A stretch of DNA of 56,364 nucleotides, the filler included, from Jimgerdemannia flammicorona (Eukaryota), in the NCBI GenBank assembly GCA_003990765.1. It is 2 parts of 2 records of this genome, joined end to end, with 100 filler letters (N's around TTAATTAATTAA, not from the genome) between each part and the next. Parts side by side here need not be neighbours in the genome. Positions count along the whole stretch, not along the records: positions 1 to 28,136 come from RBNJ01000582.1; 1 more part is not named here. The stretch is one strand, 5' to 3'. This document shows, piece by piece, positions 1 to 56,364 of this stretch. The position numbers were made by a program, and so were the translations under genes. Position 1 is the first letter of the stretch, and the number at the start of each line of letters is the position of its first letter. Below the pieces are notes generated by a model, which was given only the letters and a program-made list of their open reading frames with translations, was not told the origin of the DNA and made no database searches.

Positions 1-333
1 ATTATATAAAAAATTATTGGTAAATTTTTTTTTAAAAGCTATTATGATTTTAAAAGTTATAAACTTTTAAAATCTTGCCTCTAAATATAGGTGCAAAACA
101 GTCAAAGGGATATGACGTCACACTCCAACATGTGTGCCAAGTTTGTTGGGGTAAACAGATTGGAAGAGAGGAGAAAAATCAGCCACGACCAGAATCATTC
201 AGATGAGGTTTCGGGCACTAGTTAGTTTTGTCATATATGTTAATACTGATTTATTATTATTATTTATTTATTGAGTTCGGTCCTCTAGATAAGCTGAACA
301 ATTTTTAGAAATAACAGCAGAGGGGTAGTAATC

Positions 334-364
<31 letters not shown>

Positions 365-747
365 GGAATATGTTCTAATAATAAAGCACAGCCTGCTAGA
401 GAAGAGGACAGCGAATGCAGCAAGTTGCTTTGGAGCCTGATGGACATATCTCCAACATCGAAAGTAGGCCCGAACGCCTCACGGGCATTAATATAGCCCA
501 TACGATGTGCCCTGTCCGATTTCTTCTCCGCCAGAAGACTGAGCAGAAGTGATCGCGAGCAGATACAGGCCTGTAATTACTTTACGAAAAAAACAATAGT
601 TTATATCGAAATACTGTGTTGAATTTATATGTCTATATAACCATTTCACAAGGGTTTCTCATAGTCAAAAATAATTACTATATCATCATGTGATTAATGA
701 ATGTTTATATAAATGAACGCAACATATCCTGCGACCAACACGGATAA

Positions 748-1219
748 TCACACCTCCCTGTACGTTATCTGCTGTTCAGATTTAACCACTACTGTCTCTC
801 CCGGGGCCGGCACTGGATTATAGGCTGGCGATGAGATCGCCGGTGTTCCGTTAACAACAGTTGAGGTAGGCGGAGCCTGGACAACGACGGTCTGGAGCTG
901 GACGGTCTGCGGGCTCGCAACAGCGCGTGCGCCGCGGCAGCAGCACCAGATAAGGAGAAAGGTGATGCTGAATATGGGGAGCGGTATGAACCAGGTCACC
1001 TGGGTATCGCGTTTTACAAGGGTGTGCCGACTGGTAATTGATGAATAGGAAGTTAGGCGTATGGGACGGTTATGAGGGACAAGAGATGGCTTGGGGATGG
1101 AGATTAATCTACCTGTTGTCTGTGGTCGTTTGGGCGAGGGCTGGTTCAACCAAAAGAGCCAACATGACAATCAAGAGGATTGGCATCCATGGGAGGATAG
1201 AGTGAACGGAGTGCTTCAT
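748..1219 (-). CDS. Two-exon gene, 129-aa protein: signal peptide, KR site, one TM helix, CCC motif, Pro/Val/Gln-rich tail
   Basis: Exon 1 1219-1113 (MKHSVHSILPWMPILLIVMLALLVEPALA-QTTTDN); 82-nt intron 1112-1031 with CAG|GTAGAT donor, CCTAAC branch site and TTACCAG acceptor; exon 2 1030-748 in phase (SRHTLVKRDTQVTWFIPLPIFSITFLLIWCCCRG...YREV*). Total 390 nt. Replaces the N-terminus of track ORF 748..1170. Confidence 0.85.
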
Positions 1220-3391
1220 GATATTATCGATTGATGTGGTTGGACTGTTTGCGGCCGAGGATATCGTCAGGCGTATTCGTTTGCGAGGGTCCTAGCTTGC
1301 GGGTAGTGTTTATGGGGCTAACAGCTTGCGTGTGAGAGCCAAGAAGGTTGTAAAGAAAAGGCTCGAGAAAAAAAAAAACACATTTTATATACCGCCTATT
1401 CACGGCACCGAATTGCGTAGTCGGCGTGTCCTTACACCAAACACCTTCATCGAAACGACGAGGGAGGACAAACAAGAACGTCGTGTTCGTGACCAGATTA
1501 AATAATATATGCCAAATAAATTACCTAATTTACAATATTGTGCTTAATCCAATAATAAACTCCTAGGAGATGAGTATTACCTTCAATGCTGGGTACGCCG
1601 ACGACTTGTTGCCATAAAGGACCTCCAGGGGTTAGAAACAGGCTACCTTTCTCACGGCGGAATTAAAGACTCCACACCCCCTGGTATACACGCAGGTGAT
1701 GCATCCGAATCTACGGTTCTAGAAAGGTTACAATTCCAAAATAAAATGCTTGCATTTATTGGATGGTGTGCCGAGTTGATATGCTTGTATGGAATTCCGT
1801 TTGCCTCCTAAAAAAAGCGCAGCTGAGCACATGGCATTAGAAACACCTTACCAGGAGGTATTCGGTGATAATAAAGCGCATACACTAGTTCGGAATTTTG
1901 ACGGCAATGAGATGCAGCAGTATCCCCAATGATAATTGTGATACTTGATCTTCAAAAAGGTCACCGCCGTGGCACAGCATGTCACGCCTCCATGGTGCAA
2001 TAAGCCGTTGGGAGAGGTGTGATCCATTCAATGCCACGTGCCATATTTCAAAAGTCACATTGCTGGAGTGCTGGAGTGACATCCGAACTCTCCGTAAGCT
2101 TTTCGTACTGTGTACCGGGAATGCAAACACATGAGCATGGTTCCTCTTCCCGAGCATGTGTATTGGGCACACATGCACCGAAACCCTGGCCATCATTGGG
2201 AGCACAAAATCATTGCACTGATAGGCGACCAAGCCCTCTCTCATCAACATACTCTCTAAAGCTGTATAAAACTACTCCATAAAATGATATCCAAACTGAG
2301 TAATTCAGTTCAACTGTTTGTTAATGATGCACATTGCTCACTGGCTGAAATAGAGGGAACTTCCTGGCCGAAGTCTACGGACAGAAACATGTTCTAATTG
2401 ACTCACTCGCTGCGGAATCTAGCCATTTTCACATTCGGGCTATCGTCCCTTTATTCACCGTGTCCCAATTGGATAATCGGTATTACTCTTCTTTCTCATT
2501 TGGGGCATTTCTCTCCCCCCTGTCGCGCGACGGCCACCATTTCTTCAAGCCGGACCCGCAACTCCCACACGCAGTCTTACCCCCAATCCTGTGTATCACT
2601 CAACAATGATCAGTACGCCGTGTCCATGTTCAACAAGCCCTTCGAACAACTTCCACATCCGGCAATGATTAATTTTCATCTTCCATGCAGTCACGCTTCT
2701 CCAACATTCTGGTAGAGATTTACTATTATTGTATAATCATCTAGATCTGCGCGTGTATGGTGTTTGATAGGCTCAACGTGGCAAATAAAATAAAGAGAGA
2801 ACTAGATGACAAGGAGTGTGTATCGAAAATAAATATAATATATAGTTGCAATCTTAGTTGAATTGATGGAGTGGAATTTTTTCTTTGTATTGCAGCCTGT
2901 ACGCTGTCGACCAATTAGGTCTATCATACCCCAATATAGTTAGCAAAGACCTCCAATGGAGGACAGCGGAGAGTTGTACGACATCCTTTACAACATCCAA
3001 TAACCTCCGTATGTAACCTTTACTGCGGTTCATTAAAAGCCATTAAAGCTCCGATAGGGTTTGAGCAAAGGACAGTTCAATATTCTCGGTACAAATTTCA
3101 AGGAGTGTTGCATCGATTTGTAGATCCAATCTATTGACGCAAGGCCTTTACCGGAGAACTGAATCGTCTCAAAGTAATGGTGAAAGACGCACCATTCCAT
3201 TAATTTACGCGTGCCAGGGTGACAATGTAATTCATTAGGAATGCGGAAGCGCTCTATAAATATTAATCATACCACAGGAGCTTGCCAAGGCATATCCGGA
3301 AACCAGGAAAACAATTAACATGGCGGACTTCAGAAAAATTAACCCCGTTATCGTGTACCCAAAATTGTATACTTAAATTTACACATGGATA

Positions 3392-3431
<40 letters not shown>

Positions 3432-3790
3432 GTTGGGTCGGCTTCTCAGAAAGGAGCATATTGAACTCCTCCCACCACTATCCCCACCACAAACACGCTG
3501 CCTTTCTTGTTAGAGAATGCATACGGTATAAACTTGATCGTCGCCTGCATTGTTGTCACATATAGCACACTTGTTTTATGTTGTTGCTAATTATTTGATG
3601 GAAGTTACCGAAACAGCCTGGAAAGCACACCAACTCACTCGCCTACTGTTGAAATATATTCTTCTCGATAGTGGTCTGACTTTCACTTGGCAATTAGTTT
3701 AGAAAGACTCAAAATCATTATAATTGTGTAATTGTCTTTTTCATCATATTTGAATAATATTATTGACAAGAAAATCACTGTTGATGCATA

Positions 3791-3815
3791 TAGTGCTCTC
3801 AATTAAAATTAAGAG
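3791..3815. mobile_element. Orphan left TIR of a hAT-family element at the edge of the repeat block
   Basis: TAGTGCTCTCAA matches the TIRs of the MITEs at 25155, 29949 and 35935; CpG disappears from about here. No TSD-matched right end found. Confidence 0.4.
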
Positions 3816-4802
3816 TTTTCTTGAGCAGATTTTATTTAGAATTTATCTTTGAATATATAATTATTTTTACTGAGTGATAATTTTATAAGTCATCTACCAG
3901 CTAAAGAGAGGAATATTTTATAAATTATAAATTTCAAAATTAAATATAATGGAAATATATCTAGTAGTCTATATTCTTATATAGATTAATTAAAATCTGT
4001 TGAGATGGCAACTTGATATATCAGTATGTGATTTTATACTATTCTATTAGTTTTATATCATTTATTAAGTAATATATATGTATCTATGCAAGTTCAATAA
4101 AAATTGCAACTCTTTTATTATAAAGATTATAAGTCTTAGTAGTGCTAAGTGGCTATAATATCTCTAATATGCTATACTATATATACTATATTACAATGAG
4201 TTATAATCAGTCTAATAATATAGATATACTAATTATGAGTATTCTGGTAATAATAAAAGTAGCCTCAATTATAACCACAGATATATATAACTGATATAGA
4301 TATAGGAAATATAGTCTCAGTTATTAGCATAAATATAACTAAGAGATTTATTCTGATCTTTGATGAGAAAGATTATGTCATTTGAGTATTTTATATAATG
4401 AATCTTTTTGATTGGCAGAGTTTATAAAAAAAATAAATATATATTCAAAATTACAATACTGCAAATAATTGCTAAGCATTATAAAAGATCATATTTATAC
4501 TATTAAATTTCCAAACAAAGTTTATAATATATACTATAATAGCTTATAAGATATGAGAAATTCTATACAATTATTATATATATATAGATATCTATATTAA
4601 ATTAATTTTATTTAAAATCTCAATTATTTAACCTATAATATATAAAGTCTAAGAAGAGCATCTATAAATGTACTAGTTATATTAATGATCTAATAAATTA
4701 AGTAAATTCTCTCAGTATTTTTGTAAGGTTATTATACTTATAAAAGAACTCCTAGATATATATAATATAATAGTAGTAGTTATATATAAGAGCAAGAGAC
4801 TA

Positions 4803-5266
4803 TGTAATAATTTCACAGTCATATTTAGCCTTAGTATATTTTCACATCTTTTAGTTAGTCTTTTCTTATTATTTTTTGAACATTATACTATATTCTGACA
4901 TCTTCTACTTACTTGAAAATCTCTTATTGATGCCTAGATACTACTAGAACATTCTTGTCTTTTCTTAGCACTAAGCATCTTTTCTTAGCTAGTTATAGAA
5001 CCTTTTAGAATATTGTAAAATCATATTAGTCAGCTTTGCTGAGAATCTATTTCTTGATATTTCTCTTTCTTTTCAAGATCCTTCTGGATCTTTCTTTCAG
5101 ATCATATATAAATATCCTTATTCTTTGCTTGAATAAAGCTCAGAATATTTTCTCTCAGAAATCCTTTGAGAATACTTGATTCTTTAAGTATCTCTTTGAG
5201 CTACTTTAGGCTTGCTAGAACTTCCAGATTTAGCTGCTTTCTCTTAAAGAAACTAGAACTATTACA
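4803..5266 (+). repeat. Gypsy-1 5' LTR
   Basis: TGTAAT...ATTACA; direct repeat of 16345-16808. Confidence 0.93.
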
Positions 5267-5356
5267 CTTGGTAGCAATAGTATCATTATATTTTATCTTA
5301 TTAAGAAACCTTATACAAATCCAGAAACCAGTTACAACTAGTTATACAAATCTGAA

Positions 5357-6250
5357 ATGAACTATGAAGAGTCAGCCTATCAGCCAGATCTCTCTGCTAT
5401 AAGAGAAGCAGAAGAACCTCAAGTTAGCTTAAAGGATATGATCACCTCTATGGTCCACCAATCCAAGCACTTCAAGTCCAACTAGATCAGCAGAAAATAA
5501 GAACTATGAGTATATCACATTCTGCTATAATACTAGTCAGTTTCAAGCCACTCAAGCCAGATACCTTTAACAGTTACTAAGAAGGACTATCTACAGATAT
5601 ATGGATCTTTCAATTAGACCAATACTTTGAGCTTACAAGAATAAAAGAAGATATATAAGTCTAATTTGCCACTATACTTCTCTAAGAAAATATAGCTATT
5701 TAGTTGTATAATCACATTATGACTACATCTTCATACTCAAATATATAAATCAAAGATTGAGAAGTTTTCAAAAGAGCCCTTCACAAGTAGTTCAAGTCTG
5801 CTAATACTATCAAGCTAGCCAGAGACAAGCTAGTAAACATCAAGTAACTTAAGTCTGTGCAAAGTTATAATATATAATTCCTATTAATCTTACTTAAACC
5901 ACCAGTGATAGTTGAGGATGAAAAAATAGACTGCTATGTCCAAGGTCTAAAAGAAAACACACAAGTCAAGGTTGAGCTAGAAGAGCCACAAAGTCTTGAT
6001 GAAACTATGAGAATTGCTGATAGATTTAATATTATCACCTTTGGCAACTACTTTAAACCAGAATATCATAAGAAGAACTACTTTGAGAACTGTTACAGAA
6101 ATCAACCAAAGACAGTTGGTCCAGTATCAATGGATTTGGACACTATAAACAAAAAGAGCACCAAGCTACTCCTGAAGAAAAGGACCATCTGAAGAGATCT
6201 GGAACCTGTTTATTCTATTACCAAATAGGACATATTGTAACCAAATATTC
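5357..6250 (+). pseudogene. gag: Gypsy-1 gag with degenerate CCHC knuckle
   Basis: EDEKIDCYVQGLK, GPVSMDLD motif, degenerate C..(C).QIGHI..K(C) at about 6205-6250; many transition stops. Confidence 0.8.
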
Positions 6251-6329
6251 TAAGAAGACTAGTGAATCTTCTAAACTAGTCACTGTATTGTCCAAAGATA
6301 CATCTGTCAATCCTACTACTAGTCAATCT

Positions 6330-6728
6330 AAGCTCAAGATCAAGAAGCTTTATCTGAAGGCCCAGACCTCTCAATATTAAATAGAAAAAGTCATTGGTCT
6401 TAACCTATACTCTGTCAAATAAGTCATAATTCCAGCTAAGGGCCAAACTCTGGTATCTACTAGAATTGCAGTCCAATATCTTGGTCAGAATTACACCATA
6501 GTTAGGACTCAGTATCAAATATTATTTAGATATAGTTGCTAGAGTTATTGATCCAGACTTTTGAGGACAAGTTCAAGTTCTGCTTGTCAACCAGAAGGAT
6601 CAAAACTACACAGTCAAGGAAGGAGACCAAGTCATGTAAATTATCTTAGAAAAGCCAGTCAACCTATGATTACAGAAGTCCAAGAACTCTCTGAAACTAA
6701 ATGAGATCAAAAAGGTTTTGATAGCACT
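6330..6728 (+). pseudogene. dut: dUTPase domain between gag and protease
   Basis: All five motifs, degenerate: IGLNLYS (AGLDL), RITP*LGLS (RIAPRSGL), ARVIDPDF*GQV (GVIDxDYRG), KEGDQVM*II (GDRIAQ), ETK*DQKGFDST (RGxxGFGST). Confidence 0.9.
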
Positions 6729-6769
6729 AATCAAGCAGCAAGTCTTACTAAAAATCAAGCTCAAGCTAT

Positions 6770-8822
6770 ATTTATTTTCAAAGGTCTAGTCAAAGAAAAA
6801 GAAGTTCAAGTACTCATAGACAGTAGAGCTATAGAGAACTTCATCAATCAGAATCTCATTGAAAGCCTCAAGATCCTTACCAAGCCTATATCTAAGAATA
6901 ATAGTATAGTCACTGCAGATGGTATACTGCATCCCATTAAGTCAATTGCTACCAAACTATCCATCAAGATCCAGAAATATTGGGAATGAGTAGACCTTGA
7001 GATTGTACCACTAGGAGATCATGATCTGATCCTAAAAAAACCCTGGCTTATGAAACACAATCCAGATATTGATTGGTATAAAAATGAAGTCATCTTACTA
7101 AAAGATGGAGTCAACATTACTATCAAGATAGACAAGACTATGAGCAAGACTCAGATTGCAATACTGTCAGCTATACAGTATAAGAGAGCACTCAAGAAGA
7201 CAATATATGCCTTTGTTGCAATAGTCTATCTCAAGAAATAAGACCAGAAACTATCAGTCATGAAAGTGTCAAGTTATTGCTAGAAGAATTCAAGGATATC
7301 TTTTCAGATAAGCTACCTGATCTATTACCTACATAAGAAGTTAATTATGAAATTGAACTGATCCCAAGAGCTATACAACTTAAGAAATATATATACTATA
7401 TATCACTACTCAAAATTGAAGTAGTCAAGAAGAAACTAGAAGAACTACTTGCATGAGGAGCTATTTAGCCAAGTAAATCTCCTTATAGCTCACTAGTCTT
7501 ATTTGTTAAGAAGAAGGATGATATTCTATAAATGTATATAGACTACTGTACACTCAATAAGCTCATTGTTAAGAACTATTATCTGCTACCCTTGATTGAT
7601 CAAATCTTTGATACTCTTAAGAATGTCAAGTACTTCATTAAGTTGGACCTTATGTCAGGATATCATCAGATCCAAATCAAGCTAGAAGATATCTCCAAGA
7701 CTGTGTTCATAACCCCCTCTTAGTATTTGGTCTTACTAATGTATCTACTACATTTCAGATATTGATGAATAAGATATTCAAGAATCAACTATTTATTTTT
7801 TTGTTGGTATATCTTAGCAACATCCTGATCTTTAGTGCAACTAAAGAAGAATACCTTGAACATATTTGAATAATTCTAGAGATCTTGTGAAAACACAAGC
7901 TTTATGCCAAGCTCAAGAAGAGTGAGTTCTTTAAGGAACAAGTTGAATATTTTGGCCACATTATCTCTGTATAAAGAATTCAAGTAGACCTATATAAGAT
8001 AGAGGTAATTCAAGAATAGCCTATTCTATCAAATCTTACAGAACTCTGATCCTTCCTTGATCTAGCTAGCTACTACTATCACATTGTCAGAAACTTCTCT
8101 AGCATTACCAAGCCACTGATTAATCTCATAAGAAAGGCTCTGCACTCAGATCACTATATACTCTATATCTGGGACCTCTTCTATCAATAAGTTTTCCAAG
8201 AACTCAAGAATTGCCTGATCTACATACTAGTTCTGTATAATGTAGATCAAAGCCTAAAATTTACAGTCACTACTAATGTGTTGAATTTTGTCATTAGAGC
8301 AGTCCTATTACAAGATGATAGCAAAGGACATTATCTTATTACTTTTGAGTCCCATAAGTTGGCCCCAGCTGAATAAAAGCTAGCTACTCATAAGAAGGAA
8401 CTACTGGTAATAATATATATATTAGACTACTGACAATACTATCTTGAAGGCATTGAATTTGATATCATTACTGATCATCAATCCCTCAAGTATATCAATA
8501 TCCAACCTACTCTGTCATATTTATAAACTAAGTGGAGCCTCAAGCTTCAAACCTTCAACCTGATAATTATCTATAAGCCTGGTAAGACACTCATAGTACC
8601 AGATGCTTATCAAGATACTCAGATCTCACTATAATTATACAAGTTATCTTGATATCAGAATTTCTAGACCAAATCAGATAAGCTTATAAAGAAGATATAA
8701 TTATTACTAAAGTTTTCTCAAATAAGCTCAAGGATATATATATTATTGAGAACAATCTGATCTATCATTAAAACTATGTTTATCTATCTGAAAACATGAA
8801 CCTATATTATAAGATTTGCAAG
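6770..8822 (+). pseudogene. pol: Gypsy-1 pol 5' part: aspartic protease, RT, RNase H
   Basis: VQVLIDSRAIENFI (DSG), PWLMKHNPDIDW, MYIDYCTLNKL..KNYYLLPLID, KLDLMSGYHQI, KELL, DIITDHQSLKY. Confidence 0.92.
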
Positions 8823-8912
8823 CAGATTTCCATCTTTCTCCGGTAACATTCAGGTTACACAACCCTTTGGCAACACTTTCGATACAGTTTCTGGAGAAAA
8901 GCTACTAGTATC

Positions 8913-10942
8913 ATGGCGACTAACAAGCATCCAGAGGTGCATACTGGGCAGGGTGGCCCTGGAGCATTTGAATGGCAGCAAGTGGGGAGAGGCCCCGGCT
9001 TGGGGGGAAGTATGAGGGGCCTACTGGTGGGGGGCCGTAGTGGAAGAGGGGGTGGAGCTGGAGGTCAAGGGTCTGGCAGAGTGAGCTTTGCAGAGAAGAT
9101 GAAGGGGGGCCGGTAGGGAGCAGGACTGGAGAGCTGGCTGAGAGGGGGGAAGGTACCAGTGACAGCTTTCAGGCAGCAACCTCTTGGGGGTGCCTCTCTG
9201 GAGGGCCATAGGAGTGGAGCTGGGGGGATAGTGGCTGGGGCGAGGACTGCTGATGGGGGTGTGACAGGTGATCTGGAAAAAAATCTAGATGGGACTGCTG
9301 ATGGTGAGCCAAGCTGTGGGAAGGGCACAAGGCCCGGGGACCTGGCGGATGGTGTAATGGGACTGGCGGTGGCCCCGTTACTCAAAAAGTTGATCTCGGC
9401 ATTCGTAGTCACGCTGTGCTTCTGGGACTTAGCAGTGACGGCAAAAATGGTGTTGGGGCTTATCACTAAGCAGGTGGCGGGAGCAGCTTCGGTGAAGTTT
9501 CTGAAGGGACTGAAGGGAGTGGAGGTGGGATTTGAGGAGGTAGAACCACTGGAGGAGGCGCTGAAGGTTGGGTTAGTGGTTGGGGAGGTGTACATTCTGA
9601 TGGCGAGGTGTTTGAAATGGGATCCAAGGGTGGTCCAACTGCTGGTGAAAGAAGTACCCATGGTGACGGCGATGGAGACGAGGAAGAGAGTGGAGGATGT
9701 CATGGCAGAGTATGGAGAGGTGGTGGATATTGGATTCAGGGTCTGGGAAGGGACCACACTCAGGACTGGGAATGTGGATGTGAGGATTCGGCTGGCTGGG
9801 AAAGAGGCTACTGGGAAGACAAGGGACTGGCCTTCGGTGTTGGTCTGGGGGGCTTTCCTGTGCAAGGTGACGTGGGTGAAAGGAAGTGAAGAAGAGGAGG
9901 AAGATTTATTGGAAGCACTGGAGGAGCTGGATGGGGCTGTGGAATGGCAAGCTAAGGCCTGGAAGACTTTCGAGAAGTCAATGCTCCTGGAGGTGGTGGA
10001 TGGAAAGAGGATTCAAGTGGACAAGGTGCAGTGGGAAAGGGCTCAGGGGCGGAAGAGGCAGAAGGATTTGCTGGCTAAGCTGGGGGGTGGACCACAGAAA
10101 GATGTGAGCATGAAGACGGGTACAGAAGGGGCCGGAGTGAGTGTCTGGACTGGTGAGAGGAGTAGGAATGAAGGGGCAGGGTCAGGCAGGCTAAGGAGGT
10201 GCAGATTAGAGACCTATATGCTGATGGCACCTTGGAGATTTGGGACGACGGCTGGGAGAACTCCCCCACCCCTTCCCCTCTAATCAGGCGGGGCCTGGCT
10301 TCCAGGAACAAGCCTGGGGAGGACGTGACGATGCTGGGAACCCAGCAGGTGAAATTCAGCATTCCAGAGGTGTTGGATGGGGACCAAGTAGTGGTGGCAG
10401 GGGAGGAGGAACTGGTGGATGTCCCGGAGGTGTGAGATGAGGACGTGAGTGCAGGAGCGGACACCATGATGCTGGATGGAGGGAGGCCAGCGACCCCTGG
10501 TGGAAAGGAGGTGGGGAACCTACTTTGGATGTGCCAGATGATGAATAACCTGGTGGCAGAAGAGCTGGGGGAGGTGGACTTGCATGGGATGGGTGACGAG
10601 CACTAGACGAGAATTTTGCAGGGGGAAGGAGTGGCAATGGCGCTGAAGGTGGAAATTCTCGCGGTGTATCTAGAGGAGGAAGGGTATGAGGTGGATAAGG
10701 AGAGGGAGGCGGAGTTGGCGGTGGTCGCTGGGGAGAAGGCTGAGTACTGTTGGAACAGGCGTCATAGGTTGCAGCTTTGGCAGGAGGCTTGCATTGAGTA
10801 CCAAGAGGAGTTTGAGGAGAAGGCTGATAAGGAGATGAATGAGCTGTTGGCTGGACTGGAGGCTCAGAGGGCTGAAGAGGAGGAGGTGATGGCTGAACAT
10901 AATCTGGACACGGCACAGGAGGAGAGGGGCATGGAGCAGTAG
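8913..10942 (+). pseudogene. LINE-A ORF1 (RRM-like core, acidic helical C-terminus), disrupted
   Basis: Track ORFs 8913..9116, 9159..10283, 10199..10435, 10616..10942; YGEVVDIGFRVWEGTTLRTGNVDVRIRL conserved in LINE-C. Confidence 0.82.
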
Positions 10943-10973
10943 GGATTGATTGAGAACCAACCGTATTTTTATT

Positions 10974-13900
10974 ATGAACAGTACAACCAACATTTTTTCT
11001 TTGAACGTGAATGGGCTAAGAGGTGCAGTTAGACACAGGAACATTTTTCTTTGGTTGAAGGGATTGGAGGCCAATCTCTTCCTCTTGCAGGATGTCAGGT
11101 GCGAGGATGATGCTGATAGGATGGAATGGACTAAGGAATGGGGTGGTATGGTGATTTGGAACAGCAAGGTTGGGATTCTGGTTCGGAAAGGCAGAGGGGA
11201 GATAAAGGATGTGAGGAGCTGGGGGGAGAGACTGGTCTGGGGTGAGTGGATTCGAGCAGGTTGGGAGCCGGTCACAGTTGGCTCCGGTTACTGCCCTGCG
11301 GTGTGGGGAGAGCATGTGGATTGGGTGAGAGGGCTCCTGGAGAGTGGGATACTTGCTGAAGCTGGGTTGGATATGCTTGGAGGAGATTTCAATATGGTTC
11401 GAGATGTACGGCTGGATAGAACTGATGGAGGACAGGGTGCGGAGAGCAGGAGTGGAGGGTTAGTGATGTGGGAGGAGGTTGAAAGGCTAGGAGCACTGGT
11501 GGATGCTGGTAGAGAGCACTGGGGGGACAGGAGAGTATATATGCATTGGGCTGGAGGTCTGGGGACAAGGATTGACTGGATTCTGACAGCCAACTGTTGG
11601 GGCCACGATGTCTGGAAGGTGATAGAGGTAGAATGGTGTCCGTGGTCAGATCACTGGGGCCTCTTGGGACAGGGGTGTTTTGGGGGAAGTAGAGATGGGC
11701 CTGGACATTGGCGCCTGAATTCCTCCTTGTTGGATGATGAGGTCCGGTGGGAGGAGTGGGCAAAAGACGTTCAGCTGAAGGTGGCGAATTGGTGGCAGGA
11801 AGGGGCTGCGATTAGGGTTTGGTAGATGAGGATGAAAGAGATGGCCAGGATGTATTGGAGCGAGGTTGGCAGAGTGGCTGGGAGGCAGCGAAGGCAGAAA
11901 GTGCGTTGGGCTTCTACTAGATTGGCTAGGCTCCTGGAGGAGTGGGCAAGACTGGCTGCAGTGGAGGGAGAAGAGGATTGGAGAATAACGAGGGTGAGGA
12001 TGGAGGTTGGGGAACTGCAACAGGTGCTGCGGGAAGAGGAAGAGTCAAGGGTGCAAGGCCTGGTGGCACGGCTTCGTTGGCAGGGGGTGGAGGAAGGGGA
12101 AAGGCCTTTCAAGTATCTCACAAGGACACTTCGAGTGAGAAGGGTACAGCAGCGGTGGGAAGGGGTACTTGACTCGGATGATGTACTAGTGCATGGTGTA
12201 CAGGACATCCTTGGAATACTGAAGGTGCGATGGAGTGGATTGTGGAGTGAGGAGGAGGGTGGGGCAGATGCTACAGCCATTGACCAAACATTAGAAGATT
12301 GGCACCCACCATGAGCTGAGGGACTAGGTGACCTGGTGATGCCTGTAAAGGAGGACGAGATCCACCAGGTTCTTGCCGCGACAGCCTCGGGCACAGCGCC
12401 TGGGGAGGATGGCCTCCCCTGGGATTTCTGGAAGCGAATGGTTGGAGTCCTGGGCATATTGGGGGAGCTGATGGTACTGTGTGACTCTATATTGCAGTCA
12501 AGGAGATGGGTGGGGGAGCAAGACCTTGGGCTGGTGATGCTGCTTTATAAGAACAAGGGAAGGTGAGAGGATTGGAAGAACTGGCGGCCGATAATGTTGC
12601 TAGATATGGACAGGAAGTTGGTGACTAAGGTGGTGGTCGCAAGGCTACAGAAGGTGGCCCAGCAAATTGTGGGTGTTGAACCGAGGGGCTTCATAGGGGG
12701 TTGGCTCATTAGAGATGGCACGGCCTGGGTACATGGAGTTATTGAAGGTGCTCGAGCCTGTGGACTGGATGGGCGTCTTGTCTTCTTGGATCAGGAGAAG
12801 GCTTATGACCAGGTGCAGCGAGTCTGGCTGGCGAAAGTATTAGATAGAATTGGAGTTCCAGCCCCATTTCGGTCGGCGATGGTCAGCCTACTGGAAAGGA
12901 GTAGGGCTGTGCTCATGTGTAATGGGCATCGAGGGGTGGCTTTCTCTCTGGGTAGGGGAGTACCCCAGGGGGATCCACTGTCCCCCATTTTGTATGCTCT
13001 TTCCTTGGAACCTCTCATGGACAGGATTTGGTGGAGGATCGTGGGGCTCTCTATCTATGGAGTTGGCTGGAAAGTTGGAGCCTTTGCGGATAACATGGTG
13101 GTTGGTTTGGAAGTGACTGCAGATGTTGAGGAGCTCCAGAAAACAGTGGAGTGGTATGAGGCGAACTCTGGGGCAAAGCTGAATTGGCACAAGTGTGAAA
13201 CAATGGTGCTGGGCAATGGCTTGGTGGGCGGAGAAGTTATTGGAACAATTGTTCCCACCGGAGAGGCAGTGCAGTACTTAGACATCTATTTGTCGGTCTA
13301 TAGGTCTGTTTTGCCCAGGCTGTGGTGGGAGCAGAGGATTGGAATTTGGGAGGAGGACCTGTGGGGTTGGGGGGGTAGACACTTCTCTCTAGCAGGAAGG
13401 ATCTCAATTTTGAATGTTTACTGGCTGCCGAAGCTGTGGTATTTGGCCTATCATCTGGACTTCCCAGCCTGGGTGGTGAAGAGATTGGTGAAGGTGGCCA
13501 AAGGATGGATTTGGGCTGGCAGACGGAGTCAGATTGGTTGGGAGACTCTGTCCCTACTGGTGGCAGGAGGTGGTCTTGGGCTGGTAGACTTCTCCAAGAG
13601 ACTACACTGCCTATGGGCTTGGTGGCTGAGGAGGGCAGTGGAGTTGCATGGAGGGGGCTGGGTCCCCTTGCTGCAGAAGATATGGGAGAGGAGGACATCA
13701 CCTAGAGGCTTGACTGGTGATCTTCTTTCATTAGTTGGGCTTCAGAACACTGCACAACTGAGATATAAAGGCTTCTGGTGGGGTATAGCCGAGGGGGTAC
13801 ACTGCATTGGTATTCACTGGCGAGGGGATGAGGGGGAGAGGGCTTGGGGCCCAGCAATGTGGAGATGGGATAGCATTCTTCTGGGAGGCATGCCTTTACT

Positions 13901-14630
13901 GGAGTTCAACATTCATGATGGCATCGAATGCCAAAGGGGACCAGACCAGGATCTGTGGCCTAGTGGTTGGCAAGGAGTTGGAATTGGTGAGGAGTGGGAC
14001 TGGCATGGGGTTTGGACCTGGAGTGCCACAGTGAAAAATTGGATGCCACCGAAGTACTGGATAGTCTGGTGGCATGTGCTGAGGAGGAATGTGATGCTTA
14101 ACTTCTGCTCAGAACACCTTGTTGTCGGGGGCTGCTTTGACTGTGAGGAGTGCCATAATGTAGGGCAGGAAGGGGGATTGGTACAGATGCCAGAACATTG
14201 GCTAGGAGAGTGTGAGGTGTTGGGAGACTTTTGGCAGGCCATTGGGGACCACTTGGGGGTAAGGTGTAGGGATGATGATGTACAGGGGAGGTGGGAGGAC
14301 CTGAGGGATCGATTGATAGGAGGGGTAGGGGAGGAGTGGATTACACTAGGCTGGGTGTTGGCTATTTGGGTTGGGCTGGCCGGCCACTGGCTATTTGTAT
14401 TTGAGGAGAGGGAGCGACAGAGCTTGGAGAGCCAGTTAGCAAGATAGCAGTTCCTTATGGAGGATACCTTGACAGGCTGGTGGCATGGTTGAGGGCTGCA
14501 GGGGGGTCGGAGGCACTGCTTGGTGGTGAAAATCTGTGGTCAGAGTGGTGGGAGAGTTGGAGTTGTTGGTGAGAGAGTGGTCTTTATATGTGAAGAGGTG
14601 GAGTGGGGCCCCCTGATGGGGATCGGTTAG
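10974..14630 (+). pseudogene. LINE-A ORF2: APE endonuclease, RT, C-terminal Cys/His motif
   Basis: SLNVNGL, GGDFNMV, RIDWIL, SDH; NWRPIMLL, FLDQEKAYD, GVPQGDPLSP, AFADNM; CEEC...EHWLGEC. Several in-frame stops. Confidence 0.95.
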
Positions 14631-14702
14631 TGGATGGGGATATTGTATACTTATTCATAGACTGGTAATAAAGACGGAGTCCAAGGGACTATAAAATAAA
14701 AA

Positions 14703-14744
<42 letters not shown>

Positions 14745-14754
14745 GATTTGCAAG

Positions 14755-16025
14755 AACACTATGACTCCTCTCTTACTAGTTATCTTGAAATTGAGAAGAC
14801 TATTAAGAATATTCAATACTACTATTATTGATCAAGTATAGTTAAGGAAATTAAGAACTATATTACTAGCTACAATCTATACTAGTATAATAAGTTTACC
14901 AATTAAGCACCAGTCAGTTTGCTACAACCACTGCCAATTTCCACTAAGAAATTTGAGCAAGTTATAATGGACTTTATAACTCAACTATCATAAACTTAAT
15001 CTGGTACTAATGCTATCATCATATTCATTAACTGCCTGACCAAGACTATGGTTGCTGAACCAACTACTACCAATGCTACTACACCTGAGATTGCAAGAAT
15101 CTTCTTCAAGTCCATCTTCTGTCACTATGGTCTACTATAAGTAATTGTCAGTGATTGTAACCCCAAGTTTACTAGTCACTTCTGGCAAACTCTCTTCAAG
15201 ACCTTGGAAATCCAATTGGCTATATTTACTGCCTTCTACTCACAAACTGATGGACAAACTGAGTACATGAACAGAACTCTAGAACAGATACTTAGAAACT
15301 ATATTTCTTATAAGTAAGATGATTGAGACCACTATCTGACTTATGTAGAGTTTGTATACAATAATATTATCCAATTATCTACTGATCTTTTCTCTTTTCA
15401 GTTACTCTATAGTTAAGATCCCAAGACTCTTGCACATCTAGTTCCTTTTAAAAAAAGTAGTCAAATATAAGTTCCTACTATCAAGAGCCTTATAGACAAA
15501 ATGGATGAACTACTTAAGATTACTACTGTGAATCTTCAAAAGACTCAACAGCATTAAGTCAAATATGCTAATAAGAAATGCCACAATGTTACTTATACTG
15601 TTAAAGATCAAGTCTTATTATTGATTAAGAACCTCAAGATATAATCTCAAGTTAACTATCTATTAAACAAGTTCCAACTCAAGTATATTGAACCTTTTGA
15701 GATTACTAAACAAGTCTCTATATCCTCCTACCACCTCAAGCTATCTGAAATTATGAGAGTACACCCAGTCTTTTATATATCATACCTCAAGACCTGGAAT
15801 CAGTCACTGCCCTACTCTGGTTGAATTTCCAATCTATCTATCTCTGTGATTATTGAAGACCATATTAAGTATAAAGCTGAGAAAATTCTTGACAAATAAA
15901 TCCACTACTACTGTCCTGAATATCTAGTCAAGTAGATGGACTACTCTAAATATAATACTATCTGGAAACTACTGGTCAATCTCAAGAACTCTCAAGATCT
16001 AGTTCAAAACTTTAAGATAAAATAC
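14755..16025 (+). pseudogene. Gypsy-1 integrase and chromodomain
   Basis: VIMDFITQL, IVSDCNPKFTSHFW, YSQTDGQTE, GPF-like region, RVHPVF; chromodomain YKAEKILDK...EYLVK*MDY...IWK..NL at about 15865-16020. Confidence 0.9.
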
Positions 16026-16344
16026 ATTGCCCAATTCCTATAGTGACTTCCTTAGATTGTTAATAATCTATAGCAATAACCAGTACCTTATGTATCAGAA
16101 GTTTACTTTGGAACCCTGGAACTAGCAGAATATTTAATGAATAAGAAGTCTACCAAAATAAAGCTACTAGCTAAATTTGAATCTCTCTCAGTTGATTAGT
16201 CTGATAATAGGCCCTTTGTCCTATATGAGAATGATCAATTCCCACCAATATACCAATATAAGTTTGAGAAATTTTAATTAAGTATATCTAGTCTTATATT
16301 ACCTAAGAACTCAACAAGAATATTAGTTCTTAAAAAGGGAGAGA

Positions 16345-16808
16345 TATAACAATTTTACAGTCATATTTAGTCTTAGTTTATTTTCATATCTTTTAGTTAG
16401 TCTTTTCTTATTATTTCTTAAATATTCTACTATGTTCCAACATCTTCTACTTGCTTGAAAATCTCCTCTTAGTACCTAGACACTACTAGAACATTCTTGT
16501 CTTTTCTTGGTATCAAGTATCTTATCTTAGCTAGTTATAGAACCTTTTGAAACATTGTAGAATCATATTAGTCAGCTTTGCTGAGAACCTATTTCTTGGC
16601 ATTTTTCTTTCTTTTCAAGATCCTTCCAGATCTTTCTTTCAGATTATATATAAATATTCTTATTCTCTGCTTGAATAAAGCTTAGAATATTTTCTCCCAG
16701 AAATTCTTTGAGAACATTTGATCCTTTAAGTATCTCTTTAAGCTACTTTAGGCTTTCTAGAACTTCCAGATTTAGCCACTTCCTCTTAAAGAAACTAGAA
16801 CCATTACA
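16345..16808 (+). repeat. Gypsy-1 3' LTR
   Basis: Follows PPT; TATAAC...ATTACA; matches the 5' LTR. Confidence 0.93.
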
Positions 16809-17054
16809 GACTCACAGAATAAGCTTATGTAATTATGAATCTTATAAATGAGAAAATATATCTAGAAAACTCCTGTAAAGATAATAACAAATGAGTTTTC
16901 TATAGATCCCACAGATATAGTAGTAGTAAATGAGATCAAAGTAAGTATAGCCAATAAAATGAAGACTAAAATGAATAAACCCAAACTTGAAATCAATATA
17001 ATAGCAGTCAATTAGATAAGTTTGAGAGCTACTATAGATATTAGATATATAAAG

Positions 17055-18395
17055 TATTGAAATTCTCATTATTATATGTATCTCAATAATATAGCTTATA
17101 TATAACTATATCATTTTTAAGTTATATTACTTGATGTATAAATATATACTATCTAAAATAATAAACAATGTTCTCTTTTCTTTCACTCTATACTCTTAAT
17201 TAAGATATAATAGAGATTATGAACCCCTGTCTCTTTCTCTACTATCTTACTAGTCATAATAGTTTGGTAGACAATCTTCTGAGTCTACTTTCCACAACTA
17301 ATACCCCCTCTATCTCAGGCTTATTTGCTGTACCTATTGCAGGGCAGTGGGAGGAAGGCAATGGAGATGAGTTGTCCCTTTATTGGTATCAGATTAGTAT
17401 CTTCTCTACTTTTTTGTAATTTCTGATATCTTTAGCTACATCTGGGATATACTTGTTTTGATATAGTGCTTTTTTTCTTTTACCATCACCAATGAGATAT
17501 TGTCTTGATATATCATGGGTTATGTAGAGAGTCAGCTAATCTTGGGTATCAAGTACTCAGTATGAGTTATCTGTAGGTCCTCAGTGTCTATAGTGGGGCT
17601 CTCTGACTTTGGTAAGCTTCCTGGTGAGCATGGTTCTGACATAGATGACTGTTTTCTGGGTGATATTGAAATGGAAGAAGAGATGGCTATCACTGATAAG
17701 AGGAAGGGTAATAACAGTAGATCAATAGAGTATCAGACTAGGGGCAGTCATTGGGGCTAGAGCAGGTGCTTTTTCAGTAGGGCCTTTTGATTAGTATGGA
17801 GTGATTAGATAGTAGGTATTACTTTTCTATTTTTAGTAATTTATGAGATTGGGCCCTGGTCATTAGGGGTAACTAGAGGGTCTGAGGCTACCCATATCAG
17901 GTGTCTTAGTTATATTCAACTAGAACTAGGAGCTGATATAGCAATATAATTAAGATCTATAGACTTGAGTAGTGAGATATTAGAGATCTCCTCCCACCTC
18001 ACATATAAGTTCTCTACTCACTTTGCTTGGGAGAACCAGATCCTACTCATTATTCTATATATTAAAGAGGATTTTTTCTTTATCTGTCATTTCTACTTAT
18101 GGTAATAGAAGCTATTCTATTTAGCTCAGATATAGCTTTGTACATATGTTGGGGTTTTGGACATATGCTTTCAGTTATTGATATATAGCTGAGTTCTCTC
18201 TGATAGTAGGAAGAGTATAGTGTATAGAATGAGGTATAGACTACTATAGGCCTTACTGCATCTGATATAGTTGAGTTACTGGATAATAGCTAGCCTAGGT
18301 TTAATAAGAGAGTAGTGCTCAGTGGATAGTGAGGGAGAGTTTTGGCCTATATAGTCTAGATTCCCTTCCAATAAAAATTTGCAGAACTCTGAGTT

Positions 18396-18455
<60 letters not shown>

Positions 18456-18617
18456 ATTATAAACTCCACTCAGTGGCTAGTAAGAAATATCTCTCTAAGA
18501 CTGTATACTAATCTATACCAAGATATCACTACTAATGAATTAAGGAACTAGTATGAATATATCAGTCAAAGTAGATATAGATATACCTAGAATAGATATA
18601 ATAATCACAGTTCCTAC
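17055..18617 (+). mobile_element. Ty1/Copia remnant B: 5' LTR 17055-17212, PBS and leader, split by the poly(A) retroelement
   Basis: LTR aligns with 31858-32020 and 54845-55010; leader 18468-18617 aligns with 55025-55155. Confidence 0.75.
17228..18451 (+). mobile_element. Non-autonomous poly(A) retroelement (SINE-like), copy 1
   Basis: 1171-bp body homologous end to end with 36617-37787; AATAAA 18370; poly(A) 18399-18451; 16-bp TSD AGAGATTATGAACCCC / AGAGATTATAAACTCC. Confidence 0.85.
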
Positions 18618-18850
18618 TAGTGCTCTAAATGGATGTAATTTATCTAGATAGATTCAATTTAGATTTATTATGTGATGATTTGAATTAACTTATATTGGTT
18701 CTGTGATCTGATCCCAATTGATCTGGATTGATTCAGATCACTTGAAATCTTTGATAACATCACTCTTTCTTTATCTTTGATAACATTACTCTTTTTTTAT
18801 TTTTGGTGACATCACTCTTTCTTTGTTCTCTATTTCTTTGTTCTTCCTTT
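18618..18850. mobile_element. Left end of a hAT-like element with short tandem repeats
   Basis: TAGTGCTCTAAAT TIR truncates Copia B; about 26-bp unit TGATAACATCACTCTTTCTTTATCTT x3 at about 18752-18825. Confidence 0.5.
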
Positions 18851-19554
18851 TTTTGTTCTCTGATATTTTTTTGTTTCTCCAGCTATGTCATAAAAAAATA
18901 AATAGCAGCCCTTAATTATATATATATTGGTCTACTCATTTTTTTATCTAATGATCTTCAAAAGAGGGAATATTTGAAATAGAAAAGTACTCTCTACTAA
19001 TAATATTAAATTCTTTCTCATATAAGCAGTATATAAGCTGCTTATTGAGAGCCAAAGTAGTGGTAGCAATAGTGATAGTGATGGTGATAATAATGATGAA
19101 AACAAGGGAGAATTTTGGTAACAACTCATAGTAATCCTTCAGATCTTAGAATTTATAGACCTCATAGCTATATATATAGTAGCCTTTTTAGAGCAGCTGA
19201 TAGTAAATATAGGTTATCTTTTTACTACTATATTTAAATTCCTACAGTATAACTAAATTTATTTCATGCTATTTCTCTTTTTTTAGAGTCTACAGATCTA
19301 CAATGAGATCTACCAACTTTATTTACAATATCTGGTCAAGATAAAGAAAGGCTGGAGAGTATTACAAGATATACTTTTGATAACTGAGCTATTGGATCAA
19401 TGCATTATATAGTGGAGATCTCAAAAAGATCAGAAGTAAATCTTTATGAGTAATCTTGTATAACTCATCTACATGTAACTCATTATATATAACTTACCTG
19501 TATGTAACTCATTCTCATGCTCTTTTCTGAATACTCACTTTATATATATTCACT

Positions 19555-22500
19555 AATATTGCTGCCCAACTTCTCTCTAATAGCCTGATCAATGATCTTC
19601 TGAATTCTGAGAGAACTTCTACTCTCTTCAACACCTCCTCCAGTCAAACATACTGGATTCTGTTATATACCTTCTCCTGGTCTAGAAAAACTAGCTGTCT
19701 AATGATCTCTGCAGCCCATATATCTTCAATAACTCCATATACTCAAGCTGTTCTATCTCTTATCAAATATCCCCCAATGAAATCTTGCTATTCAGCCTCT
19801 AGTATCTGCTGAGCCACCCCTTATAGCCTAGCCATCAGTATCTTTGTCACTAGCTTGTGATCTATATCTAAAAGCATAATTAGCCTTCTATTTTTCCACT
19901 CCTCCTGTCTCCCCTTATTCTTAAACAGCAAGGTTACCAGTCTTAGTTTCTGTCTTCCAATCTACTCTCCAGAACTGATAATATCATTGTATATTTATAC
20001 CATTTCCTCTAATATCAACTCTATACCTGTCATTTTCTTCCAGAAATCCCAAGGTAGTCTATTCTCCTCAAGAGCTATTCTGAGACTTATTGTTGCCAAG
20101 ACTCTACAGATCTCCCCCCCTTATATCAGAGCCCTAAGATCCCCTAGACCCTCTATCAGATCTAGGTACCAGTCCTCCAGATATTGCTTGATATTCAATA
20201 TATCTTTCCTGTCTTTCTTCTTACACTATAAATATCTCCACCTTGAGCTCAACTAATCCAAGATCTCTGGGGTTCTAACTACTGTCTCCTCTACTTTACT
20301 TAATACCCCCTCCTATCTTTGCCTCATCCTCTTTACTTGAAGAAGCCTTGATAGGAACTTCATGGGCCTCTCCTTCTCTCCTTTATTCTGCTATCTCAAA
20401 TAGGCTGCCATCCTCTTTATCTATAAGACTTCCTCTTACCTCAGCAACTCCTTCAGCTCCTTTACCTCAAGCCAGACCCACTGAACTCTTTAGTTCTCTT
20501 TCTCTCTATTATTCTACAGATTGGCTCAGATCAATAGCAACTTCTCCAGTCTCTAAGAAGTCCACCTTAGTTACGTTCTCCTCTTATTGTTCTTTACCTT
20601 CTCTGCCTCTCTTCAGAACCTCTGAGCATCTGATTTTAAATGCCTCCACTGGTCTCTAATTTCCTACCCCCTCACCCTCCAACTAAGAATCCTAAAATAT
20701 ATATCTACCACTCATATATTCTATTAGAAGAGCTCTCTCAGTAATGAGGTATTTAGATACTAATGTCCAGATCCCTCCTCATTTCCCCCAAATCTCCCAT
20801 AATTAAGCAGACTTCAATAATCAGACTACAGACACCAAATCATCTTCAAAGGACTCCAGACATCCTCACCCCAGTACTCTACAGTTAAGATCCAATCTAT
20901 CCTTGAGCCTAACCCTGCCACCCAGTGAGTATAGACTCTGTGATCTCTCTATCCAAGTTGCTCTGCATCTATTAAAGAGCTCAATCTCTCAATCTCCTCC
21001 TAATCTTCAATACCCCTACTTCTGTCTATCATCTCTCTCCCTCCATCAGTCCTGTCCAACAGCCTATTGTGAATTATGTTAAAGTCTCTATCCAAACAGT
21101 CAATCTCTATCTCAGCCAGCACTCTTGTATTCCAAAGTTCTTATATCTATTCTACTCACTCTTCTCTTTCTGCTGGACAATAGTAGGACTCAATAGTCAA
21201 GAGGCTTTAGCCCAGTCTCTACCATATCCTCTATATTACTCTGCTACTCCAATGTTCAATATCTTCAATATTTCCTTTGCTCTTCTTAACCAAAATATCT
21301 ACCTAACTCTGCCAGACAGCTGCTCCACTCCATTCTCTTATCCAGTCTAGTTTATCTAAGTTCACATTATATCCAACATCCTGTAGCAGAAACAGTACTT
21401 CTAGTTCCTTTAACTAGCAGAAAATATTCTGATACCTCACTGTACCCATAACTCATTGATATTTAAAGATAGAATTCTAGTTATACTATTCATATTGAAT
21501 AAATATTATAGAGAAGGTCACTCACTCTACAGTTCTATACTCACTATATCTCTAACAATATCTAAGTTCCTCTCTGCTTCAAACTCCTCAGCCACCCCCT
21601 GCTAGGTGTCCAGAGCCAGTAAGATCTTCTGATAGTTCTCACTATCCACAGTCTCTATATTAGACCAGTACTCCTTACACACTATCTGCCACTTTGCCAA
21701 CCCCTTTCTAGGGCCCCACAGATAGATTGTATAGTTATTTACAATTCTCATCAGCTCGGCTTCCTTATTTCTATTAACTTCATACTTCTCAGCCTCCAGC
21801 AGACCTGTCATTAGCTTATCTCAAATCTTCTATACTATCTCTTCTTATAGTATCTCCCCTCAGTGCCTCTCACTAATTACTCTGAAGTCCACCTTATCTA
21901 ACTCATCAGCTGTAATATCTGTCAATATCTTCTACAACTATCTCTCCTCCCCTATAGTCTCATCCACTTTTTAGCCCACCTTCTACCCTCTAGCCCCTTG
22001 ACCATCATCAGCATTCTCTCTTACCAACTCATCTCAGATCTCCTCCAGTATGTTCTACAGCTCATCATTTCTCTTACTCTCTGCCAGCACATTATACTAA
22101 ATATGAGTCACCTCCACCATCACCTTATTCTTAACTATTGTATCTTATATTGGATCTGTTCAGGCCATCTCTACCACCATCTCCTTCTTTCCTACCCAAG
22201 TACTGGTCTGTGATCCAACTTCATCAGTAGCTTTTTCTCCCTCTGACTGCTCTCCCAGCTTCATCAGTAGATCCTTCTCTTCTGTGCCTTCTTTTAGGCA
22301 GCCCAATTCAATCTCAATCTCTTGCTATTCACTATCTCTACCATCATCTTGACCTCATACTCCTTCCAGACTAACCTCCTCTTCTCAATAGCTCTAGCCA
22401 ATCTTTTCTCTTTCTAGTATTCTCTTTATCCACCAGTCTCACTCTGATATTTATATCTCCAGTCTGGAACTCCATACTATCCTAGACCTGAAAGCCCACA

Positions 22501-23385
22501 TCTACTATATCACTATACTTCTTAATAATGTCGACAATCAGCCCTCTGGCCTCCTCTTCTTCACTATTGGTACATTTGCTACTACTAGCTAGACTACCCT
22601 AGAGTCTCAGTATAAGCACCAAGTCATAGAGATTACTATCCTACCAATTACTACACCTTTCTTCAGTACCCCCAACATTAACTCCTCCTCTTCAAACCCC
22701 ACCTCAATCCCCTCCAACTTCTTCAAGAACTTCACTGAGGCAGCTTCTTTTACCTTCTGGGTCAGCAGTTCTAGAACTATTCTCACTATAACTACTAGAC
22801 CCTGGAAGTACAATGTGATGGTAAATTTGGATACTGATTTCTTAAGTAATAGTATCACCACCAGGCCCATTACACCTTTAGCCAGGTCCTCAGGCCTCAT
22901 ACTCTGTCCTAGTTCAGCCTCACTATCAGCTATTATATTTGGATTTTTTTTCCAAATTAGCAGTTCTCTCTCTATCAGCAGTCTCACTCTCCCCAGCTAC
23001 TACTTCCCCAGCCCTATCACCACTACTTCATAAAGCCTCCTTACCAGATTCTGCATCTCTCTCCTTCCTCTTATCACTCTATAGCCAGGTCTCTAGGCCT
23101 ATTAACAAGTACCCAGCCTTGACCTTGTTAGTGAAGCTCACTCTTCCAGTTCTCTATCTCCTAGCACTACCTCCTTCTCTCTCATGTCCTTCAGCCAGCA
23201 AGTTCTGCATACTTCTCTCTAAGCCATAACTTCTCTCTACATACTATTAGTCAAATATACTAGAGCTACTCTGCCTAGTATGCTTCTCTAATTACTTATT
23301 AATTGCTATATTATTATTATCTTTGCTTCAAAAACTGTGTTGAAAGTATTATCAGAAGTTTGTATAATGTGAATTGTAGTGAGGC
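19555..23385 (-). mobile_element. LINE-B: older, 3'-truncated L1/Tx1 copy
   Basis: Minus strand aligns with LINE-A 5' UTR, ORF1 (22607..22987), APE, and RT up to just past DQEKVY; heavily mutated; no tail. Confidence 0.88.
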
Positions 23386-23521
23386 AGTATAAATTTATTT
23401 TGAAATTCACTTAGTATCAGAAACAGTATAAATCTATTTCAAAATTTACTTATTGGTCACTACTAATTTATTTTAAATTTTATTTTGTTTTATTTTTTAA
23501 TAAAAATGAGTACTTAATCTT

Positions 23522-24090
23522 AGATATAAACTAGAATATTATTTATTATATGATTGGAAAGACATTTGAATTGAAGAGGCTAAAGACAAACTTTATACAG
23601 TTTATAATAGAAACTATACTTCTCTATCTAAAGCAATTAATCAAATAAGTTCTGAAGATCATGAAGAAGTAGAAGATGACATCAATACTATACTATATGA
23701 ATATATATTTAACAAAAGACAAAAACTGATAACAAATCCTGAGCAAAAGGTAGATATTTATTTGAAAAGTAAACCTGTTAAATTTTAAGCAGAAGTTGAT
23801 ATATTATCTTGGTAGCAAGTGAGTTGGGAATTTTTATTCAAATTAGATCAATTTAAAATATAATTTGAGTTTCTCTAATTGATTTAATTGATTGAGAATA
23901 TTAGGGCTATAGTAGAGATTTTCCAAATTTAGCAAAAATAATATATAACTACTTAGCTATCTCAGCAATAAGTGCTCTAATTGAGAGAGTTTTTTCAAGT
24001 AATAAAGATCTTATAATAGCTAAAAGAAGTGCTTTAGACTCTGAAATAATTCATAAATATATGTGTTTAAAGGCATAGCAATCAGTCTAG
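23522..24090 (+). pseudogene. hAT transposase C-terminal dimerisation domain with an intron
   Basis: VDIYLKSKP...DILSW*Q, intron GTGAGT...TTAG (about 23819-23903), FPNLAKI..NYLAISAISALIERVFSS.KDLI.AKRSALDSE...MCLKA*. Confidence 0.85.
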
Positions 24091-24429
24091 TATTCTAATA
24101 ATAATAGCTAATTCTAAACCTCAAAATATAGTTAAATTTTGAAATACCAAATAAATATAGTACTCAGGTATCATATTATATAAGTATGATCTAGAACTTA
24201 TAGATATACTATATCTGAATATAATTTCTAAATATATATCTAATTGTTATATTTAAATATAATTTTTGTTATTTTTAGCTCTAATAAGATAAGTGAGATA
24301 TTATTGTATCTGCTCAAAAGTACTAGAGATAGATAATAAGTAGTATAAATTATATAATATATAGAATTTTGAATATATTCAAAGCTTAAGAATATATATT
24401 ATATATACTTAGTTACTATATCCAAAATA

Positions 24430-24860
24430 CTTATACTTATAAGCTCATAAGTCTACAATTTTACAAGCAATATGTATAAGTCAAAAGTTTCAAATATTAC
24501 AACAAGTATAAGTCCACAATCTTATAAGTAATAAGTATAAACTGAGAGCTTCAAATATTATAATAAAAGTAATAAGTATATATATAAGCTAAGAGCTTTG
24601 AATATTACAATAAGTATAAGCCTGCAATCTCTTGAGTAATAAATATAAGTCTGTAATTCTGTGAGTAACAAGTATAAGCCAAGAGCTTTGAATATTATAA
24701 TAAGTGTAAGTCTGCAATCTCATGAGCAATAAAAGTCTGCAAGCCTGCAATCTTATGAGTAATAAAAATCTATAAGTTTATAATCTTATGAGCAACAAGT
24801 ATAAACCCACAAGCTCACAGATAATAAGCATAAGCTGAGAGCTTCAGATATTGCAATAAG
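24430..24860. repeat. Composite tandem array of two related 29-32-bp units
   Basis: AAGTATAAGTCTGCAATCTTATGAGTAAT-type and AAGTATAAGCCAAGAGCTTTGAATATTACAAT-type units interleaved. Confidence 0.75.
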
Positions 24861-24930
24861 TACAGATAAAATATATATAAATAAGCTGGCTTTAATAATA
24901 AAAAACAAACTAAAACCCAAAAATCAAAAA

Positions 24931-25802
24931 ATGATCTCATCTTATAAAAAACTTCAATTCTATATTGATCATCTTTCTGGAGTCTTTGAGAATATAAACA
25001 ATACTATCAACAAGGTTGTCATCTGATTAGATGATGAAGAACCTAAGACTGATGATAAATGTAAGAAGAAGAAGAAGATTAAAGAAGTAATCAAGTAATT
25101 CATCTTAAGAACTATATCTGAAGCTACTCTTTAAGCTACCCCTGAAGCCTCTACTAGTGCTTCTAATAAATTAAATTAAATTAAATTTGATCCAAATTTG
25201 ATTCAATTCAATTAAATCAAAGGTCTAATTTGATTTGATTTGAATCGAATTAAAGACTAATTTGATTTGAGATCTGATTTGAACCCTATTTTTCAAAATA
25301 TAATAACTTAATGAATACATATCTAAATTCAATAATCTTTAGCTTATTAGATTTCTCTTATATAGGGGAATCTAATAAGCTAAAGATTATTAAATTTGGA
25401 TATATATTTGTTAAGTTATTATATTTTGAAAAATAGAGTTCAAATCAGATCCTCAATTCAATTTAAATTCAATTTGATTCAAACTTGATTCATTTAAGAA
25501 TACTAGTCTCTACTTCTGAGATCTCTGAGGTCCCTAAAGATACTGCTTAAGCCCAAGCCACTATCTAAGTCTAAGTTGCCACTACTTTAGTTCAAGCTAC
25601 TGTCTAAGCCTAACTACTATCTAAGCTCAAGCTACTGCCTAAGTTCAAACTACTACCTAAGTCCAAGCTACTACTCAAACTGCTATCTAAGTCTAAGCTA
25701 CTACTCAAGCTCAAGCTACTGCCTAAGTCCAGACTACTATTCAAGTCTAAGTCACTGCTCAAGCTTAAGCTATTGCCTAAGCTTAAGCTACTATCTATTT
25801 AA
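24931..25802 (+). pseudogene. Degenerate ORF with Lys run and (ATAQAQ)n repeat, split by a MITE
   Basis: ATG at 24931; frame restored by removing the MITE and one TSD; stops are TAA/TGA at CAA/CGA positions; 18-bp repeat GCTACTGCCCAAGCCCAA at about 25540-25795. Confidence 0.6.
25155..25505. mobile_element. hAT-type MITE, copy 1
   Basis: TIR TAGTGCTTC...AGAATACTA; 8-bp TSD GCCTCTAC/GTCTCTAC; long central palindrome. Confidence 0.88.
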
Positions 25803-26149
25803 AAACTAAAATTGATCTTATATATACTGCAACAATTGCAGAAGATATAGAAAACTATATTATACTTTTTTCAAAATTTGTCAACAACTCAATTCATTAA
25901 TCTCTGATCTTTTACTGAAAAAAAAGTTATATAATAATACTTACTAAATAGCTACCACTATAGCTAGATATGGCTGAGACTAAGACCAGAACTAGGTTTA
26001 TATATATATATGAGAATTTTGAAAATATACATTAGTTATATGTGAATTTTAGTTAGTTGTAAATTTCAGTTATATATTTATATATAAATTTTAAGTAATG
26101 TATTTTTTAAATAAAAAACTAATTATCTCATAATGTAAGTTACTAAGAA

Positions 26150-26342
26150 TCTTGAATTAATATTGAATTTAATTCAACTAATTTAAATTAGACCTTCAAT
26201 TCAATTTAAATCAAATCAAATTAGACCTTAATTCAATTTAATTTGAATTTAATTTGAATTTAATTTAAATACAAAAATCCTTAATTTAATTTAATCTCAA
26301 TTTAATTCAATTTGAATTAATTCAATTTATTTAGGAGTACTA
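26150..26342. mobile_element. Right end of a hAT-family element (subterminal pentamers + TIR)
   Basis: AATTC/AATTT pentamer arrays ending TTAGGAGTACTA, as in the MITE ends. Confidence 0.65.
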
Positions 26343-26420
26343 CTCAGAACTCTCTAGATTCAACTTTTCAAAACTACTAGCTACTATTATGGTAAGAGAA
26401 TATTTATATATATAATATAG

Positions 26421-28136
26421 TATAACATACTGGCTCAATGGAGGCAAATTACAAGGTTGGGGGTTGATGTAGTTTGGCTTGAGCCCCCAGTTACTTTGTC
26501 AAAAAGCAACAAAATGTTCTAAGATTCCTGAGGTCCTTGGTGTTTAGTGGTATAATAGTCAAAGCTGGATATCTGCGAGTGGTTTCCTTATTGGGACAGT
26601 TCTCTGGGTATAGCGGCGATTTGTGTCTTTCCTTCTTGGGTCAACTGAGAATGGCACAATTTGTGTATAGCGCAAGCAGCTTCCTTCTTGAGTAATGGGT
26701 GATTTCTGTATAGTGCGATGATCTTCTTGTGCGTGACGGTCTGGCAATTTAGTGGTTCTTCTTATGCGATTTCTGCATGACGATCTCTGTATAGCACGAC
26801 GATCTCTGCATAACGATCTTCATATAGCATAATGATTTCCAAAAGTATGCAATTTCTGGCAGATAGCTCAATTTGGCTCACTGGGAATTGTATGGCATGG
26901 ATTCTTCTATACCGGGCTCACTGGGAATGACAAATAACTTGGATGTTGCAGGAGGCGGGTAATTCAATAACTCGGATAACTCAGGTGGTGCAGGTTCTTC
27001 CTGAATTGGCAGGCTTCTGGGAAATAACTCGGATGGCGCAGATCCTTCCTGAATCAGCAGTTTCTTGAGGATGGCGGCTTAACTGGGAATTAACTCGGAT
27101 GGCATGGATTCTTCCTGAATCAGCGGGATTCTTCTGGGAATGCGGTGGATAACTTGAAAATAGCAGATGATGCGGATTCTTCCTGAATCAGTGGCTTTAA
27201 CTGAGAATATGATGGCGCAGATTCTTCTAAATCAGCAGCTTCAACTGGGAATATGAACTACTGGCGGCGTTCTTTGGGAAAAGGTCTCTTGGCAAAGTTG
27301 TGTCAAAGACTGGATTCATTTGCACAAATGGATCACTGCAAAGTTGCATCAGAAACTGGCTTGGGCAAGGTGGCTTTCTTGGGGAAGACGGAGGATAACT
27401 TGGAAATGATGGCTTATTCCTTAAGCGGTGGGTTACTCAAAAGGCGGCAAAGTTCTTCTTGAACTTAGGCAGCAAATCTTCAGGCTTATCTGGCAAGCGA
27501 ACCAATCAATCTTTGTATCAGAAAGTGGACTGGAGTGGGAATAAGGGGACCAATTGCTCAATCTTTAGAGGCTTCTTTGGTTTGCACTTCAATTCGGACT
27601 CATTCTTTGTATCAGAAAGTGGACTGGAGTGGAGAAATAAGCTCACAATCTCCTAGCAGTAGCTGTAGAGTTCCTCTCGAAGTGTGGTAGGCAGACTTGT
27701 CTTTTGCTTCAATTTCGGACTCATTCTTTGTATCAGAAAGTGGACCAGAGTGGGGAAATAAGCTCACAATCTCCTAGTAGTGGCTGTAGAGTTCCTCTCA
27801 AAGTGTGGTAGGCAGACTTATCTTTTGCTTCAATTTTGGACTGAGGTTTTATTCACTCTCATCTCTGGGGTAATTTATACAAGTTGGTTGCTATCTGGTT
27901 ACTATGTGGCTAACTATAGATTTGCTATTTTCGGTAATGTTTGGGTGTGTCCTCTGGGTACAGGTGTGTCCATGGAACATGAGTGTGTCTGCAGGACATG
28001 AGTGTGTCTGCAGGACATGAGTGTGTCCTCAGGACACAGGTAAACAATCCTGATCTGGTGTCTTGGCTAATTATAAGTGTGGCGGGCATGAGTAACTATG
28101 ATACACTAGAAGTCACATCATGCTGAGTAAGTATGC
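26421..28136 (-). repeat. LTR of the Gypsy-2 family, minus strand, cut by the linker
   Basis: 26431-26560 is a near-exact reverse complement of 41430-41560; internal 121-bp duplication 27601-27842 and 19-bp x3 repeat at about 27978-28035. Confidence 0.88.
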
Positions 28137-28236
28137 NNNNNNNNNNNNNNNNNNNNNNNNNNNNNNNNNNNNNNNNNNNNTTAATTAATTAANNNNNNNN
28201 NNNNNNNNNNNNNNNNNNNNNNNNNNNNNNNNNNNN
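28137..28236. other. Artificial 100-nt linker (44 N + TTAATTAATTAA + 44 N)
   Basis: Six-frame stop spacer flanked by Ns; not biological. Confidence 0.97.
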
Positions 28237-29039
28237 AAAAAAAAAAAAAAAGATTGATATCAGCATTCTAAGGCCCCAGCATCCAGGTTAGATCTCTTCA
28301 AGACCCCACATTTGTCTCTTATTTTGTAGAAGAGAATCTTATAGATTAGAGAGCCCCAGACCTTCTTGCTTTCCCAACTGCCAAATGTAATGATATCATC
28401 TGTAATGATATCATTGGTGATGATGTCATCCCACTAATTTATGATATATACAAAATAGATGAAATGTTTGCTGATCTTATCTCCTTCAAAGACATCTTAT
28501 CTCTAACCTCTAGCCTTAATAATAGTGATGAAGATGAAGCCTCTATAGTTCTGAACTTTCTGCTCTAAGTTCTTGATAATACTAAAATCTTCTGGCATTC
28601 TTTTTCTATATAACTGAATTCTACTAGCATTCTTTTTCTATATTACTGAAATCTATCAGCATCCTGAACTTATGCAACTATTTATATAGGTGGTAATGGA
28701 ATTTATACTTATAGCCAAAGTTTTCTGTATTCTAGAATTTTATTTGGTTATTGAAATTTATATTTTGCTTTATAACTTAGCAACCATTGAATTATATTTT
28801 GTATAAATACTCCTTTTATTTCCTTTGAAATAAAGTCAGTCAAGTTTACTTATACTCAATTCTATACAAGCAATCTAAAAGATAATAAGACAGTTTAAAG
28901 ATAAGAAGTTTGAGAACTATAAGACCTTAGGAAGGCACTTCAATAAGAACTTGCTTATAACAAACTTATAGTTAGTCTAAGAGATACATCTTAGAGAGAA
29001 TCTGATGTATTTGAAGGACTCAGCCACCACTATGTGATA

Positions 29040-31550
29040 ATATTCTGAAATAATGTATATGTTTTTGATAAAGGTAATACTAATTGGTACAAGTTCAAGC
29101 TGTAAGCCAGTAAGCATATATTTCTTGAATATTTCAGTAAGACATAACAACTCTAGAATCTATATAATATTATATAGTAATCTTATATATATATAGTTTA
29201 ATGAAAAAAAAAATCAGAAATCCTATATAGATGTATTCATCAGAATCTCTACTTCAACATCTCCATAAGTATAACATCTGGTATCAATCTCTCCAATAAA
29301 GTAAAATTATATTCAACTACTATATGTATCTGAGCCAGATTTGCCTAAGCTAAGAATAATAGAAATTAAAAATAACAAGACCTCTAATGATAACAAGAGA
29401 TTCTCTATAAAGAGCAAACAAAAGTACTCTAATATTTACTAAGAAACTTATATCAGTTTAGAAAGTTATTGAGATATATCAAAAATATCTTAATATAAGA
29501 ACTATATAAGCTATACTGAGATATATGAATTTATGTTTATTATAACTTCTAATGAGCCAAATATATATAATGAAGCAATAACTTCTCTTGATAATAAAAA
29601 AATAGAAGCAAGCTATAGATAAAGAATATAATTTACTCATTGAGAATAATATATGGGATCTAATATCTCTTCTGAGCAATTGATAAGCTATAGGATCACA
29701 ATAGATATATAAGATCAAGTATAAGAATATTGGAAGCATAGAGTAATATAAAGTATATTTCATTATTAAGAGTTATTTGTAAGATTATTATATTGACTAT
29801 AATAAGATATTTTCACTAGTATTTAAGCTTACTTTACTGAAAATACTTCTTATGATCAGTATTATATATAATTAGAAAAATTTATCAAATAGATATAAAA
29901 ATGGCTTTTCTTAATAATAATATAGATATAGAGCTATATATTTACCAGTAGTGCTCCTAATGAATCAAATTGAAGGTCCAATTCAATTTAATTTGAATTG
30001 AATCAAAGGTTTATTTTAATTTGAAATTTGATTTGAATCCTATTTTTCAAAATATAATAACTTGATAAAAATATGTCCTCTTTAGCTTATTAAATTCCTC
30101 TATATAAGAGAAATCTAATAAGCTGAAGATTGTTAATTTTGGACATATTTTTAATAAGTTATTATATTTCAAAAAATAAGTTTCAAATTGGACCCTCTAT
30201 TTAATTTAAATTCAATTCAATTCAAACTTGATTCAAATTGAAAAAACTCCAATTTAATTCAATTCAAATTAATTTGATTTATTTGAGAGCACTATTCACT
30301 AGTTATAAAGATATGAGCAGAATGATAATCTTATATATAAACTATATAAAGGACTATATAGCATCAAAAAAGCAGTCTGTTTATAGAATAGAAAAATAAA
30401 TAAATAACTTCTTAATAATAACTATACATACTGTAAAGAAGATAATTATATATATATTTAATACTATACTAATAGAGTGATATTTATAGATATATAGGTA
30501 GATGATATTATTATTATTATAATAAAAAATAAGCTTAATAGAGTTAAAGAAACTTTATATAAGAAATTCAAAATAATAGACATAGTGATACAATCTTTCT
30601 TTTGGAGATATCTATTATATATAATAGGAGCATTCATACTATATATCTCTCACAGTCAACTTATATCTATATTATTCTCAAATAATTTAATATAAGCAAA
30701 TATAAATCAGTAAATACTCTTATAGAAACTTTAATAAAGTTAAGGAAGTTTAATACTATACTAGAGAAAAACTACACTAATATTCTATATTAATAAGTAG
30801 TCAGTTCTCTCATATATCTCATATTAGAAATAAGGTGTGATATTTTATATACTGTAAATAAGATAGTATAGTACTCATTATACTATAATAATTTACATTA
30901 GAGTACTATTAAGAGGATTTTCAGATATATTAAAGAAATAGTATATATAATATACTCACTCTTAGTAGATTGAGCAAGAGCAATAGTAATAATAATAATG
31001 ATAAGAATGGTTTATAACTATCTGATATATGTGATACTAATTAGACTAGAGGTTTAAATAATCACTAATCTATAACTGAGTACTTCTTTCAGTTAAATGA
31101 CAAAAAAGTTATTTTATAGAAAATATATAAGTAGTCCTCCATAAGAACATCTTCTACTGGGCTAAATATCAAGTCCTTTCTACTATAATAAAGGAAGCTA
31201 TTTAGATATACTAATTACTAAAAAAAAGCTAGGCTTTGATTAGGAATAAAACTCTATGCTCATCTAATAGGATAATCAGTCTATAATTACTATGACAAAG
31301 AACCTTATATATTATCTCAGAATAAAGCATAATGATATATAGTATTATTATATACATAAGAAAGTATATAGAGAATAAGACTATATACTTAAAATATATC
31401 TCTATAGAGTATATAATTACAGATTTACTTATCAAAGTTTTTTCAGAATCTAAATTCCAGCAATATACTAAAGAAATGAGTCTTATGGCAAACTATATAT
31501 ATATCAGTAATGAGTAATAGATAATCATGAGATATTTTATAGCAAAAAGG

Positions 31551-31599
<49 letters not shown>

Positions 31600-32020
31600 A
31601 ATAATATATCTCTCTACATCTCTCTCTTTTCAAGTATTATATTATACTATTTTATTCTTTTCTTCTTCTTCTATATTTGAGATCTTCTACTATTAGAACC
31701 TATCTATATTCTTTATTTTTACTATAGTTTCTTATATTTTAAGTATAGATAGATAGTATTTTTTTAGTATATTTATAGTTATTTTATTGTTATTACTTAG
31801 TAATACTGTATTTTTATATTATATTATATTCTTATATATTATCTCATTAAGTGGAAGTATTGAAATTTCTATTATTTTTAATATCTCAATAATGTGACTT
31901 ATATATATATTACTATATTATCTTTGAGTTATATTACTCAATGCATAAATATATATTATCTAGAATAATAAATAATACTCTGCTTTTCTTCTCTGCTCTC
32001 TACTCTACTGAGTTATAATA
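29040..32020 (+). mobile_element. Ty1/Copia remnant C: RT, RNase H, PPT, 3' LTR 31858-32020
   Basis: EPNIYNEAI...AIDKEYNLLIENNIWDL, I*VDDIII (YVDD), IITDLLIK (ADxLTK), PPT AAGTGGAAG, LTR TATTG...TAATA. Left boundary approximate. Confidence 0.88.
29949..30294. mobile_element. hAT-type MITE, copy 2 (in Copia RT)
   Basis: TIR TAGTGCTCC...GAGAGCACTA; TSD TTTACCAG/TTCACTAG. Confidence 0.88.
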
Positions 32021-32473
32021 TATAGTATTTAGAAGAGTTTTTAGTCTTTTAGTAAATATTTTAAGATCTTTATTTTAATTATTGTAGAATCAAAGATTCT
32101 TGAGCTTAGTTCTGGTTTCAGTAATATGAGCAGAGCTGTAGAACTATTAGATGATTAGTTCCTTTAGACTCACAGTATATAGCTGAGTAGGCTTTATAGT
32201 TAAGATTATCATCATTTTCTTTACTTATATTAATTTTAGTATTAGTTTCTTAGATGAAAGAGTGTACTGATAAATTATACTACTACTGAGCAGCTATGTA
32301 TATCTATGAAATAGATAGTGACTTTCTCTACTTGTGAGCCTATAGTTGTATAAAGATCTTCAATCTTATAGTATTTATTATTATTGAGAGTACTGTCTGA
32401 GTTTTAATTGTTGTTCTATTCATTGATATAATAATTAATATTAACTTATTCTATAAATGTTATTACTTAGTCT

Positions 32474-32941
32474 TAGTGCTCTGAATAAGCTGATCTGGAT
32501 TGATTTAAAGTAGCTTATAGATGATATAATTTGAAAAAAAATTAATATATTAATATCATTATTTTGATTTCCAAATTAGACAATTAAATCTTTATATCAA
32601 TAACTTGATAAAATATTATCCAATTTTGGTAATCATAATGTTATTCAAAAGCTCTTAACAAGATCTTTCTAATAATATCAATAATATTGAAATTGGATAA
32701 TATATTGCTAAGTTATCCAACTTATCAATTTTGAAAATATTGATTGAAAGACCTCTTTAAGGACTTTTGAATGATACTATGATTATCAAAATTAGATGAT
32801 ATTTTATCAAGTTGTTAATGTAAATATTTAATTATCTAATTTGAAAATTAAAATAATAATATTGATATATCAAATTCCTTTCAAATTATACTATTTATAA
32901 GCTACTTCAAATTAATCTATATTAGCTTATTTAGAGTACTA
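32474..32941. mobile_element. Fold-back MITE with about 190-bp inverted arms
   Basis: TAGTGCTCTGAATAAGCTGA...TTAGCTTATTTAGAGTACTA; flanking direct repeat TACTTAGTCT. Confidence 0.85.
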
Positions 32942-35385
32942 TGTACTTAGTCTGCTTTGTCTTTGAATAGTATGAGGTAGAGGCTTTTTATAAATTTATT
33001 TATTTCAATACTGAGATAAAGAACTTGAGTGAGTATGACTACTTAGTCAGCCAGTACTACTATCTTGTCATTAATAGATATTATTCTACTATCTCTATTG
33101 TCTATTTGATAAGATGGTTGGGGTTCTTCTTTTATTATTATAGTATATTAATTATGATTTAGAATTAACTCTTCTATAATATCACTGAGGTAGATGAGCT
33201 TATAGACTAGTAGTCTTGATAGGATAACTATTGGATCTACTGTGATTTTTAGTAAACTTAATATTCTTAGTAATAGTTCTGTAATAGTACTGAGATAACT
33301 AATATTAAGTTTAGGTATCTCTTTAATTATCCTCCTAAGTCTAGATGATATGGCAGGGGTCTTACTAGATCTAGCAGCTTATAATTCTTATTAATAGATT
33401 GTTCTTACTTATATATAAAGAATTTAATAATAGAAGTGAGATTTCTTTTAATAAATATAGTATTCCTTATAGTTTAGAAAGGCCTTGACTTTGTAATAGC
33501 AATTATTGAGATAATGGTTCAGAAAATGTTTACTTACTCTCTCAATGGATTTTCTTATGTATTTTTTATAAAAGTAACTAACAATTAACTTATTGAATTT
33601 CTCCTTAAGTTTGGTAGTATAGAAGACTTCTTTGTTGAGTACAAAGAAGGTAATAAATACTTTTTGGATAGTTTTATTATTGAGTTTGTCAAACTTCTCT
33701 TAGCTGATATAGAGTTTGGTCTACTTAGTAATAATTTTATTAAATTCTTTGGCTTAAGTCTAGAGAGTATCTAGAGTGAAGGTACTTCTTAACTATTACT
33801 AACAATATTGGTAATATTGACTGGTTCTGATTGTCTGTAGTAGATTTTTAAAGAAAGATTGCTTATAGGTAGAGAGTAACTTTTACTACTATTAAATTAT
33901 AATAAAACTATATACTAATAGAATTAATATATTACAAATAATCAAGATAACTATTAGCCCTAAGTTCTAATTATCTATTGCAGTAGTATAGTCCAAATAT
34001 CACTTTTGGATTCTTATACTGGTAAAAGTGCTATACTTATATCTTAAGTTAATTAGACTCAGAATCATCAATAAGTTAAATCTGAGAGTTCTGTAATAAG
34101 TATACTACTTTATTATTATATTTAGAGATAGTAGAGCTGAGGTAATAATATACTCAGTATATAGAGTATTTATACATATTTGAGACTATAACTAAGTATA
34201 GTATACTAGATATATATATCTATATATTTTTACTATTTTGGATAACTATAACTACTAGTTAGAAATTTTATAGAAATTTCTATAGAAATTTCCATCAAAA
34301 TTTCCATCAGAGTTTCTAGTGACTTATATATATAGAGGTATGTAATAATTTATTATAAGATATCTAACTACTATTTCTATATTATTATTATTTTTTTGTA
34401 GTACTTATTATAAATTTTATCTAATTGAAGTGATATTATATTCTATAAATTCTTTTGAATATTTCAGAATTAGCTTATTAGAAATCAGTTTCAAAAAAGA
34501 TATAGAAGAGTATAATTCTGTTATAAGTTCTAGATATTAAAGATTTTAGAAAACATAGTATTAAATATAGATATCTATATTGAGAATAGAAGTCAAACTA
34601 TAGACTAGATATCACATAATTTATATATTATAAGATATATAGATATTTATATTTAGGGTTGATATGTCCAAATTAAAATAATTGTAGAATTTTTATATAA
34701 GCTGAGAAATACTCATAACTTTATTTATATTTTCTTTATTTTATCTATTTATTTCATCATCCTCTATACCTATTTGATATTTATATAGTATTAGATAGTA
34801 ATATATATATATAAATATAAAAGATCATTGAACAAACAAAGACAGTAGCAATTTTATCTGAATAAGGAAAAATTACTCAAGTAAAGGATTAAATAGAATC
34901 TACAAAAGTATATAATTATATCTAGAATTTCTTATCTGTAATCTGATAAGTTATTTTTAATACTTATAATATCTGACTTAAAAATTTACTGATAAAAATA
35001 TCAATAATTTTAAATAACTACTATATATCCAGAATATTACTCAACATTAATTATTTATAGGTAAACTATACTAATATATCTTTAATAGAACTTTTGTAAT
35101 CAATAAAGAGAGAAAATAAAATAAAAGTATATCTATTATCTGAAATCTAAGGTTTTAAATATATATATATTTTTATTAGAGATTATAAAGTATTATATAA
35201 AAATACTAAAAGAGAAAAAAAAAAAACTCTCCCCTCTCTCAATGTATCAACTACAACTATCTTCATTATTACTCTTCAAAAGTATACTAAATAAAAATTT
35301 TACTTATATTTTATTAGCAAATAAATAAAGGTAAAAAAGTAGTAAGATAGAGAAAAGAAGCTATCTGAGACTATAATATAAATAA

Positions 35386-36616
35386 TATTGATTATTATAT
35401 CTTAATAATTTATAACTTATATATAACTTATTTATAACTATATATATCATTTTTAATTATATCACTAATTCTAATATATAAATATATACTATCTAGAATA
35501 ATAAATAATATTCTTCTTCAGTATTTACTCTATATTTATAATAAAGGTTATAAGCTCATACTAAGTAGTTATAATATAATTTTCTAAAAATATATACTAT
35601 ACTAAAATGTTAAATATCGCTATAGTAGATATAGATACTCTTGATATAGATATAATAGTAGTTATAGTTTCCATAGTAAGTATAAATATAATCAAGAGAT
35701 CTATCCTAGTCTTTAATAATAAAGATTACACTATTTGAACATTCTAATAAGTAATCTTCTAGAGAAGTATAGATTAGTAGTACAAAATAGCAAGTACAGA
35801 TTTAAGATTATAATATTATAAATAACTATCAAGTATTATGAGTGATTACTTTTACATTATTAAACCAGCAAACAAAGCTTATAATTTATACTACAATAGT
35901 TTATAATATGTAGAAGATCCTATATAATTATTATTAGTACTCTCAATAAATCAAATTGAATTAAATTGGACCCAAATTTAATTTAATTCGAAAACTTCAA
36001 ATTGAAACCCAATTCAATTTGATTCAAATCAAATCAAGGTCTAATTTGATTCAAATCAAATCAAGGTCTAATTTGATTTGAATTTTAATTCAAACCTAAA
36101 TTTTTAAAATTTAATAACTTGACAAAAGAATGTCCAAATTTAATAATCTTTATTATACTGGATTCACCTTATCAAGGTGAATACAATAAGCTAAAATTTA
36201 TTATATTTAGATATGTTTTCATCAAGTTATTATATTTCAAAGTTTGACTTTCAATTTTGAATCAAATCCGATCTCAATTTAATTTGAACAATTTGAATTG
36301 GATCCTAATTCAAATTAAAAAATCCCCAATTTGATTCAATTTGAATTGATTTGATTTATTTGGAAGCACTAATTATTATATAAAAACATTTTTATTAAAT
36401 TGATTCTATCTGAAATCTTAGTTATTCAATCTATAAATAAAGCTCAAGAAGAGTATATGTAAATAAGCAAAATATATTAACAATCTGATAATTAGATGAA
36501 TTCTCTAAGTATGTCAGTAGAGTATATCAGCATCAAAGACAAGGTGCTGACTCTTATAAGAGGTCTCTCTAAGATATAATATCATAGTAGTAGCTATATA
36601 TAAGAGTAGCAAACTC
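35386..36616 (+). mobile_element. Ty1/Copia remnant D: 5' LTR 35386-35543, PBS, gag fragment
   Basis: PBS AAGGTTATAAGCTC; 35650-36616 aligns with 55130-55657. Confidence 0.75.
35935..36371. mobile_element. hAT-type MITE, copy 3
   Basis: TIR TAGTACTCTC...GGAAGCACTA; perfect 8-bp TSD ATTATTAT; central palindrome. Confidence 0.9.
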
Positions 36617-37783
36617 TGCTCCTTTCTCTACTATCTTACTGGTTACAAGATTTGGTAGGTAACCTTCTGAGTCTCCTTTTCCTTATTGTTATTTCCTCTA
36701 CCTCAGGTTGGTTTGCTGTGCCTACAAGGGCATAGTGGAAAGAGGGCAATGGTGATAAGTTGCTCTTTTATTAGTGTTGGATCAGTATCTTCTCTACTTT
36801 TTCACAGTTTCCAGTATCTTCAGCTATATCTAGAGTGTACTCATTTTAGTGCAGTACCTTCTTTCTTTTGCTATTACCAATAAAGAGTCATCTTGGTATA
36901 TTATAGATTACATAGGGAGTCAGCTAACCTTGGGCATCAAGTGCCCAGTATAGGTTATCTGTAGGTTATTGGTGCCTGTAGTGGAGCTCTCTGATATTGG
37001 TGAGCTTCTCAGCAAAGTGCAGTTCTGGTATAAATGACTGTTTTTCAGGTGTTATCAGGATAAGAGAGGAGATGGCCATTATAGATAGGAGGAAGGACAA
37101 TAATAGTAAACCAGTAGAGTGCCAGGCTGGGGGCAGTTATTGGAGCTAGGGCAGGTACTACTTCAGTGGGGCCTTTTGATTGATGCAGAGTAGTTAGATA
37201 GTAGATATCACTCTCAGCTTCTTTTGACAATTCAGTGGGTTGGGCCCTGGTTATTGGAGAGAGTTGGAGGACCCAAGGCTACCTATTTCAGGTATCTTGG
37301 CTACACTTAACTAGAACTGAGAGCTGACATGGCAATGTGATCAAGGCCTGCAGACTTGAGTAGTGGGGTATTGGAGGTCTCCTCTCACCTCACATATAAG
37401 TCCTCTACTCACCTCATCTGAGAGAACCAGGCCCTATCTACTATGATATATTTTGATGAGAGTTTTTTCTTTACCTATCATTCTCTTTAGGGTGACAGGG
37501 GCTATTCTATTTGGCTCAAGTATGGTCTTATATATATGTTGGGGTTTTGGGCATATACTTTCAGTCATTAGTATATGGCTGAGTTCTCCCTAGTAGTAGA
37601 GAGAGTATTGTATACAGAATGAGGTGTAGACCAATATAGGTTCTGCTATATCTAACATAGTTGAGCTACTGAACAATAGTTAGCCTAAGTTAATGGGGGA
37701 GCAGTACTTGATGGATGATGAGAGAGGGTTTTGGCCTATATAGTCTAGGTTCTCTTCTAATAAAATCTGTAGGACTTTGAGTC

Positions 37784-37818
<35 letters not shown>
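36617..37818 (+). mobile_element. Non-autonomous poly(A) retroelement (SINE-like), copy 2
   Basis: Same 5' end and body length as copy 1; AATAAA 37759; poly(A) 37788-37818; right TSD missing. Confidence 0.82.
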
Positions 37819-37821
<3 letters not shown>

Positions 37822-39726
37822 AGTCATCTGACTCTCTACTAGCCCCTGGGCCAGCCCTATACTTATTGTACCAAAGAAAGGAGGATGGAGACTCTGTGTG
37901 GATTACAGGAAACTCAATTCAGTCACTGAGAAGGATGCTTATCCTTTGCCCAGAATTGATGACCTTTTGGATCAGTTACAGAATGCCAGATACTTCAGCA
38001 GTATACAGCCTTTCTTGCTCTAGGAAAACTATTTGAATACCTCTGAATACCCTTTGGACTCTGCAATGCACCCCCCACCTTTCAGAGGATGATGAATTCA
38101 GTCTATGCCCCTTTGATCCACTACTGCCTGATTGTATATATGGATGATTCCAACATCTATTCAGCAAATTTTGAAGAATACCTGCACCACCTAGAGGAAT
38201 TTTTCAAGCTCACCCACAAGAATCACTTGAGACTGAATGCAAAGAAATGTATGACTACAGCACCAATCCTTGTGTGCCCCAATCTACAGAAGCCATTCAT
38301 CTTGTATACAGATACTTCCAAAGATGGTCTAGGAGCAGTTCTAGCCCAAGAAGGATCTGACCAATAGTACTATATGTTAGCTTATACAAGCAGAGCTACC
38401 AATCAGCAGCAGATGAACTATGGTAGCACAAAACTGGAATGTCTTGCAGTCATATGGGCAGTCACCCTGTTCAAGCATTATATCATCAGAAAAAGGTTCA
38501 CCCTGATCACAGACTATGTGGCCCTCAAATGGCTATTCAACTACAAGGAACCTGCCAGAATCTTAGCCCACTGGATCCTTATCCTTCAGGATTACAAAAT
38601 CACCATTATTCACAAAGCAGGGAAAGCTCACAACAATATTGATGTACTTTCCCACCAGCCCCAATAAACCAGAAGAAGGGTGTCCTGAGGAACCACACCC
38701 TAAAGGAAGCTCCTCAGACCATCAAGGAACAAGAAGATCTCATCTGACAAGAACATCAGAAAGCCCACCAAGGACAGACAAGCACAGAAGACAAGATTCG
38801 AAAACAATATCAACATTGGCCCCATCTCAGAACTCAAGTTCAAGACATTATTCAGAAATGTGATATCTGCCAGAAGTACCAAGGAAAGAAGAACTATCAA
38901 GCCCCTTTGCAACTGATTCCCCCACCCACTCACATCCTTCAAAGATAGGGAGTAGATGTAATTGGACCTCTACCAGTTATACCAAGAAGAAACAAATATA
39001 TCCTTGTATTTGTAGAACATCTGACCAAGTGGTCTGAGGCTTTCCCAATGGAAATCACAGATGCCCTAACCATCATTGGCCTTCTCCATAGACTCACACT
39101 CAGATATAGACCCTCAGAAGAACTCATCTCTGACTGAGGCACAGAATATGTCAATAACATAATCACAAGTTATGCTCAAATTCACAAGATATATTTCAAA
39201 TGGACCACATCATACTATTCCCAGACCAATGGCATGACAGAAAGGATGAACCAGACCATCAAGAAAGGACTTGCCTGAGTCAATTCTACCAATTGGGACC
39301 TCTGCTTATCTGAGATCCTATGGGAAATTCAAAACACCCCTACTGCCTCCACCAAAGAAAAGCCATTCAAAATGATGTTTGCCAAGAAAACCAGAACTAC
39401 TGACCATGAGAATCTTGGAGACCTCCTCAAAAAGGTAGAACAGTTATGTAATCAAGCCTGAGGACAGATTATCAAAGCCCAAGAAAGACAAAAGAAGTAC
39501 TATAACCAAAAATGGAAGGATCAAGAGATCAAGATTGGAGATCAAGTACTAGTTTGGAGAAGCATGATTGAAATGAATTTTGCCACCAAACTGGAACCCA
39601 AATGGGAAGGACCTTATCTTGTATACAACATCAGAGGGACTAGTATTTATTTAAGAAGCATGAATAGATGAACCCTCAGAACACCAGTACACATCAATTG
39701 CCTCAAGATATATCTTTCCCTACATC

Positions 39727-40155
39727 ATGAATCAGAGAGTTGACAACTGCCTTCAGACTCTTATCCTCAGCTCATTTTAATCACTGCTGGTACCTCTACC
39801 CCAATTCTGAGAAGTCAATGGGAACACTCTCCAGAAGATCCAGATTCATCAAGAGAATCTTGTCCTGGTCAGATAATTGCTACAGGTCCATCAACTTCAG
39901 GCCCACTATGCAATTGGGGAACAATTGTAGAACCTCCCAGTCCCAGAACAAATATATATCAGAAATACTACAGGACTATCAAGGAGAGATGTTACTGCCG
40001 CCAACAGGCTCTACACCCTTTACAAGCGAAATCCTGCAGCTCTGATACAAGCACAATTCTCCTGTTATGATACATGAGGAATGAACCTAGCCACCTACCT
40101 GAGCATTGTCAATGCTGTTGAAATCCTATTTCCAGAAAAAGAAGAAATGGAGTGA
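39727..40155 (+). pseudogene. Gypsy-2 accessory ORF3 (about 142 codons, unknown function)
   Basis: ATG at integrase end; single frame, only transition-type stops; homologous to 53805-54248. Confidence 0.7.
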
Positions 40156-40271
40156 CCATGGTACAGATAATGAAGATGATGGAACAGGTATTGATTCAGA
40201 AGATGCTTACCCACACTGGAATGATGACTAAAGGATAGTCTGAGGATAGACCATCCTTTAGTGGGGGCTGA

Positions 40272-41570
40272 TGTGACAAACCAGAATGTACTACCTGAAT
40301 TATACCTTAGCCAGATAACATGAACAATTAGCTAGATGATATGAACACACAGCATAGTAACCAGCAACCATTGCTGTGGAAACCATATAAATAGCCAGAC
40401 TACCAGATAAGGTATATCTGTGCAGGACCTGCACACCTGTACCAGACCTGCACACTTGTGCTGGATCTGCACAACTTGCTATAGATAGCAAATCTATAGT
40501 TAGCCACATAGTAATCAGATAGCAACCAACTTGTATAAATTATCCCCAAGACAAGAGTGAATAAACCTCAGTCCAAAATACAAACACCAAAGAAGCCTCT
40601 AAAGATTGAGCATTGGTCCCCTTTCTACTCCGGTCCACTTTCTGATACAAAGAAGAGTTTGTTATATTTTTGGTTCGCTTGCCAGATAAGTCTGAAGAAT
40701 CTGAGTTTGCCACCAAGTTCAAGGAAGAACTTTGCTACCATTTCCAAGTCATTTGCCACATTCCCAGAGAGCCCTATTCTTGCTACAAGCCAGTCTGTTG
40801 ATGCAACTTCGCAGTAGAGCCAGTCTATTGATGCAACTCTGTGCAAACAAAGCCAGTCTTGATGTAACTTGCCAAGAATCTGAGTTAATTCCCAGTTGAA
40901 GCCGCCATTCTCAAGTTATCTGCATTCCCAGTTGAAGCCGATTCAGGAAGGATCCATGCCACCCAAGTTATTATTCCCAGAAGCCCGCCGATTCAGGAAG
41001 AATTCGCGACCTCCAGATCATTCGTGGTTCCCAGTGAGCCCAAGATATTGAGATACCCGCCGCCAGTATTATTCCCCGTAATAAGAAATCCATGCCATAC
41101 ATTCCCAGTGAGCCAAATCGAGTTATCTGCCAGAAATCGCATACTTTTAGAGATCGTCGTGCTACATGAAGATCACCGCTGCCAAAGAAAGAAACTGCTA
41201 AATTGCCAGACCATCATGCCTAAGAAACTCACGCTACACAAGAGATCATCATGCAGAAATTGCATACTTTTGGAGATGGCCATCACCCAGGAAGGAAACC
41301 GCTCGTGCTAAACACAAATTCTGCCATTCCCAGTTGACCTGAGAAGGAAACCTGTTCATATACACAAATTGCTGCTACACCCAAGAACCTGTCCCAAAAA
41401 GGAAACCGCTTGCACAGTATCCAGATCTTGACTATTATACCACTAAACACCAAGGACCTCAGGAATCTTAGAACATTTTGTTGCTTTTTGACAAAGTAAC
41501 TGGGGGCTCAAGCCAAACTACATCAACCCCCAACCTTGTAATTTGCCTCCATTGAGCCAGGCACATTACA
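40272..41570 (+). repeat. Gypsy-2 3' LTR (1.3 kb)
   Basis: TGTGAC...ATTACA after PPT; TATA-like GTATAAAT at about 40533 and AATAAA at about 40560. Confidence 0.9.
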
Positions 41571-41807
41571 CTATAAACTAATTAGGGAAATATTATAGTT
41601 TTTATAATATTTTTTATCTATATAATAAGAAATTATTTTTTTAGTATTATAATCTTTAATATTAAAATAAAAAAAACATCTCATTTAGTTTATTTTACAT
41701 TCTTTACTCTATTAATCTTTAAATAAAAAACTAATAGAATAAGTATTTATATAATTCTTTTTTTCTTTTTAACTTTAAAAGAAATTTAAGATTATTATTA
41801 TATATAA

Positions 41808-42254
41808 TGTAATAGTTGATTCAAATTAGGAATAATAATCAGGAGATAGATATTTAATTATAATACCTAAATTCAATTCTTAATATAGTATACTATTATA
41901 GTTAGCAGCCACTCAATCTTACAGTTATACAGATCTCTCAACTATACAAAACTCATAATTGTATAGATTGTCTAGATATATAGATCTCATAAACTATATA
42001 AAATAACTTATAAAAAAAAGAAGTCTTTACCTAGCTACTATATATATAGTTTTTAAACTTATATAAATATTCTTAATATCTAAAGTGAATGAACCTTAGA
42101 TTGAAATAGTTTATATAAAGATATAAGAAATTAGTAAACCTATAGACAGATATATTTTAAACTTACTCACTCTTATATCTGAGAATTCTGAAGAGTCAAA
42201 GAAGAATCAAGTATTTAAAATAAAGAAATCTACTAACTTTCTGCTAGTATATAT
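41808..42254 (+). repeat. Older LTR of the Gypsy-3 family (continues at 54777-54844 with LTR end, PBS and leader)
   Basis: TGTAATAGTTGAT start; 42055-42254 aligns with 42577-42780; 54777-54844 aligns with 42777-42844. Confidence 0.8.
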
Positions 42255-42793
42255 TATAACAGTTGATCTAAATTTAGAATATAAATCAGAGGAATAGATA
42301 TTTGTTCATAGTACCTAAATCTGATTTCCAAATATAATATAGCCTTACAAATAGCAGTCATATTTTGCAAATATAGAAAAACTTTGGCAAATACTAAAGA
42401 TTTTATAGATACTAATATCCTTATAATCACTAAAGATTCTATAGATACTGAAATCCTTGCAATCACTAAAGATTCTATAAATACTAAAATTCTTACAATT
42501 GCTAATAATTCTGCAGATATCAAAAAAATACAACATTTGTAAAAAGTGACTCATAATTCAGCCACCTTATAGCAGCAAACTTGTATAAATATCCCAGTAT
42601 CTAGAGTAAATAAACCTCAGATCAAAATAATTCAAAGTAAAGAGAAAGTAAGAGAACTAGTAAGTCTGCATGCAGATACACTTTGAACTTACCCACCCCT
42701 ATATCCCAAGGACTCTGAGGAGTCAAAGAAGATCAAGTTTTCAAGATATAGAAATCTGACATACTTACCCAGTTACACATCTGCTATATTATA
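42255..42793 (+). repeat. Gypsy-3 5' LTR with 36-bp tandem repeat
   Basis: Unit TAAAGATTCTATAGATACTGAAATCCTTGCAATCAC: 3 full + 1 partial here, 2 full + 1 partial in the 3' LTR. Confidence 0.9.
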
Positions 42794-42849
42794 ACTTGGT
42801 GCCCATTAGTTGATAATTCAAGACAAATCTCTCACTTTCAAGCTGAACA

Positions 42850-44550
42850 ATGAATAACTACTATCACCTAAACAACTATACAAATTGAATCAAAACATCT
42901 AGATAAGATAGGTATAAGATGGTCAGTATTCTACAGATATACAGATATACTTCAAATGAATCAATCATTATCTTCATTAATGATTTTGAATAGTATGCTA
43001 CTGTAAAGACCCTGACAGCAAGACAGCAAGTAGCCCTTATGCTCTTCAGTCTCTAAGGTCCAGCAAGAGCAGCATTTATAGCTGCAACCTATATATATGA
43101 GAAATAATGATGATGCTATACTGACAGCACAAAAGGCTTAGCTCTGAGCTATATACTATATAGATGAGATCAAGTAAGCTCTGAAGGATCAGCTCAATAC
43201 AATATGCCAAGGAATAAGTGAGGATCCAAACACATTCTATACCAGAATCTGATATTAGATAATTCTTACAGATTATACTGATACTATCTAAGATCAAGTA
43301 GCTGAAGAAACCTTTATAAAAAGTATCTATTTAGAGATAACTATAGCCATCTGCTCATTACTAGTGGTTCTAGATCTAGTACAAAAGATCACCTATGCCT
43401 AGTGATATTGGATAGATAGATATCTATAAGATCATATAATGAAAAGAGATACTGAAGTTAGAATCAAAGCAACTAAGACAACTAGTATGATCTCTATCAC
43501 AGTGATTAATTGAAATATACCTCAGCCAAAAACTATTGAGCAATAAAGAAACAGTGATCCTATGGAAGAGCTAGCTAAGAAGTTTTCCAAAATGACTACT
43601 TATCTGAGAGATGTGGTAAAAGAGATCAGAGAAAGAGACTGCCACCTAGTTTAGAAGTTTGCTACTATCTCAAACAAGAATTGAGATACCTGCTATACTT
43701 ATGGAGAAGAAGCCCACTACTTATATGAATTTATAAGTGAGATCAAGTGTAAAGCTCAGTCAAGTAATACTATAAGGAATAAGGAATAGGCCAATACTAA
43801 TACCTTCAAACTAATTAGAGAATTATATAAAGAAGAATGAGAGACCTACTCTGTACAGATTACCAAGAAAGATGTCTGAAAAGAACCCTATAAGAGACCA
43901 CCAGAGAGACCCAAAAAGAACTCAGTTGAGAAACAGATAGAGAGTGCTACAGAAAGCCAAGCTAAAGAAATAGATCAAGATATGGAATTAGAACAGACTG
44001 TCTAAGATATCATCTGAGGAACTACATATCTCAGCCAGCTGGCAGAAATACTTATGTTCAGACAGCAAATGAGATATAGACTTGCTGAGACAACTAAGGA
44101 ACAAGAATGGAAGATAACTGAGATTAACAATATATAAGAAGACTCAGAAAAAGAAAGTAAAGATAATTGCAAGTTCTCTACCTATACAATCTGTCAAATT
44201 GAAGATAGAATCTTTGAAGTCATTATTGATACTAGAGCAGAAGAATGTCTTCTCAGCAAGAAAGCAGCAGACTGCCTAGATTGGAAGGTTGAAGAAGTAA
44301 TCAAATTAGTATTCATTACAGTAGATTGTACAAGAGCCATATCTCTGAAAAAGATCTGAGATATTCCCATCAAGTTTGGAGGAGCAATACTCTCAGTAAA
44401 TATGATTATAACCAATACTACCAACTATGATATTCTCATTGATAACCAGTGGCTTCATAAAGTTAGAGTAATAATTAATCTCAATATCTAGAAGATGAAA
44501 ATTATCTACAGAGGTCAGAAGATGCAAATTCCCATCAATGTCAATAAAGA
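42850..44550 (+). pseudogene. Gypsy-3 gag (CCHC at about 43690) and protease
   Basis: TCYTYGEEAHY..E knuckle; FEVIIDTRAEECLLS (DTG); YDILIDNQWL. Confidence 0.82.
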
Positions 44551-44884
44551 AGTACTGCCTGAGATAGAGGAAGAAAAAAGTGAACAAGAAGAAGTCTACA
44601 TGGTGACTATTCTGAAAAAGAAGAAAAAAGTCAGATAGATCAGTGAAGAAGAATAGTACAAAAGGATCATTGAAGGATATATGCTACAAGGAGTCTGCTC
44701 TCATGGAAGTAAGATGTACTATATGAAACATATTGATAATTGCTACCAGTATATCAGCAGAATCAAGAAAATCCACTATAAAAGAAGACAGAAGACTCTT
44801 GAGAAATAGGCAGAATAAGAAAAGGAGGAAGAAGAGGATGATAAACTACTAGCCCTCCCAGAGAACAGTGATAATGAAGAAGAA

Positions 44885-45304
44885 ATCAAGGTCAAGATTC
44901 AGAAAATCCACTCTGATGCAGTTTTACCAGAATACAAGTTAGAGAATATAGCTGGAATAGATATTACTAAGTAGAGAAAACTGTACTAGAGCTCCAGATA
45001 ATCACCCTGCTTGCAACTAGTCTGGAAATGACCATTCCAAAGGACTATGTATATCAGGATCCTCAAAACAAGAAATAGCCTGGCTAAGAGTGAGATTACT
45101 ATTGAAGGAGGAGTCATTGATTCAGACTATATTAGAGAAATACTACTCATTACTAGGAACCACAATCTTATGATTCCATTTCCTATCAGAAAGAAGGACC
45201 AATTAGTACAAATATTAATCTTCTTGGTTCTTCAGCCAAAGATCATGAAAGTTGAGAAGTTGGAGGAAATAAAAAGAGAAAGAAAAGGATTTGGATCTAT
45301 TGGA
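44885..45304 (+). pseudogene. dut: dUTPase domain between protease and RT
   Basis: KIHSDAVLPEY...AGIDI, RNSLA, EGGVIDSDYIREI, KKDQLVQI, KRERKGFGSIG. Confidence 0.92.
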
Positions 45305-45399
45305 AGAGGAATATTTGCCAGTATCAAGATTACTGAATTAGACCACAAGAAGGAGAAAACTACAAACAAGTATAGCTATACTATTGAAAATAAATTCTC

Positions 45400-47165
45400 A
45401 CTCAAAAAGAAACTCAAGAAGATACTCTATGAATTTGAGGATGTTCTGACTACAGACTTCAAGAATATTAAGAGAAAGACTCCACACTACTATCATGATA
45501 TAGATATAAGAGACACTAAATCAATCTACTAAAAAGTAAGGCCAATTCTACCAGTCTATTACAAATGGCTCAGAGAAGAAATCAAGCAGATGGAAGAAGT
45601 TGGTATTATTAAAAAAGCTAGCAGCCCTTGGGTTTTACCAGTCATATTGGTCCTAAAAAAGAAAGTAATCCAGGAGAATTTGCTCCAAAGCTCTGCACTG
45701 ATTACAGGAAGCTCAACCTGGCTACAAAGAAGGATCACCAACCACTGCCCCTTATCAGTGACATTCTTGTAACTCTAGGAGATGAAGTACAGTATTACAG
45801 TATCTTAAAACTATACTCAGAATTCTATCAGATTGACCTCACTAAAGCAGTAAGTAAAAAAATCAGCCTTCATTACCCCAGACAGAACCTATGTCTATCT
45901 GTGAATATCATTTGAAATATATAATGTACTAGTATGCTTTTAGCAAATAATGAATAAAATCTTCTACTATAATATGAGAAGATTGATGATAGTTTATATA
46001 GATGATGTTATTATCTATAGCAAGACAGCCAAAGAACATCTACAGTATATCTAGCAGATGATAGAGAAGCTAAGAAAGTGTGGCCTATATATCAAGTCTA
46101 AGAAGTACAAGTTTGCAGAAATTAAGATCTCCTATCTTGATCATATCATTAACTGAGATAGAATACATATAGACCTGCTCAATATTCAAGCAGTAGTAGT
46201 ATACTCAAGGCCAACTATAGTCACTGAAACCCAAGTCTTCATGGGACTCACCTTATATTACTGCAGATTTATTAGAGGATTCTTCAATATTGCAGGCCCA
46301 ATTTATGAACTCAATAAGAAAGTATCAAGTTCTGATAGACTAGTAGGCAACAAAAAGCATTTGATGAGCTCAAGATTAGACTGACTCAAGCACCCATCCT
46401 CAGAAGACCCAATTGGACCCAAGAATTTATCTTGTAGATAGATATAAGTATATAAGAACTAGAAGTAGTTCTGGCTCAGAAGAAAGATAAAGTAGAGTAT
46501 ATCATTACATCTAAGCTAAGGAATCCAAGGAGCAGAAAAGAAATATAAATTCTATAAGTTGGAATATCTTGTAGTTATCTGGGTTATAGAAAAGTTTCAC
46601 TACTATCTTGCTGGAAGACACTTCACCATCCAGATAGATTATTCAGCCCTCACCTAGCTATCCACTACTGGACAACCTAAGGAATCTATGCCAGATAGAT
46701 TATGAAATTGTCAGCCTATGACATAACTATATACACTACTCTGTAAAAACTAATACTAATATAGATGCCCTCTCATAGATACTTCAAAGGACCCCAACCA
46801 ACAAATCCACCATGAATAAAGAACTGAACTATGGAATTATCACCTATCTGAGACAGTGAAAGATACCCCAACATCCAGAAGAATAGACACAAAACAATTA
46901 TCAACAGAACATGGAAATAATTCAAGACCAATAGGGAAATACTGAAGAAAGAAAACCTACTAGTTATACTCAAATATAAGAAGAAGTAAACAATAAAATC
47001 AGTATATGAACTTGGCCATCTAGGGGAAATAAATATCTATGAAAAAGTAAGAAGAACAATATGGTGGTCATAAATGGAGAAAGATATTAAATAATTTATC
47101 AAGACCTATAACAGATATCAGAAACAGAAGCAAGACTAACAAAATCAGACCCCAGGATCAGCACA

Positions 47166-47171
<6 letters not shown>
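45400..47171 (+). pseudogene. pol: Gypsy-3 RT, RNase H and integrase zinc-binding region
   Basis: SSPWVLPVILV, KLCTDYRKLNLATKKDHQPLPLI, VYIDDVIIYS, TQAPILRRP, HLGE...IKT(C)NR(C)QK. Confidence 0.9.
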
Positions 47172-47209
<38 letters not shown>

Positions 47210-50200
47210 GTCCCTTGGACTGCCCTTTATTACCAATGTCTATAGTTCTAACAATACAATGTCACTCCCACCCTCAACCAATGCCCTGTGGATCCAACCC
47301 TCCCCCCTCAACCTCTCTCTGCCCAAGCACCACCCAGTTACCTACTACCCGAATCCTCCCACCACTCTTCCAGGAGATACACTACATATACTAAACCCCT
47401 GCGGTACCCCCCACCCAGCCCCCAACCTCGCCACCAGCTATTCAAAATGTCCAATAGCAACCATTCCCAATATACCACCTTGTCCCTAACCCCAACCCAC
47501 TACTCCTCCTCAAAGACATGAACCCAATGTCTAGCTAACCCAACCCACACCAACCAAGGGTCAGCCATTCATCCCCAACCCCACCCACCAGTTGCTGGTG
47601 GAGCCCTCCCCATCTCCCCCCTTCTTCTCCCTCCAAGGCACTCAACCCTAACTGGTCCAAAATACATCTCCAAAACTCCTCCAAAACTTTGCACTCGCCA
47701 AGCCAATGTTCAGGCATTTGTACCATGCCTCCCTCCTGACCAATGTTGAAACAATCCTCACACTCAAACACTCCACCAGCCACCAAGTGCCCAGACTGAT
47801 AGTTCAACATCACATTCTGCCATAGGACACACCACTACACCACCAAGAACTTGGGGGGCAGCCACTGCCTCACCCTTTTGCTCCAAAGCCAGAGTCTATT
47901 CCAATCCCACTCCTCACCAATTCCAACCCTCTGCCAGGCTTCGGGCCACAGGTCCCCACCTAGGCCCCATAGATACTCCAAACCCTTGCTATGCTGAAAG
48001 TTCTCCACCAGAACACCACCCAGTAGAAGCCTGTCCCACTGCCACATCCGCAGTCCCCAATTCTCCTCGGCTTCCTCACCTCACCACTGAAGACCGATTT
48101 TCTTAGTGCCATCCACCACCCCCCACCAGAAGCCTGTAAACCACATCCTCCTGCTCCCATCCAAGGCCACCATTGTGAGCAGGTCACCCAAGTCACCACA
48201 TGGGGAGTACCGAACCTCCTACAACCTCTGCATAAGTGGCACCCACTGCCGACCCCTAAGCTCACTAGCCCTCCACAACCACCAAGCTCTCAAACATTGA
48301 AGCCACTTAGTAAAGTCCACTAAGCCCAGCCCACCTCTTTCCAAGAGCAGTGTGAGCACCTCCCAACCCACCTGGCTCCACTACCCTCCCCAGATCCATG
48401 ACCTCACCATCTTCAACAGCCCCTTGACCACCCAGGTTGGGAAATTCAAATGATATCCCACATACCACAGCTTCAGCATCCAATATACATTTGGCACCAT
48501 CACCCTTCTGGCTAGTGACATATGCCAACCTCCCCATTGCAGCAGAACATTTCCCCACTCCAGAAGTTGTTGGTCCCACCATGCCTGGGGAAGAAGAGAT
48601 CCAAATACTGAGAAGTAGATCCCCAAATAATGCACTGGTTCACCAGCTGGTATAACTGTCCCAATGACATCACCACTAACAATTCCAGCACCCAGCACCA
48701 GAGTCTCACATTTGTGCCAGTTAGTTAAGCACCAGAACCCCTCTCATAATATTCCACAGACCTCCATAACTCCCCCACATCCACCAAGGAGCCCAGCCCA
48801 ACCACCATATCATCAGCAAAGGCCCCCACCTTCCAATTAATCCCTAAAATGTCCAAACCCCCAATCTGATGCCAAATTCTGTCCAGTAGAGACTCCAGGG
48901 AAAGGGCATACCATATGGGCGACAAGGGGTCTCCTTGCAGTACCCCATGTCCCAGGGGAAAGGTCATCTCCCTGTGGCCATTGATGACCAATGCTGCCTG
49001 ACTGTCCTCCAAGAGACTGATCAACGATCCTCAGAACCCTGGGGGGATACCAATCTGTCTCAGCACTCTCTCCAGCCATATCCTCCACACTTTATCATAA
49101 GCCTTCTCTTGGTCCAGAAACATCAATCTGCCATCCACCCCTGTCACCCAGGCACCTTCAATCACTCCATGTACCCAAGCTGTCCCATCTCAAATCAACT
49201 GGCCACCAACAAACCCACGCTGCTCCACACCAAGCACCTGCTGAGCAATTCCTTGCAGCCTCATCACCAAAACCTTGGTCACCAGCTTTCAGTCCATGTC
49301 AAGAAGTATAATTGGCCACCAGTTCTTTCAGTCCTCTCACCTCCCCTTATTCTTATAGAGCAAGGAGACTAGCCCTAAGTGCTGTCCTCCAATCCAAGCA
49401 CCAGACCAAAGAACTCCATCACATATAGCCATCATTTCCTCTAGCACTCACCCACCCCAGCCATCTTCTGCCAAAAATCCCAGAGAAGGTCATCCTCTCC
49501 CAGAGCTGTCCCCTTGCTTGTCAAGGCCACAACCCTGTGAATTTCCTTACCACTCACCAGGTCCTCCAATGCCCCAAGACCCATTGCAGGGTCTGGGTGC
49601 CAATCCCCCAGCTGCCTTTCAATGTCCAGAGCATCCATTCCTCCTTCCTCCTCACTCCATAGATTCCCCCATCTAGCTCTCAACAGGCCCAGAATAGCTG
49701 GAGTCCCTACCACCAGCTCACCATTCGCATTCAGAACTCCCTCCCACCGCTGCTTCATTCGTCGTGCCTGTAACAACTATGACAAAAACCTAGTAGGCCT
49801 CTCCCCCTCCTCAAGCCCCTGCCACTGCAGTCAGGCCACTATTCTCTGCAACTTCACCTCCTCCTCCCTTTATAACACTTCTTTAAGCTCCTCCACCTCC
49901 TGCCGGATCCTCACCATGCACCAATCAGTCATGTCCCCATCTTCCAGCATACCTGCCCATCTCTCCATGAGTGTTGCCAGATGCCGTGAGGCCCACAGCA
50001 CCCTCCACCTTCGCTGGGCACACTTTCCTTTCCCAGCTTCTCTCCAATACCCCTGAGCATTTGCCTTCAGCCTTCTTCAGCAGTCCCCAATCTCAAGGCC
50101 TTGTTCCCGCTACCTACTGATATTTCCAACCACCTCTATTTCCCAACCCTCCCACAACCCCCTATCCTTCAATAAGGAAGAATTTAGCCACCAATGTCCA

Positions 50201-52960
50201 GGCCCATCCTCATTTCCCCCAAACCTCCCCCCTCCAAGCAGCCCCTAGTGATCAGACAATGGACACCAAACTACTTCCAGTGCTGACCAGACATCTGCTC
50301 CCCAACACTCTGCTGTCAAAACCCAGTCAATCCTAGAGCCCAGCCCTGCCACCCAGTGGGTGTACACCTGCCTATTGGCCCAAAAATGTCTTCCTGAGTC
50401 CACTAAAGAACTCAACCTCTCTGTCTCCAACCAGTCACCCAACCCACCACTTTCACCCTGCATGCCTCTCCCTCCATCTGTTATATCCATCTTCTTATCC
50501 CATACTATATTGAAATTACCCCCCATATAGTCCAGCCCAACTTCTCCCAATACACCAGCCTCTTTCAATCTGCGAATCCAATCCACCCTCTCCCCTCTCT
50601 CAGCTGGGCAGTAGCAAGACCCAACCATCAATGAGCCCCATCCAGGCCTCTTCCACACTTCCCACACCACTCAAGAACCCCAATGTCCAATGTCCTCAAT
50701 GTCTCCCATCCCTTTCCAAATGAGAATACACACTCTCCCCTGCCATACTGCTGCACCCCCCTATTCCTTAGTCCAATCCTGTAAGTCCACATCTGCCTCA
50801 TAACGAACATCCTGTAACAAGAAGAGGTCCGCATCCAGTCTCTTAAGCCATCCAAATATATACTTCCTTTTAGCCACCCCCTGTAACCCATTAATATTCA
50901 ATGAGAATATCCTAGTCATACTGTTCATATTGAATAAATGTTGCAATAGAGACCCCATCCTAGAATTCCATGCTCATCTCATCCCCAGCCAGATCCAAGT
51001 GCCATTCAGCTTCCAAGTCACCCTCCACATTAGCCTGAGCATCCAGTGCCTCCAAGATTTCCTGACATTCCACCCCATCCACTATCTCCATATCTGCCTG
51101 ATAATCCAAGCAGACTGTGCACCACTTCTCTAGTCCCTTCCTTGAGTTCCACAAGAATAGTGCCCTGTTGCTTGCAATCCTCCTAAGTTCCTCCTTCCTC
51201 TGATCATTGACTTGATATTTAACTGACTCCAGGAGAACAGCCAGAATCTTGTTTCTCATCTTCCTCAGCACCTCCTCCCCCCATAGGATCTCCTCCCAAT
51301 GCCTTTCTTCCATCACCCTGAAATTCTCACCCTCCAGCTCCTCAGCTGCTACCCCTTCCAGGGTCTTCCACATCCACTTCTCCTCATCCACTACCTCCAC
51401 TGCACTCTTAGCAATTTGTCCCCTATCCACCTCAGGGTCCACCAGTGTGCTCCTCCGCACTGACTCATCCCACTCCTCATCTGGCACATCTAGCAGCTCC
51501 TCCTCCCCCTCAGCTCCACCTGGGACACTATACTGGGGGTGCACACCTTCACTCATATCTACATCCGCCTCCATATTGCCTACCCTCTCCTCCTCCACTC
51601 CCAGCTGAGCCCTGCTCTGGGTCCTTTCACCCCCCTCAGCCCAGGTGCTCTCCTGCAATCCTGCACCCCTTTCCCCTGAACTTCCACTGGCCCTACCCCC
51701 ACCCAACCTTGCCAGCAGCTCCTTCTGGATTTTCCTCCCCTGCAACTTCTCCCAGGCCCCCTTCTCCATTCGGACCCTCTTCCTATCCACCTCCCCCACC
51801 ACTATCCTGGCCTCAAACTCCTTCCATGCCAATCTCCTCCTTGTGACTGCTCCTTCTAGATCCTCCAGAGCCACCAACATGTCTTTCTCCTCCTCCTGGG
51901 TCCCCTTCACCCTCGTGATCTTATACTCCACCGGTCCCCACCTCAGCATCACTGGCCAGTCCCTTTACTTCCCTGAACTCTCCCTCCCAGCCAGCCTCAC
52001 CCTGACATCTACATCACTAGTCCAAAGCTCCGTACCCTCCCAGACCTTAAACCCAACATCCACAATCTCTCCATACTCTCTGATCGCCTCCACAACTAAC
52101 TCCCTGGTCCTCTCCTTCGACACTATAGGGAGATCCAGCACTGTCAACTGCACCACTCAAGGGTCCCAGCGTATGCACCTGGCCATAGGGATGACAACTC
52201 CACCAACCATCACCCCCTTCTCCAAGGCCACCAGCAAGGTGTCTTCCTCCTCAAACCCCACCTCGACTCCTTCCTTCCCCTTCAGAAACTTCACCAATGT
52301 AGCTCCCTTTACTTCCTGTGCCACCAGCCCCAAAAGCATCCTTGCTGTCACTGCCAAGCCCCAGAAACACATCATAACAGTGAATTCTGACCTTGACTTC
52401 TTGAGTAACAGGGCCGACACCATGCCCATAACCCCATCTGTCAGGTCCCTGGGCCTCGTGCTCACTCTATGTCCTGAATTATCAACCACTGTCACATCTG
52501 GATTTTTTGCCAGATCCCCAGTCACAGCCCCATCACCAGTCACATCTCCAGCCCCTACTCTGGCTTCTCCCCCACCCTCAGCAACTCCCCTGGGTGCACC
52601 TCCCAGTCCCCTAGCAGCAGCTGTCGATGCTTTTCTCAGGCCCAGCCAACCATCTAGACCTGAGGCCATCTTCCCCATTCTGACCTTGTCAGCAAAGGTC
52701 AACCTCTCTCCTCCTCTCTGCCTCAGACTGCCCCTCCCTCCACCGCCAGGACCACGGCTAGCCATTGTGGCCCCCGGCATCCCCAAACCATCTCCCCTCC
52801 TTCCCACCTGCTGCCAGCCAAAGGCACCATCACTCCCCTGGCCAGTACGCTCACCAGTTCGATCATTGCTGTCCATATCAATAGTCATCAGACACCAAAA
52901 ATATAGTAAAAAGTGTTGTCTGAGTCTTGTGTCACCCAAATATTACCAGTGAAAGATGAT
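47172..52960 (-). mobile_element. LINE-C: full-length L1/Tx1-clade element inside Gypsy-3 integrase
   Basis: TSD GATCAGCACACTC(TTT) at 47156-47171 / 52961-52976; poly(A) tail; ORF1 about 52876-50960; ORF2 from about 50928 (SLNINGL, SDH, QGDPLSP, AFADDM); 5' UTR homologous to LINE-A. Confidence 0.96.
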
Positions 52961-52976
52961 GATCAGCACACTCTTT

Positions 52977-53795
52977 ATACACATTACAATAGATATAATT
53001 GGTCCCCTACTCTTGACTTTGAATAATAACTAATATATCATTGTCATCATAGACCTTTTTATAAAATAGATAGAGACAGGACCCCTCAAAGAAGCCAATG
53101 TACAGTCAATCACTGATTTCTTCCACAAAGAAATTATTTGCTGATTCAGGACCCCAATACAAGTAATAACAGACAGAGGAACAGAATTTATAAACCAGTT
53201 CTTTGAGGTTCTCTATAAGAAGTATAAGATCTGGCATATTCAGACTATAGCTTATCACCTTTAGGGAAATAGATAAGCAGAAGAACCAACAAGACTCTCA
53301 AAAATATCATCATCAAGATCTGCAATAACTATGAAAACTGAGACTACTATCTGCTAATAACATTATCTGCTCTTTAAGATAGCTAATTATAAAGTATCTA
53401 TTTACCTCTCAGAAGATACTGTTTAGAGAAGAACATTTTTAAGAAATCTTATTTTTCAATAGAGATACTATATGGAAATACATGGACTCAGAGATACAGA
53501 GACTATACCAAATTAGAAAGAAGGCTGAAGATTATATAACTAAGGTGTAGACACTATAATAAAATAATGTGAAAAAGATTTACAAGTCTCTGGAGACTAT
53601 CAAGATAAGAGACAAAGTTCTGATATATTAGAAAATAGTAGAAGCTTTATGGTTATAGAAGCTGGAACTTAAGTGAAAAAGACCTTACCTTGTATAAGAT
53701 ATAAAAGGAATCATCTTTTGGCTACAAAAACCTTTAGGCACAATTATCCTCACTACTATTTACTGAAACTAACTCAAGAAATATCATAATTAGCT
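52977..53795 (+). pseudogene. Gypsy-3 integrase core and C-terminus
   Basis: IDIIGPL, IICxFRTPIQVITDRGTEF, AYHL*GN, KLELK*KRPY (GPY). Confidence 0.88.
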
Positions 53796-53804
53796 AGCAA
53801 AGTA

Positions 53805-54248
53805 ATGCCATTGCCTCAAGATTACTAGTACTACATGAGTCATAAAAAGACAGTGGTATTCTACTAAGCCACTAATTATAGACAAATTCTTCAATAGTAT
53901 CCAGAGTATAGGACAGATATACCTATTATGAATCTCATATTCAGAGTCTATCAGAACTGTACCAAGTTCCAGGAATACTTCAAGTTGGGATAGCTACTAA
54001 ACTCAAAGCTGAAAATAGAAAAAGAAGATTAGATCAAAGAATGTCAGCTCTCTTATACTCAGATTACTATCAATAAAAGAGTATATAGGTTATTTAAAGA
54101 AGATGAAACAGCTTGAGCTCATTTCTGAGAAGTAGCTCTAGGAGACTTTGGATATACCAAAAGACAATATTGGGAGAATGTAATGGCACAAATTGTACAG
54201 TATAAGGAGATTCAATTGATCAAGACTTGGGAGTTTGAATAGGAATGA
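53805..54248 (+). pseudogene. Gypsy-3 accessory ORF3 (about 147 codons, unknown function)
   Basis: ATG just after the integrase stop; single frame, transition-type stops only; homologous to 39727-40155. Confidence 0.7.
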
Positions 54249-54269
54249 ATCATCTATTCAGAAGAAAGT

Positions 54270-54776
54270 TATAATAGTTGATCTGAATTAGAAATATGAA
54301 TTAGAGAAATAGATATTTGATTATAGTACCTGAATCCAATTCCCAAATATAGTATAGCTTTATAAATAGCAGCCATATTTTGCAAGTATAGAAAAACTTT
54401 AGCAAATATTAAAGATTCTACAGATACTGAAATCCTTGCAATTGCTAAAGATTCTGCAGATACTGAAATTCTTGTAATTATTAAAGATTCTGTAGATATG
54501 TACTAAAAAATGTAATACTTGTAAAAAGTGACTCACAACTCAGCCACCTTATAGCTAGTAAACTTATAGAAATATCCCCATATCTAGAGTAAATAAACCT
54601 CAGATCAAAATAGTTCAAAGCAAAGAGAAAGCAAGAGAACTAGTAAGTGCATGGACAGATACACTTTGAACTCACCTACTCCTATATCTCAAGAACTCTG
54701 AGGAGTCAAAGAAGATCAAGTTTTCAAGATATAGAAATCTGATATACTTATCTAGTTATGCATCTGCTATGTTATA
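54270..54776 (+). repeat. Gypsy-3 3' LTR
   Basis: Direct repeat of 42255-42793, one 36-bp unit shorter. Confidence 0.9.
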
Positions 54777-54844
54777 ATATCTGCTATATTATAACTTTAT
54801 ATCTATTGGCTAGTAATTCAAGATAAATTCCCCAATTTTAAGCT

Positions 54845-56160
54845 TATTGAAATTTCTATTATTTTGATATCTTAATAGTATGACTTATATATATATAACT
54901 ATATTATCTTTGAGTTATATTACTTAATGTATAAATATGTACTATCTGAAATAATAAATAATACTCTGCTCTACTTTCTCCTCTACTCTCTACTCTACTA
55001 AGTTATAATAAATATTATAAGCTCTACTTAGTAGCTAATAAGAAATATCTCTCTAAAACTCTATACTAAGATATTAGTACAGATGAACTAAGGAACTAGT
55101 ATAAATATGTTGAACACAATAGACACAGATAGATATAATGATCATAGTTTCTATAGTAAATATAAATATAGCCAAGAGGTTGATTCCTATCTTTAATAGT
55201 AAATATTATATTATTTGGATATTCTATATGAGCAATCTTCTAGTATAGTACAGCTTAGCAGAGTATACAAAACTGCAGATATAGATTTAAGATTATGATA
55301 CTGTAAATAATAACCAAGTATTATAAGAGATTATCTTCATATTATCTAACTAGAAAATAAAGCTTATAATGTATACTATAATAGCCTATAATATATAAAA
55401 AACTCTATATAATCATCATATATAAGTATTTTTATTAAATTAATACTATCTAAAATTTTAGCTATTTTATCTATAAATAAAACCTAAGGAGAATATCTAT
55501 GAATATATTAATCATACTAATGATCTGGTAAATTAGGTAAATTTTCTAAGTATATTAGTAGAGTATATCAGTAATAAAGATAAGATTCTGACCCTTATAT
55601 AAGGCCTTCTCAAAATATACAATATTGTAGTGGTAGCTATATATAAGAGTAGAGAACTATAGACTATATATGTCTATATATTAATATGCTCATTAATAAA
55701 GGGATATATTAAGAAAATAGTAGTAATGATAATAATGAGAAATTATTCTATAAGTTATATAGATAAGGCAAGTAGTATCAATAAGGCCAAAAATATAAAA
55801 AAATTAATTGAAACTATCATTACTTTAATAAGTATAGATATATATAAAATGATTGCTATTATAAAGATAAAGAGAATAATGAAAATATATAAGTAAAGAA
55901 GTCAGTATTGGTAATATGAGAGCAGCAGAAAGAAATATAATAACAAAGGATAATATAATACAAATACTACTAAAACTGATAATAATAGTGATATATTTTT
56001 TATATAAGCAATATCTATATACATCTACCAATAAGAATACAGTCATTGAGAGCACTAATACTACTAATAATAATGATGTTTGGCTTATAGATTTAGGTAC
56101 CACAGCTCACTAAGAATGGTTTTTAATATATGAGCTATTCAAATATCTTATACCTATTAT
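54845..56160 (+). mobile_element. Ty1/Copia remnant E: 5' LTR 54845-55010, gag, protease start
   Basis: LTR closely matches 31858-32020; Copia protease signature VWLIDLGTTAH (WxxDSGAxxH) at about 56078-56110. Confidence 0.82.
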
Positions 56161-56364
56161 GACGGTACAGCCAGATTTGGAAGAAGGAAATAGGGAATAG
56201 ACACTTGATCACACCCATTCCCAAAGTAGTATAGCATTATAGTTAGCAGTCCTCGATTTCGACATTGTCTAATTTCTTAGACATTGTCTAAATTTTAGAC
56301 ATTATCCAAATCAGATACCCCGATTTAGTATAGCATTTAGACATTGTCCAAATGTTTCGACAAA
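56161..56364. repeat. Start of a younger unclassified insertion with GACATTGTC(T/C)AA repeats
   Basis: Abrupt end of Copia homology, CpG returns, four copies of the near-palindrome at 56261-56352. Confidence 0.45.

What the first reader, a model, noticed from the sequence alone, without database searches (positions are those of the whole stretch)
6330..6728. Chromovirus with dUTPase between the Gag zinc knuckle and protease
Seen: the N-terminal part of the dUTPase is in frame with the CCHC knuckle and motif V runs in frame into the protease, in an element ending in a chromodomain. Established: NC-dUTPase-PR order is typical of betaretroviruses (MMTV, M-PMV); dUTPase is rare in Ty3/Gypsy. Inference: a convergent capture giving a possible NC-dUTPase fusion in a chromoviral lineage, an architecture I do not recognise.
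Basis: partly seen in the sequence, partly recalled or inferred. Interest (0 to 1): 0.72.

Follow-up and report, generated by a model that had tools for sequence, protein, structure and literature searches.

The report
Decayed fungal retrotransposon carrying a dUTPase
This is a dead copy of an abundant fungal jumping gene whose protein chain carries a dUTP-destroying enzyme between its RNA-binding zinc knuckle and its protease, a real layout already reported in fungi, with one unproven twist: the family may have used a leaky stop codon inside that enzyme.

Summary
Window 4803-16808 is a decayed Ty3/gypsy chromovirus split by a LINE. A trimeric-type dUTPase (Pfam PF00692) lies between the CCHC knuckle and the protease.

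It is not a late insertion: 29 of 30 copies picked by RT alone carry it. A sister family has a stop-free 822-aa ORF Gag-CCHC-dUTPase-PR-RT, and the domain was under purifying selection.

The order is not new. Novikova 2010 (PMC2864245) reports dUTPase at the Pol N-terminus of PosPlaTy3-3, unrelated public proteins show CCHC-dUTPase-PR, and this scan noted it before on other DNA of this genome (e1-7551203). An NC-dUTPase fusion is untested; unlike in betaretroviruses, no frameshift is needed.

One lead is new. The motif-V Arg codon reads TGA/TAA in 108 of 115 exact-pattern copies, with too few CAA for ordinary CpG decay (p=0.007 against a same-context control). Pol downstream stayed under selection. 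A programmed UGA readthrough ending Gag-NC-dUTPase is possible (about 0.3); skewed decay is about as likely.

The parts
4803..5266 (+). 5' LTR, 464 bp, TG...CA; preceded by a 5-bp target-site duplication at 4798-4802 (4 of 5 match to 16809-16813)
   Evidence: 89.0% identical to the 3' LTR (46 transitions, 5 transversions)
5269..5283 (+). Primer-binding site complementary to the 3' end of a tRNA-Met(CAT) of this genome (initiator type by recalled hallmarks); decayed in this copy
5357..6206 (+). gag (capsid), broken by stops and frame shifts near 5459 and 6166
   Evidence: Ty3_capsid PF19259 E 3.1e-10
6207..6248 (+). CCHC zinc knuckle, decayed in this copy
   Evidence: zf-CCHC E 3.7e-4 in the stop-free sister ORF
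6279..6299 (+). Hydrophobic strand-like motif in the knuckle-dUTPase linker; candidate protease site (inference)
   Evidence: pattern fitted after the fact; independent test inconclusive
6330..6734 (+). dUTPase domain, motifs I-V; frame shifts near 6483 and 6649; five stops
   Evidence: PF00692 E 4.5e-8, pieces, anchors
6702..6704 (+). TGA at the Arg position of motif V; TGA or TAA in nearly all copies of this family; possible inherited (readthrough) stop
6768..7079 (+). Aspartic protease
   Evidence: RVP_2 PF08284 E 1.1e-10
7340..8600 (+). Reverse transcriptase and RNase H, broken (limits approximate)
   Evidence: RVT_1 E 5.7e-12, RT_RNaseH E 7.5e-23
8823..14739 (+). LINE inserted into the integrase zinc-finger region; poly-A end; 15-bp duplication 8808-8822 / 14740-14754
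   Evidence: endonuclease PF03372 E 1.4e-6 and RVT_1 E 2.2e-23
14755..15810 (+). Integrase (zinc finger, core, SH3-like domain)
   Evidence: PF17921, PF00665, PF24626
15870..16040 (+). Chromodomain, decayed
   Evidence: PF00385 E 0.0012, below cut-off here; above cut-off in copies L034, L042, L050
16330..16344 (+). Polypurine tract
16345..16808 (+). 3' LTR

Best explanation
The window holds a dead copy of a high-copy, 6.1-kb Ty3/gypsy chromovirus family (family A) of a probably mucoromycete fungus. Its ancestor had captured a trimeric-type dUTPase gene long before this copy inserted and kept it in frame between the nucleocapsid knuckle and the protease of one Gag-Pol reading frame. SHOWN: domain identity, order, single frame, family-wide presence, purifying selection, tRNA-Met primer site, later decay by C-to-T mutation. 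INFERRED from retroviral biology: the dUTPase was packaged with the polyprotein, formed trimers in the particle and lowered dUTP during reverse transcription, keeping uracil out of the cDNA. INFERRED, weaker (about 0.55): the element's protease cut it free from NC, so it is a Pol-N-terminal dUTPase as in PosPlaTy3-3 rather than a betaretrovirus-like NC fusion.
For: PF00692 hit. 29 of 30 copies chosen by an RT-only query carry at least 350 nt of the domain, and 27 of 27 that keep both gag/NC and PR have it between them. Knuckle and dUTPase start share a frame in 29 of 30 copies, knuckle and protease in 24 of 30. Sister family B: 4 of 13 copies stop-free from knuckle to protease site; one 822-aa ORF with Gag, CCHC, dUTPase (E 1.8e-35), PR and RT. 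Net nonsynonymous/synonymous ratio between 15 A and 13 B copies: dUTPase 0.40 (0.30-0.53), protease 0.35 (0.20-0.57), knuckle-dUTPase linker 0.62 (0.31-1.17). Five motifs present in B. RT best match Ty3, E 5.5e-59. Function and fungal precedent: PMC2864245 section 5; PMC4531489 section 8 and passages.
Against: No activity or processing was measured. B has Phe for the motif-III Tyr and Asp for the first Gly of motif V, so activity may be reduced. None of the 22 family-A copies with unshifted spacing is stop-free (3-10 stops each), so the single frame in A is read from spacing, not from an open ORF. The motif-V codon of A behaves more like an inherited stop than like a decayed CpG, which would break the single-ORF picture for A. 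The cleavage-motif pattern held in only 3 of 15 dUTPase-less proteins (1.1 expected).
Confidence: 0.7

Rival explanations
1. Family A changed its expression strategy. The Arg codon of dUTPase motif V became a UGA in the replicating masters, so most ribosomes made Gag-NC-dUTPase lacking motif V and a minority read through to give full dUTPase, PR, RT and IN. This would set the Gag:Pol ratio as in Tj1 of fission yeast, with the stop inside the captured enzyme.
For: 61 distinct copies: TGA 39, TAA 18, TGG 2, CAA 1, TTA 1. Genome-wide exact patterns: TGA 72, TAA 36, CAA 5, CGA 1, TGG 1. Control Arg site in the same six-base context: CAA 17 of the first 100 of 204 listed (counted by eye); p=0.007. 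Of 16 Arg sites where B keeps CG, 15 show a C-first share of 0.12-0.64 in A and only this one 0.02, like silent sites fixed as T (0.00-0.03). The stop is in all three subfamilies, and their diagnostic changes in PR/RT/RH/IN are 18 silent to 3 replacement (my count from the table), so Pol was still made. No other family-wide stop was seen. TGA with upstream AA matches part of the Tj1/Tosmo context (10.1101/2022.12.06.519325, PMC4600332; passages). A relative, P0396, also ends exactly here while keeping 11 Arg.
Against: The CpG-richest of the ten copies checked (L139, 7 CpG) has CGA. P0278, in the same 90% cluster as P0396, has Arg; family B has CGA in 17 of 28 and works as one ORF. The C-first share (6 of 115) is above the silent-site background (5 of 268; p=0.09). 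Top-strand-first decay of about 90% would fit the counts equally (my arithmetic). The base after the stop is G, not the leaky C, and no stable downstream structure was found (z -0.7 to +1.8). Seven of 278 fetched dUTPases, several unrelated, also end at this position. The site was singled out after looking at many.
Confidence: 0.3
2. The dUTPase stays fused to NC after processing, as in MMTV and M-PMV, so the knuckle anchors the enzyme on the RNA template.
For: Same order as betaretroviruses; short (about 27-residue) linker; one frame. Betaretroviral NC-dUTPase is documented in PMC4531489 section 8.
Against: The betaretroviral fusion is a transframe product; no frameshift is needed here and none of the slippery heptamers I listed was found in three copies checked. 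A conserved hydrophobic motif follows the knuckle in 10 of 11 NC-dUTPase linkers and resembles the one before PR (fitted after the fact).
Confidence: 0.3
3. The domain is kept for its fold or trimerisation, not for catalysis.
For: Motif III Tyr to Phe and motif V Gly to Asp in A and B; possible truncation of motif V in A.
Against: Catalytic Asp of motif III, Arg-Ser of motif II, and motif IV are kept in B; relatives keep Tyr (P0278) or share the motif V change (P0301, P0212); selection equals that on the protease.
Confidence: 0.1
4. The dUTPase is a secondary insertion into this one copy, or a chance match.
For: None found.
Against: Present at the same place in 27 of 27 informative copies chosen without regard to it and in the sister family.
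Confidence: 0.01

Closest known systems
PosPlaTy3-3 of Postia placenta (Novikova et al. 2010, PMC2864245; section 5 and passages read; Figure 3 and Additional files 1-2 not visible)
   Same: Fungal Gypsy element with a dUTPase at the amino-terminus of Pol, that is after Gag and before the protease.
   Different: Basidiomycete host there, probably a mucoromycete here. I could not see whether PosPlaTy3-3 has one ORF or an adjacent CCHC, and had no sequence to test common descent.
Other dUTPase-bearing Gypsy elements: PosPlaTy3-4/-5, Phanerochaete elements, Tuber Tmt1 (as cited in PMC2864245), bdelloid Juno/Vesta/TelKA (PMC5408684, passages), planarian Burro-like (PMC6431247, passage)
   Same: Ty3/gypsy-type polyprotein with a captured dUTPase.
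   Different: There the domain lies between PR and RT or at the Pol C-terminus.
Betaretroviral NC-dUTPase of MMTV and M-PMV (PMC4531489, section 8)
   Same: Order NC, dUTPase, protease.
   Different: Retroviridae with env; the fusion is a transframe product of a gag-pro frameshift. Here no env was seen, the RT is Ty3-like and there is no frameshift.
Tj1, Tosmo1-3, Tcry1 of fission yeasts (PMC4600332; 10.1101/2022.12.06.519325; passages)
   Same: Fungal Ty3/gypsy elements with an in-frame TGA, preceded by AA, between gag and pol; relevant only if the rival readthrough reading holds.
   Different: Their stop ends Gag and is followed by CT; here it would lie inside dUTPase motif V and is followed by G. 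Tj1 is self-primed; this family has a tRNA-Met primer site.

Membership tests
Ty3/gypsy (Metaviridae) LTR retrotransposon | Direct LTRs with TG...CA ends, target-site duplication, PBS and PPT | tested here: met
   464-bp LTRs, 5-bp duplications in several copies, PBS matching a genome tRNA-Met, PPT
Ty3/gypsy (Metaviridae) LTR retrotransposon | Order PR-RT-RH-IN and Ty3-type RT | tested here: met
   Ty3 RT E 5.5e-59, next non-Ty3 entry 7.9e-35, others 1e-21 or weaker
Chromovirus | Chromodomain at the integrase C-terminus | tested here: met
   PF00385 above cut-off in 3 family-A and 2 family-B copies; 2 further A copies and 1 C copy were read in the wrong frame and gave nothing; window copy below cut-off. 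tblastn hit in 13 of 20 A stretches
Named chromovirus clade (Tcn1, Tf1/sushi, MarY1, clade of PosPlaTy3-3) | RT groups with the clade's reference elements | not testable with these tools
   No named fungal references were available; backbone unresolved; A+B 100/100
Trimeric dUTPase (PF00692) | Profile match and five motifs | tested here: met
   E 1.8e-35 in family B; 78 PDB sequences, best E 5e-36; two non-canonical residues
Trimeric dUTPase (PF00692) | dUTP hydrolysis as a homotrimer | not testable with these tools
   Needs an assay; window copy is broken
dUTPase-bearing fungal Gypsy elements of the PosPlaTy3-3 type | dUTPase at the N-terminus of Pol, before PR | tested here: met
   PMC2864245 section 5
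Betaretrovirus-type NC-dUTPase | Transframe product of a gag-pro frameshift | tested here: not met
   Same frame in 29 of 30 copies; stop-free ORFs in family B
Betaretrovirus-type NC-dUTPase | NC remains attached after proteolysis | tested here: inconclusive
   Candidate site in 10 of 11 fitted and 3 of 15 independent linkers
Stop-readthrough gag-pol elements (Tj1 type) | In-frame stop present in the replicating element, pol conserved downstream | tested here: inconclusive
   codon spectrum favours an inherited TGA, but skewed decay also fits; pol conservation met

The most novel reading that the evidence does not exclude
Family A evolved, from a single-ORF ancestor still represented by family B, a programmed UGA readthrough site inside motif V of its captured dUTPase. 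Gag would then end as capsid-NC-dUTPase without the catalytic tail, while the rare readthrough product supplies complete dUTPase and Pol, so one codon would set both the Gag:Pol ratio and the enzyme's activity. I found no such case in ten paper searches.
Probability: 0.28. Interest if true: 0.62.

Novelty: new member of a known kind. Interest (0 to 1): 0.33.

Why it matters
The role and origin of dUTPase in LTR retrotransposons are stated as unclear in PMC2864245. This genome offers thousands of candidate loci (8265 first-look candidates), at least four families with the NC-dUTPase-PR order, some stop-free ORFs, and evidence of selection on the domain, so the question can be tested with natural sequences. 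The order itself is not news. If the motif-V stop was programmed, the A/B pair would catch the birth of a gag-pol readthrough signal inside a captured enzyme.

Tried and rejected
Host origin of the dUTPase: the host gene (with introns, L102) and its intronless copy (L051) are only about 43% identical to the element domain and group with a Dichotomocladium protein, so a recent capture from this host is unlikely, but the AU test does not reject an old one (p=0.25). Independent captures in families A/B, C and D: not shown; a single origin is not rejected for dUTPase (p=0.87) or RT (p=0.35). Non-autonomy of the TGA-bearing copies from one stop event: rejected as the main reading because pol stayed under selection between subfamilies. 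Structure prediction without an alignment gave pLDDT 33 and was dropped. No RNA holder was listed. Metagenome scans: nothing; 77 loci at 57% identity or less, none examined further. A third ORF after the chromodomain or in the LTR of A/B: similarity in all frames, so no frame stands out. No paper on Ty3 cleavage sites was found to test the linker motif. Look-up of earlier findings by sequence gave nothing.

Full report
OBSERVATION. The coordinates are right. Knuckle (6207), dUTPase start (6330), motif I, motif V (6705) and protease (6768; site 6813) share a frame; motifs III-IV lie in the next frame between deletions near 6483 and 6649. The middle piece matches PF00692 above the cut-off (E 4.5e-8). 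The element has 464-bp LTRs at 4803-5266 and 16345-16808 (89% identical), a 5-bp target duplication, a primer site matching a tRNA-Met of the genome, and Gag, PR, RT, RH, IN and a decayed chromodomain. A LINE with a 15-bp duplication splits the integrase.

FAMILY. The region has 1047 first-look candidates in the 231-Mb genome; 40 were scored, the full-length non-self ones at 84-86% identity. That query held the dUTPase, so I repeated the search with RT alone: 29 of 30 loci carry the domain, and 27 of 27 that keep both flanks have it in place (the 30 include the window). Knuckle and dUTPase share a frame in 29 of 30 copies, knuckle and protease in 24 of 30. All copies seen are dead: LTR pairs of 10 elements are 85-93% identical, differences are nearly all transitions, and CpG is at 1-2% of expectation.

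RELATIVES IN THE GENOME. A Pfam search gave 8265 candidates; all 150 scored passed the cut-off. Of 30 loci fetched, 28 belong to a younger sister family B, one to a family C and one is a host retrocopy. B gives the cleanest evidence: a natural 822-aa ORF with Gag, CCHC, dUTPase, PR and RT, and 4 of 13 copies stop-free from knuckle to protease. Families C and D also have CCHC-dUTPase-PR in one frame, with different dUTPases and an extra Cys/His motif.

SELECTION. Between 15 A and 13 B copies the net nonsynonymous/synonymous ratio is 0.40 (0.30-0.53) for the dUTPase and 0.35 (0.20-0.57) for the protease; the linker gives 0.62 (0.31-1.17). These are uncorrected and silent sites are near saturation, so the ratios are probably overestimates. 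B keeps all five motifs, with Phe for the motif-III Tyr and Asp for the first motif-V Gly.

ORIGIN. The RT is closest to Ty3; A+B form a clade but the backbone is unresolved and no named fungal references were at hand. The A/B dUTPase groups (98/94) with domains of other dUTPase-PR retroelement proteins from public data. The host dUTPase retrocopy groups with a Dichotomocladium protein (100/96), which points to a mucoromycete host, and is about 43% identical to the element domain. AU tests reject neither an old host origin nor a single capture for A-D. The donor is unknown.

WHAT IS KNOWN. PMC2864245 (section 5 and passages read) places dUTPase at the amino-terminus of Pol in PosPlaTy3-3, at the C-terminus in -4 and between PR and RT in -5, cites Phanerochaete and Tuber elements, and calls role and origin unclear. 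Its Figure 3 and DOC supplements could not be seen and may show the exact architecture; the 2008 papers it cites were seen only as references. PMC5408684 and PMC6431247 (passages) describe the PR-dUTPase-RT order; PMC2774666 (passage) mentions dUTPase in fungal chromoviruses. In public proteins, 11 of 26 hand-picked hits have dUTPase before PR, two with a Pfam CCHC in front (P0023, P0032), and P0393 has Gag-CCHC-dUTPase-PR-RT-RH in one 1052-aa ORF. Earlier notes of this scan reached the same verdict on other DNA. Ten paper searches showed no description from Mucoromycota; the library lacks most subscription journals.

MECHANISM. By analogy with retroviral dUTPases (PMC4531489, section 8 and passages), the enzyme would be packaged with the polyprotein and keep dUTP low during reverse transcription. 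This is inference. The betaretroviral NC-dUTPase is a transframe protein; here no frameshift is needed. A hydrophobic motif follows the knuckle in 10 of 11 linkers, but the pattern was fitted to them and held in only 3 of 15 dUTPase-less proteins. I put free dUTPase slightly ahead of an NC fusion.

AN UNEXPECTED LEAD. In family A the motif-V Arg codon is TGA or TAA in 57 of 61 copies with one CAA, and 108 of 115 genome-wide. Decayed CpG codons normally split between TGA and CAA: 15 of 16 Arg sites shared with B show a C-first share of 0.12-0.64, this one 0.02, and a same-context control shows 17 of 100 (p=0.007). The stop occurs in all three subfamilies, whose differences in PR, RT, RH and IN are 18 silent to 3 replacement, so Pol was still needed. 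That fits a programmed UGA readthrough, with precedent in Tj1-type elements (PMC4600332; 10.1101/2022.12.06.519325; passages). Against it: the CpG-richest of ten copies checked, the relative P0278 and family B have Arg; the next base is G; no downstream structure stands out; about 90% top-strand-first decay fits the counts too (my arithmetic); and the site was picked after the fact. I give it about 0.3.

VERDICT. Real and family-wide, but a new member of a known kind. Interest 0.33, owed mostly to the testable motif-V stop and the wealth of natural copies.

Noticed in passing
window 43800-46700 (+): A second decayed dUTPase-bearing gypsy-like element on the window's second contig, with the other order: protease, Cys/His motif, dUTPase (about 44900-45320), RT.
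   Followed up: partly
L093, L096, L098, L099; P0104: Families C and D carry a short C-x-H...C-x-x-C motif between dUTPase and protease; the same motif precedes the dUTPase in the element at window 44600-44750. Noted earlier by the scan.
   Followed up: partly
L102:134-1147 and L051: Host dUTPase gene with three introns, and an intronless, mildly decayed retrocopy 97-99% identical to its exons, beside an F-box/LRR-like ORF.
   Followed up: partly
window 8823-14739; 47169-52557 (-); about 19560-22900: A full-length LINE inside the element, and further LINE relatives at 63-68% identity elsewhere in the window.
   Followed up: no
window 16041-16330: About 290 bp between the chromodomain stop and the PPT; partly conserved between families A and B at DNA level, no reading frame stands out.
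   Followed up: partly
window 17233-18430 and 36622-39400: Another decayed gypsy element (RT, RH, IN at 37817-39398) with a 75%-identical partial relative at 17233-18430.
   Followed up: no
window 25168-26360, 29980-30312, 32474-32941, 35933-36389: AT-rich pentamer-type repeats with long inverted arms (up to 217 nt), possibly DNA-transposon ends or MITEs; short tandem arrays at 25596-25837.
   Followed up: no
LTR pairs of family A: Besides near-total CpG loss, C-to-T changes favour CpA (197 before A, 74 before T, 68 before C), a RIP-like or non-CG-methylation signature.
   Followed up: partly
P0005-P0012 and others; P0125: Public proteins with two or three tandem dUTPase domains, and a WD40 protein-dUTPase fusion.
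   Followed up: no

Follow-up and report, generated by a model that had tools for sequence, protein, structure and literature searches.

Two divergent Ty3/Gypsy families of Jimgerdemannia flammicorona, Gypsy-2 and Gypsy-3, carry a third gene, here called ORF3, directly after integrase. Both copies lie in the stretch of 56,364 nucleotides analysed here (the window) and are decayed; intact relatives exist as separate proteins of 170-172 aa (family A, Gypsy-2) and 153 aa (family B, Gypsy-3). ORF3 is a small, previously undescribed gene for a predicted helical protein; that it is a real, selected gene is almost certain, and its function we infer. Taken whole, the explanation that we favour, with a probability of about 0.6, is a genuine third gene after integrase whose product would be an adaptor or regulator made by stop-restart translation. 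The Pol proteins of Gypsy-2 and Gypsy-3 are about 25-43% identical, and a gene kept in both families is evidently needed by the element.

Extra genes of LTR retrotransposons are the raw material of retroviral env and regulatory genes. To our knowledge, descriptions of such genes from organisms other than plants and animals are rare, and hardly ever include evidence of selection. Keyword searches of the literature, which work by words and not by sequence, returned no description of an ORF3 gene.

Two decayed copies and their intact relatives

An earlier note on this DNA had placed a shared third ORF at 39727-40155 and 53805-54248, as two ATG-initiated frames broken only by transition-type stops. 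The genes proved real, with extents of 39727-40231 and 53794-54242, and each is placed after the integrase stop and before the polypurine tract or LTR:

38724-39730, plus strand: Gypsy-2 integrase (zinc finger, core, SH3-like C-terminus), from Pfam Integrase_H2C2, zf-H2C2 and rve on the read-through translation
39727-40231, plus strand: ORF3-A, decayed copy of a 170-172 aa protein, from homologues, the family-A HMM, the tail frame and dN/dS
40232-40268, plus strand: purine-rich stretch, putative polypurine tract, between ORF3-A and the presumed 3′ LTR, by eye
42254-42796, plus strand: Gypsy-3 5′ LTR, from direct repeats with 54269 onward (84-91%)
47080-52950, minus strand: LINE inside the Gypsy-3 integrase, GC-rich and strand-skewed, with reverse transcriptase and poly(A) end, from composition, Pfam RVT_1 on the minus strand and poly-T on the plus strand
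52989-53793, plus strand: Gypsy-3 integrase core and C-terminus with TAG stop at 53791-53793, from Pfam rve and tblastn against the Gypsy-2 integrase
53794-54242, plus strand: ORF3-B, decayed copy of a 153 aa protein, from the family-B HMM and alignment to P0008 and P0012-P0019
54269-54800, plus strand: Gypsy-3 3′ LTR, from direct repeats with the 5′ LTR (84-91%)

The LINE at 47080-52950 splits Gypsy-3 and lies outside ORF3. No 5′ LTR of Gypsy-2 was found within the window.

ORF3-A starts at the ATG of 39727, as proposed, and scored 218 bits with the family-A HMM. Its five internal stops align with Gln or Arg-type codons of the intact relatives. Past a frameshift in an A-rich run near 40140 it continues beyond 40155 to a stop at 40229-40231, in a tail frame that reaches an acidic, Trp-containing end like that of the relatives. 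Open stretches of 104 and 108 codons occur in the two other frames, so that an ORF finder would choose a wrong one.

ORF3-B shares the integrase frame over its first third, from 53794 to about 53940; a frameshift near that point then takes it into the frame previously proposed, up to the stop at 54240-54242. Accordingly, the family-B HMM gave two matches in different frames, one of 25.6 bits at 53809-53940 and one of 103.5 bits at 53940-54170. The ATG at 53805 is out of frame and is not the start of ORF3-B, and the first three ‘stops’ of that frame are likewise out of frame. In the true frame, a single transition fits six of the seven stops and not the remaining one (codons read by eye). Decay by transition-type stops alone thus describes the stops of ORF3-A and six of those in ORF3-B, and leaves out one ORF3-B stop and the frameshift in each copy. 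Both window copies are dead. They caution annotators that, in copies decayed by transition mutations, it is the true frame that acquires stops and the wrong frames that stand open. The two protein strings first read from the window were reproduced letter for letter, including their x19 spacing.

Among candidate relatives, seven of 14 matched family A (E 5.8e-70 to 3.3e-17), intact and with 49-86% identity, and nine of nine matched family B. Since every database protein is by construction an open ORF, such a set is biased towards intact relatives. A search of 1.84 billion representatives with the A profile gave five matches at E<=0.001, four of them true small proteins, and did not recover family B; P0011 (5298 aa), a spurious repetitive protein, was rejected as an ORF3 relative. 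The final profiles leave out P0011 and P0010 (second half divergent, apparently frameshifted), as well as cluster members P0020, P0022, P0025, P0027, P0029-P0031 and P0034. No relative of A or B was found in viral contigs.

DNA of intact relatives was available for family A, at two loci (one decayed). In this family dN/dS was 0.09-0.15 in the ORF3-A frame and 0.7-2.1 in the other two frames, compared with 0.13-0.24 for the integrase C-terminus, all values being approximate as dS is saturated (pS 0.66-0.73). The loci L001 and L002 differ at 22/83, 16/82 and 49/82 sites in codon positions 1, 2 and 3, an excess at third positions. On these substitution patterns ORF3 evidently evolves under purifying selection. 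The view that it is an old, selected accessory protein is borne out by the intact proteins, by a dN/dS of about 0.1, not near 1, in the ORF3 frame only, and by the homology of A and B described below.

Genomic setting and the integrase-ORF3 junction

ORF3 directly follows a Gypsy integrase in both metagenome loci of family A (L001 and L002), and a dUTPase is present in Gypsy-3 and in L002, an intact relative of Gypsy-2. The host elements are best explained as a chromodomain-less Ty3/Gypsy group. With the Pfam Chromo profile, all frames of the Gypsy-2 and Gypsy-3 regions were without a match at E<=10; the same scan missed a decayed chromodomain-like stretch that is visible by eye, fused after the integrase of Gypsy-1, a further element of the window. 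A hidden chromodomain in another Gypsy-2 frame was rejected, having no Pfam support and, in those frames, the higher dN/dS given above.

Like the chromodomain of chromoviruses, ORF3 stands directly after the SH3-like (GPY/F) end of integrase; unlike it, ORF3 is separate with its own Met, is modelled as all-alpha and not as beta-sheet, and has no Pfam Chromo match. ORF3 might on this ground be an integrase cofactor or targeting factor, a free-standing replacement of the chromodomain that would bind integrase and, by its acidic Trp tail, anchor the pre-integration complex to a chromatin or transcription protein of the host. Its position at the chromoviral targeting-domain site, the conserved Trp-acidic C-terminal peptide and the lack of a detected chromodomain in any frame of Gypsy-2 and Gypsy-3 are consistent with such a role. 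However, a scan that missed the Gypsy-1 stretch tests that lack weakly, and we hold this role to be unlikely.

Integrase stop and ORF3 start overlap as ATGA in two of the three family-A DNAs, the window and L001, and L002 has ATAA. In the window the ancestral stop of the Gypsy-2 integrase is the TGA at 39728-39730, overlapping the ORF3-A start, and alignment to L001 and L002 revealed a 1-base deletion in integrase just 5′ of the ORF3-A ATG. In family B, where the junction was read from the single decayed window copy, the aligned start codon position comes directly after the integrase stop. Because of the ATGA overlap in family A, stop-restart translation is suggested: ORF3 would be translated from the full-length element RNA via termination-reinitiation at the integrase stop. 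We put this forward tentatively, at somewhat less than even odds. RNAalifold on the three sequences predicted a weak hairpin (-8.5 kcal/mol), pseudoknots being outside the reach of the method.

In the available part of the source, AUGA stop-restart is established in fungal victoriviruses, and AUGA or UAAUG stop-restart in fungal victoriviruses and hypoviruses requires an upstream pseudoknot (PMC6631646). As in these viruses, stop and start overlap as ATGA in ORF3-A of the window and of L001; unlike them, L002 has ATAA, and ORF3 is known here from sequence, with a weak predicted hairpin only. ORF3 may be an instance of a retroelement gene translated by stop-restart.

Another explanation makes ORF3 a C-terminal module of Pol in the place of the chromodomain, fused with integrase through recoding (by a -1 shift in A, by stop read-through in B). 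In L002, P0004 and P0006 some 50 codons upstream of the Met, spanning the integrase C-terminus, contain no stop in the ORF3 frame, as would also be expected from a fusion or from a start further upstream. Ile replaces the start Met in L002 and P0006, window ORF3-B begins in the integrase frame with one stop between, and the chromodomain-like stretch of Gypsy-1, recognized by eye, is fused at the same position. However, the overlap contains no slippery heptamer (X XXY YYZ) in any of the three family-A sequences, and -1 frameshifting in family A was rejected for that reason. The frame relation also differs between the families, -1 and overlapping in A and the same frame in B. Of 12 A proteins compared, 11 have Met at the canonical column for the start; 9/13 B proteins compared share an ‘MA’ start and 4/13 have an internal Met start. 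Only proteins of 88-157 aa, and no long fusion, came from the 1.84 billion representatives, a weak argument since gene callers cannot call recoded fusions. A recoded Pol module appears quite unlikely, and we retain a separate third gene with its own start.

The predicted protein and its possible role

ORF3 is best explained as a soluble non-enzymatic protein of 153-172 aa, modelled as an all-alpha core of about 130 residues with an acidic C-terminal peptide. The core is near neutral (net charge -1 to +3); the acidic tail of family A has a net charge of -15 to -18, and the tail of B is much shorter. A Trp lies four residues from the C-terminus, with acidic residues after it, in four of four complete A and four of four complete B proteins. 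In the family-A tail, Trp residues are flanked by small and acidic residues and two of them are 24-25 residues apart. Like Env of errantiviruses and retroviruses, ORF3 sits between pol and the 3′ LTR; unlike Env, it is small, its predicted fold is soluble and all-alpha, and it shows neither a signal peptide nor a TM-like segment (maximum Kyte-Doolittle 19-residue mean of 1.18 among seven proteins). This agrees with the earlier note, which had held that it is not an envelope.

ORF3 belongs to no described protein family or fold detectable with the tools used. None of the 18 members matched any Pfam family above cut-off (E<=1), including DUF1016, Chromo, PMD and Transposase_28. The best values were E 1.1 for Foldseek against PDB, E 0.18 for the BFVD fold search, E 0.2 for the PDB sequence profile, Z 5.7 for VIA-align with 48,161 chains (a match confined to 52 residues in the N-terminal hairpin) and Z 4.8 for a second fold search. 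ESM Atlas neighbours were unnamed or had TM <= 0.37.

Athila elements carry env-like ORFs, and the fungal gene brtn lies antisense. As far as the available parts of the sources extend, plant Tat eORFs carry PMD or Tr28 domains (PMC4408406), an ‘add. ORF of unknown function’ is drawn for fungal Ty3/Gypsy elements according to a Figure 3 legend (PMC2864245), and brtn is an extra gene of Boty/BcGypsy1 of Botrytis cinerea (PMC8365987). Like the Tat eORFs, the Athila ORFs and the fungal ‘add. ORF’, ORF3 is an extra ORF besides gag and pol with no assigned function; unlike the Tat eORFs, it has no PMD or Transposase_28 match in any of the 18 members at E<=1. Small, helical and acidic-tailed, it is set apart from all three, although the fungal ‘add. 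ORF’, compared by its description in that legend only, may be identical. Similarly to brtn as there described, ORF3 is an additional gene of a fungal-type Gypsy element; unlike brtn, it is sense and abuts the integrase stop, a distinction by description and not by sequence.

We infer that ORF3 has the part of an adaptor or regulator, in which the helical core would grip either a component of the element or nucleic acid, and the acidic tail with its Trp would be where a host factor docks. Among particular roles, transcription or regulation through the acidic tail comes first and is itself rather unlikely, followed by the integrase cofactor or targeting role and, less probable again, a silencing antagonist; other functions take the rest of the odds. 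ORF3 is a tractable candidate for a transposon-encoded host-interaction factor.

Foamy virus Tas/Bel1 and HTLV Tax are regulatory genes of complex retroviruses, small ORFs near the 3′ LTR. ORF3 is likewise small and near the 3′ LTR, and its acidic, aromatic-containing tail resembles, by analogy, an acidic activation region; searches of BFVD and PDB, however, yielded nothing similar in sequence or fold. A gene of this kind, combining translation from the genomic RNA by ATGA stop-restart with a tail that would serve as an Argonaute hook blunting RNA silencing of the element, or as an activation domain for its own LTR, strikes us as a long shot. If true, it would be a transposon-encoded counter-defence or transactivator older than the split of the two Gypsy families.

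The conserved pattern had been read as helix-turn-helix-like, which would make ORF3 a nucleic-acid-binding regulator related to DUF1016/YhcG N-termini. The conserved centre is indeed predicted as a helix, a short Gly/Ser turn and a helix, the ParB-type DNA-binding domains of SopB (Z 3.4) and Noc (Z 2.8) appeared as faint fold matches within noise, and HTH_3 occurs in 15% of members of one ESM Atlas neighbour cluster. However, no helix-turn-helix fold matched above noise, and neither DUF1016 nor any such family was matched above cut-off by any of the 18 members. The sole match so named, HTH_Tnp_Mu_2 in 2/18 members (best E 0.031, 14.8 bits versus a cut-off of 20.5), covers residues 5-63, outside the proposed motif. 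Only one basic residue of the putative recognition helix is conserved across A and B, and the near-neutral core also argues against this relationship, which we consider very doubtful. ORF3 may, as was also proposed from the window, be a regulator or anti-silencing factor.

Probable common ancestry of the two families

Among the nine frame pairs of the post-integrase regions, only the pair previously proposed stood out (Smith-Waterman 49, z 4.8, 0/300 shuffles); the other eight had z between -1.3 and +1.3. In a larger set, 3/3000 shuffles reached the score of 49. ORF3-A and ORF3-B had no DNA similarity (blastn, word 7, E<=1), as had been stated, and comparing these decayed copies with tblastn gave no match at E<=10. 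The window copies alone are therefore weak evidence, and strong evidence comes from the intact relatives. The A HMM scored 19.4 bits with the intact B protein P0008, a value reached by none of 5000 shuffled sequences (maximum 13.2). With hhalign, the probability for A versus B was 74%, then 83% with P 8.8e-6. In the profile control, the score of 39.9 compared with a mean of 12.4 and a maximum of 20.2 for column-shuffled profiles (0/200) and with 9.8 for the reversed profile. The homology thus withstood both shuffled controls. MAFFT aligned the 18 A and B sequences collinearly, and the pLDDT of the AF2 model was 56.5 with A alone and 74.4 with the merged alignment. Families A and B very probably share common ancestry.

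A chance similarity between frames that are not genes, as the empty tblastn and the modest pairwise score could be taken to mean, stands refuted, both by the intact homologues and by a dN/dS that is low in one frame only; the codon-position counts and the profile-based homology also speak against it, and it keeps next to no probability.

A weak ORF3-like match elsewhere in the window (23576-23671, E 0.043) was rejected as the C-terminal part of a hAT transposase remnant. Finally, the only contigs listed as matching, each with a small share, came from soil metagenomes, and no RNA run was among the matches. The contig pieces, about 150 nt long and numbering 101, 21, 1 and 0 for X1, X2, X3 and X4, respectively, fall on the end of the Gypsy-3 integrase, on its ORF3 and on its LTR, each covered in part, with a likeness of 80-95%. 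Transitions made up 125 of the 136 changed places in X1.

The ORF3 frames of Gypsy-2 and Gypsy-3

The window DNA is eukaryotic, AT-rich and dense in repeats, and its three Ty3/Gypsy elements are laid out with their neighbours as follows:

~5760-8560, plus strand: Gypsy-1 capsid, dUTPase, protease, RT and RNase H
9000-14700, plus strand: first LINE copy
from 14922, plus strand: Gypsy-1 integrase
19800-23300, minus strand: third LINE copy
23570-24070, plus strand: C-terminal remains of a hAT transposase (Dimer_Tnp_hAT, E 5.6e-6)
37996-38595, plus strand: RT and RNase H of Gypsy-2 (5'-truncated)
38724 to ~39730, plus strand: Gypsy-2 integrase
at 42254 and 54269, plus strand: Gypsy-3 LTRs
up to ~47130, plus strand: Gypsy-3 protease, dUTPase, RT, RNase H and integrase zinc finger
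47080-52950, minus strand: second LINE copy
from 52989, plus strand: Gypsy-3 integrase core

The earlier note had proposed a third gene (ORF3) between integrase and PPT, in frames 39727-40155 of Gypsy-2 (family A) and 53805-54248 of Gypsy-3 (family B). Its translations of both frames proved exact, and we likewise found no DNA similarity between the two post-integrase stretches. Among nine frame pairs this was the only one above chance (score 49, z 4.8, 0/300 shuffles), the remaining eight giving z values of -1.3 to 1.3; in a larger control, its score was reached by 3 of 3000 shuffles. No match was obtained by tblastn of the decayed A copy against the decayed B copy. By themselves, the window copies are suggestive of a shared gene and do not make a strong case.

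The proposed frames and their alignment held, and the boundaries had to be corrected. ORF3-A undergoes a frameshift near 40140 and runs on to a stop at 40229-40231, encoding after the frameshift the acidic tail with Trp that its relatives also have. ORF3-B begins at 53794 in the integrase frame, changes to the proposed frame near 53940 and ends at 54240-54242; the ATG at 53805 is therefore ruled out as its start. Five internal stops in the window A copy lie at sites of Gln or Arg-type codons in relatives. Between 39731 and 40070 the true frame holds all 5 stops, and the two wrong frames have open runs of 104 and 108 codons. Since the ORF3-A protein is Gln-rich (11.7%), C-to-T decay would strike the real frame preferentially.

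Intact relatives, A-B homology and selection

The question of ORF3 reality is settled by intact relatives. The family A query (Gypsy-2 frame) gave 7 intact proteins among 14 candidates, with 49-86% identity and E values down to 5.8e-70. The family B query (Gypsy-3 frame) found an intact protein, P0008, and with P0008 itself as query the count was 9 of 9 candidates. Full-length members from cluster look-ups have 170-172 aa (A) and 153 aa (B), and an exhaustive search of 1.84 billion representatives yielded four true clusters, of small proteins only. Family A directly adjoins a Gypsy integrase in two metagenome loci: L001, which is decayed, and L002, a relative that is intact and encodes dUTPase, RT, RNase H and integrase.

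The family A profile scored 19.4 bits on intact P0008, none of 5000 composition-matched shuffles exceeding 13.2; on the decayed window B frame it scored 8.1 bits, reached by 5 of 5000 shuffles, and on the two remaining frames of the B region 0.9 and 0.5 bits. Profile-profile comparison rose from 14% (A against the window B copy) to 74% with nine sequences per family and 83% with fuller sets (P 8.8e-6, 53 columns, 28% identity), every alignment keeping the register of the earlier note. In a local control, the observed score was 39.9; column shuffling of the B profile, done 200 times, gave 12.4 on average and 20.2 at most, and a reversed profile gave 9.8. By MAFFT, 18 of 18 sequences were collinear from the N-terminal third through the end of the helical core, and in a six-frame window scan with the B profile the A locus was the top non-self match. 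A weak match of the ORF3 profile at the hAT remnant was dismissed as chance. Given this homology, and as the Pol proteins of Gypsy-2 and Gypsy-3 share only ~25-43% identity over matched segments, ORF3 is either older than the element split or was transferred between elements.

Differences in the ORF3 frame of family A concentrate at third codon positions: at positions 1, 2 and 3, differing sites number 22/83, 16/82 and 49/82 between L001 and L002, and 31/118, 22/118 and 62/118 between the window and L001. The protein is under selection, as had been proposed, with a Nei-Gojobori dN/dS of 0.09-0.15 in the ORF3 frame and 0.7-2.1 in the other two; dS is saturated, so that the ORF3 ratio is rough while the between-frame contrast is not. 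The integrase C-terminus gave 0.13-0.24 by the same method.

L001 and L002 differ little in the integrase C-terminus (pS 0.116) and much in ORF3 (pS 0.734, pN 0.223), which suggests sub-lineage recombination near the integrase/ORF3 junction or added constraint on the overlap.

Keyword literature searches returned no description of the gene. Extra ORFs are reported in plant Tat elements (PMC4408406) and Boty/BcGypsy1 (PMC8365987). The legend to Figure 3 of PMC2864245 also gives certain fungal elements an 'add. ORF of unknown function', and ORF3 could be identical with one of these. We conclude that two divergent Gypsy families have in common a genuine accessory gene, ORF3, which is under selection and had not been characterised before.

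Protein features, and possible expression and roles

AlphaFold gave pLDDT 74.4 and pTM 0.62 for the merged A and B alignment (core blocks 83-90; A alone, pLDDT 56.5), predicting helices at 2-16, 34-69, 72-82, 86-99, 103-108, 113-117 and 121-134, then a disordered tail. The conserved Y..IG..L / LS.R....R.Y centre corresponds in the model to helix 72-82, a turn and helix 86-99. The likeness to DUF1016/YhcG or a helix-turn-helix drawn in the earlier note gained no support, because family and fold searches were empty above cut-off: Pfam matched 0 of 18 members, a sequence-profile search of the PDB reached E 0.2 at best, Foldseek found nothing at E<=0.001 in PDB and BFVD, VIA-align over 48,161 chains gave a top Z of 5.7 confined to the N-terminal hairpin, a second fold search reached Z 4.8, and ESM Atlas neighbours were unnamed clusters. 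A generic helix-turn-helix may be present or absent. The functional guess of the earlier note is unsupported. No TM-like segment was found, in agreement with the view that ORF3 is not an envelope.

The core is near neutral (-1 to +3) and the A tail strongly acidic (-15 to -18). A Trp four residues from the C-terminus, followed by acidic residues, occurs in all complete C-termini (4/4 A, 4/4 B) and is the sole tail feature common to both families. Because the conserved helical core lacks catalytic or metal-binding signatures and the Trp-acidic peptide is conserved, an adaptor or regulator would fit better than an enzyme or structural envelope. ORF3 may have an acidic activation or regulatory role, may serve as an integrase cofactor or in targeting, in the slot that a chromodomain fills in chromoviruses, or may be a silencing antagonist.

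The family A start of ORF3 and the ancestral stop of integrase overlap as ATGA (window and L001), one base being lost just upstream in the window copy; L002 has ATAA instead and hence no Met. For family B, the start Met of the 153-aa proteins aligns in the window copy with the codon immediately after the integrase stop, and this codon is in frame with integrase. In fungal victoriviruses, an ATGA overlap is described as facilitating stop/restart translation jointly with an upstream pseudoknot (PMC6631646). Family A shares the overlap and may by analogy be translated by stop/restart; as for an upstream structure, RNAalifold on three sequences gave a weak hairpin only. Spliced or subgenomic RNA is one alternative. 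Another is a fusion made by recoding: the ORF3 frame of family A is -1 relative to integrase, and in L002 and two database proteins (P0004 and P0006) some 50 of its codons lie open over the end of integrase. Against such recoding, a slippery heptamer in the overlap was found in 0 of 3 sequences.

Other features of the window

A chromodomain-like stretch, read by eye, follows the Gypsy-1 integrase. dUTPase occurs in all three Gypsy lineages with differing placement: between capsid and protease in Gypsy-1 (6462-6681), between protease and RT in Gypsy-3 (44918-45298), and upstream of RT in L002 (3-851).

Gypsy-1 and Gypsy-3 are each interrupted by one GC-rich, strongly strand-skewed LINE, with endonuclease and RT in the former, RT only in the latter and a poly(A) end in both. 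All three LINE copies end in poly(A) and have GC of 0.4-0.57, with GC skew reaching +/-0.55, in surroundings of 20-35% GC. The first carries RVT_1 and endonuclease, preserves ORFs of 388, 291 and 626 aa and looks far less decayed than the Gypsy copies interrupted; the second matched RVT_1 only and the third nothing in Pfam. Both insertion sites (~9000 and ~47170) lie between integrase zinc finger and catalytic core, some 25-30 codons apart (frames read by eye) and in opposite orientations, which could be coincidence or target preference.

Two N runs of 44 each (28137-28180 and 28193-28236), read as assembly gaps, occupy positions of the filler joining the records. Both Gypsy-3 LTRs contain 36-base tandem repeats (42387-42519 and 54402-54498). 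Past the 3' LTR, 54779-54844 is 77% alike to 42779-42844 past the 5' LTR, primer-binding-site region included, and a second Gypsy-3 copy may stand in tandem with an LTR in common.
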